Assembly: GCA_013003115.1 (NCBI GenBank)
Contig: JABDLF010000002.1
Coordinates: forward strand, 4,186-68,185
Length of the DNA stretch: 64,000 nt
DNA from: Gammaproteobacteria bacterium
GTDB lineage: Bacteria > Pseudomonadota > Gammaproteobacteria > Steroidobacterales > JABDLF01
Reading direction: 5' to 3'
Below the pieces are notes generated by a model. The model ran no database searches. It was not told where the DNA came from and saw only the letters and a list, made by a program, of their open reading frames with translations. Made by a program: the position numbers and the translations under genes. Below are positions 1-64,000 of this stretch, in pieces; position 1 is the stretch's first letter, and each line of letters begins with the position of its first letter.

Positions 1-60
1 GACGTCTGGCCATACTTCTCTCTGTTTAGATTATGACGGGCAAGTTAAGTTCAGGCCGCC

Positions 61-465
61 TTAACGCGCCTCTGCGGCGAGTGAGACGTTTTGGGCACCG
101 GCCTGCCGCGCCTGGTCAATGACCTGCACCAGTAATCCGGCGTCTGCATCCCTGTCCGACACTACCACCACGCTTGCTTCAGGCTTTGCTGCGAGGGCGC
201 TTTGCACATTCGCCTGTACTGCCCGGATATCGACGCGACGGTTGTTCACCTCCACGATGCCCGTAGCCCCGATCCTGATGGCGATCACCGCTGACTGCTT
301 GACCTCCTTCGGCGGCGCGTTGGACGGCCTGCTCACATCAAGCCCAATTTCCTTCACGAACGACGTCGTTACAATGAAGAAGATCAGCATAATAAAAACG
401 ATATCCAACATCGGTGTGATGTTGATCTGTGCCTCTTCGTCCTGACCGCCGTGTCTGCGTCGCAT
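61..465 (-). CDS. exbD: ExbD/TolR family biopolymer transport protein
   Basis: 134-aa ORF with one N-terminal TM segment (ITPMLDIVFIMLIFFIVTTSF) followed by a periplasmic domain, which is the ExbD/TolR layout. It lies 17 nt downstream of an ExbB-type gene on the same strand. Confidence 0.9.
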   Translation of the reverse strand: MRRRHGGQDEEAQINITPMLDIVFIMLIFFIVTTSFVKEIGLDVSRPSNAPPKEVKQSAVIAIRIGATGIVEVNNRRVDIRAVQANVQSALAAKPEASVVVVSDRDADAGLLVQVIDQARQAGAQNVSLAAEAR

Positions 466-482
466 GATTTATGTTACTCCGG

Positions 483-1007
483 TCAGTGGTGCACGAGCAT
501 GTCTTCGAGTCGTTCCACTTCTGTATCTGCCTTGTGTTCCAGATGCGTACTTAAGTAGAGCCCTGACAGTGCTGCAACCAGTCCGGCCATGGTGGGAATA
601 GTGGCCTTGGACACGCCGCCCGCCATGAGTCGCGCATTGCCCGTACCAAAAATTGCCATGATTTCGAAGACCTGGATCATGCCCCAGACGGTGCCGAATA
701 AGCCCAGCAGGGGAAGAATTGCCATCAGAGTCTTGATAATAAGTATCGAGCGATGCGCATCGACTCTCACGCGCGAAATAACCGCGTCACGAATGCGCTT
801 GGCCGCCCAGGACTGCGTGCTTGCACGCGCGTCCCATGCAGTGCGTTCGGCTTCCAGCCGCTTTGGCAATTCCAGGTACAAGAACCAGATGCGCTCGACA
901 ATCAACGTCCACATGAAGATGGTTACGAACAGAATCCAGTAGAGGACGCCACCGCCGGCTTCGAAGAAGTCGCGAATCGCTTCGTAACCGTCGACAAAAA
1001 ATGTCAC
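483..1007 (-). CDS. exbB: MotA/TolQ/ExbB proton-channel family protein
   Basis: 174 aa with three hydrophobic helices and ExbB-type motifs (LPLLGLFGTVWGMI, AGGVSKATIPTMAGL). Its start overlaps the upstream stop (ATGA). Confidence 0.9.
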   Translation of the reverse strand: MTFFVDGYEAIRDFFEAGGGVLYWILFVTIFMWTLIVERIWFLYLELPKRLEAERTAWDARASTQSWAAKRIRDAVISRVRVDAHRSILIIKTLMAILPLLGLFGTVWGMIQVFEIMAIFGTGNARLMAGGVSKATIPTMAGLVAALSGLYLSTHLEHKADTEVERLEDMLVHH

Positions 1008-2356
1008 TGCGGCGGCCTCTCCGAATGCTCGGCTATCAGGCCCGCACTTTGCTCTTCCAGGATCTCAATGAGCGCCTTGCTCTTGCCGGCAACAAAACTG
1101 TGCAGCAGGACCAGGGGTATAGCTGCTACCAGTCCCAGCACCGTGGTCACCAGCGCGGTGGAAATACCGCCGGCCATCAGCTTCGGATCGCCCGTCCCGA
1201 ACAGCGTGATGGACTGGAAGGTCGCGATCATGCCGGTCACGGTGCCGAGCAGACCCAGTAGCGGCGCAACGGCCGCCAGCACCTTGATGATGGCCTGACG
1301 TTTTTCAAGCTTCGGCGTCTCTTTAAGAATTGCCTCATCCAGCTTGAGCTCCAGCGTCTCCGGATCCACCTGGCGATTCTCATGATAGACACCAAGTATT
1401 CGACCCAGAGCGTTGTCTGCCTTCGGCGTGCTGTTTTTGAGCTGCGCCTTGATCTTGCCTCCGGCAAGGGTCAGCGTCAGCAGCCTTTCGAGGGCGATCA
1501 GAACGCCAATGATGCCCAGAATAATAATTACGTACCCGATGGGCCCACCCTGATTGGTGCGTTCCACGAGGGTCGGCGACTGAATGAGCGCCCCGAGGAT
1601 CTGACCGCGCGTGGGGTCAAGGGCCATGGGGTGGACGCCGCTATTGGCATCAAAAAGGTCGCCGGCCATGGAGCGATATCTGCCCGACGGCTGGCTTGGC
1701 AATTCCTGCAGCGTACCGGCTTCCGACAGCCTCAGGAACTTGTCCTCGTGGACGGCATTAAACACGCCTATTCTGACCACGTCCGCCTTGAACGGCTCGC
1801 CGTCTGCACTATTAACGCTGGCCGAAAACTTGGAGACGTTACCTGACGCGACCATGTCTTCCAGCATCAGGATGCGGAGCTGATCCAGGTCATCAATCTT
1901 GGGCATGCCATCAATGGACGCAATGCGGTTGATCTCTTCCTGCCGACCCGGGTACTGCGCGGTCACCAGAGAGTTATCCACGACGCCCTTGAAATCTCCG
2001 ACCACCTGCTTCACGACTCCCTTGAGTTCACCAAGGTTGCCCAGACGAATAGTCAAAGTCTCTTCGAGATCGCGTATCTGGGTTTCATTGCCGTCAAACT
2101 GCTCTTTCAGCGCCGCGCTGCGACGTTCCTCAGCTGCCAGATCGGCCTGTACCCGCTGCAGCATTGCCCGCTGCTGGTTCCGCGCCTGCACAAACTCCGT
2201 TTCGCGCTGCTGATTTTGAGCAGCAATTGCGCTGCGCTCTGCGCGCACGCTTTGCAGCAATTCATTGAGATTGGAAGGATCACTGGCCGCGAAGCCCTGC
2301 CCCGACAAAAGCGCACCCGTGACGGTGATCAAAATAATTTTTGCTGATTTGATCAT
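1004..2356 (-). CDS. Large MotA/TolQ/ExbB family protein (TtpC-like: signal/TM plus coiled-coil N-terminal half, ExbB channel C-terminal half)
   Basis: 450 aa. The N-terminus has a hydrophobic leader and then a Q/E/R-rich coiled-coil-like region. The C-terminal half carries LLGLLGTVTGMIATF and AGGISTALVTT ExbB motifs. The architecture and position match TtpC of Vibrio TonB2 systems. Its start overlaps the upstream stop (ATGA). Confidence 0.8.
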   Translation of the reverse strand: MIKSAKIILITVTGALLSGQGFAASDPSNLNELLQSVRAERSAIAAQNQQRETEFVQARNQQRAMLQRVQADLAAEERRSAALKEQFDGNETQIRDLEETLTIRLGNLGELKGVVKQVVGDFKGVVDNSLVTAQYPGRQEEINRIASIDGMPKIDDLDQLRILMLEDMVASGNVSKFSASVNSADGEPFKADVVRIGVFNAVHEDKFLRLSEAGTLQELPSQPSGRYRSMAGDLFDANSGVHPMALDPTRGQILGALIQSPTLVERTNQGGPIGYVIIILGIIGVLIALERLLTLTLAGGKIKAQLKNSTPKADNALGRILGVYHENRQVDPETLELKLDEAILKETPKLEKRQAIIKVLAAVAPLLGLLGTVTGMIATFQSITLFGTGDPKLMAGGISTALVTTVLGLVAAIPLVLLHSFVAGKSKALIEILEEQSAGLIAEHSERPPQ

Positions 2357-3153
2357 TGTGCTGCCTCCGGTGCATTAAGCGGCACGGTAAGCAGACTCGG
2401 TGCGGCCTGCTTGCGTGCTACGCGCAGCCCCTCTGTAATGTGCTTCCTGTAACTGTCAGGCAGCGATTCCCACTGGCGCGTCTGCTTGTTGTAAAAACCG
2501 GTTTGGCTGCGGTCCAGGGTTTGATAAGCAAGGATCACCCGGCCTAAGCGAAAGAAGTTTACTTCCCGGCTTTCTCCGCCGATTTCGAGATTCGCCGTAG
2601 ACGCCTCCATGTTGCGACTGAAATCAGCCTCAATGGAATACGCCTCCATGATTCGACGATACTTTTCCGAATCAGTCACGTTTGCATCTTCCATCAGGTT
2701 GCGCAATTCCATGACACGATTACGCCGCTCATCAAGGTTGAAAGGCAAATCCAGGTCAATCATCCTGCCGAGATCATCGATCATCGTAAACATCAGCGGG
2801 ATGATGGATTGCTCGATTTCGTCTGCGCCATCTATCTGCGCCTGGATGTCGGCCTTAATGGACTCCTGATCATTCACGAGTGATTGCAAATGACCGTTGT
2901 AGACCCTGATCCGGTCAAGGGCCTGCGACGCAACGCGAAAGTCTCCGAGTAATTCGGCAGTCTGGTTCGCGAGGTTGTCGATTTGCTGCTGCGACTGCTG
3001 CGCTGATTGATCCGCGGCACTTCGCACCTGCATGGCCGTCTTGAGCACGCGCTCTTGCGCACCCGACGAAGACATCATGAACCCGCCAAAAGCGAGCAGA
3101 ATGGCGATTCCGGCTCGACCGGCAAGGCCGTTTCGTTTGTTTAATGTTTCCAT
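2353..3153 (-). CDS. DUF3450-like periplasmic coiled-coil protein, first gene of the TonB2-type cluster
   Basis: The ORF track gives 2353..3168. I prefer the second ATG (METLNKR, 3153) because AAGG lies about 7 nt upstream, and the first ATG has no SD. It has a signal-like hydrophobic N-terminus and Q-rich heptad-like segments. Its position immediately upstream of the large ExbB is as in the conserved marine TonB clusters. Confidence 0.65.
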   Translation of the reverse strand: METLNKRNGLAGRAGIAILLAFGGFMMSSSGAQERVLKTAMQVRSAADQSAQQSQQQIDNLANQTAELLGDFRVASQALDRIRVYNGHLQSLVNDQESIKADIQAQIDGADEIEQSIIPLMFTMIDDLGRMIDLDLPFNLDERRNRVMELRNLMEDANVTDSEKYRRIMEAYSIEADFSRNMEASTANLEIGGESREVNFFRLGRVILAYQTLDRSQTGFYNKQTRQWESLPDSYRKHITEGLRVARKQAAPSLLTVPLNAPEAAQ

Positions 3154-3504
3154 TGACTTACCTTGCATTCTTATAAATGTTCAGCAAAGGATTTCGGCTG
3201 ATATGACAGTCGAATCTAGCAGATATAGGTTCGAATAAAAAGCACAATACGAAGGGGAGTATAGCGTTTGTTTTGTCGATTAACTTAAAGGGCCAGCGAG
3301 GCCTCCCGTCACAGGGCAGCAGTCTGACGAGGCGTCGGCATGCCGCCACTCTAGACTGCAATGCCCAGGCAGAAACCCGTCTCTTAATGCACGCTGACCG
3401 TGGCCCACAACTGCTATCATAATGCGATCGCACAGGCGCAACCGTGCCAACCTGGCTCGCCTCAAAACTGATATATTTTTTCTGCAGTCCCAAAAATCTG
3501 ACGC

Positions 3505-4182
3505 ATGAATATGGAACCCTCGCACCACAACAGCGAAAATCAATATCGCAACGCCGGCTATGCCGTTGTGCGCAACTGCTTTGACGCCAAAAGCATGAAG
3601 GTCATGACAGATTACGCCCTGCTTCTGCGGGAGCAACCGGGCTATTACAACCGCGAACCCATCACCAGCAGTCTCGATCGGTACGCGGATGTGATGGCAG
3701 AGAGTTTGCTGCTGGATCTCCAGCCACTCATAGAACGCACCACCGGGCGAGCGCTGTTCGCCAGCTATTCGTGGCTACGCATCTATTACCCGGGCTCTGA
3801 CCTGCCCCGGCATATTGACCGAAAATCCTGCGAGGTCAGCGCGTCATTGACTATCGGTTTCGATGCAGACCAGGACTGGCCGCTTTGGGTACAAAGCGGC
3901 GGCCGCGATATCCCCGTCGAACTCGCACCCGGTGACCTTCTTGTCTATGACGGCTCGGACGTCCCGCACTGGCGCGAAGAGTTTACCGGCCGCTACTGGA
4001 TTCAGGTCTTCCTGCACTACGTGGATCAGCAAGGCGACCAGACGGCGTACCGTTTCGATGGCCGTCCTGCTATTGGCGCGCCGAAAAAAAAGCGCGTCGT
4101 CAAGTCAGGTGGCCGCAACAAGCCGTGCCACTGTGGCAGTGGACTGAAATTTAAACACTGTCACGGCCGCATCGAGGGTTAG
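3505..4182 (+). CDS. 2OG-Fe(II) oxygenase-like protein with C-terminal SEC-C zinc-binding motif
   Basis: 225 aa with a candidate HxD...H facial triad (RHIDRK ... VPHWREEF). The C-terminus ends KPCHCGSGLKFKHCHG, which fits the SEC-C pattern CxCx8C[HC] (nt 4126..4164). Confidence 0.65.
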   Translation: MNMEPSHHNSENQYRNAGYAVVRNCFDAKSMKVMTDYALLLREQPGYYNREPITSSLDRYADVMAESLLLDLQPLIERTTGRALFASYSWLRIYYPGSDLPRHIDRKSCEVSASLTIGFDADQDWPLWVQSGGRDIPVELAPGDLLVYDGSDVPHWREEFTGRYWIQVFLHYVDQQGDQTAYRFDGRPAIGAPKKKRVVKSGGRNKPCHCGSGLKFKHCHGRIEG

Positions 4183-4928
4183 GAATCGGCGTCGAGCACC
4201 GTGGCGCCCTCCGGCGTGCCAGCACCCACCCTGCTGCCGCATTTTGCTGCGCACCAGCAAACCAGCAAGATCCTTTCACCCTTCTCCACTGGCTCTGCAC
4301 AGTGCACGTAGCGATGATCGGACGGAAAAACCACCAGCATGCCGGCAGAAGGCTTGAGCCTCAGCCCGAAATTTGGAAACGTCAGGCTGCCGCCTTCGAA
4401 TCCGTCGTTTAAGTAAAGCAGAATACTGAAATCCCGGTCCATCGCGCGCTTCCAGCTGCGCGCCCGGGCATCCCAGTTCTCCGCGTCCGCATGAGGGCTG
4501 TAATGTCCGCCAGGCTGATACCTGAGCAGTTCGGGTTTTTCGTACCAGTCAATCTGCGTGCCGTAGTGCCGGCTCACCTGATCGAGAAATATCCCCCGCA
4601 TCACGGCGTGGACGCGCTCGGCGATGCCGTCGATCTCGATATAGTCGGTGACGCGTGCTGCAGACATCCGGGTCAGATTCTCACCGGCTCCAGCATCGGG
4701 TGCCTGCACCGTAGATGGCCGGCCAGCCTGTTCGCGAGCATAGGTGCAAAACGCCTCGCGCAGCTCGGGGGGGAGATAGTCTTCCACGACGACCAGGCCC
4801 GGCGGCAATGAGCGCCGCAGCACCTGCAGACCGGCTGGCTGATCAGCAAACATGCGCTGGCGCGCCTCTGCGCTGCGCAGCCCATCCGCAAAATATCCCT
4901 GGCTGTTGAACGGCGAGGATTCGCTCAT
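4179..4928 (-). CDS. Prolyl 4-hydroxylase-like 2OG-Fe(II) oxygenase
   Basis: P4H-type motifs are present: YQPGGHYSPHADA (HxD), FSILLYLNDGFEGGSLTF, HCAEPVEKGERILLVCW. The start was moved to MSESSPF (4928) because the longer ORF (to 5003) would overlap the icmF 3' end. Confidence 0.7.
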   Translation of the reverse strand: MSESSPFNSQGYFADGLRSAEARQRMFADQPAGLQVLRRSLPPGLVVVEDYLPPELREAFCTYAREQAGRPSTVQAPDAGAGENLTRMSAARVTDYIEIDGIAERVHAVMRGIFLDQVSRHYGTQIDWYEKPELLRYQPGGHYSPHADAENWDARARSWKRAMDRDFSILLYLNDGFEGGSLTFPNFGLRLKPSAGMLVVFPSDHRYVHCAEPVEKGERILLVCWCAAKCGSRVGAGTPEGATVLDADS

Positions 4929-4959
4929 AGGCTGACCTGCAGATCCCGGTGCGACGGCC

Positions 4960-7900
4960 TTACATGTTGCGGCGATACTGCCCGCCGACCTGGTAAAGCG
5001 CATGGGTGATTTGCCCCAGAGAGCAGGACCTGGTTGCGTGCATCAGCGATTCGAAAACGTTTCCACCGCGCGCCGCCGTGTCCTGCAGTTCCCGCAGCGC
5101 TGCCTCAGTATCCTGATCGTGGCGCGTCTGGAAGTTGCGCACCGCCGTCACCTGTCGCTGCTTCTCTTCTTCGGTAGAGCGAATCAGCTCGGGCACCGAC
5201 ACATCCTCTGACTGCTCTGCGTTTTCCGGTCGGAAGGTATTTACCCCCACAATGGGCAGGCTGCCATCATGCTTCTGGGCTTCGTAGTAAAGACTCTCTT
5301 CCTGGATCTTCCCGCGCTGGTACATGGTTTCCATGGCGCCCAGCACGCCACCCCTTTCGGAAATGCGCTCGAACTCTTCATACACCGCCTCTTCAACGAT
5401 TCGCGTGAGGGCATCGATGATAAACGAGCCTTGCAGTGGATTTTGATTCTTGTTGAGACCCAGTTCTTTGTTAATGATCATCTGGATCGCCATGGCACGC
5501 CTGACTGAGGATTCGGTGGGCGTCGTAATGGCTTCGTCAAAGGCATTGGTATGCAGGCTGTTACAGTTGTCGAACAATGCGTACAAAGCCTGCAGCGTCG
5601 TTCGAATATCGTTGAACTGAATTTCCTGTGCATGCAGGCTGCGCCCGGAAGTCTGAACGTGATACTTAAGCATCTGGCTGCGCGAGCCGGCTTTGTAGAT
5701 CTCCTTCATGGCGCGCGCCCAGATTCGCCTTGCCACTCGACCAATCACGGCGTATTCCGGATCCATGCCGTTTGAGAAGAAAAAACTCAGGTTGGGCGCA
5801 AAATCATCGATATGCATACCCCGTGACAGGTAATACTCCACGATGGTGAAGCCGTTGGCGAGGGTAAATGCCAGCTGCGAAACCGGGTTGGCGCCGGCCT
5901 CTGCGATGTGATAACCGCTTATGGATACGCTGTAGAAATTGCGCACTTTGCGATCGATAAACCATGCCTGGACGTCACCCATCATGCGCATGGCAAACTC
6001 GGTGGAAAAAATACACGTGTTTTGCGCCTGGTCCTCCTTGAGGATGTCCGCCTGCACTGTTCCTCGAACCTGAGTCAGCGCCTGTTCGGCAACTTTTGCA
6101 TACGTCTCTTTATCGAGAAGCTGATCGCCGGTAACGCCCAGCAGCCCCAGACCGAACCCATCATTCCCGGTGGGCAGGTCGCCATCGTAGTGAGGTCGCG
6201 TCCGATCTTTGAAATACGCGGCAATCTTTTTTTCGGTTTCCGGCCAAAGACCCGCCTCGTGCAGGTAGCGCTCGACCTGCTGGTCGATTGCCGCGTTCAT
6301 AAACATGGCAAGGATCATGGGAGCCGGTCCGTTGATGGTCATGGACACAGACGTAGTGGGCGCACAGAGATCGAAACCTGAATAGAGTTTCTTCATGTCG
6401 TCCAGCGTTGCGATGGACACGCCGGAGTTGCCAATGCGGCCATAAATGTCTGGCCGGGGGTCCGGGTCTTCTCCGTAAAGCGTGACGGAATCAAAGGCCG
6501 TAGAGAGTCGCGTTGCGGGATGACCGGCCGACAGGTAGTGAAAGCGCCGGTTGGTACGCTCAGGCGTGCCCTCGCCTGCGAACATGCGCGTCGGGTCTTC
6601 CTGCTCCCGCCGATACGGATAGACGCCTGCCGTAAAGGGATACGCACCCGGCAGGTTTTCTTCCAGCAGAAAACGCAGCTGATCGCCCCAGTCGCTGATA
6701 GCTGGCAAGGCGATCTTGGGGATACGCTGATGGCTCAGCGTTTCCACGTAGTTGTCACCGCTTATCTCCCTACCGCGTACCTGGTAAGAGTAGCGATCCG
6801 CTCGCGCTGCTTCAGAACGCGCTGGCCATTCACGCAATAGCTTGCGCGATCGCTGGTCCAGCGCTGCAAGCGCCTCGTTGTATTGTCGCCGCAGCGCCTT
6901 AAGGCTCGCGTCTCCGTCAGCCTCAAGACCCGCCTCATCGTATTCAAACAGCGCGTCGGGCGCGGCAGAATCTTTCAAAAGCGCCAGGGCCTGATAACAC
7001 CCGTGCGCGAGGCTGGCGGCATTGGCCTGCCGCCCGATATCTTCGGCAACAGATCGGGCAGACTCGGCAATTTCCGCGAGATAGCGACTGCGGGCCGGCG
7101 GTATGATTGCGCTGCGCCCGTGACCCGTCGTGCGCCCCGGGTTTTCAAGCGCCCATGGAGTGGCTTGCTCGCCGAGCTTTTTGTTTAACTGCTCGCAAAG
7201 ACAGGCGAACAGGCGATTGACGCCCGGATCGTTAAACTGGCTGGCGATGGTGGGGAACACCGGAACCTCGTCATCGGCCATTTTGAATTCAAGGCGGTTG
7301 CGCTTCCACTGCTTGCGAACGTCGCGCAGCGCGTCTTCCGCACCACGCTTTTCAAATTTGTTAAGCGCTACCACATCGGCAAAATCAAGCATGTCGATCT
7401 TTTCGAGCTGGCTGGCTGCGCCGTAGTCGCTTGTCATCACATACAAAGAGATATCAACAAGATCGACGACCTCGGTATCGCTCTGCCCGATACCGGCTGT
7501 CTCGACAATAATCAGGTCATAGCCTGCGTACTTGAGAAGCTGAACGCAGTCAGACAACACGGCACTGGTGGCGAGATGCTGGCGACGCGTTGCAATGGAG
7601 CGCATATAGATACGTTCGTTCTTCAGACTGTTTAGGCGAATGCGGTCGCCGAGTAATGCACCTCCTGTTCGCCTGCGCGTCGGATCCACCGCCAGGACGC
7701 CGATCTGCAGATCCGGAAAATGGCGCATGAATCGGTTCAGCAGTTCGTCAGTCAGGCTGCTCTTCCCGGCCCCGCCCGTGCCGGTAATACCCACCACCGG
7801 CGGCCTGTTCTCGCTGCTCGCCCAAGTCTCCCTCAGGGCGTCCAGCCCCCCTGGCGCCACCTCCCCGCTTTCGAGCATGGTGATGCTCCGCGCGACGCTG

Positions 7901-8406
7901 TGGGGCACATCGGGCGATAAAGGACCGGGCGCAAAAGCCGGCTGCTCGCGTGCCCGCACCCGTGCAAAGACGTCTTCAATCATGCCGGTCAGGCCCATAC
8001 GCATGCCGTCATCAGGCGTGTAGATTTTTTCCACGCCATAGGCTTCGAGATCGGCGATTTCTGCCGGCGCGATGGTGCCGCCACCGCCGACGACAATGGC
8101 AATGTGACTGGCATTCTTTTCTTTCAGCATGTCGACCATGTATTTGAAATACTCGACATGGCCGCCCTGGTAAGAACTCACCGCGATGCCGTCAGCATCC
8201 TCCTGGAGCGCGGCGTTCACCACTTCAGCCACGCTGCGGTTGTGCCCCAGGTGTATCACCTCGGCGCCCTCGGCCTGCAGCAATCTTCGAATGATGTTGA
8301 TGGCGGCGTCATGACCGTCAAACAGCGATGCAGCCGTCACAAAACGCAAGGGGTCCGCGCGTTTCGGTTCCGGTATTTTTTCCAGGTGCTTGGCCGGGGT
8401 ACTCAT
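4960..8406 (-). CDS. icmF: Fused isobutyryl-CoA mutase (B12-binding domain, MeaB-like G-protein and mutase catalytic domain)
   Basis: 1148 aa. N-terminal B12 domain ([14 protein letters not shown]), a P-loop GTPase ([17 protein letters not shown]) and a long C-terminal acyl-CoA mutase barrel. This domain order is diagnostic of IcmF. Confidence 0.92.
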
Positions 8407-8728
8407 TGGCGCGCACCGACAGTGATGGATTGGTTCATCGCAGCATTATAACTGCTGGCGAGACAGTCTCTTCTGTCTGCTGCAATGCAGCACATGCACG
8501 CCCTTCTGTTTTTTCTGAAATCAGCGACTATAATTGCGGCCCGAATTCCAAGACGCGTTGCGCGAAATTGTTACGGGCGCACGCACCGTTCGAATCCGAC
8601 CAATGTTTTGATCCGTTTTTCTAAGGATCACGAGTCGGCTTCAGACCAGAAGGCCCAGGTTGATCCGGAAGGTTCCGGACGAGCGAACACCTGAGCAGAA
8701 CATAAGCACAATTTTATTAGGAGCGAAT

Positions 8729-9850
8729 ATGAAGCTTTTCGAAGAAGTTGGGCGCATGGGCCACGAACAGGTGGTTTTTTTCCAGTGCGAAACCAGCGGT
8801 TTGAAGGCTATCGTTGCCATTCACAACACAATTCTCGGCCCGGCCCTCGGCGGTCTGCGCATGTGGCCCTACGCGAGTGAAGACGAGGCTGTACGGGACG
8901 TGCTGAGGCTTTCCCGGGGTATGACTTATAAAGCCGCCGTGGCCGGCCTGAATTTAGGCGGCGGCAAGGCGGTGATCATGGGCAACCCGGAGACTGACAA
9001 ATCCGAAGCTCTTTTTCGCTCATTCGGGCGCTTTATTGGCAGCCTCGGACACCGGTACATTACGGCTGAAGACGTTGGCACGACCGTTAATGACATGGAA
9101 TACATCTATCAGGAAACGGACCGGGTCGTCGGCGTGCACCCGGTTCACGGCGGCAGCGACGATCCCTCACCGTTCACCGCCTTTGGCACCTTGTGCGGCA
9201 TTCGTGCGTGCCTGAACAAGAAATACGGCGATGCGACGGTCAAAAACCGCAGTTTCTCCGTGCAAGGCGTGGGCAGCGTTGGCATTCACCTGGTGAGATT
9301 GCTGCGCGAAGAAGGGGCCAAGGTGTTCGTGTGCGATATCAATCAGGATCGCGTTTCTCGCGCCGTAGACGAACTCGGCGCTGAAGCAGTGGGCATGGAC
9401 GAAATTTATGACGTAGAAGCCAACGTATTTGCACCCTGTGCGCTGGGAGGCGTCATCAACGAGAACACTGTTCCCAGACTGAAAGTCGACATCGTGGCAG
9501 GCAGCTCGAACAATCAGCTTGAATCCGGCGAATGGGGCACGGCGCTTGAAGAGCGTGGCATCGTTTACGGGCCGGACTATGCAGTCAATGCAGGCGGACT
9601 TATGAACGTGGCGATTGAATTGCAGGGCTACAACCGCAAGCGTGCGACGCAGCTCGTCAGCACCATTTATACGAATATTGAAATGATTTTCAGAATTGCC
9701 GAGCGGGACGGTATCCCGAGCTGGCGCGCGGCAGACAGGCTCGCGGAAGAACGCATAGCTGCCATCGGCCACATCAAGAAACCGTTCACCAGGCGCAACA
9801 AGGACAGACTTTCCGGCCGGTCACCCAGTGCAGGAACTGCCAGTCACTGA
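8729..9850 (+). CDS. ldh: Leucine (Leu/Val/Phe-type) dehydrogenase
   Basis: Motifs of the Glu/Leu/Phe/Val dehydrogenase family: GPALGGLRMWPY, KAAVAGLNLGGGKAVI, and a Rossmann GVGSVG. The start is set at the ATG at 8729, preceded by AGGAG; the longer track ORF starts at 8660. Confidence 0.88.
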   Translation: MKLFEEVGRMGHEQVVFFQCETSGLKAIVAIHNTILGPALGGLRMWPYASEDEAVRDVLRLSRGMTYKAAVAGLNLGGGKAVIMGNPETDKSEALFRSFGRFIGSLGHRYITAEDVGTTVNDMEYIYQETDRVVGVHPVHGGSDDPSPFTAFGTLCGIRACLNKKYGDATVKNRSFSVQGVGSVGIHLVRLLREEGAKVFVCDINQDRVSRAVDELGAEAVGMDEIYDVEANVFAPCALGGVINENTVPRLKVDIVAGSSNNQLESGEWGTALEERGIVYGPDYAVNAGGLMNVAIELQGYNRKRATQLVSTIYTNIEMIFRIAERDGIPSWRAADRLAEERIAAIGHIKKPFTRRNKDRLSGRSPSAGTASH

Positions 9851-9945
9851 TCGGAGTCGCCGAATCGCGCCGGTATCCCATGCGGCAAAAAGGCGCGGAA
9901 GCACGGCCCTGATCTTGACTGTCCCAAACAAGCGGAGCGCACAAG

Positions 9946-11115
9946 TTGTCCATATTTAATACCCATATCAGTGAAGACATTGATCTGCTCAGGGAAACCG
10001 TGCGCCGTTTCGCCGAGGCTGAGATTGCCCCGCGTGCAGAGGCCATAGACCGTGACAATACTTTCCCCTCCGAGCTCTGGCAGAAAATGGGCGAGCTGGG
10101 CCTGCTGGGCATGACGGTGCCGGCAGAATTTGGCGGTAGCGACATGGGCTATCTTGCTCACGTTGTTGCGACCGAGGAAATCTCGCGGGCATCGGCTTCC
10201 GTGGGGCTCTCCTATGCAGCGCATTCCAACCTGTGCATTAACAACCTCTACCTGAACGGCAGCGACGAACAGCGAAGAAAGTTTCTTCCAAAACTTTGCA
10301 GTGGCGAATGGGTGGGGGCGCTCGCCATGTCGGAACCCGGAGCCGGGTCGGACGTTGTCGGCTCAATGAGCTGCCGGGCACGAAAGACCGGTGATTACTG
10401 GGTCGCCAACGGCTCAAAAATGTGGATCACAAACGGTCCGGAAGCGCAGGTGCTCCTGGTCTACATGCGGACAGCCGAAAAAAGCGCGGGTTCGAAGTCC
10501 ATGACCGCGTTCCTCATTGAAAAGGGCATGCCTGGATTCAGCACCGCGCAAAAACTCGACAAGCTTGGCATGCGCGGTTCGAATACCTGCGAGCTGGTCT
10601 TCGATGAATGCAGGATTCCTGATGAAAACGTGCTGGGGGAAGTCAACGGGGGCGTTTACATACTGATGAAGGGGCTTGACTCAGAGCGCCTGGTGTTATC
10701 CGGCGGACCCATCGGGATCATGCAGGCCTGTATGGATATCGTTCTGCCCTATCTTAATGAGCGCAAGCAGTTTGACCGGCCCATAGGCAGTTTCGGCGTG
10801 ATGCAGGGCAAGGTCGCTGACATGTACACCGCATTGCAGGCATCGCGCGCCTTTACGTATCGAACTGCAGAGCAATTCGACCGCGGCGTTCCAACACGTC
10901 AGGACGCGGCATCCTGCCTGCTTTTAACCGCAAGCTCCGCCGTAAACGTTGCACTGGAAACAATACAATCCCTGGGCGGAAATGGTTACATCAATGAATA
11001 CCCGGCTGGCCGTTTTTTGCGCGACGCAAAGCTTTACGAGATCGGTGCCGGCACCAGCGAAATTCGTCGAATGCTGATCGGGAGAGAACTGCTTGCCGCT
11101 CAGGCAAACAGCTGA
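9946..11115 (+). CDS. ivd: Isovaleryl-CoA dehydrogenase
   Basis: 389-aa acyl-CoA dehydrogenase with the IVD-type N-terminus ([35 protein letters not shown]). TTG start. First gene of the liu-type string. Confidence 0.92.
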
Positions 11116-11139
11116 CCAACAAATCGCCGAGGAGAACCC

Positions 11140-12327
11140 ATGAGCAACAACCCCGTCGTGATTGTCTCTGCCCACAGAACGCCTATTGGCGGATTTCAGG
11201 GCACGCTTGGCGCAGTCAGCGCGACCGATCTCGGCGCAACCGCCATCAGCTCGGCGATTACCAGCGCCGGCATTGACGCTGGCCATATCAGCGAAGTCAT
11301 CATGGGCTGTGTTTTACCTGCCGGTCTCGGCCAGGCGCCTGCCCGGCAGGCAGCGATTGCAGGCGGGATTCCCATGGGCGTGGGCTGCACGACCATCAAC
11401 AAGGTTTGTGGATCGGGCATGAAAGCCACGATGCTTGCCCATGACCTGCTCGTCGCGGGCAGCGCGAGTGTGATTGTTGCCGGCGGCATGGAATCCATGA
11501 GCAATGCACCTTATCTGCTACCCAAGGCGCGTGGCGGATATCGCATGGGCCACCAGCAGGTGCTCGACCACATGTTTTTCGACGGGCTGCAGAATCCCTA
11601 CGATGGCCACATGATGGGTCATTTTGCCGAGGCAACCGCCGACAAGTATGGCTTTTCACGCGAAGAACAGGACAAGTACTCGGCGGAGTCTGTCCGGCGG
11701 GCGCTTGCAGCAGTTAAGACCGGTGCGTTCAACAATGAAATCACACCGGTAACGGTCAAGTCGCGCAAGGGCGAGGTCATCGTCGATACCGACGAGGAGC
11801 CCTTTAACTGCGACATCGAAAAAATTCCCTCACTGCGTCCTGCTTTTCGGCGCGACGGCGGCACCGTTACGGCCGCAAGTTCCTCTTCAATCTCCGATGG
11901 CGGTGCGGCCCTGGTAATGATGCGCGAATCTGATGCGAAGGCGCAGAATCTTAAGCCCCTGGCGCGTATTCTCGGACACAGTGGTTTTGCACATGAACCG
12001 GAGTGGTTCACAACCGCCCCGGTCGGCGCAATAAAGTCCTTGCACAGCAAACTCGGGCTGGCGCCAGCAGACGTGGACCTTTATGAGATCAATGAGGCTT
12101 TTGCCGTCGTCAGCATGGCTGCCATCAGAGACCTAGAACTCGACCCCGGGAAAGTGAACGTTAACGGTGGCGCCTGTGCCCTCGGGCATCCTATCGGCGC
12201 GACCGGCGCCAGGCTTATCGTGACGCTGTTGCATGCCCTTGCCTCGCGCGACCTTCGTATCGGCGTTGCAGGACTTTGCATCGGCGGCGGCGAAGCGACA
12301 GCCATCGCCATTGAACGCGCGGACTGA
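11140..12327 (+). CDS. Acetyl-CoA C-acetyltransferase (thiolase II)
   Basis: 395 aa with thiolase motifs: NKVCGSGMKA (active-site Cys) and C-terminal GGACALGHPIGATGARL ... GLCIGGGEA. GAGGAG RBS. Confidence 0.9.
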   Translation: MSNNPVVIVSAHRTPIGGFQGTLGAVSATDLGATAISSAITSAGIDAGHISEVIMGCVLPAGLGQAPARQAAIAGGIPMGVGCTTINKVCGSGMKATMLAHDLLVAGSASVIVAGGMESMSNAPYLLPKARGGYRMGHQQVLDHMFFDGLQNPYDGHMMGHFAEATADKYGFSREEQDKYSAESVRRALAAVKTGAFNNEITPVTVKSRKGEVIVDTDEEPFNCDIEKIPSLRPAFRRDGGTVTAASSSSISDGGAALVMMRESDAKAQNLKPLARILGHSGFAHEPEWFTTAPVGAIKSLHSKLGLAPADVDLYEINEAFAVVSMAAIRDLELDPGKVNVNGGACALGHPIGATGARLIVTLLHALASRDLRIGVAGLCIGGGEATAIAIERAD

Positions 12328-12336
12328 CACCGCTTT

Positions 12337-13947
12337 ATGTCTGTGATTCGAAGCAAACTCGATCTCGGCAGTGCCGCAGCGCGTGAAAACGCGGAGCGCA
12401 TGCAGGCGCTGGCTCATGATCTGCGCGAGCGTGTTGAAACCGCCATGCTCGGCGGCGGCGAAAGAGCCCGGGAGAAACACCTTTCACGGGGCAAGCTGCT
12501 GCCGCGCGACCGGATCGAGGCACTGCTGGACCCGGGCAGCCCGTTCCTCGAGCTGTCGGCGCTGGCGGCGCACGATCTTTATGACGGTGCCGCCCCCTGC
12601 GCGGGCCTCATTACGGGCATCGGCCAGGTTAATGAACGCGAAGTGGTAGTGGTCGCCAATGATGCAACCGTCAAGGGCGGCACGTACTTCCCAATGACCG
12701 TAAAAAAACACCTGCGCGCGCAGGAAGTTGCAATGGAGAATCACCTGCCCTGCATCTACCTGGTTGATTCCGGCGGCGCGTTTCTGCCGCTGCAGGATGA
12801 AGTATTTCCCGACCGTGAACATTTCGGACGGATTTTCTATAACCAGGCGCGTCTGTCGCGCGAAGGCATCGCACAGATCGCTGTAGTGATGGGATCATGC
12901 ACCGCGGGTGGTGCTTATGTTCCGGCGATGTGCGACGAGGCGATTATCGTGCGTGAACAGGGCACGGTATTTCTGGGCGGTCCACCGCTCGTCAAGGCCG
13001 CCACGGGTGAAGTGGTTGACGCAGAAACATTGGGCGGTGGCGACCTGCATTCCCGAACGTCGGGCGTGACTGACCACCTTGCCGACGACGACCGGCATGC
13101 GCTCAAGATTGCGCGCGACATCATCGCCAGCCTTAACCGGCCGGCCGCGCAGAAAATCGACCTGCGCCCGCCAGCCGAACCCCGCTATCCGGCTAAGGAT
13201 CTCTACGGCGTCGTCCCAGTCGAATCACGTTTTCCGTATGAAGTCCGGGAAGTGATTGCGCGCATTGTCGACGGCTCGAAGTTCCAGGAGTTCAAACCGC
13301 TCTACGGCAAGACTCTCGTGTGCGGATTTGCCAGAATCTGGGGCTACCCCGTCGGTATCGTCGCAAACAACGGCATCCTCTTCTCGGAATCGGCCATGAA
13401 AGGGTCGCACTTCATACAGCTGTGCAACCAGCGTGGCATTCCGCTGGTGTTTCTGCAGAACATCAGCGGTTTCATGGTTGGCCAGAAGTATGAGGCCGAG
13501 GGCATCGCAAAGCATGGCGCAAAAATGGTGAACGCCGTGGCCTGCTCGGACGTCCCGAAATTCACGATCATAATCGGCGGCTCGTTCGGCGCCGGGAACT
13601 ACGCGATGTGCGGCCGGGCATACGGCGCTCGTTTCGCGTTCACCTGGCCCAATGCAAGAATTTCTGTGATGGGTGGTGAGCAGGCTGCCACGGTGCTGGC
13701 GACGGTGAAACGTGACGCCCTGTCTGCGCGCGGATCTGACTGGGACGAACAGGAAGAATCAAAGTTCAGGCAGGACATCCGCGAACAATATGAACGCCAG
13801 GGTCATCCCTACTATGCCAGCGCGAGGCTCTGGGACGACGGCGTCATCGACCCGGTGGACACGCGCCGTGTACTGGGGCTTGGGCTCGCTGCCGCCATGA
13901 ACGCGCCTGTGCGCCGCGGCGGCGCTTACGGCGTGTTTAGAATGTAA
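12337..13947 (+). CDS. liuB: Methylcrotonyl-CoA carboxylase, carboxyltransferase (beta) subunit
   Basis: 536-aa carboxyltransferase fold with the typical MccB N-terminus ([24 protein letters not shown]). It sits between ivd and the hydratase. Confidence 0.92.
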
Positions 13948-13954
13948 GGCAAAG

Positions 13955-14755
13955 GTGACGACTATGTCAGATGGGTTGCTGAGTCACAGGGATGAACGCG
14001 GCGTGACCACGCTTACGCTCGATCGCCCGGACGTGCATAACGCCTTCGACGACAAGCTGATTGAGTCGCTGCGATCCGCCCTGCTCGAGTGTGACCGGGA
14101 TCCGCAAACCAGGATCATCGTATTGACCGGCTCAGGTAAGTCGTTCTCCAGCGGCGCCGATCTCAACTGGATGCAGGCCATCGCCGGATTTTCGGAAGAG
14201 GAAAACGTCGAAGACGCACTGCACCTCGCGGAACTTATGGCTGTATTAAACGGCGCCCGCAAACCCACAGTGGCCAGGGTAAACGGCCATGCATTCGGCG
14301 GCGGCGTGGGTCTCATTGCCTGCTGCGACATAGCTATCGGCACTCAGGAATCGAAGTTTGCCCTTTCGGAAGTACGTCTCGGTCTGGTGCCTGCCGTGAT
14401 ATCACCTTACGTGGTGTCCGCTATCGGTGAGCGTCAGGCACGAAGGTTTTTCCTCACGGGCGAAGTCTTTGACGCGGCAAAAGCCAGAGAAATCGGACTG
14501 TTGCATATCGCCGCGGCGCATGAAGATCTTGATACGGAGGCCGAAAAGATAATTGATGCCCTGCTGGCAGGAGGGCCGGAGGCGCAGCTGGCGAGCAAGA
14601 ACCTCGTAGCGAATATCAGTCACCACGGCGTTACAGCTTCCCATGCATTGAGAAGACGCACGGCGGAACTCATCGCGCAGCTGCGCGGCTCTGCGGAGGG
14701 CCAGGAAGGTCTGTCTGCATTCCTCGAAAAACGCAAACCCGGCTGGCGGGACTAA
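13955..14755 (+). CDS. liuC: Methylglutaconyl-CoA hydratase (enoyl-CoA hydratase family)
   Basis: 266-aa crotonase fold (GSGKSFSSGADLNWM, GHAFGGGVGLIACCDIAIG). GTG at 13955, or alternatively ATG at 13964. Confidence 0.85.
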   Translation: MTTMSDGLLSHRDERGVTTLTLDRPDVHNAFDDKLIESLRSALLECDRDPQTRIIVLTGSGKSFSSGADLNWMQAIAGFSEEENVEDALHLAELMAVLNGARKPTVARVNGHAFGGGVGLIACCDIAIGTQESKFALSEVRLGLVPAVISPYVVSAIGERQARRFFLTGEVFDAAKAREIGLLHIAAAHEDLDTEAEKIIDALLAGGPEAQLASKNLVANISHHGVTASHALRRRTAELIAQLRGSAEGQEGLSAFLEKRKPGWRD

Positions 14756-14758
14756 AGC

Positions 14759-16786
14759 GTGCCGTTCAATAAAGTACTGATTGCGAACCGCGGCGAAATT
14801 GCGGTGCGCATTATGAAAACCTGTCGGCGGCTCGGGGTGCGGACTGTTGCCGTTTATTCCGACGCGGACCGCGGCGCACATCATGTTCGTTATGCTGACG
14901 AAGCCGTATTGATCGGTCCTGCCGAAAGTCGTGAGTCCTATCTTTCCGTCGAAAAAATTCTTAACGCTGCGCACTTTTCAGGGGCTGAAGCCATTCACCC
15001 TGGTTACGGTTTCCTGTCTGAGAATCCCGAGCTCGCGCGGTCCTGCAAAGATGCGGGTCTGGTCTTCATTGGCCCAACGGCAGAGACCATCGACGCCATG
15101 GGGTCGAAAAGCGAAGCCAAGCGTCTGATGGCGGCCGCGGGCGTTCCTACGGTGCCGGGGTATCACGGTGCGCAGCAGTCTGACGCGCTGCTTGAAGAGG
15201 AAGCATCGAAACTGGGCTTTCCGATAATTATCAAGCCAAGTGCGGGCGGTGGCGGCAAGGGCATGCGCATCGTTCACAGGGCAGACGCATTCAAAACAGC
15301 GCTGGACGGGTCCCGCCGGGAGGCGAAAAGCGCGTTCGGCGACACGCAGATACTCATAGAAAAGTTTGTGGAAAGGCCCCGGCATATCGAATTTCAGGTT
15401 TTCGGTGATGCGCACGGGAACATCGTGCATTTGTTTGAACGCGAGTGTTCATTGCAGCGCCGTTATCAGAAAATTATTGAAGAAGCGCCCTCTCCTTTCG
15501 TTGATGACGAACTGGCGCGTCGTATGGGCGATGCGGCCGTCGCAGCCGCGCGCGCTGTGGACTACATCAATGCCGGAACCGTCGAGTTTATTGTCGGTGC
15601 CGATCGCCAGTTTTATTTTATGGAAATGAATACGCGGCTTCAGGTAGAGCACCCGGTAACGGAAATGACCACCGGCATTGACCTGGTGGAATGGCAGTTG
15701 CGGATTGCCGCAGGTGATCCGCTCCCGCTTTCGCAAGCACAAATCAAGCGTTGCGGACATGCCATTGAGGCGCGTGTCTACGCCGAAGATCCGCGCCAGG
15801 CCTTCCTGCCTTCAACCGGCACGGTCAGGAAGTTCAGCCATCCCCGTGGCGGATCCGGCCTGCGCATGGATGCCGCCGTCAGCAGCGGCGACGCCGTCAG
15901 CATCCATTACGACCCTATGATTGCCAAATTAATTGTTTGTGCCCCTGATCGGCCGCGGGCGATCGCGGATCTGCGGGCGGCCCTCGCCAATACTGCAATC
16001 TTCGGCGTTAAAACAAACCTTGATTTTCTTTTGCAGATCACCAAGGACGAAGCGTTTCTCGCCGGCAATGCCGACACCGGATACGTCGATCGCCACCAGG
16101 ACGAGCTGGCAACATCCGGAGACGGGCCTGCTGAGCTCGCCCTGCTCGGAGCAGCCTGCGGCGCCCTCGAAAGACGGATTACCGCAAGACGCGCAAGCAC
16201 AAGGCTTCGAACCCATCGTTCTCCCTGGCAGCAGGGCGACGGCTGGCAAGCCAATAGCCAGGGGCGCTACCGGCTGGCATTTATTGACGAGGGCGGCGAG
16301 CGGCATGTGGTCAGTATTCAAGGAAGCCTGCCGACTTTTGTTGCTGAAATCGACGAGCAGGAGAAGCGCCGCATCGCAATAACCGCTTACGCGCGCGGTC
16401 AGAACATCATCCTTGAGGCGGACGGGCAAACGCATGTGCTCAAAGTAACGCAGTCCGAAAGCAGCTTCCTGGTCAATTACCCGGGGCCCACCGGCCCCGA
16501 GCGGGCGCTGCTTGAAAGAGCCCCGCTTTACCCGGTCGCGGCCAGCGACGTGGCCGACGACGCGCATCCGGGTTCGCCTATGCCGGGTCGCGTGGTCGCG
16601 CTGCACGTCGAGCAAGGTGACAATGTTCAGCAGGGCCAGCCCTTGCTGGTGCTCGAGGGTATGAAAATGGAATACACCCTCAATGCACGAACCAGCGGCA
16701 TCATCGCTCAGGTGCACTGTGCGGTCGGTGAGCTTGTCGAAGCCGAAGTTCCCCTGGTGGACATCGATACGGCGGGGGGCGAATAG
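14759..16786 (+). CDS. liuD: Methylcrotonyl-CoA carboxylase, biotin carboxylase/BCCP (alpha) subunit
   Basis: 675 aa with an N-terminal biotin carboxylase (KVLIANRGEIAVRI, MEMNTRLQVEH) and a C-terminal biotinyl domain (LEGMKME). GTG start. Confidence 0.92.
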   Translation: MPFNKVLIANRGEIAVRIMKTCRRLGVRTVAVYSDADRGAHHVRYADEAVLIGPAESRESYLSVEKILNAAHFSGAEAIHPGYGFLSENPELARSCKDAGLVFIGPTAETIDAMGSKSEAKRLMAAAGVPTVPGYHGAQQSDALLEEEASKLGFPIIIKPSAGGGGKGMRIVHRADAFKTALDGSRREAKSAFGDTQILIEKFVERPRHIEFQVFGDAHGNIVHLFERECSLQRRYQKIIEEAPSPFVDDELARRMGDAAVAAARAVDYINAGTVEFIVGADRQFYFMEMNTRLQVEHPVTEMTTGIDLVEWQLRIAAGDPLPLSQAQIKRCGHAIEARVYAEDPRQAFLPSTGTVRKFSHPRGGSGLRMDAAVSSGDAVSIHYDPMIAKLIVCAPDRPRAIADLRAALANTAIFGVKTNLDFLLQITKDEAFLAGNADTGYVDRHQDELATSGDGPAELALLGAACGALERRITARRASTRLRTHRSPWQQGDGWQANSQGRYRLAFIDEGGERHVVSIQGSLPTFVAEIDEQEKRRIAITAYARGQNIILEADGQTHVLKVTQSESSFLVNYPGPTGPERALLERAPLYPVAASDVADDAHPGSPMPGRVVALHVEQGDNVQQGQPLLVLEGMKMEYTLNARTSGIIAQVHCAVGELVEAEVPLVDIDTAGGE

Positions 16787-16789
16787 CAT

Positions 16790-17689
16790 ATGGCCGACCT
16801 GCCCGGCACAGTTCGCATCGTCGAGGTCGGTCCGCGGGACGGCCTGCAAAATGAACAAAAGCCCGTACACACCGACGTCAAAATCGAATTCATCGAGCGC
16901 CTGAGCGCGGCGGGGCTGACTACCATAGAAACCACGAGTTTCGTTCGGCCGGACTGGATCCCTCAGCTTGCTGATGCCGAAGCCGTCATGCGCGGCTTGC
17001 GACGACGACGCGGTGTTTCCTATCCGGTGCTGGTGCCAAACGAAAAAGGAATGCAACGGGCATTGGCAGCGGAGGCTGATGAAGTTGCTGTTTTTACCGC
17101 CGCGTCGGAAACTTTTAATCAGAAGAACACCAACGCGGGAATCGACGAATCGCTAAACCGTTTTCAGTCCATTGCGACCCTGGCAAAAGAACACGGCGTA
17201 AGGATGCGCGGCTACATCTCCTGCGTGCTGGGCTGTCCGTATGAAGGCGATGTGGCGGTGGCGAAGGTCACCGACGTTGCCGGCAAGCTCGACGCGCTGG
17301 GCTGCTACGAAATTTCCCTGGGCGACACCATAGGCGCGGGCACTCCGGGGGCGGCCCGCACCATGCTGGAAACCGTGGCCCACCGCGTTCCCATGGAGCG
17401 GCTCGCAGTGCACTTCCACGATACGCGCGGGCAGGCACTCGCAAACATCTACGCCTGTTTGCAGGCTGGCGTCAGCGTGGTCGACGCATCCGTATCCGGC
17501 CTGGGCGGCTGCCCGTATGCTGGCGGCGCAACGGGCAATGTCGCAACGGAAGATCTTGTCTACATGCTTGAGGGACTCGGCATCGAAACCGGCGTCTCAC
17601 TGCCTGACTTGCTTGATGCGGGTGCCTTCATCAGCGAGGCACTCGAGCGGCAGCCCGCCAGCAAGCTTGGTAGAATCCCACGCAAATAA
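16790..17689 (+). CDS. liuE: Hydroxymethylglutaryl-CoA lyase
   Basis: 299 aa with the HMGL-like TIM barrel signature (VRIVEVGPRDGLQNE, HFHDTRGQALAN, GLGGCPYA). Confidence 0.9.
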   Translation: MADLPGTVRIVEVGPRDGLQNEQKPVHTDVKIEFIERLSAAGLTTIETTSFVRPDWIPQLADAEAVMRGLRRRRGVSYPVLVPNEKGMQRALAAEADEVAVFTAASETFNQKNTNAGIDESLNRFQSIATLAKEHGVRMRGYISCVLGCPYEGDVAVAKVTDVAGKLDALGCYEISLGDTIGAGTPGAARTMLETVAHRVPMERLAVHFHDTRGQALANIYACLQAGVSVVDASVSGLGGCPYAGGATGNVATEDLVYMLEGLGIETGVSLPDLLDAGAFISEALERQPASKLGRIPRK

Positions 17690-17740
17690 ATGCCGGCGCG
17701 ACGCCTGCAAGGCATTACTTACCAGAAGGACGGCGCCTAA

Positions 17741-18508
17741 ATGAATTTTGAAAACATCAAGGCTGTGGTTACCGGTGGAGCCTCTGGCCTCGGACACGCG
17801 GTTGCCAGCAAAGTCGTGGCGGCGGGGGGCGAAGTTGCGCTACTCGACGTAAACGCCGAGCAGGGCGAGGCCGCCGCGAAAGCACTGGGCAAAAAAGCTT
17901 TCTTTCTGTCGACAGACGTATGCAGCGAACAAAACGTAAACGCTTCGGTGAGCGAGGCGCGGAAACGGATGGGCGAAATCCGACTGGCAGTGAGCTGCGC
18001 GGGCATCCTCGGCGCAGGGCGTGTGCTCGGTCGCGACGGACCCATGCAGGGCAGCTTTTTCTCGAAGGTCATCGAAGTCAACCTGATCGGCAGCTTTCTG
18101 CTTGCCAAGGCAGCGGCCGACGCCATGCAGCACAATGCACCCGGCGATGACGGCGAGCGGGGCTTGATTGTAAACACCGCTTCAGTGGCTGCGTTCGAAG
18201 GCCAGATCGGTCAGGCCGCCTACGCGGCTTCCAAAGCCGGCGTAGCTGGCATGGCATTGCCCCTTGCCAGGGAGTTCGCACGCATCGGCGTACGCGTCAT
18301 GACCATCGCCCCCGGCATTTTTCTGACCCCCATGATGGAAGGTATGCCGGAATCGGTGCAGCAGTCCCTGGCCGCCCAGGTCCCGTTTCCGTCGCGGCTC
18401 GGCAAACCCGGGGAGTTTGCGGACCTCGTCGCCTGCATCTGCGAGAGTCCGATGCTCAATGCGGAAACCATACGCCTTGATGGCGCTATCAGAATGCAGC
18501 CCAAATAG
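17741..18508 (+). CDS. Short-chain dehydrogenase, 3-hydroxyacyl-CoA / 3-hydroxy-2-methylbutyryl-CoA dehydrogenase-like
   Basis: 255-aa SDR (VTGGASGLG, YAASKAGVAGM). Its size and sequence resemble type-2 hydroxyacyl-CoA dehydrogenases. The substrate is inferred from context only. Confidence 0.75.
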   Translation: MNFENIKAVVTGGASGLGHAVASKVVAAGGEVALLDVNAEQGEAAAKALGKKAFFLSTDVCSEQNVNASVSEARKRMGEIRLAVSCAGILGAGRVLGRDGPMQGSFFSKVIEVNLIGSFLLAKAAADAMQHNAPGDDGERGLIVNTASVAAFEGQIGQAAYAASKAGVAGMALPLAREFARIGVRVMTIAPGIFLTPMMEGMPESVQQSLAAQVPFPSRLGKPGEFADLVACICESPMLNAETIRLDGAIRMQPK

Positions 18509-18526
18509 GCGAGACAGGGAGCTCAG

Positions 18527-20134
18527 ATGCCAGATTTCGAACGCGAGTCTATGGATTACGACATGGTCGTCGTGGGCGCCGGGCCTTCCGGCCTTGCTTG
18601 CGCCATTCGCGCCAAACAAAAATCGCCCGAACTCAGCATTTGTGTCCTCGAGAAAGGCTCTGAAGTAGGTGCGCATCTGCTATCGGGCGCGGTCCTCGAA
18701 CCGGGTGCGCTAGACGAACTGTTGCCCGAGTGGCGAGACGAAAAACCGGAGATATGCGTGCCGGCCGGCCGCGACGAATTCATGCTACTGACGCGCAAGG
18801 GCAAAACGCGTCTGCCAACGCCACCGCAAATGAAGAACCACGGCAATTTCATTGTCTCCCTGGGCGCACTCGGGCGTTGGATGGCAGAAAAAGCCGAAGG
18901 GCTGGGTGTGGACGTATTTGCCGGCTTTCCCGCGTCGGCCCCGCTGTTTAACGAGCAGGGCAGCGTCATCGGCGTCCAGGTCGGCGACATGGGTCTGAAG
19001 GAAAATGGAGAACCCGGCCCTAATTTCACCCCCGGCGTCGAAATACGCGCAAAGTTCACCATCCTGGCCGAGGGGTGTCGCGGCAGCATTTCGAAACAGC
19101 TCATCAGCCGCTACGCCCTCGACAAAGACTGCTCACCGCAAACGTACGGCCTGGGCCTCAAGGAACTCTGGCAGCTTCCGAAAGGCCGTGGCAAGCCTGG
19201 TCTTATCCAGCACAGCATCGGCTGGCCCCTTGATACGCAAACTTACGGCGGAAGCTTCGTTTACCATCTCGATGGCGACCGCGCCTATGTCGGTTTCGTA
19301 GTCGGGCTCGATTACAGCGACCCCGCTTTTTCACCGTTTGAAGCGTTCCAGCAATTTAAACATCACCCAGCCATGCACGCGCTTCTGGAGGGTGGCGAAA
19401 TCATCTCTGCCGGCGCACGCAGCCTGATAGAGGGTGGCTACCAGTCGATGCCAAAAATGGACATGCCGGGGGCACTGCTCGCGGGTGATGCAGCAGGAAC
19501 ACTGAATGCGCCGAAAATCAAAGGCATTCATATGGCCATGCGCTGTGGCATGGAGGCCGCCGATCACCTCACCGAAAAAGGCAGCTGCCATGGCTTCGAT
19601 AAACACTGGCGCGCAACCGAATGGGCGAAAGAATTATACAAGGTGCGCAATATCCGCCCCGGTTTCAACAAGGGAATGTGGTTTGGGCTTCTCAATGCCG
19701 CACTTGAAACAGTCACTTTTGGCAAGCTGCCATGGACACTTAAAAATCATGCTGACTGGTCGAGCCTCGAGAAGCAGGACAAGGCAATTGAGGTGGCCAG
19801 GGATTGGGTAAGCCGTGAACTGCCGCCTCGCGACCGACTTGCTTCGGTGTTCTTCGCAGCCACGGACCACGACGAGAGTCAGCCAAAGCATCTGAAAGTT
19901 GCCGACACCAGTATCTGCGCAACCCGCTGTGCGGAGGAATACGACAACCCGTGCACGAGGTTTTGCCCCGCCAACGTTTACGAAATGGTCGACGATGGAT
20001 CCGGCGGCAAACGCCTCCAGATCAATGCTGCCAATTGCGTGCACTGCAAAGCCTGTGACATCAAAGACCCTTACCAGATCATTGACTGGGTGACGCCCGA
20101 GGGCGGATCAGGCCCCAATTACCAGAATCTCTGA
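18527..20134 (+). CDS. Electron-transfer flavoprotein:ubiquinone oxidoreductase
   Basis: 535 aa with an FAD motif (DMVVVGAGPSGLACA) and a C-terminal 4Fe-4S cluster motif (CPANVYE ... NCVHCKACDIKDP) typical of ETF-QO. Confidence 0.92.
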   Translation: MPDFERESMDYDMVVVGAGPSGLACAIRAKQKSPELSICVLEKGSEVGAHLLSGAVLEPGALDELLPEWRDEKPEICVPAGRDEFMLLTRKGKTRLPTPPQMKNHGNFIVSLGALGRWMAEKAEGLGVDVFAGFPASAPLFNEQGSVIGVQVGDMGLKENGEPGPNFTPGVEIRAKFTILAEGCRGSISKQLISRYALDKDCSPQTYGLGLKELWQLPKGRGKPGLIQHSIGWPLDTQTYGGSFVYHLDGDRAYVGFVVGLDYSDPAFSPFEAFQQFKHHPAMHALLEGGEIISAGARSLIEGGYQSMPKMDMPGALLAGDAAGTLNAPKIKGIHMAMRCGMEAADHLTEKGSCHGFDKHWRATEWAKELYKVRNIRPGFNKGMWFGLLNAALETVTFGKLPWTLKNHADWSSLEKQDKAIEVARDWVSRELPPRDRLASVFFAATDHDESQPKHLKVADTSICATRCAEEYDNPCTRFCPANVYEMVDDGSGGKRLQINAANCVHCKACDIKDPYQIIDWVTPEGGSGPNYQNL

Positions 20135-20138
20135 GCGC

Positions 20139-22088
20139 ATGAGCGAGCCCGTATGGACGCCTGCCCCGGAACGCGCTGCGAAGTCGCGCCTGAGCAAGTT
20201 CATGAAACTTGTTGGCGAGGTCACTGACCGCTCTTTTGAACACTACGACGACCTCTATGCGTGGTCCGTCAGCGATTCCGGCGCTTTCTGGCAAGCCGTG
20301 TGGGACTATTTTGATGTTCGCTGCAGCCGCAGCGCCGACACCGTGCTGAAAAATGGCCATCAAATGCCTGGCGCAAAGTGGTTCGAAGGCGCGCGTCTCA
20401 ATTTTGCAGAAAACCTGCTGCGTTCGCGGGATGAACGAACTGCCATCATCTTCTGTGGCGAGAACGGCAACCGTCGGGAGTTAAGTTATCGGCAACTTGG
20501 CGACGCGGTGGCCCGCACGGCCGACGGCCTGAGAGCCGCAGGCGTCGTACCCGGTGACCGCGTGGCGGGTTTTCTGCCGAACTGTCCTGAAGCCGTGATC
20601 GCCATGCTTGCCAGTGCCAGCTGTGGGGCAACCTGGTCTTCGTGCTCACCTGATTTCGGCGTCTCCGGCGTGCTGGATCGCTTTGGCCAGATCGAGCCAA
20701 AAGTGCTTTTCACCGCCGATGGCTACTTCTACGGCGGCAAAACTTTTGACTCTCTTGGCGTTATCGAACAGGTGCTGACGGGCCTTGAAAGCGTTCGCAA
20801 GGTCGTTATCGTCCCGTTTGCTGCCTCTGATCCCGATATCGGGCGACTGCCCGGTGCCATAAGCTTCCCGGAGTTTGGTCGCGAAAGTGCTGCGCCGGAT
20901 TTCGCCCAGCTGCCCTTCGACCATCCGCTTTACATCATGTATTCATCCGGAACGACAGGAGTTCCCAAGTGCATTGTCCACGGCGCAGGCGGCACCTTGC
21001 TTCAGCATCTGAAAGAGCATGGCCTGCACACGGACGTCGGCGCCGACGACAGGCTGTTCTATTTCACGACCTGTGGATGGATGATGTGGAACTGGCTGGT
21101 ATCGGGACTTGCGCAGGACGCTACTATCGTACTGTTTGACGGCTCGCCTTTTCATCCTGGCGCCGGTGCGCTCTGGGAAATGGCGGAACGGGAGCGCGTC
21201 ACCATTTTTGGCACTAGCGCCAGATACATTTCTGCGGTGGAAAAGGCCGGCTACAGACCGGGCATGCACAGCAGTCTTGATGCCGTGAAGGCAATTCTCT
21301 CCACCGGCTCCCCGCTGTTGCCGGAAAACTATGATTTTGTTTACCGGGACGTTAAACCCGATGTTCAGCTGGCGTCGATCTCCGGGGGTACGGATATAAT
21401 TTCCTGCTTTGCACTGGGTAACCCGACGCTGCCCGTTTACCGCGGCGAGTTGCAATGTCGCGGCCTTGGCATGGCTGTGGAAATTTATGACGATGATGGC
21501 CAGCCGGTGGTGGAACAAAAAGGCGAACTGGTCTGCACCCAGCCGTTCCCTTCCATGCCCGTGGGATTCTGGAACGACGACCATGGCGAGCGCTACCACG
21601 AGGCGTATTTTGACCGCTTCGAAAATACCTGGTGTCACGGCGACTACGCAGAACTGACCGCCCATGGCGGGCTGATTATTTACGGGCGATCCGATGCAGT
21701 GCTCAACCCCGGCGGCGTCCGCATCGGCACCGCCGAGATCTACCGGCAGGTGGAAAAGCTCGAGGAAATCCTGGAAAGCATCGCCGTCGGGCAGCGCTGG
21801 AAAGACGATGTGCGCGTGGTGCTTTTTGTGCGATTAAGAGACGGCGTAGAGCTTGACGACGCACTGCGCGACCGTATCAGAAAAACCATTCGCAGCAACA
21901 CGACGCCCAGGCATGTGCCCGCAAAAATCATAGCCGTGGCAGACATCCCGCGAACCCTGAGCGGCAAAATTGTCGAGATCGCGGTGCGCAAAACCATCCA
22001 CGGCGAAGCAGTCAAAAATACCGACGCCCTCGCGAACCCGGAGGCACTGGCGTGCTTTCGTAACTTAGCGGCGCTGGATGAAGACTGA
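20139..22088 (+). CDS. aacS: Acetoacetyl-CoA synthetase (acetoacetate-CoA ligase)
   Basis: 649-aa AMP-forming ligase (YSSGTTGVPKCIVH) with the AacS-type N-terminus (LYAWSVSDSGAFWQAVWDYFDV). Confidence 0.88.
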   Translation: MSEPVWTPAPERAAKSRLSKFMKLVGEVTDRSFEHYDDLYAWSVSDSGAFWQAVWDYFDVRCSRSADTVLKNGHQMPGAKWFEGARLNFAENLLRSRDERTAIIFCGENGNRRELSYRQLGDAVARTADGLRAAGVVPGDRVAGFLPNCPEAVIAMLASASCGATWSSCSPDFGVSGVLDRFGQIEPKVLFTADGYFYGGKTFDSLGVIEQVLTGLESVRKVVIVPFAASDPDIGRLPGAISFPEFGRESAAPDFAQLPFDHPLYIMYSSGTTGVPKCIVHGAGGTLLQHLKEHGLHTDVGADDRLFYFTTCGWMMWNWLVSGLAQDATIVLFDGSPFHPGAGALWEMAERERVTIFGTSARYISAVEKAGYRPGMHSSLDAVKAILSTGSPLLPENYDFVYRDVKPDVQLASISGGTDIISCFALGNPTLPVYRGELQCRGLGMAVEIYDDDGQPVVEQKGELVCTQPFPSMPVGFWNDDHGERYHEAYFDRFENTWCHGDYAELTAHGGLIIYGRSDAVLNPGGVRIGTAEIYRQVEKLEEILESIAVGQRWKDDVRVVLFVRLRDGVELDDALRDRIRKTIRSNTTPRHVPAKIIAVADIPRTLSGKIVEIAVRKTIHGEAVKNTDALANPEALACFRNLAALDED

Positions 22089-23184
22089 GGCAGTGCGACC
22101 GCTCGAAGCCTACCAGCAGCACCTTGAGCGACCTGGTTTCGAGTCCGACCCGGCGCAGCGCATCGCAGCGGGGGTGCTTGATGATATCCACCAGGAACTA
22201 TTAGCCGCCAGCAAGTCGCCCTTGCAGCGACTTGCAAAGCGCCTCGTCGGCGGCAGCGACCAGGATGCCGTGCGTGGCCTGTACCTTTGGGGCGGCGTGG
22301 GGCGTGGAAAAACATTCCTGATGGATCTTTTTTACGCCTGCCTGCCCCCCGACATCAGACGTCGCAGTCACTTTCACCGGTTCATGATTGATGTCCACGA
22401 GCGCCTGCGTGCGCTGGACGGCGTCAAAGACCCTCTTCCAATTGTTGCCAAAGACCTGGCGAACGATATCCGCGTCTTGTGCTTCGATGAGTTTTTTGTA
22501 TCAGACATCGCAGACGCCATGCTGCTCGGCGGCTTGCTTGAACAGCTGTTCGCCCGCGGCGTAACACTCATTGCAACGTCCAACTCGCCGCCCTCACGCC
22601 TGTACCCCAACGGCCTGCAGCGCGCACGATTTCTACCTGCCATCGCCCTGCTGGAACAACAATGCCAGGTCATGCAGCTTGAAAGTGGCAAAGACTATCG
22701 GCTGCGGGTTTTAGAAAGCGCAGAAATGTACCTTTCGAGTCAGGATGAGCAATCGCCGCAGAAGCTGGAGCAGTATTTCGACGACATTGCCCCGGACGCC
22801 GGCAAACGCAGCTTCAGCCTGATCATTGAAAAGCGACCCATTCACACGCGGCGGGTGGCGGATGGCGTTCTGTGGTGCGAGTTTGACGCCCTTTGCGACG
22901 GCCCCCGCGGTCCCGCCGACTACGTCGAAATAGCAAAGGAATTTCACACGGTCCTGCTTTCACAAGTGCCGGAGTTGACGAGTAATAAAGAAAATCAGGC
23001 GAGGCGCTTTATTGCCCTGGTGGACGAGCTATACGATCGCAACGTCAAACTTATTCTGTCCGCGGACAGCGAGCTGGCAAGCCTCTATCAGGGCCAGCGC
23101 TTAAGTTTCGAATTTGAGCGAACCCGCAGCCGGTTGCAGGAAATGCAGTCACACGAGTATCTCGCGCGACCTCATCTGCCCTGA
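22078..23184 (+). CDS. zapE: AFG1-like ATPase ZapE
   Basis: 368 aa with Walker A GGVGRGKTFLMDLFY and Walker B LCFDEFFVSD. The start overlaps the aacS stop by 11 nt. Confidence 0.85.
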   Translation: MKTEAVRPLEAYQQHLERPGFESDPAQRIAAGVLDDIHQELLAASKSPLQRLAKRLVGGSDQDAVRGLYLWGGVGRGKTFLMDLFYACLPPDIRRRSHFHRFMIDVHERLRALDGVKDPLPIVAKDLANDIRVLCFDEFFVSDIADAMLLGGLLEQLFARGVTLIATSNSPPSRLYPNGLQRARFLPAIALLEQQCQVMQLESGKDYRLRVLESAEMYLSSQDEQSPQKLEQYFDDIAPDAGKRSFSLIIEKRPIHTRRVADGVLWCEFDALCDGPRGPADYVEIAKEFHTVLLSQVPELTSNKENQARRFIALVDELYDRNVKLILSADSELASLYQGQRLSFEFERTRSRLQEMQSHEYLARPHLP

Positions 23185-23197
23185 CGGGCAGGTTTTT
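23176..23197 (+). terminator. Putative rho-independent terminator after zapE
   Basis: CTGCCC-TGAC-GGGCAG hairpin (6-bp stem; the zapE stop codon sits in the loop) followed by GTTTTT. The stem is short, so confidence is modest. Confidence 0.45.
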
Positions 23198-23202
23198 GCT
23201 GG

Positions 23203-23850
23203 TCAGTTTGCGTCGGGCTGACGCTCGGGTGCGGCCTGCTGAAACGCGGACAGCGTCATGCAGGCCGCATCGATATCTGCAATGCGGGGGTACCCGCTCA
23301 TGTCTACATTGAATCTGCGTGCGTTATAGACCTGCGGCACCAGGCATAAATCCGCGATACCCGGCCGCGCGCCGTGGCAATAGTCTCCCGTCGCGTCTTC
23401 GCTTTCAAGCCGCCGCTCAAGCGCTGCGAAACCGACCTCAATCCAGTGTCGATACCAGTCTTTGACTTTTTCTTCGTCGGCGCCGAGTTCGCTCTTGAGA
23501 TAAGTCAGCACGCCCAGATTGTTGAGCGGGTGCATGTCGCAGGCGACCAGCTGTGCGAGGGAGCGCACACGCGCGCGGCCGTGCGCGTCGCTGGGCAACA
23601 GCGGTGGCTGTTCGAACATTTCATCGAGGTATTCAATAATGGCAAGGGACTGGCTTAGGTAAACGCCGTCGTGCTCAAGCAGCGGCACCCGGCCCTGGGG
23701 ATTCAATGCAAGGTATTCGGGCTTGCGTTGCTCGCCACCATCACGAACCAGGTGCACTGCGGCCTGCTCATACTCCAGCCCCTTCAGATTTAGTGCGATG
23801 CGCACGCGATAAGCGGCTGAACTTCGCCAGTAACCGTATAATCTGATCAT
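23203..23850 (-). CDS. maiA: Maleylacetoacetate isomerase (GST zeta)
   Basis: 215 aa with the N-terminus LYGYWRSSAAYRVRIALNLKGLEYE characteristic of MaiA. It is the last gene of the hmgA-fahA-maiA string and overlaps the fahA stop (ATGA-type). Confidence 0.9.
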   Translation of the reverse strand: MIRLYGYWRSSAAYRVRIALNLKGLEYEQAAVHLVRDGGEQRKPEYLALNPQGRVPLLEHDGVYLSQSLAIIEYLDEMFEQPPLLPSDAHGRARVRSLAQLVACDMHPLNNLGVLTYLKSELGADEEKVKDWYRHWIEVGFAALERRLESEDATGDYCHGARPGIADLCLVPQVYNARRFNVDMSGYPRIADIDAACMTLSAFQQAAPERQPDAN

Positions 23851-24842
23851 TTACGGGCGCCGTCGTACTGCTCGATGGTCTGGTCGATGGCGCCGAAAAT
23901 ACTGTCACCGTCTTTATCCAGCATCTCAATGCGAACGCGGTCGCCAAATGACATGAACGGCGTGCTTGCCTTGCCGTCACGCACTACCTCAATCACCCTT
24001 TTCTCCGCCAGGCATGATGCGCCTCGACTCTCATCCTGGTTGGCGATGGTGCCGGAACCGACTATGGTGCCCGCGCCCAGCGGCCGTGTTTTGGCAGCGT
24101 GGGCGATCAGCTGACCAAAATCGAACTGCATGTCCAGCGCGCACTCGGGCTCGCCGAACAAGCTGCCGTTGTAGTGAGTGACCAGGGGCAGGTGCACTTT
24201 GCTGTCACGCCACGCATCGCCGAGCTCTTCAGGCGTAACCGCAACTGGCGAAAGCGCCGACCTCGGCTTGCTGTTAAGAAAGCCAAAACCCTTGCCGAGT
24301 TCCGCCGGGATCAGATTCCTGAGCGAGACGTCATTAATGAGGACGACAAGCCGCACATATTGACCGGCCTCGCCGGGACTGACGCCCATGGGCACATCGC
24401 CGGTGATGACGCAGACTTCCGACTCGAAGTCGATGCCGAATTCTTCGCTTTCCACTTCGACGGGATCTCGAGGCCCGAGGAAGCCATCGGAGACTGCCTG
24501 ATACATCAGCGGATCGGTAAGAAAGCTCGGTGGCATTTCCGCGCCGCGGGCCTTGCGCACCCGCTCCACGTGGGCCAGATATGCGCTGCCGTCCACAAAC
24601 TGATAAGCGCGTGGCAGCGGGGCCGCGAGTTTGCTCACGTCCAGTGAAAAACTGCCCGGCGCGTCGCCCGCTTCAAGCTGTTTGCCAATCTGGGACAACG
24701 GGCCCGAAACGGCCTCCCAGTTATCCAGCGCGCCCTGCAGCGTTGGCACCACGTCTGTAGCACGAACGGCGTGCCCGAGGGACTTATCAACAACAATAAG
24801 CGTGCCATCACGGCCGCCCTCTCTGAGGGATGCCAGCTTCAT
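23847..24842 (-). CDS. fahA: Fumarylacetoacetate hydrolase family protein
   Basis: 331 aa of the FAH family (MKLASLREGGRDGTLIVVDK ..., GTIVGSGTIAN). Its position between hmgA and maiA supports a fumarylacetoacetase role. Confidence 0.82.
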   Translation of the reverse strand: MKLASLREGGRDGTLIVVDKSLGHAVRATDVVPTLQGALDNWEAVSGPLSQIGKQLEAGDAPGSFSLDVSKLAAPLPRAYQFVDGSAYLAHVERVRKARGAEMPPSFLTDPLMYQAVSDGFLGPRDPVEVESEEFGIDFESEVCVITGDVPMGVSPGEAGQYVRLVVLINDVSLRNLIPAELGKGFGFLNSKPRSALSPVAVTPEELGDAWRDSKVHLPLVTHYNGSLFGEPECALDMQFDFGQLIAHAAKTRPLGAGTIVGSGTIANQDESRGASCLAEKRVIEVVRDGKASTPFMSFGDRVRIEMLDKDGDSIFGAIDQTIEQYDGARK

Positions 24843-24878
24843 ATCTGTCTCCTTTGGTTTAACCTGTTGCTTGTGAGG

Positions 24879-26015
24879 TCAGGCTTTCGCCTTGTCGCCT
24901 TTCCAGGAATCCACATACCCGCGCCATTCCACCTTCTCCGCATCTGCCGTGACCTCCAGGGCATCGCGCGCATCCAGCATAACCGCCACCTCTTCGGTGC
25001 CCGGCGATTTCTGTTCGAGCATATTGTTCAGCGCCTTGGGGTGCGGTCCGTGAGTAAACCCGCAGGGATGCAGGGAAACCATTCCCGGGTGTATGTTGTC
25101 ACGCGAGAAAAAATCGCCAGCGTGATAAAAAATCACCTCGTCAAAATCGTCGTTGTTATGAAAAAACGGGACCTTGAGCGCACCTTCATCGGTTTCGAAC
25201 GGGCGCGGCACAAAAGTGCAGACCACAAAGCGGTTAGCCACGAACGTAGTATGAGCCGACGGAGGCAGATGATAGCGGTGGCTCATCAGCGGACGAATAT
25301 CCCGCCAGTTGATGCGCACGGGCAACAGATCCCCGTGCCAGCCCACTGCATCCAGCGGGTTATACGGATATGTGATGCGCGTCAGCGCATCGCGACGCTT
25401 CACCGCAACCAGCCACTGATCATCGTTCTTTTGTGCCTCGAAAGCCTCATCGAGCTCGGGCACGTCCAGCATCGCCGGATCAAAAATTGCGTGCGGGCCA
25501 AGCAAACCTTTATCGGGCAGCCGATAGCTGTCATTGGTGGCTTCAATCAGCAGCGCCTGCAAGGGTGCTTCGGTTTCGATACGCCACATAGTGCCGCGTG
25601 GCAAAATGATGTAGTCGCCAACACGAATCTTCAGGTGACCATAATCACAGTACAGGTCACCTGCGCCTTCATGGATAAACAGCAGCTCGTCGCCATCGCT
25701 GTTACGAACCAGGTGATCCATGGATCGGGGCAGCTTCCAGAACCGCATTTTCACGTGGGCATTGTGGAGCAGCTTGCGGGCATCCCAGGGTGACGTGCTG
25801 TCCCCTTCGAATTTTGTGGTATCGAAAGCCCTGGGCTTCAGCGGACCCTCGAAGGCCGTCCAGCCCGTTGGCGGGCGCGGATGATACATGTGGCTCGCCG
25901 GCCCGAAGAAGCCCTCCTTGCCCAACTCTCTTTCGTAAGTTCCGGCGGGCATATCAGCATGTGCCTGCCGCGACGCACGCCCTGCCACGCGCGGGAAGGA
26001 AATCCAGTTTTTCAA
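24879..26015 (-). CDS. hmgA: Homogentisate 1,2-dioxygenase (short form)
   Basis: 378 aa. The N-terminus (SRQAHADMPAGTYERELGKEGFFGPASHMYH) and cupin core match the short bacterial HmgA type. Context is hppD upstream and fahA/maiA downstream. Confidence 0.85.
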   Translation of the reverse strand: MKNWISFPRVAGRASRQAHADMPAGTYERELGKEGFFGPASHMYHPRPPTGWTAFEGPLKPRAFDTTKFEGDSTSPWDARKLLHNAHVKMRFWKLPRSMDHLVRNSDGDELLFIHEGAGDLYCDYGHLKIRVGDYIILPRGTMWRIETEAPLQALLIEATNDSYRLPDKGLLGPHAIFDPAMLDVPELDEAFEAQKNDDQWLVAVKRRDALTRITYPYNPLDAVGWHGDLLPVRINWRDIRPLMSHRYHLPPSAHTTFVANRFVVCTFVPRPFETDEGALKVPFFHNNDDFDEVIFYHAGDFFSRDNIHPGMVSLHPCGFTHGPHPKALNNMLEQKSPGTEEVAVMLDARDALEVTADAEKVEWRGYVDSWKGDKAKA

Positions 26016-26032
26016 TTTGATACCCTCGAAAC

Positions 26033-27118
26033 TCAGATGACGCCGCGACGCTGTTGATCTCGTTCAATGGACTCAAACAACGCCTGGAAATTACCTTCGC
26101 CAAATCCCTCGTTGCCTTTGCGCTGAATGATCTCGAAAAAGATTGGCCCGATGTTTGTTTGCGTGAATATCTGCAACAGCAGCTGTTTTTTCGTTTCGGG
26201 GTCACCGTCGATAAGAATTCGGTTTTCGCTCATGCGGTCAACGTCTTCTCCGTGCCCCGGCAGGCGCTCGTCGACCATCTCGTAATAGGTGTCGGGTACG
26301 TCCAGGAATGAAATCGTGTTGCGGCGCAGGCCCTCCACCGTCGCATAAATATCGTCTGTGAAAAGCGCGATGTGCTGGATGCCCTCGCCTTTGTATTCAT
26401 CCAGATATTCGGCGATCTGGGATTTGTCGTCACTCGACTCGTTTATGGGAATGCGTACCTTGCCGTCAGGGCTGGTCATGGCCCGGGAAACCAGGCCGGT
26501 CTGCGCCCCCTTGATATCGAAGTAGCGGATTTCGCGGAAGTTAAAGAGCTTCTCGTAAAAACCCGCCCATTTGTCCATATTGCCCATGAAGACATTGTGG
26601 GTAAGGTGGTCGATGTAATTGAGGCCCAGTCCCGCAGGGCGCAAATCAACGCCATCGAAGTACTCGAAATCGTCGGCATAGAGATCACTGTCACCGTAGC
26701 GGTCGACGAGATAAAGAATGCTGCCACCAATGCCCTCGATCATGGGCGTGTTAACGGGCACTGTCTCAGGCTTGTGGCGCACGTCGCAGGCGCCCCGCTC
26801 CAGGGCGCGGGCATGCGCAAACTTCGCGTCTCGCACTCGGATTCCGAAGCCACAGGCACAGGGCCCGTGCTGGGCCGCGAAGTCTGCCGCGAAGCTTCCT
26901 GGCTCCTGGTTGACGATAAAGTTGATGTCGCCCTGGCGATAAAGCACCGCATCAAGGGCCCGATGACGAGCCACCGCGGTAAACCCCATGCTGGTAAACA
27001 GGCCATCAAGCAAGTCACTGCCCGGTGCCGCGAATTCAACGAACTCGAAGCCGTCAGTGCCCATGGGGTTTTCAAACTGGGAATTATCGGATTGGGGATT
27101 GTTGAACTGATCCGCCAT
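26033..27118 (-). CDS. hppD: 4-hydroxyphenylpyruvate dioxygenase
   Basis: 361 aa with two VOC-fold halves and the conserved C-terminus (GEGIQHIALFTDDI, QIFT ... IGPIFFEIIQRKG ... GFGEGNFQALFESIE). Confidence 0.92.
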   Translation of the reverse strand: MADQFNNPQSDNSQFENPMGTDGFEFVEFAAPGSDLLDGLFTSMGFTAVARHRALDAVLYRQGDINFIVNQEPGSFAADFAAQHGPCACGFGIRVRDAKFAHARALERGACDVRHKPETVPVNTPMIEGIGGSILYLVDRYGDSDLYADDFEYFDGVDLRPAGLGLNYIDHLTHNVFMGNMDKWAGFYEKLFNFREIRYFDIKGAQTGLVSRAMTSPDGKVRIPINESSDDKSQIAEYLDEYKGEGIQHIALFTDDIYATVEGLRRNTISFLDVPDTYYEMVDERLPGHGEDVDRMSENRILIDGDPETKKQLLLQIFTQTNIGPIFFEIIQRKGNEGFGEGNFQALFESIERDQQRRGVI

Positions 27119-27199
27119 AAGGATTCTCCGCTGGATTTATGCAATAAGGCCGCTCCATCACCCCATCGGGCCCTTTGGAACAGCTAAATCGGCTAGTTA

Positions 27200-27236
27200 G
27201 TTGCAATTGAAACAATTATAGTTACAATTGAAACAA
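27200..27236. promoter_or_regulatory. Two 16-bp direct repeats (GTTGCAATTGAAACAA / GTTACAATTGAAACAA), candidate operator in the hppD-marR divergent region
   Basis: The repeats lie at 27200..27215 and 27221..27236, with 15/16 identical positions and a 21-bp period (two helical turns). Each contains the palindrome CAATTG. They sit directly upstream of the MarR ATG (27237) and 82-118 nt upstream of hppD. Confidence 0.4.
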
Positions 27237-27767
27237 ATGCAAGCTTCCCATGACAAATCCGCCACTGGGCCTGACGACGTTGCCATCGATCTTGAGGGCT
27301 TTTTGCCATATCGGCTCAGCGTGCTTTCCAATACCGTCAGCTCGGCCATCGCAGGCGCGTATGCCCGGCGCTTCGGGCTGACGATCCCGGAGTGGCGAAT
27401 CATCGCGGTACTGGGGCGATTCCCGCACATCGCCGCGCGCGAAGTGGCTGAAAAGACGGCGATGGACAAAGTGGCAGTGAGCCGCGCTGTCAACAGGCTA
27501 CGGAGCGCCGGACTGGTGGATCACGAAATCGCCGCCGCCGATCGACGCCGATCGGTACTGGCCCTTTCGGAACCAGGTCAGGCACTGCTATGCGAAATCG
27601 CCCCCATGGCGATGGCCTACGAAGCGAGGCTGCTTGAAGGGTTTAACCAGAAAGAACGACTGCTGCTTGAGAAGTCACTGCTGAAACTGATGAAGCGAGC
27701 CAGCGAGATCGGGCCCATAGGAGAAGAGCCTCCGTTTCAGGCACCCAGTTCGGTTCGAACCGAATAG
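27237..27767 (+). CDS. MarR family transcriptional regulator
   Basis: Winged-helix MarR pattern ([47 protein letters not shown]). It is divergent from hppD. I prefer the ATG at 27237 over the TTG at 27228; neither has an SD. Confidence 0.8.
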
Positions 27768-28579
27768 AGTTCAGGAAAAAACTGGATGTCGAGGGCCTTT
27801 CTTAAAAATGCCACGCCAGATGAACCGCCCGTGCCGGGCTTGTAGCCGATGATCCTTTCCACGGTTTTCATATGGCGAAAGCGCCAGAGCTGAAAATTCA
27901 CCTCCAGGTCGATGAGTTTTTCACACATGTTGTAGGCCTCCCAGTTGCGATCCGTGCTCTGGTAGATACTCGTTATTACCGAGAGAACGCCAGCGGATTC
28001 CACATAGGGCTGGGACCAGTCGCGTTCCGTGGCAGCCTCCGGAATATCGTATCCCTGGCGCTTGAGATAGCGCAGAAACTCATCGTACAGGCTCGGCTTC
28101 TTCAGCACGGATTCCAGGCGATCGCGAACGGGCTGACTGTAGGCAAACACTTTGAGGATGTCCGGGTCTTTGTTGCCAAGCAAAAATTCGAGTTCCCGGT
28201 ACTGGGAAGACTGAAAGCCACTCGCGCGGCCGAGTACATGCCGGAACTCCATGTACTCGGAAGGCGTCAGGGTTTCCAGAACCGACCATTGTCCATAAAG
28301 CTGCTGCTGAATCTGCTTCACGCGCGAGAGAATCTTGAAGCAAGGCTCGAGGGCCCCCTGCTGCACCGACGCGATGGCGGCGTGAAGCTCGTGCAGAATC
28401 AGCTTGAACCAGAGCTCCGAAGTCTGATGCTGGATGATGAAAAGCATTTCATCGTGATGCATGGGTTCGCTGACAGGATGTTGCGAGGCCAGCAGCGTCT
28501 CGAGGCCGAGATATCCCTCATAGGTCATCTGCGCGGAGAGGTCGGTGTGAATGCCTTTTTCCATTTCACGCTTTTTCAT
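27737..28579 (-). CDS. kynA: Tryptophan 2,3-dioxygenase
   Basis: TDO motifs are present ([53 protein letters not shown]). The start is set at MKKREMEKG (28579), giving 280 aa; the 352-aa track ORF is an upstream extension. Confidence 0.88.
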
Positions 28580-28853
28580 TCGAGGTTCCAGTGTCCTGAT
28601 ATAGCCGGTCAGCGATGCATTGTATCCCCGCTCGCTTGCGCAGCGCATCATTGCGATATTGCGATGCCTCGCTTTTGGCACATCCTGTATAATGCCGTGC
28701 TCGATCGAGGGCTCGCAGGGAGAGGATTTAAACTCCTGGAAGTCGTGCCCGGAGCCGGGAAATAAGACGCAAACAAGGCTTCCCAGGCGCGGCATTCACA
28801 GAAATGAATCATTCCTGCGCTTTGCCGGGCAGCTACACCTACAGGAGTTTTTC

Positions 28854-29933
28854 TTGAAGACTGTCGCTAATTTCAAAATACCCTACCTTCAGTGCATCGA
28901 TCCGAAAGGTAAGCCCGTTGGCAAACTACCCGGCTTCGCGGAAGATCCTGAGGAACTGCTCAGGATGTACCGCCTTATGAGCCTGACCCGGGTATTCGAC
29001 ACCAAGGCCATCAACCTGCAGCGAACAGGAAAGCTCGGGACCTACGCCTCGTGTCTGGGGCACGAGGCCGCCCATGTAGGCATGGGGGCGGCCATGGATA
29101 AAAATGACGTTTACGCACCCATGTATCGAGAGTATGGGGCGCAATTCTGGCGCGGCGTAAAAATGGAAGAAGTCCTGCTTTACTGGGGCGGTGACGAGAG
29201 AGGCAATGACTACGAGGTCCCCAGGCAGGATTTTGCCTGGTGCGTTCCCATCGCAACGCAGTTTCTGCATGCAGCGGGTGCTGCCATGGCATTCAAGCTG
29301 CGCGGAGAAAAGCGCTGCGCAGTAACATCAATTGGAGACGGAGGCACGTCTGAGGGCGCTTTCTACGAAGCCCTGAACGTTGCCGGCGTAACAAAGCTTC
29401 CGCTGGTGGGCGTCGTGGTTAACAACAAATGGGCGATTTCCGTACCCATCGAAATTCAAACCGCCTGCGAAACCCTGGCGCAAAAAGCCGTTGCAGCAGG
29501 CATTCCGGGAGTACAGGTCGATGGCAATGACGTTGTAGCCGTCCGGCATGCCATCGCAGAAGCCCTGAAACGGGCGCGTCATGGCGAGGGGCCGACCTTG
29601 ATCGAGATGCTGACCTATCGACTCAGCGACCACACGACGGCAGATGATGCGAGTCGCTATCGCAGCCAGGGAGAAGTCGACGACGCATGGAAGAACGAGC
29701 CGCTGCTGCGGATGCGCGCCTATTTGAAGGATATTGGCGCCTGGGACGATGAGCGCGAAAGTAAACTCATCAAGGATTGTCAGAAAAAAGTAGAGGCAGC
29801 GGTGCAGGCTTACCTCGATAGCCCGCCGCCGACGCCGGAGTCCATGTTTGATTACATGTACGCCGAGTTGCCCGAGGCTATGGAAGAGCAGCGCGATACG
29901 GCGATCGCATATTTCGGCAAGGGTGGGCACTGA
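28854..29933 (+). CDS. bkdA1: 2-oxoisovalerate (branched-chain keto acid) dehydrogenase E1 alpha subunit
   Basis: ThDP-dependent E1 alpha (MYRLMSLTRVFDTKAINLQRTGKLGTY, GDGGTSEGAFYEALN). TTG start at 28854, 6 nt after AGGAG. The branched-chain assignment rests on context (ldh, liu). Confidence 0.82.
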   Translation: MKTVANFKIPYLQCIDPKGKPVGKLPGFAEDPEELLRMYRLMSLTRVFDTKAINLQRTGKLGTYASCLGHEAAHVGMGAAMDKNDVYAPMYREYGAQFWRGVKMEEVLLYWGGDERGNDYEVPRQDFAWCVPIATQFLHAAGAAMAFKLRGEKRCAVTSIGDGGTSEGAFYEALNVAGVTKLPLVGVVVNNKWAISVPIEIQTACETLAQKAVAAGIPGVQVDGNDVVAVRHAIAEALKRARHGEGPTLIEMLTYRLSDHTTADDASRYRSQGEVDDAWKNEPLLRMRAYLKDIGAWDDERESKLIKDCQKKVEAAVQAYLDSPPPTPESMFDYMYAELPEAMEEQRDTAIAYFGKGGH

Positions 29934-29934
29934 C

Positions 29935-30912
29935 ATGGCGCGCGTAACCCTGATCGAAGCCGTTACCATGGCACTGGCCCACGAAATGGAGCGTGACGAT
30001 CGGGTGGTAGTGCTCGGCGAGGATGTCGGCGTCAATGGTGGCGTTTTTCGTGCAACCGCAGGCCTGCAGCAGCGCTTCGACAAACAGCGCGTCTGGGACA
30101 CGCCCCTCGCAGAGGGGATGATCGCAGGTATGTCGGTTGGCATGGCCGCGCAGGGCATGCGGCCAGTGGCAGAAATACAGTTCATGGGATTCATTTATCC
30201 GGCCGTCGATCAGATGATCAGCCACGCGGGAAGAATGCGGCATCGGACCCGGGGTCGCCTGAGTTGCCCCATGGTTCTGCGCGCGCCATTTGGCGGTGGC
30301 ATCCACGCGCCGGAACATCATTCAGAGAGTACAGAGGCACTGTTTGCACACATGCCGGGCATTCGTGTCGTAATTCCTTCCTCACCCGCGCGTGCATATG
30401 GCCTGCTGCTGGCGGCAATCCGAAATCCCGACCCCGTGGTTTTTCTCGAGCCGAAGCGTATTTATCGCCTTGCGAAGCAGGAAGTGGAAGATGACGGCGA
30501 GGCGCTGCCACTGGATGTCTGCTACACGCTGAGAGACGGCGACGATGTGACGCTTGTGACATGGGGCGCCATGATCCATGAAACCCAGAAGGCTGCGGCT
30601 CAGTTGTCAGACGAAGGCATTAGCTGCGAAGTGATTGATGTCGCCACGGTGAGCCCCATCGACATGGACACCATTCTGGAATCCGTGGAAAAGACAGGCC
30701 GCCTGGTCATTGTGCATGAGGCCGCTAAAAGCTGCGGGGTGGGCGCCGAGATTGCCGCGTCCGTTGCCGAGAAGGGGCTTTACGATTTGCAGGCACCAAT
30801 CCGTCGTATTACCGGTTACGACACGGTGATGCCATTGTTCCGGACCGAATGGGAATACATGCCAAGCGTGGCGCGCATCGTTGATGCGGTCCGCGCAACG
30901 CTGGAGGAGTGA
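29935..30912 (+). CDS. bkdA2: 2-oxoisovalerate dehydrogenase E1 beta subunit
   Basis: 325-aa transketolase-like E1 beta (MARVTLIEAVTMALAHEMERDDRVVVLGEDVG). The ATG lies 1 nt after the E1 alpha stop. Confidence 0.9.
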   Translation: MARVTLIEAVTMALAHEMERDDRVVVLGEDVGVNGGVFRATAGLQQRFDKQRVWDTPLAEGMIAGMSVGMAAQGMRPVAEIQFMGFIYPAVDQMISHAGRMRHRTRGRLSCPMVLRAPFGGGIHAPEHHSESTEALFAHMPGIRVVIPSSPARAYGLLLAAIRNPDPVVFLEPKRIYRLAKQEVEDDGEALPLDVCYTLRDGDDVTLVTWGAMIHETQKAAAQLSDEGISCEVIDVATVSPIDMDTILESVEKTGRLVIVHEAAKSCGVGAEIAASVAEKGLYDLQAPIRRITGYDTVMPLFRTEWEYMPSVARIVDAVRATLEE

Positions 30913-30915
30913 CGC

Positions 30916-32145
30916 ATGACGACCTTTAATCTCCCGGACCTTGGTGAAGGCCTTCCGGAAGCAGAAATCGTAACGTGGCACGTAAAGGAAGGCGACGAGA
31001 TCAGCACCGATCAGCCGCTCTTGTCGGTCGAGACGGCAAAGGCTGTTGTAGACGTGCCCTCTCCCGTGAGCGGCAAGGTGCTCAAACTCTACGCGGGTGA
31101 AGGCGACGTGGTTGAAACGGGTAAGCCACTTGTCGACTTCGTCGTTGCCGGGGAATCAGGCAAGACTGACGTCTCGTCGAAAAACGATGCGGGCGAGTCC
31201 AGTGCTCAGGCTGCGAGCAGCGATTCCGGCACGGTGGTGGGCAACATGCCCAGCAGCGACGAGACGCTGGTGGAAACAGCCAGAGCAGGAAGCAGAAGGC
31301 GTGCCAAAAAAACCGGTCGCGTAAAGGCTGCGCCTGCAGTCCGGGCCCTGGCCAAGAGTCTCGGTGTGGATCTCGCGAACGTCGAGGCAACGGGCAGGAA
31401 CGGGCTGGTTACCGCAAACGACGTGCGGGCCTATGCAAGCGACACACCCACTGCTTCGACCAAAGGGTCCGGCGTCACGGCCCGGCCTCAGCGTCTTAAG
31501 CCCTTAACCGGTGAGCCCGAGCGCCTTCGCGGCCCCCGCCGTGCCATGGCGCAAAGCATGAGCGCATCACGCGATCAGATTGCCCAGTGCACACTATTCG
31601 ATGACGCCGACATCCATGGCTGGGCGCCAGGCCAGGACATCACCGTGCGGATAATTCGCGCGCTGGTTGCCGGCTGCAAGGCTGAGCCCGCGCTCAACGG
31701 CTGGTATGACGGCGAGGCCATGACGCGCCGCCTGTTTGACCGTATTGATCTTGCCATGGCGGTGGATACGCCTGATGGCCTGATCGTGCCGGTGCTGCGT
31801 GACGTCGGAAGCAAGGATGCAGCGACCCTGCGTTCGGATCTGGATCGCATGAAGGTGGCCACCCGAGAGCGCAGCGTTGCGCCGGCCGACATGAAAAACC
31901 CCACCATTACGCTGTCGAATTTCGGCATGATGGCGGGCCGATATGCCTCGCCGGTGATCGTTCCGCCAATGATCGCCATTCTCGGAACCGGCGGCACGCG
32001 GCACGATGTCGTACCGGTGATGGGCGGCATAGAGGTCCACAAGCGCATTCCCCTGTCCCTGACTTTCGATCACCGTTGCGTCACGGGGGGAGAGGCATGT
32101 CGTCTGCTGGCCGCACTAATCGCAGATTTGCAGCGCGCCAATTAA
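30916..32145 (+). CDS. bkdB: Dihydrolipoamide acyltransferase (E2) of the branched-chain keto acid dehydrogenase complex
   Basis: 409 aa with a lipoyl domain (LLSVETAKAVVDVPSP), an E3/E1-binding domain (AAPAVRALAKSLGVDL) and a catalytic domain ending LTFDHRCVTGGEA. GGAGGAG RBS. Confidence 0.88.
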   Translation: MTTFNLPDLGEGLPEAEIVTWHVKEGDEISTDQPLLSVETAKAVVDVPSPVSGKVLKLYAGEGDVVETGKPLVDFVVAGESGKTDVSSKNDAGESSAQAASSDSGTVVGNMPSSDETLVETARAGSRRRAKKTGRVKAAPAVRALAKSLGVDLANVEATGRNGLVTANDVRAYASDTPTASTKGSGVTARPQRLKPLTGEPERLRGPRRAMAQSMSASRDQIAQCTLFDDADIHGWAPGQDITVRIIRALVAGCKAEPALNGWYDGEAMTRRLFDRIDLAMAVDTPDGLIVPVLRDVGSKDAATLRSDLDRMKVATRERSVAPADMKNPTITLSNFGMMAGRYASPVIVPPMIAILGTGGTRHDVVPVMGGIEVHKRIPLSLTFDHRCVTGGEACRLLAALIADLQRAN

Positions 32146-32296
32146 TCACCCGCCGACCGAAGATCGGCAAATTTGGTCCTGGATAGTCCGCTTTCCGGCT
32201 GAAAGCAGTTAAACTCTGTTTGCCTGCAGAACTGAACTCATGGAATTTCGTCGCGCCACCCTCAAATCGATGCTGAGGTAATGCGGAGCCCGGCCG

Positions 32297-35200
32297 ATGC
32301 CACAAAGAAGACTTTCAGACGCAAAAAATAAGATTCTTGAGAAGGTCATCGCCGAGGCAACTGCCCAGGCGGGCAAGCGGCCTCTTGTTAATATCGAAGA
32401 TTTCATTACGCTGTATTTCAAGAACGTGGCGGTTGAAGACCTGCGCGAGAGAAGCCCGGCCAACCTCGCAGGCATGGCACTTTCGCATCTTGATTTCGGC
32501 AGCCAGCGGAAACCCGGGCAGTCCCTTCATCGGTTCCTGAACCCTATTGCAAAGCGTGATGGTTGGAGTTCCCCTCATACCGTCCTGCAGATGGTCAATG
32601 ACGACATGCCATTTCTGGTGGATTCTCTCGGCATGGTTTTGAACCGGGCAGGACTCTCGATACACCTGACGCTTCACCCTGTTTTTCTGGTCAAGCGAAA
32701 CAAAGACAACAACATCACAAGCGTGGTTGCCCCCGATAAGACAGCGCGCGGGCAGAAGCCGGAGTCATTCGTTCAGATTATCTTTAATCGCATTGGCGAG
32801 GGTGAATTGGCGCAGAGCCTCGAGGGCGCCATTGCCGAAACGCTGGAAGATATCCGCCTCGCAACGGCCGACTGGCAGAAAATGCTCGAGGCAAGCCGCA
32901 GCACGCGCAAATTTTTGCGTGAAAATCCGCCGCCGCTGGATAAAAAGGCGCTCAAAGAGAGCGAAGAGTTGCTGGAGTGGATGGAACAGGACCATTTCAC
33001 CTACCTCGGGTATCGCGAATATGACCTGGTGACCGAGAACGGCGAAACGACGCTCGAGGCGAAGAAAGGCAGCGGACTCGGCATCCTGCGAGAGGAGCAT
33101 CGGCCACCCCCCGGGGGTGGCGCCAGAAGCAGCCAGCAGCTTGCCGAAGATATCCGCAAGCAGACCCGTAATCGCGAACTGCTGATCATCACCAAGGCCA
33201 ACTCGCTCTCAACCGTCCACCGACCTGGTTATCTCGACTACATAGGCGTAAAAATCTTCGACGCGGAGGGGCAGGTAACCGGCGAACGCCGTTTTCTTGG
33301 CCTTTTCACATCCGTGGCTTACAGCCGCAGCCCACGCGAAATCCCGCTGCTGCGATTAAAATTCGAGCAGATTATGCAACGCTCTGCCCTGCGCCCAAGC
33401 AGCCATGCGGGCAAGGCGCTCATGCATATACTGGAAAACTATCCGCGGGACGAATTCTTCCAGGGCACCGTCGAAGATCTTTTTCGAATCTCGATGGGAA
33501 TCAGCAGCCTCCAGGATCGGCAACGTATCCGCGTTTTTATACGCCGCGACGCCTTTCGCCGCTTTTTCTCGTGTCTCGTTTTCGTTCCAAGAGAGCAATA
33601 CAACACGGCGGTGCGCAAGAAAATTGAAGAGATACTCCGTGATACATTTGACGGCACTGCGGTGGATTCAACGCCGCAGCTCTCAGAGTCCGTGCTGGCG
33701 CGCGTTTATATCATCGTCCGCACAGAGCCAGGCGCCCAGCCAAGATTCAATATCCGCAGCATAGAAAAACGAATCACAGCTGCCGTAAGGTCCTGGCAGG
33801 ATCTGCTCGCAGAGACCATGATGGAGCGCTTCGGCGAACAGCGCGGCCTCGAACTTTTCGACAAATACGGCCGATGCTTTCCGGCCGCCTACGAGGAAGA
33901 TGTATCGCCGCGCGCCGCCAGCTTCGATATTGAAAAAATGGACGACCTGGGCGAAGACGCCAGTAGCCTCAGAATGAGCCTGTACCGGCCGCCAAGCTTC
34001 CCGGACAGCAACCTCCGCTTCAAGGTTTTTCATCGCCAGAATCCCATTCCTATCTCGGAAGCATTGCCGATGCTCGAGAATATGGGACTGAAGGTGATCA
34101 GTGAACGGCCCTATCGCGTCGAATTTGCGGATGGATCCACAATCTGGATTCAGGATTTCGAGATGGTCTACGCCCACAGCGTTATCGACCCGGGCAAGGT
34201 AAACGCGAAATTTCAGCAGGCTTTTTATCGGGCCTGGCGTGGTCAGACAGATAATGACGGTTTTAACCGCCTTGTTCTCGGCGCTGGTCTTTCGTGGCGG
34301 CAGGTGGCCGTGCTGCGCGCATACTGCAAGTATCTGCTGCAGACACGCTTGCCTTTCAGCCAGGCGTATATGGAAAACTCTCTCGGGCAAAACCCTGCGC
34401 TCAGCGCCACGCTCGTTCAGATTCTCGAATCGAGACACAATCCCGGTCTGAGCGCGAAAGCCAGAAACCGACGCACCGACAAGGCCAGGAAGCATCTTCT
34501 GGAACTGTTAGACGGCGTTGCAAGTCAGGATGATGACCGCATTCTGAGAAGTTTTCTCAGCGCCATTATGGCTACCTTGCGGACCAACTATTTCCAGCTG
34601 GATGAGGAAAGCGAAGAAACGCCTTACATCTCCTTCAAGCTTGATCCGCGCGAAGTTCCTGACCTGCCAAAGCCAAGACCGATGTTTGAGATTTTTGTTT
34701 ACTCACCACGAGTCGAAGGCGTGCATCTGCGCGGCGGCACAGTGGCTCGCGGTGGCCTGCGCTGGTCAGACCGCCGCGAAGACTTCCGCATAGAGGTTCT
34801 CGGCCTGATGAAGGCGCAAATGGTAAAGAACACCGTAATCGTGCCGGTTGGCGCCAAGGGTGGCTTCGTCGTGAAACAGCTTCCTACCGGCACCCGCGAA
34901 GAAGTTATGGCTGAGGTAGTCGATTGCTATAAGGTGTTTATTAACGGCCTTCTCGATCTGACCGATAACATCATCGACGACGCCGTGCGCCCACCCAAAA
35001 AACTTGTGCGTCATGACAACGACGACCCGTATCTCGTGGTCGCGGCGGACAAGGGGACAGCGACGTTTTCAGATATCGCCAACAGCGTCTCCATCGAACA
35101 TGGCTTCTGGCTGGGTGACGCATTTGCATCGGGCGGCTCGGTCGGATACGACCACAAGAAAATGGGCATTACTGCCCGAGGCGCGTGGGAATCGGTCAAA

Positions 35201-37138
35201 CGTCACTTTCGTGAAATTGGCGTAGACACACAGAAAGAAGTTTTTACCGCCGCCGGTATAGGCGATATGAGCGGCGACGTGTTCGGCAATGGCATGCTGC
35301 TTTCGCCGCATATCCGCCTGCAGGCGGCCTTCAATCACCTGCATATCTTTCTTGACCCGGATCCCGACCCCGCCAGCAGTTTTGCAGAGCGAAAGCGGCT
35401 GTTTGCACTGCCGCGATCGGGCTGGGATGACTACAACACAGAACTGCTGTCGAAGGGCGGCGGGATATTCTCGCGAAAAGACAAGCAGATAAAACCCAGC
35501 AAAGAAGTTCGCGCGATGCTCGACCTTAAGCAGGAATCGCTGACGCCCCAGGAATTGATTACTGCCATACTCAAAATGCGTGTCGATCTGCTGTGGAATG
35601 GCGGCATCGGGACGTATGTCAAAGCGAGCACCGAAGCCAACGCAGACGTCGGTGATCGCACCAACGACAGCGTGCGCGTTAACGGTTCAGACCTGCGGTG
35701 CAGAGTAATAGGCGAAGGCGGCAACCTGGGTTTCACCCAGCTGGGTCGGGTGGAATATACCCTCGCAGGCGGCAGAATGAATACCGACTTCATTGACAAC
35801 TCGGCGGGCGTGGACTGCTCGGACCGGGAGGTCAACATCAAGATACTCCTGAATCTCGTACGTCAGCACAAGCGCCTGACCGATGCCCGACGGCAACGAC
35901 TGCTGGCCGCAATGACTGACGAAGTAGGGCAACTCGTCCTGCGCAACAACTACCTGCAGAGTCAGGCAATAAGTATGCTCGAGACCCACGCCGCGGAGCG
36001 AGTAAACGAACACGCCCACGTTATTCGCGCCATGGAAAGGCGAAAAGAACTTGATCGTGCGCTCGAGGCGCTTCCGAATGAAGAAGAAATTGCCGAACGA
36101 CGGCGTAACCAGAGAGGTCTGACCCGGCCGGAACTCGCGGTATTACTTTCTTATAGCAAAATCAGTCTGTACAAAGACCTTTTGAAGTCGGACGTTCCCG
36201 AGGATGCTTATCTCGGCCTCGAACTCACTCGCTATTTTCCCGCGCCGTTGCAGAAACATCACAGCGAACTAATGGGCAAACATCGCTTGCGCCGCGAGAT
36301 TATTGCCAATGCGATCACCAACAGCATGATCAACCGCATGGGGCCGACCTTTGCCGATCGAATGCAGGAAGAAGCAGGCGCTGATGCGGCAAGCGTGGCG
36401 CGCGCCTACACCATCGCACGAGAAGCGTTCGGCATGCGAGAAATCTGGATAGATATCGAGAATCTCGATAACCAGGTGAATGCCCGTGTTCAATACGCGA
36501 TGATGTCCGAGACCACGCAGCTGCTCAAACACGCCACTCGCTGGCTGCTGGGCCCGCTGTGGAAATCGCTGAACATCGCCGATACCGTCGACCACTTTCT
36601 CCCGGGGGTGACCGAACTGTATGGCGTAATGAACAAGTTGCTGCTGGGCAGCGATCTTAAGCAGTTCCAGGAAACCCGGCAGCTCTATGTCAATATCGGC
36701 GTGCCAGAAACTCTGTCCGAACAGATCGCGTTATTGCCGGTGATGCGACCGGCACTCGACCTGGTTGAGGTCGCGAAGGCCACAGATGCAAGCGTTACGC
36801 GCATCGCGGATATTTACTTTTGCCTGGCCGAGGCAACGGGGCTCAACTGGCTGCGCAAGCAGATCGAGAAGCTTGCGGTTGATGGCCAGTGGCAGGCCGC
36901 TGCGCGGCATACGCTGCGCGAAAACCTTTACCAGATTCACCGCGGGCTGACCGCAGAGATTCAAAAGATTGCGCCGCGCAGGGAACCTGACGAGGCCGTG
37001 GAATTATGGGCGAGCGGTAACGCCCGGAAAGTCAGCCACGCGAAACAGGTGCTAAAAGAAATGCGCGCCTCCGCGAATATGGAATTCGCAACACTTTCAG
37101 TGGCTGTTCAGGAAATCAGAAGGCTGGAGAAGCAATGA
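32297..37138 (+). CDS. gdhB: NAD-specific glutamate dehydrogenase, large (about 180 kDa) class
   Basis: A 1613-aa single ORF whose size and sequence are typical of the giant bacterial NAD-GDH family (central GDH core with VGAKGGFV and GDMSGDVFGNGML motifs). Confidence 0.92.
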   Translation: MPQRRLSDAKNKILEKVIAEATAQAGKRPLVNIEDFITLYFKNVAVEDLRERSPANLAGMALSHLDFGSQRKPGQSLHRFLNPIAKRDGWSSPHTVLQMVNDDMPFLVDSLGMVLNRAGLSIHLTLHPVFLVKRNKDNNITSVVAPDKTARGQKPESFVQIIFNRIGEGELAQSLEGAIAETLEDIRLATADWQKMLEASRSTRKFLRENPPPLDKKALKESEELLEWMEQDHFTYLGYREYDLVTENGETTLEAKKGSGLGILREEHRPPPGGGARSSQQLAEDIRKQTRNRELLIITKANSLSTVHRPGYLDYIGVKIFDAEGQVTGERRFLGLFTSVAYSRSPREIPLLRLKFEQIMQRSALRPSSHAGKALMHILENYPRDEFFQGTVEDLFRISMGISSLQDRQRIRVFIRRDAFRRFFSCLVFVPREQYNTAVRKKIEEILRDTFDGTAVDSTPQLSESVLARVYIIVRTEPGAQPRFNIRSIEKRITAAVRSWQDLLAETMMERFGEQRGLELFDKYGRCFPAAYEEDVSPRAASFDIEKMDDLGEDASSLRMSLYRPPSFPDSNLRFKVFHRQNPIPISEALPMLENMGLKVISERPYRVEFADGSTIWIQDFEMVYAHSVIDPGKVNAKFQQAFYRAWRGQTDNDGFNRLVLGAGLSWRQVAVLRAYCKYLLQTRLPFSQAYMENSLGQNPALSATLVQILESRHNPGLSAKARNRRTDKARKHLLELLDGVASQDDDRILRSFLSAIMATLRTNYFQLDEESEETPYISFKLDPREVPDLPKPRPMFEIFVYSPRVEGVHLRGGTVARGGLRWSDRREDFRIEVLGLMKAQMVKNTVIVPVGAKGGFVVKQLPTGTREEVMAEVVDCYKVFINGLLDLTDNIIDDAVRPPKKLVRHDNDDPYLVVAADKGTATFSDIANSVSIEHGFWLGDAFASGGSVGYDHKKMGITARGAWESVKRHFREIGVDTQKEVFTAAGIGDMSGDVFGNGMLLSPHIRLQAAFNHLHIFLDPDPDPASSFAERKRLFALPRSGWDDYNTELLSKGGGIFSRKDKQIKPSKEVRAMLDLKQESLTPQELITAILKMRVDLLWNGGIGTYVKASTEANADVGDRTNDSVRVNGSDLRCRVIGEGGNLGFTQLGRVEYTLAGGRMNTDFIDNSAGVDCSDREVNIKILLNLVRQHKRLTDARRQRLLAAMTDEVGQLVLRNNYLQSQAISMLETHAAERVNEHAHVIRAMERRKELDRALEALPNEEEIAERRRNQRGLTRPELAVLLSYSKISLYKDLLKSDVPEDAYLGLELTRYFPAPLQKHHSELMGKHRLRREIIANAITNSMINRMGPTFADRMQEEAGADAASVARAYTIAREAFGMREIWIDIENLDNQVNARVQYAMMSETTQLLKHATRWLLGPLWKSLNIADTVDHFLPGVTELYGVMNKLLLGSDLKQFQETRQLYVNIGVPETLSEQIALLPVMRPALDLVEVAKATDASVTRIADIYFCLAEATGLNWLRKQIEKLAVDGQWQAAARHTLRENLYQIHRGLTAEIQKIAPRREPDEAVELWASGNARKVSHAKQVLKEMRASANMEFATLSVAVQEIRRLEKQ

Positions 37139-37404
37139 GTACGGACAGAACTGACGTCAGAATCCACTCTCACAACGTCAATAAAGATCAGGCAGAGAAC
37201 ACAGCGCGCTTTGGCCTGCGTATCAGTCTGCCGCCCGATGATACTTTTTCGGAAATTCTTGGCCCGAGCTGGACCAAGGAATGCTGGTACCGCACGGAAA
37301 CGGATCGCGACAACGCTATCAGGGAGTTCCGGCAGCAGCACCCCTACTACCGAATGGGTGACCGGCCTACGCTGGAAATTATGAAAATCAACCGCCCCGC
37401 CTGA
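37135..37404 (+). CDS. Hypothetical small protein, translationally coupled to gdhB
   Basis: 89-aa ORF whose ATG overlaps the gdhB stop (ATGA). Codon usage looks coding. I recognise no family. Confidence 0.45.
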   Translation: MSTDRTDVRIHSHNVNKDQAENTARFGLRISLPPDDTFSEILGPSWTKECWYRTETDRDNAIREFRQQHPYYRMGDRPTLEIMKINRPA

Positions 37405-37446
37405 AGGCCACGCAGCTTATGCAAAGGAACCGGAGGGAATAAAGCC

Positions 37447-37656
37447 TCAGCCACGCTCCCGGCGTTGGTCATTGCGCCAGATTTTGAGCTGCGCGGGCGC
37501 CTCAATGCCGACGCTCACAGATCCGCGGTGGGTCTCGCGCACCTCGATGATGATCTCGGCGTCGCGAAACAGTTCGCCAACAGTCATATTAAGATCCAGC
37601 GCCTCATCGGGAAATACCCTGATGGATTCACCGCGTTTTCTCTTTAGCGTTAGCAT
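37447..37656 (-). CDS. CsrA/RsmA family RNA-binding protein with internal insertion (RsmN/RsmF-like topology)
   Basis: 69 aa from MLTLKRKRGESIRV (compare E. coli CsrA MLILTRRVGETLMI) to VSVGIEAPAQLKIWRND (compare VRIGVNAPKEVSVHREE). About 17 extra residues lie between these segments and there is no C-terminal helix. The track ORF extends to 37707. Confidence 0.7.
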   Translation of the reverse strand: MLTLKRKRGESIRVFPDEALDLNMTVGELFRDAEIIIEVRETHRGSVSVGIEAPAQLKIWRNDQRRERG

Positions 37657-37777
37657 TTCTACCCCGTGGCTCATTGCCTGCAGCAGTCGGGCTTTTGCCC
37701 GACTCACAAACCACTTTGCCCTAACCGGCGGAAGAAAAATATCAGGAAAACCCCGATTTTTCGGTTGCGGGAATAAC

Positions 37778-38425
37778 TCACATATCCGGCGATATCAGGC
37801 CAACGCGGATTGCGAAGCGCACCAGGCCAGGAACATCGTAGATACCGAGCCGCTCCTGGAGCTGTGCCCGGTGGGTCTCAACCGTCTTTGTACTGACGTG
37901 CAGCATCTCAGCGATTTTACGCGTGGAATTGCCTTCCACGATCAGCTGCAGGATTTCCTTCTGCCGTGGCGTCAGCCGGTCGAGAGGATTTTTTGAGGAT
38001 TCAACGCGCCCCAGATAGTCATCGATTACCAATCGTGAAATAGCAGGACTCAGATAGGTGTCTCCGCCCGCCACAGTATCCAGTGCCTTCCTCAGCTCGG
38101 AGGTTGCGGATTCCTTCAGAAGATAACCCGATGCACCGGTTCGCAGCGCCTGCAAAACGTACTCTTCGTTGGAATGCATGGACAAAAATATGACCTTGGT
38201 CTCAGGGCAATCCCTGGCGATTCGCGCCGACGCCTGGAGCCCATTCAAACTTGGCATCGCAATATCCATGAGCACCACATCCGGCCGTTCTTTCTTTACC
38301 AGTGCAAGACCCTTGCGACCGTCGCCAGCCTCTCCGGCTACTTGAACATCGGGAAAACTTTTCAGCAATGCGCTGATACCGGCTCGCACCAGAGTATGGT
38401 CCTCACACAAGACTATGCGCATCAC
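37778..38425 (-). CDS. NarL/FixJ (LuxR-type HTH) response regulator
   Basis: 215 aa with an N-terminal REC domain (IVLCEDHTLVRAG ... DVVLMDIAMPSLNG) and a C-terminal LuxR HTH (LTPRQKEILQLIVEGNSTRKIAEMLHVSTKTVETHR). Confidence 0.9.
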   Translation of the reverse strand: MMRIVLCEDHTLVRAGISALLKSFPDVQVAGEAGDGRKGLALVKKERPDVVLMDIAMPSLNGLQASARIARDCPETKVIFLSMHSNEEYVLQALRTGASGYLLKESATSELRKALDTVAGGDTYLSPAISRLVIDDYLGRVESSKNPLDRLTPRQKEILQLIVEGNSTRKIAEMLHVSTKTVETHRAQLQERLGIYDVPGLVRFAIRVGLISPDM

Positions 38426-38429
38426 CTGC

Positions 38430-41400
38430 TCACTGCCGATTCACCCTGGAAATTGTTTTATCACCCGAGTTGTTCTCGAGACCCGCTGGTGAAATATCCT
38501 GGGCGACTTCGCTTTCCACGAGTGGCAGCCATGCCGCTACCGTTGCGCCAGCCCCGGGGCTGGACTCAATAAATGCGGCACCACCCAGCAATCCGGCGCG
38601 CTCCTTAAGTCCAAGCAAGCCAAAGCTACCGCCGCTGGCCGCCTTGCGCATTTGCTCAAACGCGTCAAAACCTTTGCCATCATCATGAATCTTGATACTG
38701 AGGCGGTCATTTCTAATCTCGACCTCAATCTCCACACTCCTCGCCTGCGCGTGCCGCAAAACGTTGGTGAGAGCCTCCTGCACGATGCGAAAAGCTGCGG
38801 TTTCAATATCGCTTTGAAGGCGCACACCCGTCAGGCTGTCAGCCGAGAGCCGTGCGCGCACCGCGGCGCGCGCCGCTTGATTGTCAACGTACCACCGCAG
38901 AGCCGGAAGCAATCCGAAATCGTCAAGTATTGCCGGGCGCAGATTTAGCGACAGGTTGCGGATCTGCTCAAGAACCCGATCGATGATCAGCATGCTGTCG
39001 CTCGGGTTGGCAAGGCGGCCCGGCGTCTCATTCATGCCGTGCCCGAGGTTGAGCTTCAAGGCCGTCAGGCTTTGCCCCACCTCATCATGTAGCTCCCGCG
39101 CGAGATGCCGCCTTTCAGCTTCCTGAGTGTCGAGTAATTTCTGGGAAAGCTTCTGCAAGCGATCCGAATACTTCTGAATTTTTGCTTCGGCGTTTCGCTT
39201 TTCCGAAATATCCCGCGTCACCGCCAGATGACCTTCGATGCGACCGTCGCCATCGCGAAGCGCGACAGCGTGGGTCTCAAGCCAGCGAACCGTGCCATTC
39301 CCGGTCTCAATCCCGAACACCAGGATTCCGGAATGACCGGAGAAAACAGACTCGTTCAGCTGAAGGAATGCCTCGCGTTGCTCCCGCCGGATAAATTCAG
39401 CGATGGACGTGGAACTGGCCCTCTCAACGAGGGCGTCGCCCAGCATCATCCTGCCCGCGGGATTTATATCAGTAATTCGGCCTTCCCGATCCAGCGTCCA
39501 GACACACTCCGGCTCGGACTCCACAACCGAACGCAGATAGTTTTCGCTTGCCCGCAACTGCGCCTCATAGACTTTACGTTCGCTGATATCAAAGCCCATG
39601 CCCACCATAAAGACACCGTTGTCAGTATGCAGGCGGATACCCGTCAGCAGAAACGGGTTTTCCTCACCGTTGGCGTTCAAAAAACTGGCTTCAACACGCG
39701 CTTCGCCGTCCTCAAAAACTTTCTGTAATCCTTTTGCAACGGCTTCCCGGTCCTGCTCGGCTACAAAATTCATGGGAGCAACGGTCGCCATTTCATCGGC
39801 CCGCTTACCGATCATTTTCAGAAGATTATCATTCCAGCGGACAATTCTTCTCTCCTCACTGACGACGTAAAAAACGCCAGGCATCGAATTAATAACCGTG
39901 TCCCCAAATTTCTTTTCTGCACGAAACCGGCTTTCGTTTCGCCGCCGCTCACTGATATCGAGCCCGAAACCCACAACAAATCGTTTGCCATCCTGTTCCA
40001 GCGCGCGGCCGCTGAAAGAATAGGGAATACGCAGGCCATGTTTCGTGCTTACATGTGCTTCGACGGACGCCTCACCAAGCTCGAATATTTCCCGCAACTT
40101 TGTGGCTACAGCAGCTTTGTCTTCATCGGCAATAAAATCGAGCGGACGCATTTGTTCTGCCTCGACCCGAGTAAAACCGTTCGCGGAAAAAAAGCGATCA
40201 TTAAATCTTACGAGGGCACCGTTTTCTTCGAAGACAAAAAACGAGCCCGGCAGGCTGTTCACCACCGATTCTGTAAATTGTCGCTCAGCCTCAAGGCGCC
40301 GGGCGTTTACATGGCGATCGGTGATGTCGTCGCACATAAGGATGACTCGGGAGACTTCGCCTGTATTACCCCTGATGGCGACAATGGAGCCTGATATGAT
40401 CCGGTTGTCTGGTACAGCCGTAAGTGGAAAAACGAGACTGGAATCATGCCCCCGCCACGCTGAACCCAACGCCTGCCTTACCTGGCTTCGGCTTTCATAC
40501 GGCACGTAGCTTAAAAAACCGCTCCCGGTGGTTTCTGTAGCGTCATTCTTGGCGAGCATTGCGACGGCAACCGGATTTGCCGACATAACCCGGTTTTCCT
40601 CGTCGATTTCGAGAATGCCGATGGTCGCATTCTCCACGAGTGCACTCATTCTCTGTTGGCTTTCTCTCAGGCGTCTCTCCGCCTCTTTACGAACTCCAAT
40701 ATCCGTAATGCTGCCACGAACCAGGGTCCGCTGACCGTCAAGCATCCGGCTCAACCGAACCTCGCTGGTAATCTGCTTACCGGACAAAGTCAGAAATTCC
40801 CACTCGAACACCGGCGTCTCACCGGCAAGGGCCAGCTTCATGTGATGCCGCAGAAGCGCCGAAGATTCTTTGCCGCCGGGCTGAAACTCTGGACTCAAAG
40901 TCAGCGCATTCTTACCAAGAAGTTCAGACTTATCGCTCGCAAACAGCCGCTCCATTTTCCCGTTCAGATCGATGAAACCGTTGGTATCCAGGTCGTATAC
41001 AACCAGCGCCTCGGATGCCTCCTCAAACAGCCTGCGAAAACGCTGCTCACTCTCTTCAAGTTTCTCGTTTGCATCAATCAACTCACTGATGTCGCGGCCT
41101 TCAACGACGATGAATCGCACTCGCCCCTGGTCGTCCGAAATCGGATTGAAAGATCGATCACCGATGCGCACGTCTCCGTTTGCGATTGCAAATTTGGCCC
41201 TGTCTCGTACTGACTCGCCCGAAAGTGCAGAGGCTATGCCCGTCTTAACCGATTCCGCCTCTCCGTCGAGATCACGCCACCAGGGCGCCAGCCACAGCGG
41301 CCGGCCCTCGACTTCCGATCGCACGCAGCCTGTGGCGGCAATGACCGAATCACTCATATCGAGCACGCTGCCTTGCGGGTCTACCAGGACAATAAACCCA

Positions 41401-42257
41401 AATACGTTTCGAAATGCAGCCTCCATTCTCAGCCTGGTTTCGGCGAGCGCGGCATCAGCTTCGAATTGCCTGGTCTGATCAAAAATAAATCCTTCGTAAC
41501 AACAGTCACGACCATCCTGCTGTACAGGCTTAATGCTCAGCGCTGCGACACACTCTCCGCCTCCGTAGCGCTTTATCCTCACCTGATGCGTCTCATTTCC
41601 CGCTGAACTGCTCATTGAACGAATGTTCCGGGGAAGCGCGCCATCATCAACAAACAAATCGCGAAAAAGATGAAGACCCAGCATGGACTCCGCATCAGGA
41701 TAAGCAAGCATGCTGACCAGACCCGGATTAACTTCTGTCAGAATCCCCGCCTTGTCACATTGGAAAATTCCTGCAGGCACATTCTCAAACAAAGTGCGAT
41801 AGCGCTTCTCGCTGAGCGCGAGAGCCTGCTGCGCTTCCTTCGCAGATAAACGGACGCGCCAGTCACGCACAGCGCGCCAGCAGATAGATGGAAGTTCGGC
41901 AAAACTGTTTTCCAGCTTTACGACATAGTCCAGCGCACCAGCCTTAATGGCATTGACCGCCTGAGTCTCATCACCAAAGCTTGTCATCAAAACGAGCGGG
42001 GCTCGTTGTCCAGCGTTCGAAATCAGCGTTTTACCGTCCCCATCGGGAAGCCGGATATCGGCGAGGACAAGATCGGGAACGGACTCTGCCAGTCTTTGCC
42101 TCGCCTCTGCAATGCTACCGCAATACCTGGCGGTCACATTCATAGAAGAATCCGAGAATGCGCGGCGTATCAGCTCGCAATGATCCTCAGAGTCTTCGAC
42201 GACAAGAATCTCAAAGTCGTAGGCAACACCTGCGGATTCCTGTTGGTACTCGCCCAA
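38430..42257 (-). CDS. Hybrid sensor kinase: N-terminal REC, about seven PAS modules, HisKA_3 and HATPase
   Basis: 1275 aa with a REC domain (ILVVEDSEDHCELI ... DLVLADIRLPDGDG), repeated PAS-like modules, a NarX-type H-box (ERRHLARELHDEVGQSLTAL) and a C-terminal ATPase (HDDGKGF ... GLLGLKERA). Confidence 0.9.
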   Translation of the reverse strand: MGEYQQESAGVAYDFEILVVEDSEDHCELIRRAFSDSSMNVTARYCGSIAEARQRLAESVPDLVLADIRLPDGDGKTLISNAGQRAPLVLMTSFGDETQAVNAIKAGALDYVVKLENSFAELPSICWRAVRDWRVRLSAKEAQQALALSEKRYRTLFENVPAGIFQCDKAGILTEVNPGLVSMLAYPDAESMLGLHLFRDLFVDDGALPRNIRSMSSSAGNETHQVRIKRYGGGECVAALSIKPVQQDGRDCCYEGFIFDQTRQFEADAALAETRLRMEAAFRNVFGFIVLVDPQGSVLDMSDSVIAATGCVRSEVEGRPLWLAPWWRDLDGEAESVKTGIASALSGESVRDRAKFAIANGDVRIGDRSFNPISDDQGRVRFIVVEGRDISELIDANEKLEESEQRFRRLFEEASEALVVYDLDTNGFIDLNGKMERLFASDKSELLGKNALTLSPEFQPGGKESSALLRHHMKLALAGETPVFEWEFLTLSGKQITSEVRLSRMLDGQRTLVRGSITDIGVRKEAERRLRESQQRMSALVENATIGILEIDEENRVMSANPVAVAMLAKNDATETTGSGFLSYVPYESRSQVRQALGSAWRGHDSSLVFPLTAVPDNRIISGSIVAIRGNTGEVSRVILMCDDITDRHVNARRLEAERQFTESVVNSLPGSFFVFEENGALVRFNDRFFSANGFTRVEAEQMRPLDFIADEDKAAVATKLREIFELGEASVEAHVSTKHGLRIPYSFSGRALEQDGKRFVVGFGLDISERRRNESRFRAEKKFGDTVINSMPGVFYVVSEERRIVRWNDNLLKMIGKRADEMATVAPMNFVAEQDREAVAKGLQKVFEDGEARVEASFLNANGEENPFLLTGIRLHTDNGVFMVGMGFDISERKVYEAQLRASENYLRSVVESEPECVWTLDREGRITDINPAGRMMLGDALVERASSTSIAEFIRREQREAFLQLNESVFSGHSGILVFGIETGNGTVRWLETHAVALRDGDGRIEGHLAVTRDISEKRNAEAKIQKYSDRLQKLSQKLLDTQEAERRHLARELHDEVGQSLTALKLNLGHGMNETPGRLANPSDSMLIIDRVLEQIRNLSLNLRPAILDDFGLLPALRWYVDNQAARAAVRARLSADSLTGVRLQSDIETAAFRIVQEALTNVLRHAQARSVEIEVEIRNDRLSIKIHDDGKGFDAFEQMRKAASGGSFGLLGLKERAGLLGGAAFIESSPGAGATVAAWLPLVESEVAQDISPAGLENNSGDKTISRVNRQ

Positions 42258-42264
42258 ATTGCTA

Positions 42265-42738
42265 TCACTCTTGATTTAATGCCAGCGACGGTGTTCGATT
42301 GCACTGCAGCCAGAACTTCGCAGCGGCCTGCAGATGCGTTTTGAATTCGTCAAAATTGAGAGATTTGGCCAGATAGGCGTTGGCGTGCGCCGAGTAGGCG
42401 CCGTCGATATCCGGCGCAGCCGTTGACGTGGTCAGAACCACCACAGGGATGGACCTCAGATTCGAGTCATTCTTGATAAAGCGTAGCAGGCTCAAACCAT
42501 CCAGCCTCGGCAGGCGCAGATCCATGAATATCAGTACCGGACGTGGACTCGCATTGGGGTCGCTGAAATGGCCTTTGCGCTCGAGGAATTCCAGCGCCGC
42601 TTCCCCGTCACTGACATGATACAGACGCGCCCCGATTTGCTCGCAATCCAGGCATCGCCCGATGAGTTCTGCGTGGTCAGGATTATCCTCGACCAGCAAA
42701 ACTGTCTGTGCGTAATCATCGTCAAAATTTCCTTCCAT
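42265..42738 (-). CDS. Single-domain (CheY-like) response regulator
   Basis: 157-aa REC-only protein (VLLVEDNPDHAELI ... LIFMDLRLPRLDG ... PVVVLTTS ... AYLAKS). Confidence 0.88.
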   Translation of the reverse strand: MEGNFDDDYAQTVLLVEDNPDHAELIGRCLDCEQIGARLYHVSDGEAALEFLERKGHFSDPNASPRPVLIFMDLRLPRLDGLSLLRFIKNDSNLRSIPVVVLTTSTAAPDIDGAYSAHANAYLAKSLNFDEFKTHLQAAAKFWLQCNRTPSLALNQE

Positions 42739-42829
42739 GGAATCGATCCCTCATGGACAACCAGCTAAATCATAGCATGTTGGAACATCTGGCCGCTGCG
42801 TTCGTTTTGCTCGCAGGCCGGTCCGAACC

Positions 42830-44914
42830 TCAACCCTTCTGGGACGGGCCTGCAGGCGGCAACACAAACACGAATCGTGCACCACTTAGCTCCCTACCCT
42901 GCTCAACCCATATGGTCCCGCCGTGAACCTGCAAAATTCGTCGGGCAAGAGACAGCCCGATCCCGGTGCCTTTGTCAGTCTGTTCGACCTGCTCAAAAAG
43001 CCCGAAAATCCTCTCACGGTCATCGGGATCAACGCCGGGCCCGTTGTCTTCAATAAAGTAGCGGTTTTCAGCCTCGAACTGCTCACACCCTATGATGACA
43101 TCAGGCGCGGTGCCCGTAGCCGTGAATTTAATAGCATTCTCCACAAGATTCTGCACCAGCTCGAACAGGCGTACAGGATCACCGCTGGCGTCAGGCAGCT
43201 CGTCGGCCACCTTTATTGTCGCGCCGCTGTCGGCAATCTGCCCCTGCATGATTTCGATCACCTCGTCGACCAGGCGGTTCATATTGACCCTTTGTTTCGG
43301 ACCACTCAGCTTGCCGCTGCGAGACAACACCAGCAAGCCGTCCAGCAGCTTCTGCATTCGAGCTGAGGCCTTATCGATGCGTGCCAGGTCCTGGCGCAGT
43401 TCCTCAGTGTTCCCGGCACCAATCTGACGAGCCATCTCCTTTGCGAAGCCACGAATAGTGATTATCGGGCTCTTCAGGTCATGGGATACCGTATAGGTGA
43501 ATCTTTCCAGCTCAAGATTCTTGTCAGCCAGATCAGAAACCAGCGCCGTCAGCCGGGCCTCTGCCTGTTCCTGCTCGGTAATGTCCACCGCAACCGTCAG
43601 CACGGCCGGCGAATTTGCCTCGTCCTGTTCAAGCAGCTGGCGTGAAACCCTCAGCTTGCGCTCTTCCCCGGCAGCGTTCTTCAGAATCTCTACGGACTCC
43701 TGGTCCACGGCCGTCTCAGAAAACACTTTTTTGTCCTCCTCTGCGAGTTTCTCAAGCCGCTCGCTGACGTCCGGCAAGGACTGTGACCCGGTATGTGTGA
43801 GTTCGCTCTCGCTTTGCCCCAGCACTCTGGCGGTCGCTCGATTTGCAAATACAAAGTCTCCGGCGGCGTCTCTGGCAAAAATCATGTGAGGCACCATGTT
43901 GATGATCGCACTCACTCGTTTTCTTGCCTGTTCCAGCAGTCTGGTTCTCACTCGAACCTCTCTGCCAAGTTCCTTGTTCCAGCGAGCTGTCAGGCCAAGA
44001 AAACCCAGCCCACTGGCAATAATCAGCAGCACGCTTACCCACGCAAGGTTGACGACAGCAGAATCTGCGAACGCCGCGATCTGGGCAGCGGAGAATCCTT
44101 CAGCGAGCTGCGATCCAATTCGCAGACGAGACAGATATGCGTTGCCCAGCGCAAATGCACACAACAGAAAAACCGCCATCAGCGTCGCCGCTGTTAACAT
44201 CAGCGCGCCTCGATGATGTCGGATGGCTACGCCAAACCAGCGGAACTTGAGTCGGGAAACAGCAGGCGTCAGCAAAAACAGAATTGGCCCGCAAATCAGA
44301 ACTGACTGCAGAAACCCGCCGAGCCACCAGCCCTCCCAGACGGCAAGCGTTTCCACTGTAGTCAGATTTTGGGTATGGCTCCAGATGAATGACCCCGATG
44401 CGCCGGCAAGTGCGGCGATAAACGAAGCCAGAACGTAGAATCCGATCGTCGCGATATTGCGTAAATCAAATCCTATTCCGGTGCTGCGATAAGCTATGGC
44501 GAGGAATGCCAGCCCCACCGTATCGGAAAACGCGAAAAGCACTGCCCACCCAGCCGGCATGTTCGAGTAAATGGCAAGTATGAAGGTAGCGAAATAGGCG
44601 GGTACAAAAGCCCACAAAAATCCCATCCAGAACAGCAACACTGTGCAGAATATCAACGGCGGATAAATGGTGACATGCGCATCGAAGCCCAGAAAATTGA
44701 ACGGGATGGCCGAAAGCTCGCTATCAATAACCACGATGCCAGTTCCGACGGAGACCAGAAGCGATAAAAACCAGAAAGAGAGGACCACGGCTGTACGCCA
44801 TCGAGAGTCGGCGGGCACTCGCAGCAAGTCATTTATACTTAAAGTCGACAGTTCACCGAGGGGCGCCTGGACCGAGACAGTGTGATTGGTCTCGTTGGAG
44901 TTTCTGTGCCTCAC
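42830..44914 (-). CDS. Membrane sensor histidine kinase (polytopic N-terminal domain, PAS, HisKA, HATPase)
   Basis: 694 aa. The first ~320 aa are strongly hydrophobic with multiple predicted TM helices. They are followed by a PAS-like segment, an H-box (FTYTVSHDLKSPIITIRGF) and an ATPase (EDNGPGV ... GTGIGLSLARRI). Confidence 0.88.
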   Translation of the reverse strand: MRHRNSNETNHTVSVQAPLGELSTLSINDLLRVPADSRWRTAVVLSFWFLSLLVSVGTGIVVIDSELSAIPFNFLGFDAHVTIYPPLIFCTVLLFWMGFLWAFVPAYFATFILAIYSNMPAGWAVLFAFSDTVGLAFLAIAYRSTGIGFDLRNIATIGFYVLASFIAALAGASGSFIWSHTQNLTTVETLAVWEGWWLGGFLQSVLICGPILFLLTPAVSRLKFRWFGVAIRHHRGALMLTAATLMAVFLLCAFALGNAYLSRLRIGSQLAEGFSAAQIAAFADSAVVNLAWVSVLLIIASGLGFLGLTARWNKELGREVRVRTRLLEQARKRVSAIINMVPHMIFARDAAGDFVFANRATARVLGQSESELTHTGSQSLPDVSERLEKLAEEDKKVFSETAVDQESVEILKNAAGEERKLRVSRQLLEQDEANSPAVLTVAVDITEQEQAEARLTALVSDLADKNLELERFTYTVSHDLKSPIITIRGFAKEMARQIGAGNTEELRQDLARIDKASARMQKLLDGLLVLSRSGKLSGPKQRVNMNRLVDEVIEIMQGQIADSGATIKVADELPDASGDPVRLFELVQNLVENAIKFTATGTAPDVIIGCEQFEAENRYFIEDNGPGVDPDDRERIFGLFEQVEQTDKGTGIGLSLARRILQVHGGTIWVEQGRELSGARFVFVLPPAGPSQKG

Positions 44915-45293
44915 AGGATTCTAATCGCGGGCTCGCAGGCCGGCCTGCACAGGTAGCCTGAAGGAAATTCTGGGGCGCATTTTCTCATTCGTGACAGCTT
45001 CGTCATTTCGCTGCTTGTAATTCGCCAATAGCGGTGCGCCGCAATCATACCCCAAAAATCGACCGCCTTTGGCCGCCTGCTATTGTTTTGGGCAACCTGC
45101 CGGCCAATAATCTCTGGCCCTAAGCGCGCATCCGTGCTGCGGCTTGTCTGATTGCAGAATCAGTGGGGCGTCAGAATGATTGCACGGCCTGATGTTTGCC
45201 GTGCCACTCAGCTGCATGTATCTTAACGAAAAGGGTACTGAGCAGGGATTCCAAACCCTTGAAATCAATGCAGGTAGCAAGCCAGGCAGAAAA

Positions 45294-46547
45294 ATGAAAC
45301 CAAGAAGATCAGGCCGCTTCGTCAGTCGACTTACCCGCAGCACCATGGCGCTGATCATGGCAGGAGGACGTGGAAGTCGGCTCAAACAGCTGACGCTGAA
45401 TCGCGCCAAACCCGCCACGCCGATTGCCGGCAAATTCAGAATCATAGATTTTCCACTTTCGAACTGCGTCAATTCGGGCATTCGCCAGATCCTGGTCCTG
45501 ACTCAGTACAAGGCGCATTCGCTGATTCAGCACGTTCGCAGGGGCTGGGGGTTTCTGCGCGGCGAGTTCGGCGAGTTCATTGAAATTGTGCCGGCCCAGC
45601 AACAAATTGGAGAAATGTGGTATCGAGGCACCGCTGATTGCGTGTATCAGAACCTCGACATCATCGAAGATCATAATCCGGAACATGTGCTGATTCTTGC
45701 GGGCGATCATGTCTACAAGATGGACTACGGCCCCATGATTGCCTACCACGTGGAAAAAGGCGCCGACATCACCGTGGGCGTACTGCGTATTCCTGTCTCC
45801 GAGGCCAGCGAATTCGGCGTGATGACCGTGGACAGCGAAGACCGCATCGTTCGTTTTACGGAAAAGCCGGAGAAGCCCGAGCCGACTCCTGATGATCCGG
45901 ATGCCGCGATGGTATCCATGGGCATTTACGTTTTTAACCGTGAACTCATGTGTGAGGTTCTGCGCAATGATGCAGAAGATGCGCAGTCTGTTCACGATTT
46001 TGGCAAGAACATCATTCCCGGCACGATTAATAATCGTCAGGTATTTGCCTATACGTTTACAGATGTCGAAACACGCGCTCAGAGTTACTGGCGGGATGTA
46101 GGCAATGTTGACGCCTACTTTGACGCAAATATGGAGCTGGTTCACGTCACACCTGAACTTGATCTGTACGACGATGACTGGCCAATCTGGACGTATCAGG
46201 AGCAGGCACCACCTGCAAAATTTGTGCTTGATGAAGATGGCCGCCGCGGCGTGGCCATCAATTCCATGGTGGCCGGCGGTTGCATCATATCGGGGGCGGT
46301 TGTGCGCCAGTCAGTGTTGTTCTCCAACGTGCTCGTAGACGAAGGATCCCGACTCGATGCCGCCGTAATTCTGCCCAATGTGAAGATCGGGAAAAACTGC
46401 GTGATCCGAAAGGCAGTCATTGATGAAAACTGTGATATTGCCGATGGCACGACGATTGGCGTGGATGCCGAGGAAGATGCGAAGCGTTTCTTTATCACCA
46501 GGAAAGGGGTTGCGCTGGTAACCGAGGACATGCTTCAAGGGCAATAA
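45294..46547 (+). CDS. glgC: Glucose-1-phosphate adenylyltransferase
   Basis: 417 aa from MKPRRSG, with motifs [45 protein letters not shown] and a C-terminal LbH domain. The longer track ORF starts at 45180. Confidence 0.92.
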
Positions 46548-46601
46548 TCAGCCGGGTGATATACTCGCGCGCCAGGTAACCACCCCCCGGACAACGCCAA
46601 T

Positions 46602-47831
46602 ATGCACGTCGTCTTTGTCGCCCCGTTTTTTATGCAGGCAACCCTGCGTTTCGTGTATGGCGCTGCCGAATTGCCAGGCGTACGACTCAGTCTCATCAGC
46701 CAGGATCCGCTGCACCGCTTGCCACCGTCTTTGCGTGCGAGGCTCGTCGGGCACGAGCAAATTGCCGACGGGCTTAATCCGGCGCAAATCGCCATCGCTG
46801 TCCAAAAACTTGCCGCCCACCTGGGCAGCCCCGGGCGCATTCTCGCAACGCTTGAGCAGGCACAGGTACCGGTCGCGCAAGTTCGGGAGGCTCTCAAAAT
46901 TGAAGGCCTTGGCGTCGAGGCTGCGCGCAACTTTCGCGACAAAGCGCGCATGAAATCAATACTGCGCGCTGAGGGCATTGCCTGCGCGCGCCACCGGCTT
47001 GCGGGCGATGCACGAACCGCCATCGACTTTGTCGAACAAGTCGGGTTCCCGATTGTGGTGAAGCCGCCGGCTGGCGCGGGCGCGAAGGCAACGTTCAAGC
47101 TCGAAAACGAGCGCGATCTGAGAAAGTACCTGAGTGCATACCCGCCAAATCCTGCCAACCCGGGTCTCCTGGAAGAGTTTATGACAGGCAGTGAGTTCTC
47201 ATTCGAAAGCGCGCTCCTTCGCGGCGAGACTTGCTGGAGTTCGTGGAGCGCATATATGCCTTCGCCACTGCAGGTGCTCGAGAACGACTGGATTCAATGG
47301 TGTGTGCTGCTGCCCAGAAACACCGGCGGGGACGAGCAGCGCGCAATTGCGCCGGCTGCAGCGAAGGCGTTGAAAGTGCTCGGACTCGAAAACGGGTTCA
47401 GCCACCTCGAATGGTTCCGCCGCGAAGACGGCAGCGTAGCAATCTCCGAAGTTGGGGCAAGGCCCCCTGGCGCGCAGTTTATGTCGTTGCTCTCGCACGC
47501 CCACGACTGGAACTTCTACCGGGGCTGGGCAGGCCTGATGGCGCTGGATGAGTTTGAGCCGCCCGAGCGCAAGTATGCCTGCGGTGCGGCTTACATCCGT
47601 GGACAGGGACGGGGTCCGGTGCGGGCGATTCATGGTCTCGACGCTGCACAGGCGCGCATGGGTCACCTCGTGGTCGAGGCGCATCTTCCAAAGCCCGGCC
47701 AGGCCGCGTCAGACAGCTATGAGGGAGACGGATTCGTAATTCTGCGACACCCCGACACGGACGTGGTCAAGGCGGCACTTAAGGAACTGGTGACCACCGT
47801 CCAGGTGGAAAGAGCGCCCTCAGGCGCCTGA
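46602..47831 (+). CDS. ATP-grasp domain protein, paralogue 1 of 3
   Basis: 409 aa with ATP-grasp core motifs (FRDKARMK, GFPIVVKPPAGAGAK, HLEWF, SEVGARPPGA). It is clearly alignable with the ORFs at 51960..53177 and 54774..55994. The substrate is unknown. Confidence 0.8.
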   Translation: MHVVFVAPFFMQATLRFVYGAAELPGVRLSLISQDPLHRLPPSLRARLVGHEQIADGLNPAQIAIAVQKLAAHLGSPGRILATLEQAQVPVAQVREALKIEGLGVEAARNFRDKARMKSILRAEGIACARHRLAGDARTAIDFVEQVGFPIVVKPPAGAGAKATFKLENERDLRKYLSAYPPNPANPGLLEEFMTGSEFSFESALLRGETCWSSWSAYMPSPLQVLENDWIQWCVLLPRNTGGDEQRAIAPAAAKALKVLGLENGFSHLEWFRREDGSVAISEVGARPPGAQFMSLLSHAHDWNFYRGWAGLMALDEFEPPERKYACGAAYIRGQGRGPVRAIHGLDAAQARMGHLVVEAHLPKPGQAASDSYEGDGFVILRHPDTDVVKAALKELVTTVQVERAPSGA

Positions 47832-47837
47832 CAGTTA

Positions 47838-48791
47838 ATGATCTCGCATCCAGACCGAACCGGGCTTATTGCCCTGCTGGGACCTCAGTCTCAGACCGCA
47901 AGCGTTGCGATGGCAGTGAACGCGCTCGGGGTTGATGGAAGCATCGGGGCAATCACGGCGGGCTGGCGCGACGCGGAAGGCGACATCGGGGAGCTGACCG
48001 AGCACCTGGGCGTCGAAGTCACAGACCTCGCCGTCTACGAACGTGTAGAGAAAATTTTTGCACTCGACGTCAGTCTGTTCCGGGCGCACCGCAAGCGCCA
48101 GGATATTCTTAAGCAGCTGCAGCGCCTTTACCGCGTGCGTCTGCGCTCCGGCGCAGATGCCTGCTACCGCCTCATGAAGCGAAGCGAAGATGCGGAACTC
48201 GTGCGCCTGCAGCTTCGAGGGGCGATCAGCCAGCTTCGCGCACTGGACCGGTTTCATTCTCGTCAAATCGCGAAGGTGCACAGCGAATTTGAAAAAGAGG
48301 TTGCGCTGGCTGAGCGGCCGGCCGTGCGGGAGCACCGATCAGAGATCGCCGAACAACTTAGCAGTCTCGGCGCTGTGCTTATCGCCGGCGGTCACGTCGC
48401 CGTGCTCGCGAGCCGTTTGCGTTTGCTCGGCATGCGCGAGCTGCTTGCCGGCCACGCGCTCATTGGCTGGTCAGCCGGTGCCATGATCATGACCGACCAG
48501 CTGGTTCTTTTTCACGACAAGGCACCCCAGGGCCGACGCGAGCCCGAGCTGCTGGATGTCGGGCTTGGAAGAGCGTCAAGGATTGTCGCACTTCCGGCAG
48601 CTACCCAAAGGTTGGATCTGGGGCAAGACGATCACCTCGCCCTGATGGCCCGACGATTTGCTCCCGCCAGCTGCCTGGCGCTGGATGAGAGTGACTGGAT
48701 TGCATGGAGCCACGACCGTCTGCTGGCAGCCCGCGGCGTCCGGCGCATAAAACGAAATGGCGTTCTTGCAGGAGTCAATGCCGGTGCATGA
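47838..48791 (+). CDS. Peptidase S51 / class-I glutamine-amidotransferase-like protein with coiled-coil insertion (tentative)
   Basis: 317 aa. The segment VLIAGGHVAVL ... LIGWSAGAMIM resembles the GGN ... GxSAGA nucleophile elbow of cyanophycinase and peptidase E. Residues ~70-165 are R/Q/E-rich and helical-looking. The family call rests on short motifs only. Confidence 0.5.
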   Translation: MISHPDRTGLIALLGPQSQTASVAMAVNALGVDGSIGAITAGWRDAEGDIGELTEHLGVEVTDLAVYERVEKIFALDVSLFRAHRKRQDILKQLQRLYRVRLRSGADACYRLMKRSEDAELVRLQLRGAISQLRALDRFHSRQIAKVHSEFEKEVALAERPAVREHRSEIAEQLSSLGAVLIAGGHVAVLASRLRLLGMRELLAGHALIGWSAGAMIMTDQLVLFHDKAPQGRREPELLDVGLGRASRIVALPAATQRLDLGQDDHLALMARRFAPASCLALDESDWIAWSHDRLLAARGVRRIKRNGVLAGVNAGA

Positions 48792-49920
48792 AAGTCTTCG
48801 CAATCTGATGCGCAAGGGTGCGCCCAGCCCGGATAAAGTCGAAAAATTTATTGCCGGGCACAGCTTTCCCATGGTCGCCGGCACCGACGTGACTTTCGTA
48901 TACCATGGCGATGCCGATGAGGTTTTCTTACGGCACTGGATTTTTGGTTTGCGTACTGCCCAGCCGCTGCAGAGACTTGCTGACACCCGGCTTTGGGCTG
49001 TCACCATTGAGCTCCCGGCCGAATCGCGAATTGAATACAAGTACGAGGTGATAGCAGGCGGCAACCGGCGCCTTGAGATGGATAGCCTCAATCCCTATCT
49101 GGCGCGCGATCCGTTCGGTGCCAATTCGGTTTGCCGTGGCTATCGTTATCAGCGCCCCGAGTGGACCATGCCCGACACGACGAGCAGGCAGGGCCAGTTC
49201 ACCCGCATGGCGGTGCAGAGCACGAGCTTTGGCGACACAAGGGAGATAGATATTTACCTGCCGGCACGTTACCGGAGCTCAAGACGCTATCCGTTGCTTA
49301 TCGTGCACGACGGTCATGATTACCTGCAATACTCGGACCTGCGCATAGTGCTGGATAATCTCATTCATCGGCTCGAGATTCCGCCCATGATCGTCGCGCT
49401 CACGACCTCGCCCGATCGGCTTAAGGAATACTCAGGTGACGAGCGCCACGCCAATTTTATTTGCAAGGAACTGCTGCCCGAGCTGTTGCGCGAGCTACCC
49501 ATAAGTGATGAGCCGCAGTCGCGCGCTCTGATGGGGGCCAGCTTTGGTGCGGTTGCCACCCTGCATGCCGCCTGGCGCAACCCTGGTTGTTTTGACCGCC
49601 TCCTCCTGCAGTCGGGCTCATTCGCTTTCAGCGACATCGGTGATCACGATCGCAGCGCGGCATTTGACCCCGTTGTGCGGTTCGTGAACAAATTCAGGGA
49701 CGACCCGGGACAGCCCGCGCAGAAAATCTACATGAGCTGCGGCGTCTATGAGTCCCTCATTTACGAGAACCGATCCATGGTGCCGTTGCTGCAGGCCCAT
49801 GAGATGCAGGTACGCTACGAGGAAGTGCGCGATGCGCACAACTGGGAAAACTGGCGCGACCGGATGCGGATGGGTCTGTCGTGGCTCTTTCCCGGCCCGC
49901 TGTGGATGGTTTACGAGTAA
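48778..49920 (+). CDS. Esterase (PF00756-like alpha/beta hydrolase) with N-terminal E-set/CBM48-like beta-sandwich
   Basis: The N-terminus (VTFVYHGDADEVFLRHW ... RLWAVTIELPAESRIEYKYEV ... DSLNP) has the pattern of CBM48/enterochelin-esterase N-domains. The catalytic part has YPLLIVHDGHDY and a GASFG nucleophile elbow. The ATG at 48778 follows GGAG and overlaps the upstream stop by 14 nt. Confidence 0.72.
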   Translation: MPVHESLRNLMRKGAPSPDKVEKFIAGHSFPMVAGTDVTFVYHGDADEVFLRHWIFGLRTAQPLQRLADTRLWAVTIELPAESRIEYKYEVIAGGNRRLEMDSLNPYLARDPFGANSVCRGYRYQRPEWTMPDTTSRQGQFTRMAVQSTSFGDTREIDIYLPARYRSSRRYPLLIVHDGHDYLQYSDLRIVLDNLIHRLEIPPMIVALTTSPDRLKEYSGDERHANFICKELLPELLRELPISDEPQSRALMGASFGAVATLHAAWRNPGCFDRLLLQSGSFAFSDIGDHDRSAAFDPVVRFVNKFRDDPGQPAQKIYMSCGVYESLIYENRSMVPLLQAHEMQVRYEEVRDAHNWENWRDRMRMGLSWLFPGPLWMVYE

Positions 49921-49976
49921 AATCCGGGTATTATTCTTTCAAGCGGCCGATTCGAAACCGTAAGGGCAAATAACCA

Positions 49977-51221
49977 ATGGCCAACATCACAAGAAAAATC
50001 GGTTTATCTCTGGGCGCGGATATCTGCTGGCCCATTTGCTACGAGGAAATACTTAAGCGGCTCGACCTCCATATCGACCATGAAGGCGATACGCTTAGTT
50101 TCGAATCGTCGCGCGTGACAATTGAGCCGTTTTCCCTGCGACAGAGTTGTCAGTATGAAGTCGTTATAGATCGGCTGACCCACTGGTATCACACCAGCCG
50201 CGAATGGATTAAAAAATCCATCGTCATGGATGACCTTTACGTATTTAATAACCCATGGACACTACAGTCCATGGAAAAACACACCAGCTATTGCGCGATG
50301 ATGAGGCTCGGCATGTCAGTGCCTGACACCTGGCTCATACCGCCAAAGTCCTATCTGGAGACCCCGGACCTTCAGCCCACGCTGTCCCGCTATGCGCGCC
50401 TGTTTGACATCGGGAAAGTCGGGGAGTCTCTGGGCTACCCCATATTCATGAAACCCTATGACGGGGGCGCCTGGGTGGGCGTCAGCAAAATTGACGACAG
50501 CGAAACTTTGTCCAATGCCTATGACGAAAGCGGGACCCGCGTGATGCATCTGCAGAAAGCCGTCATTCCATTCGATTGCTTTGTGAGATGCGTAGGCCTT
50601 GGCCCGCAGGTGCGTATCGTCAATTACAAGCCGGACGCCCCGCTCCACGATCGCTACGGAATGGAAGAAAATTTCATAAGCACCAAAGAAGAGAAATACC
50701 TGCGGGATATGACGCTGGTCATCAATGCGTTCTTTGGCTGGGATTTCAATTCCTGCGAGGCTCTGAGGAATGACGGAAAATGGAATCCCATTGACTTTGC
50801 GAATGGCTGTCCGGATTCACAGGTTACTTCTCTGCACTATCACTTCCCGTGGCTGATCAAAGCAAACCTGAAATGGTCCATTTTTTGCGCTGCTACTCGT
50901 CGTAATATGCGACTAAACCTGGACTGGCCGGAATATTTCGAAATTGCCGACAGCGACATGAGCTTCGAAGACAAGCTTGCGCGCTACGTAGCAAAAGCCG
51001 ACCAGCGATTTGAAACAGATCGCTTCGAAGAATTCTGCGCAACACATCTTTCTCATCTGGACGACGTGGCCGACGAGTTTTTCGGAAGCGAATTAGCCAT
51101 GGATGCCGTGCGGCAAAAAGTCGAGGCGCTGTTCCCTGCCCACGAGATTGACGAGTTCACGGCACTGTTCTGGCAACGCATCCAGGACTCTCGCAAGGCC
51201 GGGGCCGGCACTCATGTCTGA
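49977..51221 (+). CDS. Divergent ATP-grasp (RimK/glutathione-synthetase-like) protein with helical C-terminal extension
   Basis: 414 aa. The central region (KHTSYCAMMRLGMSVPDTWLIP ... GYPIFMKPYDGGAWVGVSKIDD ... MHLQKAV) fits the ATP-grasp phosphate-binding/B-loop pattern. It is unrelated in detail to the three paralogues. Confidence 0.55.
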   Translation: MANITRKIGLSLGADICWPICYEEILKRLDLHIDHEGDTLSFESSRVTIEPFSLRQSCQYEVVIDRLTHWYHTSREWIKKSIVMDDLYVFNNPWTLQSMEKHTSYCAMMRLGMSVPDTWLIPPKSYLETPDLQPTLSRYARLFDIGKVGESLGYPIFMKPYDGGAWVGVSKIDDSETLSNAYDESGTRVMHLQKAVIPFDCFVRCVGLGPQVRIVNYKPDAPLHDRYGMEENFISTKEEKYLRDMTLVINAFFGWDFNSCEALRNDGKWNPIDFANGCPDSQVTSLHYHFPWLIKANLKWSIFCAATRRNMRLNLDWPEYFEIADSDMSFEDKLARYVAKADQRFETDRFEEFCATHLSHLDDVADEFFGSELAMDAVRQKVEALFPAHEIDEFTALFWQRIQDSRKAGAGTHV

Positions 51222-51954
51222 CCTCGGTAAAGACGTCTTCAGCTGGTACTCACCCCACCTCGAGCAGGAGGTGAGGTTGGTGCGCTGGGGCCATTTTGGA
51301 AAGCCGGTGCTCCTTTTTCCTACCGCCGGCGGAGATGCGGAGGAAGTGGAGCGATTTCATCTTATCGGTGCCGTGGGTGACCTGATAACAAATGGCCGCG
51401 TCAAGATTTACTCTATCGACAGTGTGGCTGGCAAGACGTGGCTGTCGGGCGAGCACTCCCCCGAGTTTTGTTCGCGCGTTCAAAACCTCTTTGATATGCA
51501 CGTATACAAGGAAGTCGTGCCAGCAATCCGCAAAGACTGCGCATCATCTGACATTGAAATCATCGCAACAGGCGCGTCCATAGGGGCCTTTAACGCCGTG
51601 GCCAGCCTGTGCCGTCACCCTGATGCATTCAGCCTGGCAATCGGCATGAGCGGCACTTTCGATCTCTCGAAATACCTGCAAGGCCGAATGAACGATGACT
51701 TTTATTTCTCGTCACCGGTTCACTACTTGCCAGGCCTGCAGGAAGGTCCGCTGCTCGACGCGCTTCGCAAACGGCAGATTTTGCTGCCCACCGGCGAAGG
51801 CAGATGGGAAGACATCGGTGAATCATGGCGACTCGCCTCTATACTCGGCGAGAAAGGTATCCCGAATCGCGTCGACCCCTGGGGCGTTGACTACGATCAC
51901 AACTGGGTAACCTGGCGTGCGATGCTCCCGCGCTATCTTTCAGAATTCGCCTGA
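51214..51954 (+). CDS. Esterase family alpha/beta hydrolase (no N-terminal module)
   Basis: 246 aa from MSDLGKD, with PVLLFPTAGGD and a GASIGAFNAV nucleophile elbow. The start overlaps the upstream stop by 8 nt. Confidence 0.68.
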   Translation: MSDLGKDVFSWYSPHLEQEVRLVRWGHFGKPVLLFPTAGGDAEEVERFHLIGAVGDLITNGRVKIYSIDSVAGKTWLSGEHSPEFCSRVQNLFDMHVYKEVVPAIRKDCASSDIEIIATGASIGAFNAVASLCRHPDAFSLAIGMSGTFDLSKYLQGRMNDDFYFSSPVHYLPGLQEGPLLDALRKRQILLPTGEGRWEDIGESWRLASILGEKGIPNRVDPWGVDYDHNWVTWRAMLPRYLSEFA

Positions 51955-51959
51955 CTGTC

Positions 51960-53177
51960 TCAGCTGGCATAAATCTGCAGCTCGCTACCGACCCGATCTG
52001 CCATCGCCAGGGTGTCAGCCAATTCAGGATGGCGAAGCATAATAAAGCCATCTGACACCAGGGTCTGGCGCCAGTCGCGCCGGCGATTGCCGACACCGAG
52101 CAGCGTATTCCATACGACGTGCTGACCAAACGCTTCCTGAAGCGCGTCCAGCCCTTCGATGTGCCGAATCCGACCGTGCCCCTGTGCGCGCTTGTAAATG
52201 GTCGCAACGTTATACAGTCGCGATACGTCGAAATCGAAATCCTTGTCAGCCACTGCCGAGCCCCACGCTCTGAACACATCGAAGTCACAGGCGAATTTCA
52301 TCTGGTCCACCTGATGCGCCCCTGGTGGCCTGGCTCCGATTTCACCAAATACAACTTCTCCGTCAGCCTTGCGGTACCACTCCATGTGGGTAAACCCGGT
52401 TTCGAAATCCATGGCAGCGATGACTGCTTCGCCCATGCACAGACCATCTGCCAGGGCCTCATCCGTCACATCGCGCAGTGCTATCACCTGCGGGCTGATC
52501 CACTCGTTGCTTCGAGCAATGAGCGGGCGCGGACGATACCAGGCAACATTGTAATAGAGTATCTTGCCGTCCTGCGTGATCGTGTCAAAAGTGTATTCTT
52601 CGCCCTCAACAAACTCCTCAACGCTGACCAGCGGCACATGTCGAAGCTGCCCCAGGGCAGTACGAAGCTCATCCCGGTTATTGATCCGGTAAGTATCCGC
52701 TGAACCGGCACCGGCGATCGGCTTAATAATTATTGGGAAGCCAACCTGCTCAGCGGCCTCCCAGCAGGCAGCGGCCGAATCAGCAGCGAAATGTCGCGGC
52801 GTCCTGATCCCCGCCTCATCCAGCCTCTTTTTCATTGCTTCCTTGTCACGAAAGCACCGCGCCTGATCGGGGCGCATGCCAGGCACCGAAAATATTTCTC
52901 GCAGCTGGGCCGCGAGCATAATGCCCGGTTCCCACAGGCACTCGATGCGATCGAGGCTGCGCCCACTTAACTCTTGCCGAAGCCTCTCAGCTACCGCCTG
53001 CTCATCCCAGAGCGACGGCACGTGGATATAAGCCGCGAGATGCCTTCTCACAAGTTCCGGCAGCGCGCCGGAGTGCTGGTCGCCCACCCCGATCACCGTC
53101 GCGCCAGCCTCGCTCAGGCCGCGCGTAAACTCCGGCATATCCGCCGGATATCCGGGAGAAATCAGCAGTACGTTCAT
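51960..53177 (-). CDS. ATP-grasp domain protein, paralogue 2 of 3
   Basis: 405 aa from MNVLLISPGYP (AGAGGTG-like RBS upstream). Motifs: FRDKEAMK, GFPIIIKPIAGAGSA, HMEWY, GEIGARPPGA. It is the only minus-strand gene in the locus. Confidence 0.8.
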   Translation of the reverse strand: MNVLLISPGYPADMPEFTRGLSEAGATVIGVGDQHSGALPELVRRHLAAYIHVPSLWDEQAVAERLRQELSGRSLDRIECLWEPGIMLAAQLREIFSVPGMRPDQARCFRDKEAMKKRLDEAGIRTPRHFAADSAAACWEAAEQVGFPIIIKPIAGAGSADTYRINNRDELRTALGQLRHVPLVSVEEFVEGEEYTFDTITQDGKILYYNVAWYRPRPLIARSNEWISPQVIALRDVTDEALADGLCMGEAVIAAMDFETGFTHMEWYRKADGEVVFGEIGARPPGAHQVDQMKFACDFDVFRAWGSAVADKDFDFDVSRLYNVATIYKRAQGHGRIRHIEGLDALQEAFGQHVVWNTLLGVGNRRRDWRQTLVSDGFIMLRHPELADTLAMADRVGSELQIYAS

Positions 53178-53252
53178 CGTGTCGACACCTCTTGGCCGAG
53201 TAGCAAGCATGTACAATACACTCCCTGAAACCAATGTTCAGAAGAATCTAAA

Positions 53253-54728
53253 GTGCCTGAAAAAAACAGCCTGCGTATTCTAATGTGTGCCTCTGAGTTC
53301 GCGCCCCTGGCAAAAACCGGCGGTCTCGGCGACGTTACGGCTGCTCTAAGCGCCTACCTGCATCGCAGTGGTCATGATGTTCGCGTCCTGCTGCCGTTTT
53401 ACTCGTCGATCAAGACTGAAGGCTTGCAAGTATATCCCGTCGATTTCATGCAGGGCATCCAGGTCCGCCTGGGCGCGCACCAATTTTCCTGCGATGTCTA
53501 TGTCACCGAAATGCCCCGTGACGGCACGCCGGTTTATCTGCTGCACTGCCCGGCGCTGTACCATCGGGCAGGCATTTACACGGGCGGCGCCGACGAGCAC
53601 CTGCGCTTTATCATGCTCAATCGCATGGTTTTTGAGATGTGCCAGAGAATGGGCTGGGCACCTGACATTTTACATTGCAATGACTGGCACACCGCGCTTG
53701 TTCCGCTATACCACAAAGCGCTGTTTGACTGGGACAAACTTTTCAGTACGACACGCAGCCTGTTCAGCATTCATAACATCGGCTACCAGGGAACGGTAGG
53801 GACAGATGCGATGGAAGAACTCGGGTTGCAGGGCAAGGAAGGCCTGCTGCACCAGCAAGACCTGGCGGCGGGGCAAATCAATTTTATGCGCACCGGCATA
53901 CTTTATGCGGACGTCGTCGGCACTGTGAGCCCTACTTACGCCCGCGAGATCCAGACACCGGAATATGGCATGGGCATGGAAGAGATGCTCAGGGCCAGGG
54001 ATTCGTCAACCATCGGAATCCTTAATGGTGTGGACTACGATGATTGGAGCCCGCAGGCCGACAGTCTGATACCACGTAACTATGGTGCGGATGACATAGA
54101 GGGAAAGGAAGTCAACAAGCAGGTGCTCATGCGCGAGATGGGCATCGGTTATCAGCCTGGCGTACCGCTGCTTGGTCTGGTCGCAAGACTGACGGCACAA
54201 AAGGGTCTGGATCTGGTTGCAGAGGTCCTGCCCGCCCTGCTCAAGCGACGCAATTTTTCCTTTGTTGCTCTCGGCAGTGGCGAAGGCCGATATGCCGACT
54301 TCCTGTCGGAACTTCAGCGGAAATTTCCAGGGCGCGTCTGTTTCTACAGCGGATACAACAACAAGCTTGCCCACATGATTGAAGCGGGCGCCGACATGTT
54401 TCTGATGCCTTCCGCTTACGAGCCTTGCGGCTTGAATCAGATGTACAGCCTCAAATACGGCACCATCCCCATCGTGCGCAAGACCGGGGGACTGGCTGAC
54501 TCGGTACAGCTCTTCGACCCGTCGACGGGCAACGGCACAGGAATCGTGTTTCGGGATTACAACAAAGAAGGATTGTGGTGGGCCATCGATGCCGCTCTTA
54601 CGCTTTATCAGGACAAAAACGCCTGGAGCAAGATAATGGCTAACGCCATGGCCATGGACTTCAGCTGGGACAGGCAGGGCGCCGAATATGTACGCCTGTA
54701 TCGGGCCATGCTGGCTGCGCGTAACTAG
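53253..54728 (+). CDS. glgA: Glycogen synthase (ADP-glucose type)
   Basis: 491 aa with LRILMCASEFAPLAKTGGLGDV and C-terminal GT-B motifs (PSAYEPCGLNQMYSLKYGT, VRKTGGLADSV). A GTG start is needed to retain the first beta-strand. Confidence 0.92.
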   Translation: MPEKNSLRILMCASEFAPLAKTGGLGDVTAALSAYLHRSGHDVRVLLPFYSSIKTEGLQVYPVDFMQGIQVRLGAHQFSCDVYVTEMPRDGTPVYLLHCPALYHRAGIYTGGADEHLRFIMLNRMVFEMCQRMGWAPDILHCNDWHTALVPLYHKALFDWDKLFSTTRSLFSIHNIGYQGTVGTDAMEELGLQGKEGLLHQQDLAAGQINFMRTGILYADVVGTVSPTYAREIQTPEYGMGMEEMLRARDSSTIGILNGVDYDDWSPQADSLIPRNYGADDIEGKEVNKQVLMREMGIGYQPGVPLLGLVARLTAQKGLDLVAEVLPALLKRRNFSFVALGSGEGRYADFLSELQRKFPGRVCFYSGYNNKLAHMIEAGADMFLMPSAYEPCGLNQMYSLKYGTIPIVRKTGGLADSVQLFDPSTGNGTGIVFRDYNKEGLWWAIDAALTLYQDKNAWSKIMANAMAMDFSWDRQGAEYVRLYRAMLAARN

Positions 54729-54773
54729 ATAATTTGCAGGTGCGACTTTGCCGTCGCAATGGGACTCGACAAC

Positions 54774-55994
54774 ATGAACGTTATCTTTATTGAACCCTCA
54801 TTTCCCTATAACCAGCGCGAGTTCGTGCGCGCACTGCACGCCGTGGGTGCCAGGGTGATCGGCATCGGCGAGCGGCCCGCCGATTATCTCGACGACGAGG
54901 TGAAGGGTTGGCTCAGTCACTATGAGCAGGTGCGATCTGTGGTCCATGAGCCCTCGTTGCTGGCCGCCGTGCGGAAAATTCAAAGCATGGTCTGGGTCGA
55001 CCTGCTGGAGGCCACGGTAGAGGCGCATATTATGCCCGCGGCCAAGGTTCGGGAAGCCTGCGGCATACCTGGTACAAGCGTTAAAACGGCCTACCTGTGC
55101 CGCGACAAGCCAGCCATGAAGCAGGCATTGCGGGACGCCGGTGTTCCCTGCGCCCTGTCGACTCGCGCTACGGCACCCGAACATGTCTTGGCATTTGTCG
55201 CCAAGGCAGGTTTTCCAATTATTCTTAAGCCCTCGGCCGGTGCCGGTGCTTCGGGTACCTATAAAGTGAGCGATGAAGACGAACTCGGACCGGTAATGCA
55301 GGAATGCGGCTTGCATCATGGCAACGAGGTCGCTGTCGAAGAGTTTATCGAAGGTCACGAAGGATTTCTCGATACCATTTGTATCGACGGCGACGTCGCA
55401 CACGAGTTCATCACGCACTACTATCCCAATGTCCTGGTCGCTATGCGCGAGCGATGGATCTCACCTCAGATGGTCTGCACTAATCGCATGGACGCTGAAG
55501 GATATGATGACGTCAAGCGCATGGCACGCAAAGTAATCAGGGCGCTGGGAATCGGGACGTCGGCCACTCATATGGAATGGTTTTATGGTCCGAAAGGGCT
55601 CAAGTTTTCCGAAATCGGATGCCGGCCGCCCGGTGTCGGGCATTGGGATGTCTATAACGCTGCTAACGAGTTTGACACTTATGTGGAATGGGCCAGCGCC
55701 CTGGTTCAGGGTCGCCCGTTACAGTCACCTTCGCGACGATACGCATGCGGCATGATCGCACTCAGACCAGGTTGTGATGGTCACATAACAGGCTACGAGG
55801 GCGTGGAAGAAGTCAATCAGCGCTTCGGAGATTGCATCGTGCGTGCCAAGTTGCCGGAACCGGGCACTCCCACACAGCCGGTGGAAGCGGGCTACATGGC
55901 CAACGCCTGGATGCGGGTGCGTCATCCCGACTATGACACCCTGCGGGAAATACTGGATTTCATCGGACAGACAGTGAAAGTGCACGCCCGCTAG
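54774..55994 (+). CDS. ATP-grasp domain protein, paralogue 3 of 3
   Basis: 406 aa from MNVIFIEPSFP. Motifs: CRDKPAMK, GFPIILKPSAGAGAS, HMEWF, SEIGCRPPGV. The track ORF starts 15 nt earlier. Confidence 0.8.
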   Translation: MNVIFIEPSFPYNQREFVRALHAVGARVIGIGERPADYLDDEVKGWLSHYEQVRSVVHEPSLLAAVRKIQSMVWVDLLEATVEAHIMPAAKVREACGIPGTSVKTAYLCRDKPAMKQALRDAGVPCALSTRATAPEHVLAFVAKAGFPIILKPSAGAGASGTYKVSDEDELGPVMQECGLHHGNEVAVEEFIEGHEGFLDTICIDGDVAHEFITHYYPNVLVAMRERWISPQMVCTNRMDAEGYDDVKRMARKVIRALGIGTSATHMEWFYGPKGLKFSEIGCRPPGVGHWDVYNAANEFDTYVEWASALVQGRPLQSPSRRYACGMIALRPGCDGHITGYEGVEEVNQRFGDCIVRAKLPEPGTPTQPVEAGYMANAWMRVRHPDYDTLREILDFIGQTVKVHAR

Positions 55995-56020
55995 TACTCC
56001 CATTGCTTGCCTGCACCACG

Positions 56021-56049
56021 AAAAAGGGCCCGAATCGGGCCCTTTTTTT
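56021..56049. terminator. Bidirectional rho-independent terminator
   Basis: AAAAA-GGGCCCG-AAT-CGGGCCC-TTTTTTT: a perfect 7-bp GC stem flanked by an A-run and a T-run, between convergent genes (ATP-grasp on plus, cox subunit IV on minus). Confidence 0.8.
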
Positions 56050-56066
56050 GCCGCGTAAGACTGAAT

Positions 56067-56384
56067 TCAGTCTGAGAAAAGTTTCAGCCTCGTAAGAAAC
56101 GTGTAATCGGCCTCAACGCTCATCAATGCGACCAGAACCAGTAAACACAAAGGCGGCACCAGAATAGCGAAAATCAGCGACAGGCGCTCCCAGGCCATGT
56201 GCATGAATATGGCAATAATAAAGCCCGCCTTTAAAAACATGAAAAGCAGAATCAGGCTCCATCTCAGCATGCCCTGGAGCTGATAATAATCGACCATGTA
56301 GGAGAAGGCGCTGAGCACAAACAACAGCAGCCAGATCCACAGGTAAATACTAAGCGGGTGTTGCTGCCCTTCTGAATGCGCCAT
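56067..56384 (-). CDS. Cytochrome c oxidase subunit IV-like small membrane protein
   Basis: 105 aa from MAHSEGQQHP with three hydrophobic helices and an FMHM motif. It is the last gene of the cox string. The family assignment rests mainly on size and position. Confidence 0.6.
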   Translation of the reverse strand: MAHSEGQQHPLSIYLWIWLLLFVLSAFSYMVDYYQLQGMLRWSLILLFMFLKAGFIIAIFMHMAWERLSLIFAILVPPLCLLVLVALMSVEADYTFLTRLKLFSD

Positions 56385-56394
56385 GTGTCCGTCC

Positions 56395-57087
56395 CTACCA
56401 GAGATAGAAGAAAGCGAAAATGAATACCCAGACAAGATCAACAAAGTGCCAGTACAAACCCGTCACTTCGACGGTCTCGTAGGTACCCTTGCGATCGTAA
56501 AAACCGTTCATTACCCGTCGGGCCACGACCAGCAGATAGACGACCCCCGCTGACACATGAAGTCCGTGAAAGCCCGTGATCATGAAGAACGTCGAACCGA
56601 ACTGCGGAGCGCCCATGGGATTGCCCCAGGGTCTCACGCCCTCTTCCACTATCAGCTTGGTCCACTCGAATGCCTGCATGCCGACAAAGGTGGCGCCGAG
56701 GATCGCCGTGGCCAGCATCAGCATGGCGGTCTTCTTCTTGTCGCGCCGGTAACCGTAGTTGACCGCCAGCGCCATGGTGCCGCTGCTGGTGATCAGCACA
56801 AAGGTCATGATTGCTATGAGCAACAGTGGCACGTGGTTGCCGGCGATGGTCAGCGCAAACACTTCGCTTGCGTTGGGCCAGGGCACCGTGGTGGTCATGC
56901 GCACGGTCATGTAAGAGGTCAGGAAGCTGCCGAAAATAAAGGTATCGGACAGCAGGAAAATCCACATCATGGCCTTGCCCCAGGGCACCGGGAAGGTTTG
57001 TTTGTCACCGGACCAGTCTGTGACGACGCCGCCCAGACCGTCATTCAGTGCCGCATCACCGCCATGCCCTGGGAGTTCATTTGCCAT
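56395..57087 (-). CDS. ctaE: Cytochrome c oxidase subunit III
   Basis: 230-aa polytopic protein with subunit III motifs (FFMITGFHGLHVSAGV, YWHFVDLVWVFIF). Confidence 0.88.
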   Translation of the reverse strand: MANELPGHGGDAALNDGLGGVVTDWSGDKQTFPVPWGKAMMWIFLLSDTFIFGSFLTSYMTVRMTTTVPWPNASEVFALTIAGNHVPLLLIAIMTFVLITSSGTMALAVNYGYRRDKKKTAMLMLATAILGATFVGMQAFEWTKLIVEEGVRPWGNPMGAPQFGSTFFMITGFHGLHVSAGVVYLLVVARRVMNGFYDRKGTYETVEVTGLYWHFVDLVWVFIFAFFYLW

Positions 57088-57102
57088 GGTTCATATTCCT
57101 TA

Positions 57103-57768
57103 TCAGGTATTCAACAACAGGGCGAAGAGAAACAGCCAAACGAGTAACAGGAAATGCCAGTAGACGGTGCAAAGCTCCACGCTGAGTCTGAACTCGCCCA
57201 CTTTATCGACGCCGCGCAGGCGGTTGCTTGTGCGTGCCCAGACCCACAACCCCCCGACGAGGTGAATGCCATGGATGGCCGTCAGCAAATAGAAAAACGC
57301 TGCCGCCGGATTGCCGCGCATGTAGAACCCGGCATCACGGAGCTGACCCCAGGCAACCAGCTGACCAACGAGAAACGCAAATGACAATACGCCTGCTGCG
57401 ATCAGGGCTCTGCGCGTGGCGCGCACATCGTCACGACGGGCGCCGCGCAGGGCCTGATTCATGGCAATGCTGGCGAGCACGAGCACAACGGTGTTAATCC
57501 ATAAGACGGATGGCTCCTGCACACGCGACCAGTCCGCCAGCTCCATGCGCTGAACGTAGGCGCTGAAGAACAAGCCAAACATCGATGTGATCACTGCCAG
57601 GAGGACACCGAGCCCGAGTTTGCTTGGCAGAATTGACTGCGGCATTCCTGAGGGCCGGTTTTCCAGCGGATCGTCGGCGAGCCATGGCTGCCGGTTAATG
57701 GTCTGGCTCAGCAGGTAACCGATTACCAGCGCCATTATCAGGGCAAGAAATACCAGGGCCCAGGTCAT
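57103..57768 (-). CDS. Second cytochrome c oxidase subunit III family protein
   Basis: 221 aa with related motifs (FYLLTAIHGIHLVGGL, YWHFLLLVWLFLF). The start overlaps the subunit I stop (ATGA). Confidence 0.8.
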   Translation of the reverse strand: MTWALVFLALIMALVIGYLLSQTINRQPWLADDPLENRPSGMPQSILPSKLGLGVLLAVITSMFGLFFSAYVQRMELADWSRVQEPSVLWINTVVLVLASIAMNQALRGARRDDVRATRRALIAAGVLSFAFLVGQLVAWGQLRDAGFYMRGNPAAAFFYLLTAIHGIHLVGGLWVWARTSNRLRGVDKVGEFRLSVELCTVYWHFLLLVWLFLFALLLNT

Positions 57769-59534
57769 GAATGCTCGACCCCGTGTTCTCTGCCGGCAAT
57801 TACGCCAGCTTCCGGTGGTTCATTCTGAGGAATGAAGTCTTCCTTTGCGCCGGGCACGCTGTAGTCATAGGCCCAGCGATATACCACGGGTAATTTCTCA
57901 CCCCAGTTACCGTGTTCGGGCGGGGTTTGTGGTGTCTGCCATTCCAGCGTCGTCGCCCGCCAGGGATTTCCACCGGACTTTTTGCCCTTGAATACGCTCC
58001 ACGCCATATTCACGATAAAGACTATCTGCACCACCGCCACGATAATTGCGGAAACTGTGATGCCTGCGTTCATCGCCTGGGCAGAGTCGGGAATAAAGTC
58101 GGTCGTTCCCATTGCAAAGTAGCGTCGCGGCACGCCCAGGATACCCAGGTAGTGCATAGGCAAATATATGGAATAGGTGCCAAGCAAGGTCAGCCAGAAG
58201 TGCAGCTTGCCCATAGAGTCGTTGTACATCCTGCCCGTGATTTTCGGGAACCAGTGATAGATGGCGCCGAAAATTACAAGGATCGGCGACACGCCCATAA
58301 CCATGTGGAAATGGCCCACCACGAAATACGTGTCCGACAGCGGCACGTCAACCACCACGTTGCCGAGAAAGAGGCCGGTGAGACCGCCGTGCACGAAGGT
58401 GAATATAAAGCCAATGGAGAAAAGCATGGGCACGGTAAGATGAATATCTCCGCGCCACAGCGTCAGTACCCAGTTGTAGACCTTGATGGCCGTGGGGACC
58501 GCGATAATCAGAGTCGTTGTGGCGAAGAAAAACCCGAAATAAGGATTCATGCCGCTCACATACATGTGGTGCGCCCAGACCACGAAGCTAAGCCCGCCGA
58601 TGGCAAGAATTGCCCACACCATCATGCGATAGCCAAAAATGTTTTTGCGTGCATGGGTGCTCAGCAGATCAGATACAATTCCGAACGCCGGCAACGCCAC
58701 GATATAGACCTCGGGGTGACCGAAGAACCAGAACAGATGCTGGAACAGGATCGGGCTGCCGCCATCATAGCTCTCGGTCTCCCCCAGTGAGACGATGGCC
58801 GGCATAAAAAAGCTCGTGCCAATCAGGCTGTCCAGCGTCATCATCACTGCGCTGACAAACAGTGCCGGAAACGCGAGCAGTCCGAGCACAGTAGCCATGA
58901 ATATGCCCCAGACGGACAATGGCATGCGCATCAGCGTCATTCCGCGGCAGCGTGCCTGAAGAACGGTCGTTACGTAATTCAGACCACCCATGGTGAAAGC
59001 CACGATAAAAATCGCGAGGGACACGAGCATCAGAATAATGCCCCAGCTGGCGCCGGGCGTTCCTTCCAGGATTGCCTGCGGCGGATAGAGCGTCCAGCCC
59101 GCCCCGGTCGGGCCTCCCGGCACAAAAAAACTGGCCATAAGCACGATCACTGCCAGCAAATACACCCATACACTCAGCATGTTCATATATGGGAACACCA
59201 TGTCTCGGGCGCCCACCATGAGAGGAATCAGGTAGTTGCCAAAGCCCCCCAGCAGCAGCGCCGTCAGGAGATAGATCACCATGATCATGCCGTGCATGGT
59301 GATGAACTGGTAATAATCTGCGGGGTCGATAAACGAAAAGGTGTCGGGGAAGCCCAGCTGCAGGCGCATCATTCCGGAAAGCACGAGCGCCACGAGCCCG
59401 ACGGCAATGGCGATGAGGCTGTACTGGATCGCGATTACCTTGTGATCCTGGCTCCAGATATAACGAGTAACGAAACTCTTTGGGTGATGCATGGCATGCG
59501 GGTCATCGCGATCCGCAATTGCTACATAAGCCAT
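57765..59534 (-). CDS. ctaD: Cytochrome c oxidase subunit I
   Basis: 589-aa haem-copper oxidase core (HGMIMVIYL, WFFGHPEVYI, WAHHMY, HFHMVMG). Confidence 0.95.
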   Translation of the reverse strand: MAYVAIADRDDPHAMHHPKSFVTRYIWSQDHKVIAIQYSLIAIAVGLVALVLSGMMRLQLGFPDTFSFIDPADYYQFITMHGMIMVIYLLTALLLGGFGNYLIPLMVGARDMVFPYMNMLSVWVYLLAVIVLMASFFVPGGPTGAGWTLYPPQAILEGTPGASWGIILMLVSLAIFIVAFTMGGLNYVTTVLQARCRGMTLMRMPLSVWGIFMATVLGLLAFPALFVSAVMMTLDSLIGTSFFMPAIVSLGETESYDGGSPILFQHLFWFFGHPEVYIVALPAFGIVSDLLSTHARKNIFGYRMMVWAILAIGGLSFVVWAHHMYVSGMNPYFGFFFATTTLIIAVPTAIKVYNWVLTLWRGDIHLTVPMLFSIGFIFTFVHGGLTGLFLGNVVVDVPLSDTYFVVGHFHMVMGVSPILVIFGAIYHWFPKITGRMYNDSMGKLHFWLTLLGTYSIYLPMHYLGILGVPRRYFAMGTTDFIPDSAQAMNAGITVSAIIVAVVQIVFIVNMAWSVFKGKKSGGNPWRATTLEWQTPQTPPEHGNWGEKLPVVYRWAYDYSVPGAKEDFIPQNEPPEAGVIAGREHGVEHS

Positions 59535-59604
59535 CAGCTATTCCTCCGGGCACTTTGCCCGCTAAATAATTTGTCTTCGCTGCGCCGCCGGGGCACGCAT
59601 ATAC

Positions 59605-60957
59605 TCAAAGCACGCCGAGATACGCCACCAGGTCGTCGATCGCCTGCTCATCGCCAAGCACCGGCGCCATCAGCACCATCTGCTGGCCGTACGGATCCTG
59701 CGGGTGCGACCCGCGAACCCCTGATTTGAAGTTTTCGAGCTGCCGCTTCAGATACCAGTCGTCCATATTCTTCAGTCTCGGCGCATGGGTGGACCAGATG
59801 CCGTCCCCCTCGCCACCGTGACAGGTCGCGCATGTCCGATAGAGGTCTTTGCCGCGGCGCGTGTTGCCAATGATCGTATCGCTGACCCGTCGTTCAGGCA
59901 GCGTGGCAATATAGGCCGCCACGTTGGCTACGGCTCTGTCATCCACCAGGGTGTTTGCCATGGGTGCCATTTGCCGCCCGTAAATATCCTCTTCGTGGTA
60001 TCCGCGCGCGCCCGATTTGTAGTTCTTGAGCTGCTGCTCGACATACCAGCTGTTGAGCCCCGCAAGTTTCGGTGCATTCAGAACCGGGTTACCTTCGCCC
60101 TGGACGCCGTGGCAGGCGCTGCAAACTGCATAAGCAGCCTGGCCGCTTGCCAGGTCTGGTTCCATCCGCTCAGTGGCACCGGCAAAAGTGGGTTGCGTGG
60201 CGAGCCACGCGTCGAAATCACGCTGTTCCTGAACGACCACTTTGCTGCGCATGGCGAAATGCGCCAGGCCACACAGCTCTTCGCACAAGACATCGAACTG
60301 CCCCGTCCGGGTGGGGGTGAGCCAGATGTAGCTGACCATTCCCGGAACAAGGTCCATTTTTACGCGAAACTGCGGAACGGTGAAATTGTGCAGGACATCT
60401 TTCGACCGCAGCAAAAGCTTTGCGGGCTGTCCCATGGGCAAATGCATATGCTTGCCGTCAACCAGCACATCGTCCTGTCCGTTTGGATCGCCGGGATCCA
60501 CACCAAAGGGATTTTTGGCTGTGACAAACTTGATGGACGTGGTGCCGAAAACGCCGTCCTTGCCCGGGTATCGATAACTCCAGGCCCATTGCTGACCAAC
60601 GGCCTCAACCTCCATGGCACCCTCGGGCACGGTGACCACCTTTGCCCACACGAGCAAACCGGGTGCCAGCATGGCTGCCACACCGATGCTGGTGACCACC
60701 GTCAGCCATATTTCCAGCTTTTTGTTTTCCGGCTCGTACGCCGCTTTGTTTCCCTTGCGGTGGCGAAAGCGAATAATGCAATACGCCATGAAAAGGTTTA
60801 CCAGAACGAAGACGATGCCAGTCACCCAGAACGTAAGGTTGACCGTGTCGTCGATCATGCCCCAGTTAGACGCGATGGGCGTAAACCACCAGGGGCTCCA
60901 GAAGTGGAAAATCACGGATCCAACTACCAGCAGAATCAGGACAACGGCTATAGCCAT
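59605..60957 (-). CDS. ctaC: Cytochrome c oxidase subunit II fused to two c-type cytochrome domains
   Basis: 450 aa with two N-terminal TM helices, a CuA site (VLCEELCGLAHFAM) and two CxxCH motifs (CSACHG, CATCHG). Confidence 0.92.
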   Translation of the reverse strand: MAIAVVLILLVVGSVIFHFWSPWWFTPIASNWGMIDDTVNLTFWVTGIVFVLVNLFMAYCIIRFRHRKGNKAAYEPENKKLEIWLTVVTSIGVAAMLAPGLLVWAKVVTVPEGAMEVEAVGQQWAWSYRYPGKDGVFGTTSIKFVTAKNPFGVDPGDPNGQDDVLVDGKHMHLPMGQPAKLLLRSKDVLHNFTVPQFRVKMDLVPGMVSYIWLTPTRTGQFDVLCEELCGLAHFAMRSKVVVQEQRDFDAWLATQPTFAGATERMEPDLASGQAAYAVCSACHGVQGEGNPVLNAPKLAGLNSWYVEQQLKNYKSGARGYHEEDIYGRQMAPMANTLVDDRAVANVAAYIATLPERRVSDTIIGNTRRGKDLYRTCATCHGGEGDGIWSTHAPRLKNMDDWYLKRQLENFKSGVRGSHPQDPYGQQMVLMAPVLGDEQAIDDLVAYLGVL

Positions 60958-60984
60958 GGCAAATCCTCGTTGAATCGAATGGGT

Positions 60985-61536
60985 CTAGTTCTGGTATCGC
61001 TTTCGTTTGTAGTTGAGCTTGCTGAATGGATTTACAAAATGCGCATCCGTGGCGACCAGCTGTGCCTCAGGATGTTTTGTTTTCATGAGTGATCGGATTT
61101 TTTCGTCCAGCTCTTTCAGTGCGTAGATCAGAATGAGCTGCTTGCCGGCGTCCAGATCGTCCTGGAATTTTTCCAGCTTCTTGTTTTTTGTGGCCACGCC
61201 CGTCAGACCGCCCACCCAGGCACCAAACAGCGTGACCAGCCCCACGATCATGATATTGAGAATGCCCGGCGGCTCTACGCCAAACACCTGGAAGAAATCA
61301 AAAAGGCCTGCAAGTAGCAGGCCTCCGAGAAATCCTAGAAAAGCGCCGATGAATCCGTCGCGCACAATATCCCGGGTCTCCAGCCAGTTGCTGGAATGGA
61401 TGTGCTCTTTCTTCAGCCCCGCCTTGTCTCGGGAAATAACATGCAGGTAGAAGTCGCTGACTCCAGCATCGTGCAGGTCATCAGAAATGCTGTGCGTGCT
61501 GTCGAGATTGGGCGAAAGATAGTACAAACATTTCAT
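60985..61536 (-). CDS. Hypothetical membrane protein (two glycine-zipper TM helices between soluble domains)
   Basis: 183 aa from MKCLYYLSP (GGGGA upstream). The central segments GFIGAFLGFLGGLLLAGL and IVGLVTLFGAWVGGLTGV are the putative TM helices. It lies 27 nt upstream of ctaC on the same strand. Confidence 0.55.
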   Translation of the reverse strand: MKCLYYLSPNLDSTHSISDDLHDAGVSDFYLHVISRDKAGLKKEHIHSSNWLETRDIVRDGFIGAFLGFLGGLLLAGLFDFFQVFGVEPPGILNIMIVGLVTLFGAWVGGLTGVATKNKKLEKFQDDLDAGKQLILIYALKELDEKIRSLMKTKHPEAQLVATDAHFVNPFSKLNYKRKRYQN

Positions 61537-61755
61537 CGCTTTCCCCTGGTACACCGTCGGTCTGTATGGCCGACTTCCGCAGTGTTCTCGTTATTATAAG
61601 TGATCAGCCCACCTGCCATGCACTGCTTGCCGCATTGCAGCACAAAAGTGCTGGACTGAACGCTTGGCCCTACTCTAATACGTTTCGCGCACAAATTTAA
61701 ATGCCGCTTTAGTTGCCTCGGCATCCGGCGCCTGAATCCGCTTTGGATTTAACGT

Positions 61756-61783
61756 AAAAAAAGGGGCCACAGGGGCCCCAAAA
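61756..61783 (-). terminator. Rho-independent terminator after the secreted-protein gene
   Basis: The minus strand reads TTTTGGGGCC-CCTGT-GGCCCC-TTTTTTT: a 6-bp GC stem plus a T7 run, 25 nt downstream of the stop at 61808. Confidence 0.7.
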
Positions 61784-61807
61784 CAGCAGCAGGGGAGTTC
61801 GCAGAAG

Positions 61808-62275
61808 CTATTTAATCTTGCTCTTGTTAAGCCGCGTCTCGTCAACTTCGACGTTCTGAAGCTCACCATTGACAAAGAAATAGGTGATGGTGACAACGAT
61901 AAATTGCGTCGGCGTCTCATAAGTAAAGGAAGCGTGCTCAGTGCACACGCCGGAAACGCTGCCGCAGGTGCTGCCCACCGGCAGCCCCGAAAAGGGGCTC
62001 GCGACGGGTCCGCTGCGTTGCCAGACTTGCCTCTCTGGGTCGATTACGGCTTGCGCGTCCCGTGGCAACGACACATGTGCGGTTTTAAAAACCTCGCCCT
62101 TGCCGTCGCGCGCAAAGAAAAGCAGCTCGTCGCCGCTTCGCTTGATTTCGACGCAGTTTCTGGCGCAATCGGTCCAGTCAACAGGCACCGGGCTACTGTG
62201 CGCAGCCTCAGTCACCATAAAGGGTCCCATTGCGATCGAAAAAACCAGCACCTGGATGAATTGAGTTCGTTTCAT
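61808..62275 (-). CDS. Secreted hypothetical protein, paralogue A (four Cys)
   Basis: 155 aa from MKRTQFIQVLVFSIAMG (signal-like) with a strong AGGAGG RBS. Cys pattern: Cx3C ... Cx6C (CARNC; CGSVSGVC). Confidence 0.6.
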   Translation of the reverse strand: MKRTQFIQVLVFSIAMGPFMVTEAAHSSPVPVDWTDCARNCVEIKRSGDELLFFARDGKGEVFKTAHVSLPRDAQAVIDPERQVWQRSGPVASPFSGLPVGSTCGSVSGVCTEHASFTYETPTQFIVVTITYFFVNGELQNVEVDETRLNKSKIK

Positions 62276-62341
62276 CTGCTCCTCCTTGAGCATGGATCGT
62301 GGGTGTTGCTTGTGTGCGCCACTTTTCGTCAGCCGAATCGT

Positions 62342-62809
62342 TCAGTTGACGTAATCGCGCGTGATACGGGTCTCTTCCACATTGATTTCCAGCAAATTTC
62401 CTTCAGAAAATACAAATGTGTAGGTATAAAAAATATAGTAACCAGGGGTGGTGTAGGTACGAACGCTGCTTTCCGTGCAAATGCCCGGCATATTGGCGCA
62501 CTCGCCAGCTGCCTCGCCCGTCGAACCGCTAGCCATAAAAAGGCTTGGGTCATTGGTCGCCGATCGGCGGGCACCCCCTGCATAAAGCAAGCGTGCGTCG
62601 CGCGGCATGGCGAACGACAGCGTCCGGAATATGGACCCTTCGCTGTTTCTCGCAACCACGATCAGGTTGTTGGCACTGCGCAGGCTTTCAACGCAGTTGC
62701 TGCCGCAGCTCATCTGGTCAATTAAGAGCCCGCCGACGGGCGCGGCGTGACTGTCGACGGCGGCCAGAATCAGCGCGACAATTACAAAAGCTTGTTTCGG
62801 CACTTCCAT
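62342..62809 (-). CDS. Secreted hypothetical protein, paralogue B (four Cys)
   Basis: 155 aa with a signal-like N-terminus (AFVIVALILAAVDSHA) and an AAGGAGG RBS. It aligns along its length with 61808..62275 (CGSNCVE / CARNCVE; PRDARLL / PRDAQAV; INVEETRI / VEVDETRL). Confidence 0.6.
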   Translation of the reverse strand: MEVPKQAFVIVALILAAVDSHAAPVGGLLIDQMSCGSNCVESLRSANNLIVVARNSEGSIFRTLSFAMPRDARLLYAGGARRSATNDPSLFMASGSTGEAAGECANMPGICTESSVRTYTTPGYYIFYTYTFVFSEGNLLEINVEETRITRDYVN

Positions 62810-62939
62810 GGGTTCCTCCTTACTTCCGTGTAGGGACAGGATGTCGGCACAGCCGCTATCCTGCCTGAAGAATTAGCATGGAACGCACAGGAGTACAAAA
62901 CGCAGGCAAGTCGCGGGGACGTAGGGCGAACTGTGAGCT

Positions 62940-63437
62940 TCAGCCGTCCATTGCGACAAAGCGCATTACTGCACCATTATTGCAGTAGCGCAGACCGGTT
63001 GGCTTGGGCCCGTCGTTAAAAACGTGACCATGGTGACCCCCGCAACGTGAGCAGTGGTATTCGGTGCGCGGTACCACCAGTTTGAAATCGCGTCTGGTAC
63101 CCACCGCCCCATCGATGGCGTCGAAAAAGCTCGGCCAGCCTGTGCGGCTGTCGTATTTGGTCTCGGAGGCGAAAAGCGCCTGATCGCAGCCGATGCAGTG
63201 GTAAGTGCCGGTACGTTTTTCCTTCAGCAATTCGCTGGTCCAGGGCCGCTCTGTGCCCTCCTCGCGCAGAATCCAGTACTGCGCTGGTGTGAGTCGCTCG
63301 CGCCACTCGGCATCGCTAAGCACAAATTCTCCACCACCCGATGCCGAATCAGTAGGCTCCCGGGCCGGCAGACGGCTCGCCAGCAGCGGTACCGCCAACA
63401 TTGCCCCACCAGCCAGCAGAAACTTTCGCCTGTCCAT
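62940..63437 (-). CDS. msrB: Peptide-methionine (R)-S-oxide reductase MsrB with twin-arginine-type signal peptide
   Basis: 165 aa from MDRRKFLLAGGAMLAVPLLA. Two CxxC zinc motifs (CIGC, CSRC), the catalytic GLRYCNNG and HHGHVF. Confidence 0.88.
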   Translation of the reverse strand: MDRRKFLLAGGAMLAVPLLASRLPAREPTDSASGGGEFVLSDAEWRERLTPAQYWILREEGTERPWTSELLKEKRTGTYHCIGCDQALFASETKYDSRTGWPSFFDAIDGAVGTRRDFKLVVPRTEYHCSRCGGHHGHVFNDGPKPTGLRYCNNGAVMRFVAMDG

Positions 63438-63549
63438 GCCAAACCCCTTTTGCAAATAAGCTCAGCCGCTTATGTCGCCAGATACTCTTGTCACAATGAA
63501 TAGAGCACGCGAGCCGGGCCAAGTTCCCCGGCAGATTGCTCAGCCGCAG

Positions 63550-64000
63550 TTAAGCCGAGAGCAGTGGCACAAGCCTTTCGAGCATACGCCTCGCGCTCAA
63601 GAACGCGGCCTCGACCCGGCCGTGCACCAACCAGTCACCGCAAACGGCAAGGCGCTCTGCGGCATCCACCAAAGACACTTCATCGCTGCGCCGGGCAAGA
63701 TTTGCGTAGCGCCATCGGTGGAGCTGTATATGCGTCGCAGCTCGTGTATCCACACCCAGCGTCTCAGAAGCCTCAGCAAGCAGGTGCCCCGTGACAAGCT
63801 CAGGATTCAAATCGAGGTTTTCCTCCGCCCAGGCGTTGGTTGAGTGCACAACCAGGCAATAGTTTCCCGGCCGCCCGGGTTTGCTGCTATCCACCGAAAT
63901 CCAGCTGATATCCGCGTTTAAAACGCGCGCGGCCTGCCAGTCGACTTTCAGTGGTTCCTGAAATCCGAGCATCATGGCAAAGCATGGCAGCATCGACACG
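63550..64000 (-). CDS. NAD/FAD-dependent oxidoreductase (renalase-like, COG3380-type), C-terminal part only
   Basis: The open frame runs off the window end. The C-terminal sequence (SWISVDSSKPGR ... HRWRYA ... AVCGDWLVHGRVEAAFLS) resembles the predicted amine-oxidase-fold oxidoreductases. The gene is partial. Confidence 0.55.
   Translation of the reverse strand, partial: VSMLPCFAMMLGFQEPLKVDWQAARVLNADISWISVDSSKPGRPGNYCLVVHSTNAWAEENLDLNPELVTGHLLAEASETLGVDTRAATHIQLHRWRYANLARRSDEVSLVDAAERLAVCGDWLVHGRVEAAFLSARRMLERLVPLLSA

Follow-up and report, generated by a model that had tools for sequence, protein, structure and literature searches.

A conserved module of ATP-grasp ligases, serine esterases and an S51-like peptidase linked to glycogen synthesis genes in several bacterial phyla

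Introduction

Alpha-glucans that carry covalently attached groups are already known. In glucan phosphorylation (GWD/PWD with SEX4/LSF2 in plants, laforin in animals), the hydrolase that erases the mark is fused to a CBM20/48-type module, and the writers have an ATP-grasp-type nucleotide-binding fold. Mycobacteria have acylated alpha-glucans (MGLP), in which the product of a GlgA-like enzyme, a cytoplasmic alpha-1,4-glucan, bears ester-linked acyl groups that acyltransferases add from acyl-CoA, with no involvement of ATP-grasp ligases or an S51 peptidase. The bonds that ATP-grasp enzymes make include esters in addition to amides (VanA, MdnC). Removal of an ester-linked group is the task expected of an esterase, as when CE1 enzymes strip acyl groups from polysaccharides or Fes hydrolyses seryl esters.

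Here we examine a gammaproteobacterial locus. It lies in a 64,000-nucleotide stretch of DNA (the window), where genes for glycogen synthesis are interleaved with four ATP-grasp ligases, two esterases and an S51-like peptidase. We believe that this module may mark an as yet undescribed glycogen modification, or an undescribed companion reserve compound.

Results

Organization of the locus

The nine genes found between 45294 and 55994 (Table 1) agree, one by one, in identity, order and strand with a preliminary description of this DNA. Its operon-like spacing also holds, adjacent genes being 54, 6 and 56 nt apart or overlapping by 14 and 8 nt, figures that presuppose internal ATG starts at 48778 (Est1) and 51214 (Est2); the 8-nt overlap is that of Est2 with the AGdiv stop codon. 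For AG3, orthologues suggest that a second ATG at 54774 is a possible start. The strong bidirectional terminator said to close the locus is AAAAAGGGCCCGAATCGGGCCCTTTTTTT, a 7-bp GC stem between A5 and T7, with a folding energy of -22.9 kcal/mol (z = -4.07) that was matched by 0 of 200 shuffles.

Table 1. Features of the locus, in window coordinates
Feature	Position	Strand	Remarks
glgC, glucose-1-phosphate adenylyltransferase	45294..46547	+	417 aa from ATG; ORF from TTG 45180
AG1, ATP-grasp ligase, L-amino-acid-ligase/PurT-like kind	46602..47831	+	409 aa
S51-like serine peptidase, long helical-hairpin insertion	47838..48791	+	317 aa
Est1, Fes/CE1-like serine esterase, N-terminal beta-sandwich domain, C-terminal ...VYE	48778..49920	+	380 aa; ORF from 48757
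AGdiv, divergent ATP-grasp protein with additional C-terminal helical domain	49977..51221	+	414 aa
Est2, single-domain serine esterase	51214..51954	+	246 aa; ORF from 51103
AG2, ATP-grasp ligase paralogue	51960..53177	-	405 aa from ATG 53177; ORF to TTG 53234
glgA, ADP-glucose-type glycogen synthase	53253..54728	+	491 aa, GTG start
AG3, ATP-grasp ligase	54759..55994	+	411 aa
Bidirectional intrinsic terminator, boundary of AG3 and convergent cox operon	56021..56051		folding and shuffles

Both glycogen genes are clear-cut. The glgC product exceeds the cut-offs of NF001947 (644 bits against 470) and TIGR02091 (499 against 425) and has NTP_transferase and Hexapep_GlmU domains; that of glgA exceeds TIGR02095 (534 against 328), aligns over its full length with E. 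coli GlgA (2qzs, E = 2e-92) and retains the catalytic motifs KTGGL, HxxDWH, RLTxQKG and EPCGL. None of the non-glg proteins meets an NCBIfam cut-off for orthologues, and no description of this gene set was found in the literature searched, in keeping with the earlier view that it corresponds to no characterised pathway. No signal peptide was seen in the module proteins on inspection by eye, and their highest 19-residue hydropathy values lie between 1.0 and 1.8 (glgC and the S51-like protein being borderline), so the substrate is most likely intracellular.

Conservation and linkage to glycogen genes

By sequence comparison AGdiv is the best-conserved gene of the module. It is 65-84% identical across ~380 species-level genomes of Gammaproteobacteria, Alphaproteobacteria, Acidobacteriota, Myxococcota, Eisenbacteria, Planctomycetota, Chloroflexota and Actinomycetota, has more than 7000 homologues, with ~70% identity from phylum to phylum, and on clustering at 50% a single representative takes in every full-length orthologue. 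The gene set itself was found again in at least seven bacterial phyla. Its arrangement, which is far beyond chance, was met again in 80 loci retrieved from several phyla. Among 49 fully flanked loci, each with at least 7 kb on either side, Est1 is present in 46, Est2 and S51 in 44 each, AG3 in 41 and glgA in 34. Est2 immediately follows AGdiv in 72 loci. AG3, the widest-spread and best-conserved of the three AG paralogues, has glgA immediately upstream in 40 loci of Gammaproteobacteria, Myxococcota, Acidobacteriota and Chloroflexota, at an estimated median distance of ~1 nt; AG1 has orthologues of 43-86% identity in 36 related loci, and the minus-strand orientation of AG2 is kept in gammaproteobacterial relatives.

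The minimal core is AGdiv-Est2-AG3. It occurs in Alphaproteobacteria either alone or with a divergent Est1, and in two loci (L041 and L068) there is no Est1 at all. Individual lineages have amide ligases beyond these: a PGM1-like enzyme (18 of the 49 loci), a GCS2-CBS protein (more than 20 non-gammaproteobacterial loci), RimK-like proteins (RimK+RLAN) and a PurD-like enzyme. Even leaving aside the GCS2-CBS, RimK-like and PGM1-like enzymes, each locus holds four to six ligases.

The preliminary description had named restriction of the glg linkage to this one genome as grounds for giving up its proposal; instead, co-occurrence extends well beyond it, with glgA no more than 10 kb away in the 34 flanked loci that have it, which span several phyla, and at least one glycogen gene in 35. 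In a second arrangement (L033, L053 and L061) a glgA-glgC pair is divergent from AG1-AG2. The absence of glgB, glgP and malQ is true of this window but does not carry over to relatives, in which glgC, glgP, glgB or malQ accompany the module in varying arrangements; in L083, glgP-glgB-glgC-malQ directly adjoins the module, whose internal glgA is the sole glgA in the 21 kb retrieved for that locus. No conserved sigma-54 (nitrogen-type) promoter was found.

Ligases, peptidase and esterases

AG1, AG2 and AG3 are paralogues with 30-33% mutual identity. AG1 matches PF02222 at 32 bits (cut-off 27) and, weakly, LAL_C2; AG2 exceeds the cut-offs of ATP-grasp_4, ATP-grasp_3 and ATP-grasp, and AG3 those of CPSase_L_D2, ATP-grasp and Ddl_C. 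The closest PDB sequences to AG3 are the L-amino-acid ligases RizA (4wd3, 7e-13) and BacD. The ATP-grasp motifs ascribed earlier to all three are indeed shared, except that AG3 has VRHPD and not LRHPD.

AGdiv reaches the threshold of no Pfam family, its matches to the Ddl C-terminal domain being sub-threshold. Its AF2 model (pLDDT 76) is ATP-grasp-like, with MdnC and MdnB as best fold neighbours and RiPP ligases, Ddl, LysX, RimK and ITPK1 also close. Ten Trp and five Cys residues are invariant, and Trp makes up 2.9% of the protein against a background of 1.1%; such tryptophans would suit a carbohydrate-binding surface, which is circumstantial. Beside one divergent AGdiv-like gene lies a gene for a MATCAP-type carboxypeptidase.

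The S51-like protein matches PF03575 at 26.7 bits (cut-off 23.9) and no solved S51 structure at the sequence level. The best Foldseek matches of its AF2 model (pLDDT 91) are cyanophycinase (3en0/7uqw), pseudo-CphB and peptidase E. WSAGAM (S212), H226 and E237 are invariant across 37 homologues, and a helical insertion takes up ~100 residues.

Both esterases match PF00756 (Est1 at 2e-20, Est2 at 28.8 bits with a cut-off of 22) and keep GxSxG and HxW motifs invariant: GASFG (S255) and H354 in Est1, GASIG (S122) and H229 in the 26 orthologues of Est2, whose mean identity is 67% and whose sequence is remote from all solved structures. Against the PDB, the Est1 profile finds Fes (2b20, 3e-22) first and CE1 feruloyl esterases next. 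For the N-terminal domain of Est1, described earlier as CBM48-like, matches among 27 orthologues are all sub-threshold (Enterochelin_N in 27, CBM_20 in 20 and CBM_48 in 6); the best PDB match is a glucoamylase starch-binding domain (E = 0.0024), and the glucoamylase CBM20 residues W563 and K578 fall opposite a conserved Trp and Lys in the alignment, but the nearest family is the Fes N-terminal domain. At the other end of the protein, Est1 is alone among the module proteins in having an invariant last residue: a terminal Y[E/D] is found in 72 of 78 orthologues, and the loci that have no S51 coincide exactly with the five that clearly depart from this.

Discussion

Overall, our best guess at the function of the module, a tentative one, is a cycle that writes aminoacyl or peptidyl groups onto the alpha-glucan and erases them again, and we propose with similar caution that this is a conserved cytoplasmic set of ligases plus hydrolases acting alongside glycogen synthesis. 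We infer the substrates, the type of bond and the division into writers and erasers as follows. Consider a cell in which GlgC supplies ADP-glucose to the co-transcribed GlgA. The ATP-grasp enzymes would turn amino-acid carboxylates into acyl-phosphates, and one residue or a short peptide would be put onto the alpha-1,4-glucan, AGdiv and AG3 forming the universal pair and AG1, AG2 and the lineage-specific ligases serving as accessories. A glucose hydroxyl would be esterified first, and other ligases would then lengthen the chain. Est1 and Est2 would take off the ester-linked group, the N-terminal beta-sandwich of Est1 perhaps holding it on the glucan, and the S51-like peptidase would trim the peptide portion. 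Glycogen would thereby be decorated reversibly and might store both carbon and nitrogen.

Several observations argue for such a decoration. The linkage to glg genes is repeated, two or more independent arrangements placing LAL-like ligases beside them, and the core has two Fes/CE1-type carboxyl-esterases that look active. ATP-grasp enzymes can form esters, and AGdiv has its best fold matches in MdnC and MdnB. The N-terminal domain of Est1 weakly resembles starch-binding modules (below threshold), the substrate is most likely intracellular, and the invariant tryptophans of AGdiv are circumstantially in line. At the same time, we know of no aminoacylated glycogen, the alphaproteobacterial minimal form has neither glgA nor S51 nearby, and ~30% of the fully flanked loci have zero glycogen genes within 10 kb. 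The N-terminal domain of Est1 is, by profile, nearer to that of Fes than to any CBM, the number of ligases per locus looks more like peptide assembly than a single decoration, and the predicted cyanophycinase-like fold of the S51-like protein points to a polyamide substrate.

We rate a second reading nearly as likely, though in itself improbable: the stand-alone ligases would build a product of their own from amino acids (a cyanophycin-like polyamide, a short reserve peptide or a peptide osmolyte), which the S51 peptidase would degrade together with both alpha/beta-hydrolases, with the glg genes as neighbours only through joint regulation of carbon and nitrogen reserves. It would accommodate the cyanophycinases as best fold matches, the similarity of AG1-3 to dipeptide-forming L-amino-acid ligases, the resemblance of AGdiv to RimK and LysX besides MdnC, the extra amide ligases of each lineage, with CBS domains on the GCS2 ligase that suggest energy-state control, and the core kept without adjoining glycogen genes. 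Nonetheless, amide chemistry offers no obvious role for two conserved carboxyl-esterases; CphA-like architecture and a Mur-ligase domain are both absent, cyanophycin synthetase models scoring 31-39 bits against cut-offs of 850-877; and neither the translational-coupling distances of glgA and AG3 across phyla nor the independent glgCA/AG1-AG2 arrangement is readily explained by co-regulation alone; nor was a conserved sigma-54 promoter found.

Less probable still is the modification of a protein, as in RimK/S6, LysX/LysW or TTL/tubulin, whereby amino acids would be added to the VYE end of Est1 or to a glycogen enzyme and stripped by the S51 peptidase in a cycle that tunes esterase or glycogen-enzyme activity. 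The Est1 tail and its exceptions would fit, as would the peptide or protein substrates of MdnC, RiPP ligases, RimK and LysX and the MATCAP-type neighbour of the AGdiv-like gene. Since L041 and L068 keep AGdiv-Est2-AG3 without Est1, its tail is not an obligatory substrate of AGdiv; the correlation of tail and S51 may stem from only one or two evolutionary events, and Est2 and the numerous LAL-type ligases would be left without a role. Finally, a secondary-metabolite cluster (small peptide antibiotic, graspetide or siderophore) lying beside glg genes by chance is very improbable: stand-alone ATP-grasp ligases do occur in clusters for bacilysin, rhizocticin, pheganomycin and similar compounds, and Est1 resembles enterochelin esterase, but at 107 bits it falls under the Fes equivalog cut-off of 222, no precursor-peptide ORF is present (intergenic gaps are at most 57 nt), transporter, TonB-dependent receptor and tailoring or resistance genes are absent from the window and annotated relatives, the cross-phylum identity of AGdiv and the constant gene content are untypical of such clusters, and the glg linkage is repeated in more than one independent arrangement.

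Comparison with known systems

The module fits none of the systems known, whether cyanophycin, a graspetide, a siderophore or a defence system. With cyanophycin metabolism (CphA, CphB) it shares an ATP-grasp ligase, a serine hydrolase of S51 fold and a cytoplasmic store-and-mobilise logic. Unlike that system, it is without CphA architecture or a Mur-ligase-type domain (CphA models stay far under their cut-offs), its S51 protein has the long helical insertion, and nothing there corresponds to its two esterases and three LAL-like ligases; nor, to our knowledge, is glgA linkage a feature of cyanophycin genes. The L-amino-acid ligases (BacD/YwfE, RizA, BL00235, TabS) have their ATP-grasp core in common with AG1-3 and are their best PDB sequence matches, but identity is low (E-values 1e-13 to 1e-7), NCBIfam equivalogs remain under cut-off (31-39 bits against 850 for the BacD model), the Mg-site motif SE[VI]G[AC]RPPG of AG1-3 is presumably more PurT/PurK-like, and the context is glycogen genes rather than antibiotic synthesis.

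RimK/S6, LysX/LysW and the MdnC cyclases are likened to the module by the fold neighbours of AGdiv and by the terminal Glu of Est1 as a possible acceptor. They differ in that the module has no gene for a precursor or carrier protein, the RimK family model gives 32 bits (cut-off 143), and the additional C-terminal helical domain of AGdiv lies outside all Pfam families. Fes and the CE1 esterases with an N-terminal CBM48 have the two-domain architecture and catalytic Ser and His motifs of Est1, and the Fes match extends into the N-terminal domain, taking in part of it; yet Est1 has no siderophore or xylan context, looks cytoplasmic, has a CBM20/48-like YKF motif in its N-terminal domain where Fes has YCF, and alone carries the conserved C-terminal VYE.

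Two glucan systems also have parallels with the decoration proposed here. MGLP would share with the module a cytoplasmic alpha-1,4-glucan bearing ester-linked groups, but it belongs to taxa unrelated to the module's carriers and involves neither ATP-grasp ligases nor an S51 peptidase. Glucan phosphorylation differs in its Cys phosphatases, as against Ser-His carboxyl-esterases, and in its PPDK-like dikinases, as against ligases of Ddl/LAL/RimK type; moreover, the CBM assignment of Est1 is sub-threshold, and because its domain architecture is that of Fes, the analogy with SEX4 drawn in the preliminary description is weaker than claimed. What glucan phosphorylation and the module would have in common is a hydrolase fused to a beta-sandwich domain of the same superfamily, writers with an ATP-grasp-type fold and a cycle of writing and erasing on an alpha-glucan.

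Gene content and layout of the locus

The nine genes that the preliminary description had called at 45294-55994 are upheld by our analysis, with glgC and glgA scoring above their NCBIfam cut-offs. Interleaved with these two glycogen genes is a module that encodes three paralogous ATP-grasp proteins of about 405 aa (AG1, AG2 and AG3), a divergent ATP-grasp protein (AGdiv), a two-domain esterase with an N-terminal beta-sandwich (Est1), a single-domain esterase (Est2) and an S51-like peptidase (S51). The spacing is operon-like, with gaps of 54, 6 and 56 nt and overlaps of 14 and 8 nt, and the gene orientations point to three transcription units or more: glgC through Est2, AG2 by itself, and glgA-AG3, where AG2 and glgA diverge from a shared intergenic region of about 75 nt. 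At the boundary with the convergent cox operon, the locus ends in a perfect 7-bp GC hairpin between A5 and T7 (folding energy -22.9 kcal/mol, z = -4.1), which was not called by the promoter/terminator scan and was recovered by folding. No signal peptide was found by eye in any protein of the locus, peak 19-residue hydropathy is 1.0-1.8, with the glgC product and the S51-like protein borderline, and all of the module proteins look cytoplasmic.

Features of the locus, its flanks and two related loci
Sequence	Feature	Position	Strand
Window	Branched-chain amino-acid catabolism block	4960-22088 and 28620-32145	
Window	NAD-specific glutamate dehydrogenase	32297-37138	
Window	Regulatory block	37778-44914	-
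Window	glgC	45294-46547	+
Window	AG1	46602-47831	+
Window	S51-like	47838-48791	+
Window	Est1	48778-49920	+
Window	Est1 C-terminus	49897-49917	
Window	AGdiv	49977-51221	+
Window	Est2	51214-51954	+
Window	AG2	51960-53177	-
Window	glgA	53253-54728	+
Window	AG3	54759-55994	+
Window	Cytochrome c oxidase operon	56067-60957	-
L065 (NZ_CP012333.1)	AGdiv	10001-11224	
L065 (NZ_CP012333.1)	Est2	17870-18607	
L082	AGdiv-like protein P0374	4118-5326	

Directly upstream of glgC, and divergent from it, stands a regulatory block encoding a LuxR-type response regulator, a stand-alone receiver, a 694-aa PAS histidine kinase and a hybrid kinase of 1275 aa that has a receiver at its N-terminus and six or more PAS domains; this block could regulate the locus. 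Between the locus and a giant glutamate dehydrogenase gene 8 kb upstream (1613 aa, all Bac_GDH domains present), the only genes are those of sensors and regulators. The large catabolism block includes an IcmF-like fused B12 mutase with MeaB (1148 aa), a Leu/Glu-type dehydrogenase, an acyl-CoA dehydrogenase, both methylcrotonyl-CoA carboxylase subunits, ETF-QO, an acyl-CoA synthetase and 2-oxoacid dehydrogenase E1/E2. Two COX3-like genes (230 and 221 aa) lie in the cytochrome c oxidase operon, together with COX4_pro, COX1, and COX2 fused to cytochrome c domains. Neither an Rfam family nor a tRNA was found anywhere in the window. Nitrogen-type regulation was considered and rejected, since no sigma-54 promoter precedes glgC or AG1 in the window, or AG1 in 30 relatives; sigma-54-type matches across the window occur at chance level.

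Distribution and linkage to glycogen genes

Homologues of AGdiv number more than 7000 in the database and are about 70% identical to the query. Surveying one genome per species, we found relatives in 381 species and fetched the best 80 loci, whose labels span Gammaproteobacteria (Woeseiaceae, Steroidobacteraceae, Lysobacterales, Chromatiales), Alphaproteobacteria, Acidobacteriota, Myxococcota, Eisenbacteria, Planctomycetota, Chloroflexota and Actinomycetota; the Myxococcota loci include that of the cultured Labilithrix luteola DSM 27648. The nine window proteins were then mapped on all ORFs, and counts were made on the 49 loci that extend at least 7 kb to both sides of AGdiv. Among these fully flanked loci, Est1 is present in 46, Est2 and S51 in 44 each, AG3 in 41, glgA in 34, AG1 in 30, AG2 in 28, glgC in 5, malQ and glgB in 4 each, and glgP in 3. 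The co-occurrence with glg genes that the preliminary description had seen in a single genome is thus recurrent across genomes, with at least one glycogen gene in 35 of the 49.

Gene spacing, estimated from typical gene lengths, is tight among the relatives: median gaps are about 2 nt from AGdiv to Est2 (72 loci), about -4 nt from S51 to Est1 (68 loci) and about 1 nt from glgA to AG3 (40 loci). The glycogen linkage takes at least two arrangements among the fetched loci, namely glgA-AG3, found in Gammaproteobacteria, Myxococcota, Acidobacteriota and Chloroflexota, and glgA-glgC divergent from AG1-AG2 (L033, L053 and L061). On a 1.8-Mb contig (L083), glgP-glgB-glgC-malQ stands divergent from AG1-S51-Est1-AGdiv-Est2-AG2(-)-glgA-AG3-PGM1-like, so that the glgA of the glycogen set lies inside the module. 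The gammaproteobacterial gene order is repeated on three further long contigs. Conservation drops steeply from gene to gene, and identity across phyla is 65-84% for AGdiv, 58-86% for AG3, about 50-87% for Est2, 46-77% for glgA and 36-70% for S51. The module is therefore more than a local accident: it is real, statistically robust and phylogenetically broad, and its carboxylate-activating ligases, two esterases and S51 peptidase are co-inherited, and predicted to be co-transcribed, with glycogen synthase.

The minimal form, AGdiv-Est2-AG3, occurs in alphaproteobacterial loci (L041, L068), and with a divergent Est1 in L047 and L064. This core is usually preceded by S51-Est1, and AG1 and AG2 travel as a pair. 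Every lineage-specific extra gene encodes a further ligase: a PGM1-like ATP-grasp protein after AG3 in the Woeseia and Lysobacterales types, sometimes with a PurD-like ATP-grasp protein; a 645-aa GCS2 carboxylate-amine ligase fused to two CBS domains, whose gene immediately follows Est2 in more than 20 non-gammaproteobacterial loci (e.g. L037, L038, L046, L049, L055, L058, L065-L067 and L075-L078); and GCS2 plus RimK+RLAN in some gammaproteobacterial loci without glgA.

Three of the fetched loci call for separate comment. The locus of Labilithrix luteola, the sole cultured carrier among the 80, maps near 11.34-11.36 Mb of NZ_CP012333.1 and has some 6.6 kb of extra DNA between AGdiv and Est2, a pair that is otherwise never separated. 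L068, a Bacillaceae-labelled MAG record, is probably a mis-binned contig; its organisation and flanks are nearly identical to those of alphaproteobacterial L041. Finally, L082 encodes a divergent AGdiv-like protein (P0374, 402 aa) in a different context, beside a MATCAP (PF08014) peptidase, an AMP-binding enzyme, a pyrophosphatase, an alpha/beta-hydrolase and two unannotated genes, and this neighbourhood may represent a sister system.

Glycogen enzymes and ATP-grasp ligases

The glgA product is assigned to the GT5 ADP-glucose glycogen synthase family (TIGR02095, 533.7 bits vs 328.45; Pfam Glyco_transf_5, 7e-77). Its residues 8-485 align to residues 2-475 of E. coli GlgA 2qzs (E = 2e-92), and the alignment shows all four catalytic and ADP-glucose-binding motifs, KTGGL, HxxDWH, RLTxQKG and EPCGL. 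Likewise, the glgC product is assigned to the ADP-glucose pyrophosphorylase family (NF001947, 644.5 bits vs 470; TIGR02091, 498.9 vs 424.9).

AG1, AG2 and AG3 are paralogues with pairwise identities of 30-33%, and each is assigned by profile to the ATP-grasp superfamily, with scores above the Pfam gathering thresholds (AG1, PF02222, 32.2 vs 27; AG2, PF13535, 33.7 vs 27; AG3, PF02786, 38.4 vs 19.8). Their closest solved relatives in the PDB are the L-amino-acid ligases RizA and BacD; all equivalog models score far short of their cut-offs. Scores against the BacD model NF053745 are only 31-39 bits vs a cut-off of 850, LAL_C2 in AG1 is below threshold (19.6 vs 29.4), and the RimK family model TIGR00768 gives 30-32 bits vs a cut-off of 143.4.

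AGdiv stands further apart. It matches no Pfam ATP-grasp model at threshold, its Ddl match is sub-threshold, and TIGR00768 gives no match at E <= 0.01. Its AlphaFold model (pLDDT 76) has an ATP-grasp fold with an extra C-terminal helical domain, and Foldseek returns probability 1.0 to MdnC, Ddl, RimK and LysX at TM-scores of 0.3-0.45, the central lobe being of low pLDDT; the model lies nearest to the graspetide cyclases MdnC and MdnB, a RiPP ligase, Ddl, LysX, RimK and ITPK-type kinases. Residues K159, D256, E261, D273 and N276 are invariant, and their correspondence to catalytic positions was judged by eye. Its 12 Trp make up 2.9% of the protein, vs 1.1% in the window's remaining long ORFs, and it has 10 Cys; across 35 homologues, ten of the Trp and five of the Cys never vary. 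A profile search for remote homologues gave 303 matches at E <= 1e-30, marking a compact and isolated family; the majority of the 150 matches listed (of 303) are below full length, and no informative fusion partner occurs among the matches listed. At 50% clustering, all full-length AGdiv orthologues fall under one representative. A mobile or plasmid-borne module was rejected because tblastn with AGdiv against PLSDB gave no match.

The S51-like protein and the esterases

The S51-like protein passes PF03575 marginally (26.7 bits vs 23.9), and its WSAGAM motif, which carries the Ser nucleophile, is invariant in 37 homologues; on the Pfam threshold and this motif it is assigned to peptidase family S51. 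The model (pLDDT 91) has cyanophycinase, pseudo-CphB and peptidase E as its nearest structures, with the fold closest to CphB (E = 3e-6, TM ~0.5), and an inserted helical hairpin of about 100 residues. It has no NCBIfam match, and its sequence links to no solved S51 enzyme in the PDB, whether searched singly or as a 37-sequence profile; H226 and E237 are therefore only candidates for the triad His and Glu.

Both esterases retain intact catalytic motifs. Est1 shares its two-domain architecture with enterochelin esterase: its best match is Fes 2b20 (3e-22), CE1 feruloyl esterases come next, and the GASFG serine and HNW histidine are invariant. Its N-terminal domain matches Enterochelin_N in 27 of 27 orthologues, and carries sub-threshold matches to CBM_20 in 20 of the 27 (best E = 4e-4), CBM_48 in 6 and AMPK1_CBM in 2. 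The best PDB match of the N-terminal profile is a glucoamylase starch-binding domain (E = 0.0024), in which W563 and K578 align to the conserved W73 and K88 of Est1; the second Trp is not kept in the window's own Est1. Est2 is a single-domain PF00756 esterase with invariant GASIG and His, remote from all solved structures; searches of the PDB gave marginal matches only.

The C-terminus of Est1 is unusual. Among 78 orthologues (from L002-L086), 72, representing all phyla, end in GP(L/A/V)(W/L)(M/L/I)(V/I/M)Y(E/D)-COOH, and the five clear exceptions (L034, L047, L064, L069 and L070) are exactly the loci without an S51-like gene. Est1 is alone among the module proteins in having an invariant last residue, and its tail could be a ligation or docking site.

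A possible write/erase cycle on the alpha-glucan

How might these proteins act together? Our tentative proposal, possible though some way from probable, is a cycle in which ATP-grasp ligases would load the alpha-glucan product of GlgA with an aminoacyl or short peptidyl group, and the esterases and S51 would reverse the reaction. Est1 and Est2 would take off the ester-linked residue, with Est1 perhaps targeted to the glucan, and trimming of the peptide part would fall to the S51 enzyme. We favour decoration of the glucan because the linkages to glg genes are independent and at translational-coupling distances, because two esterases are present that would be superfluous for amide chemistry, because Est1 carries a weak CBM20/48 signal, because ester-forming ATP-grasp enzymes have precedent in VanA and MdnC, and because AGdiv is Trp-rich and extremely constrained. 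Extended to its full scope, the proposal would have many environmental bacteria make glycogen with covalent peptide or amino-acid decoration, a hitherto unrecognised hybrid carbon-nitrogen storage polymer written by AGdiv, AG3, AG1 and AG2 and erased by the esterases and S51, an outcome we consider somewhat unlikely. The specific chemistry offered in the preliminary description is accordingly treated here as a hypothesis.

The main rival, which we also rate as rather doubtful, is a separate product co-regulated with glycogen: a cyanophycin-like polyamide, a peptide reserve or an osmolyte. The cyanophycinase-like fold of S51, the accumulation of amide ligases in the loci and the lack of a nearby glycogen gene in about 30% of loci all speak for it, against which stand the esterases and the independent glg linkages. 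Much less probable is a protein as the target of the ligases. The conserved Est1 tail, deviating clearly only where S51 is missing and without counterpart in the other module proteins, would suit such a role, as would the MATCAP-type carboxypeptidase gene that adjoins a divergent AGdiv-like gene; however, AGdiv is found without any Est1, and the tail is therefore no obligatory AGdiv substrate. Least likely is a secondary-metabolite or siderophore cluster, for which the Fes-like architecture of Est1 might be cited: precursor, transporter and receptor genes are all absent, and the conservation pattern is atypical.

Regardless of which product is made, either a modified alpha-glucan or a peptide/polyamide reserve built by stand-alone ATP-grasp ligases would be new biochemistry. 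The chemistry of bacterial glycogen is considered simple. The module comprises up to ten genes, lies inside or beside glycogen genes and is conserved across Gammaproteobacteria, Acidobacteriota, Myxococcota and Chloroflexota, which implies that storage metabolism has a layer so far unrecognised. Woeseiaceae, Steroidobacteraceae and Kofleriaceae are abundant lineages of sediment, soil and wastewater, and we believe the finding to be of high interest because it bears on the storage metabolism of abundant lineages and is testable in at least one cultured organism. AGdiv itself, with no Pfam family, about 70% identity across phyla and more than 7000 homologues, is a well-defined target for the assignment of function.

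Comparison with known systems

The preliminary description regarded the locus as an undescribed system, and this view has held, in that the system as a whole matches no known kind. The novelty is that of the whole; every protein comes from a known fold superfamily. Full-text searches of the literature gave no description of the cluster, parts of which may be mentioned in the survey of amidoligase gene neighbourhoods by Iyer and Aravind (2009). An anti-phage defence system was rejected, as PADLOC gave no match for any of the seven non-glg proteins. A graspetide (microviridin-type) cluster was rejected for want of a precursor peptide gene: there is no conserved small ORF, and intergenic gaps in the locus are at most 57 nt. 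A siderophore cluster was rejected for want of a transporter or receptor gene.

Est1 shares architecture and fold family with Fes, but falls short of the Fes equivalog NF007758 (106.8 bits vs 222), and siderophore synthesis and uptake genes are absent from the window and its relatives; it is thus not assigned as an enterochelin esterase. AG1, AG2 and AG3 resemble L-amino-acid ligases by best match, yet lie outside every curated membership threshold. The likeness to cyanophycin metabolism is confined to the pairing of ATP-grasp ligation with an S51 hydrolase: the CphA-type synthetase models TIGR02068 and NF010623 score 29-39 bits vs cut-offs of 850-877, a Mur-ligase domain is absent from every protein of the locus, and membership of the CphA family fails on both counts. 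To the starch/glycogen phosphorylation cycle, the module is alike in logic only, and decoration of glycogen, if true, would be the first carboxyl-ester counterpart of that cycle.
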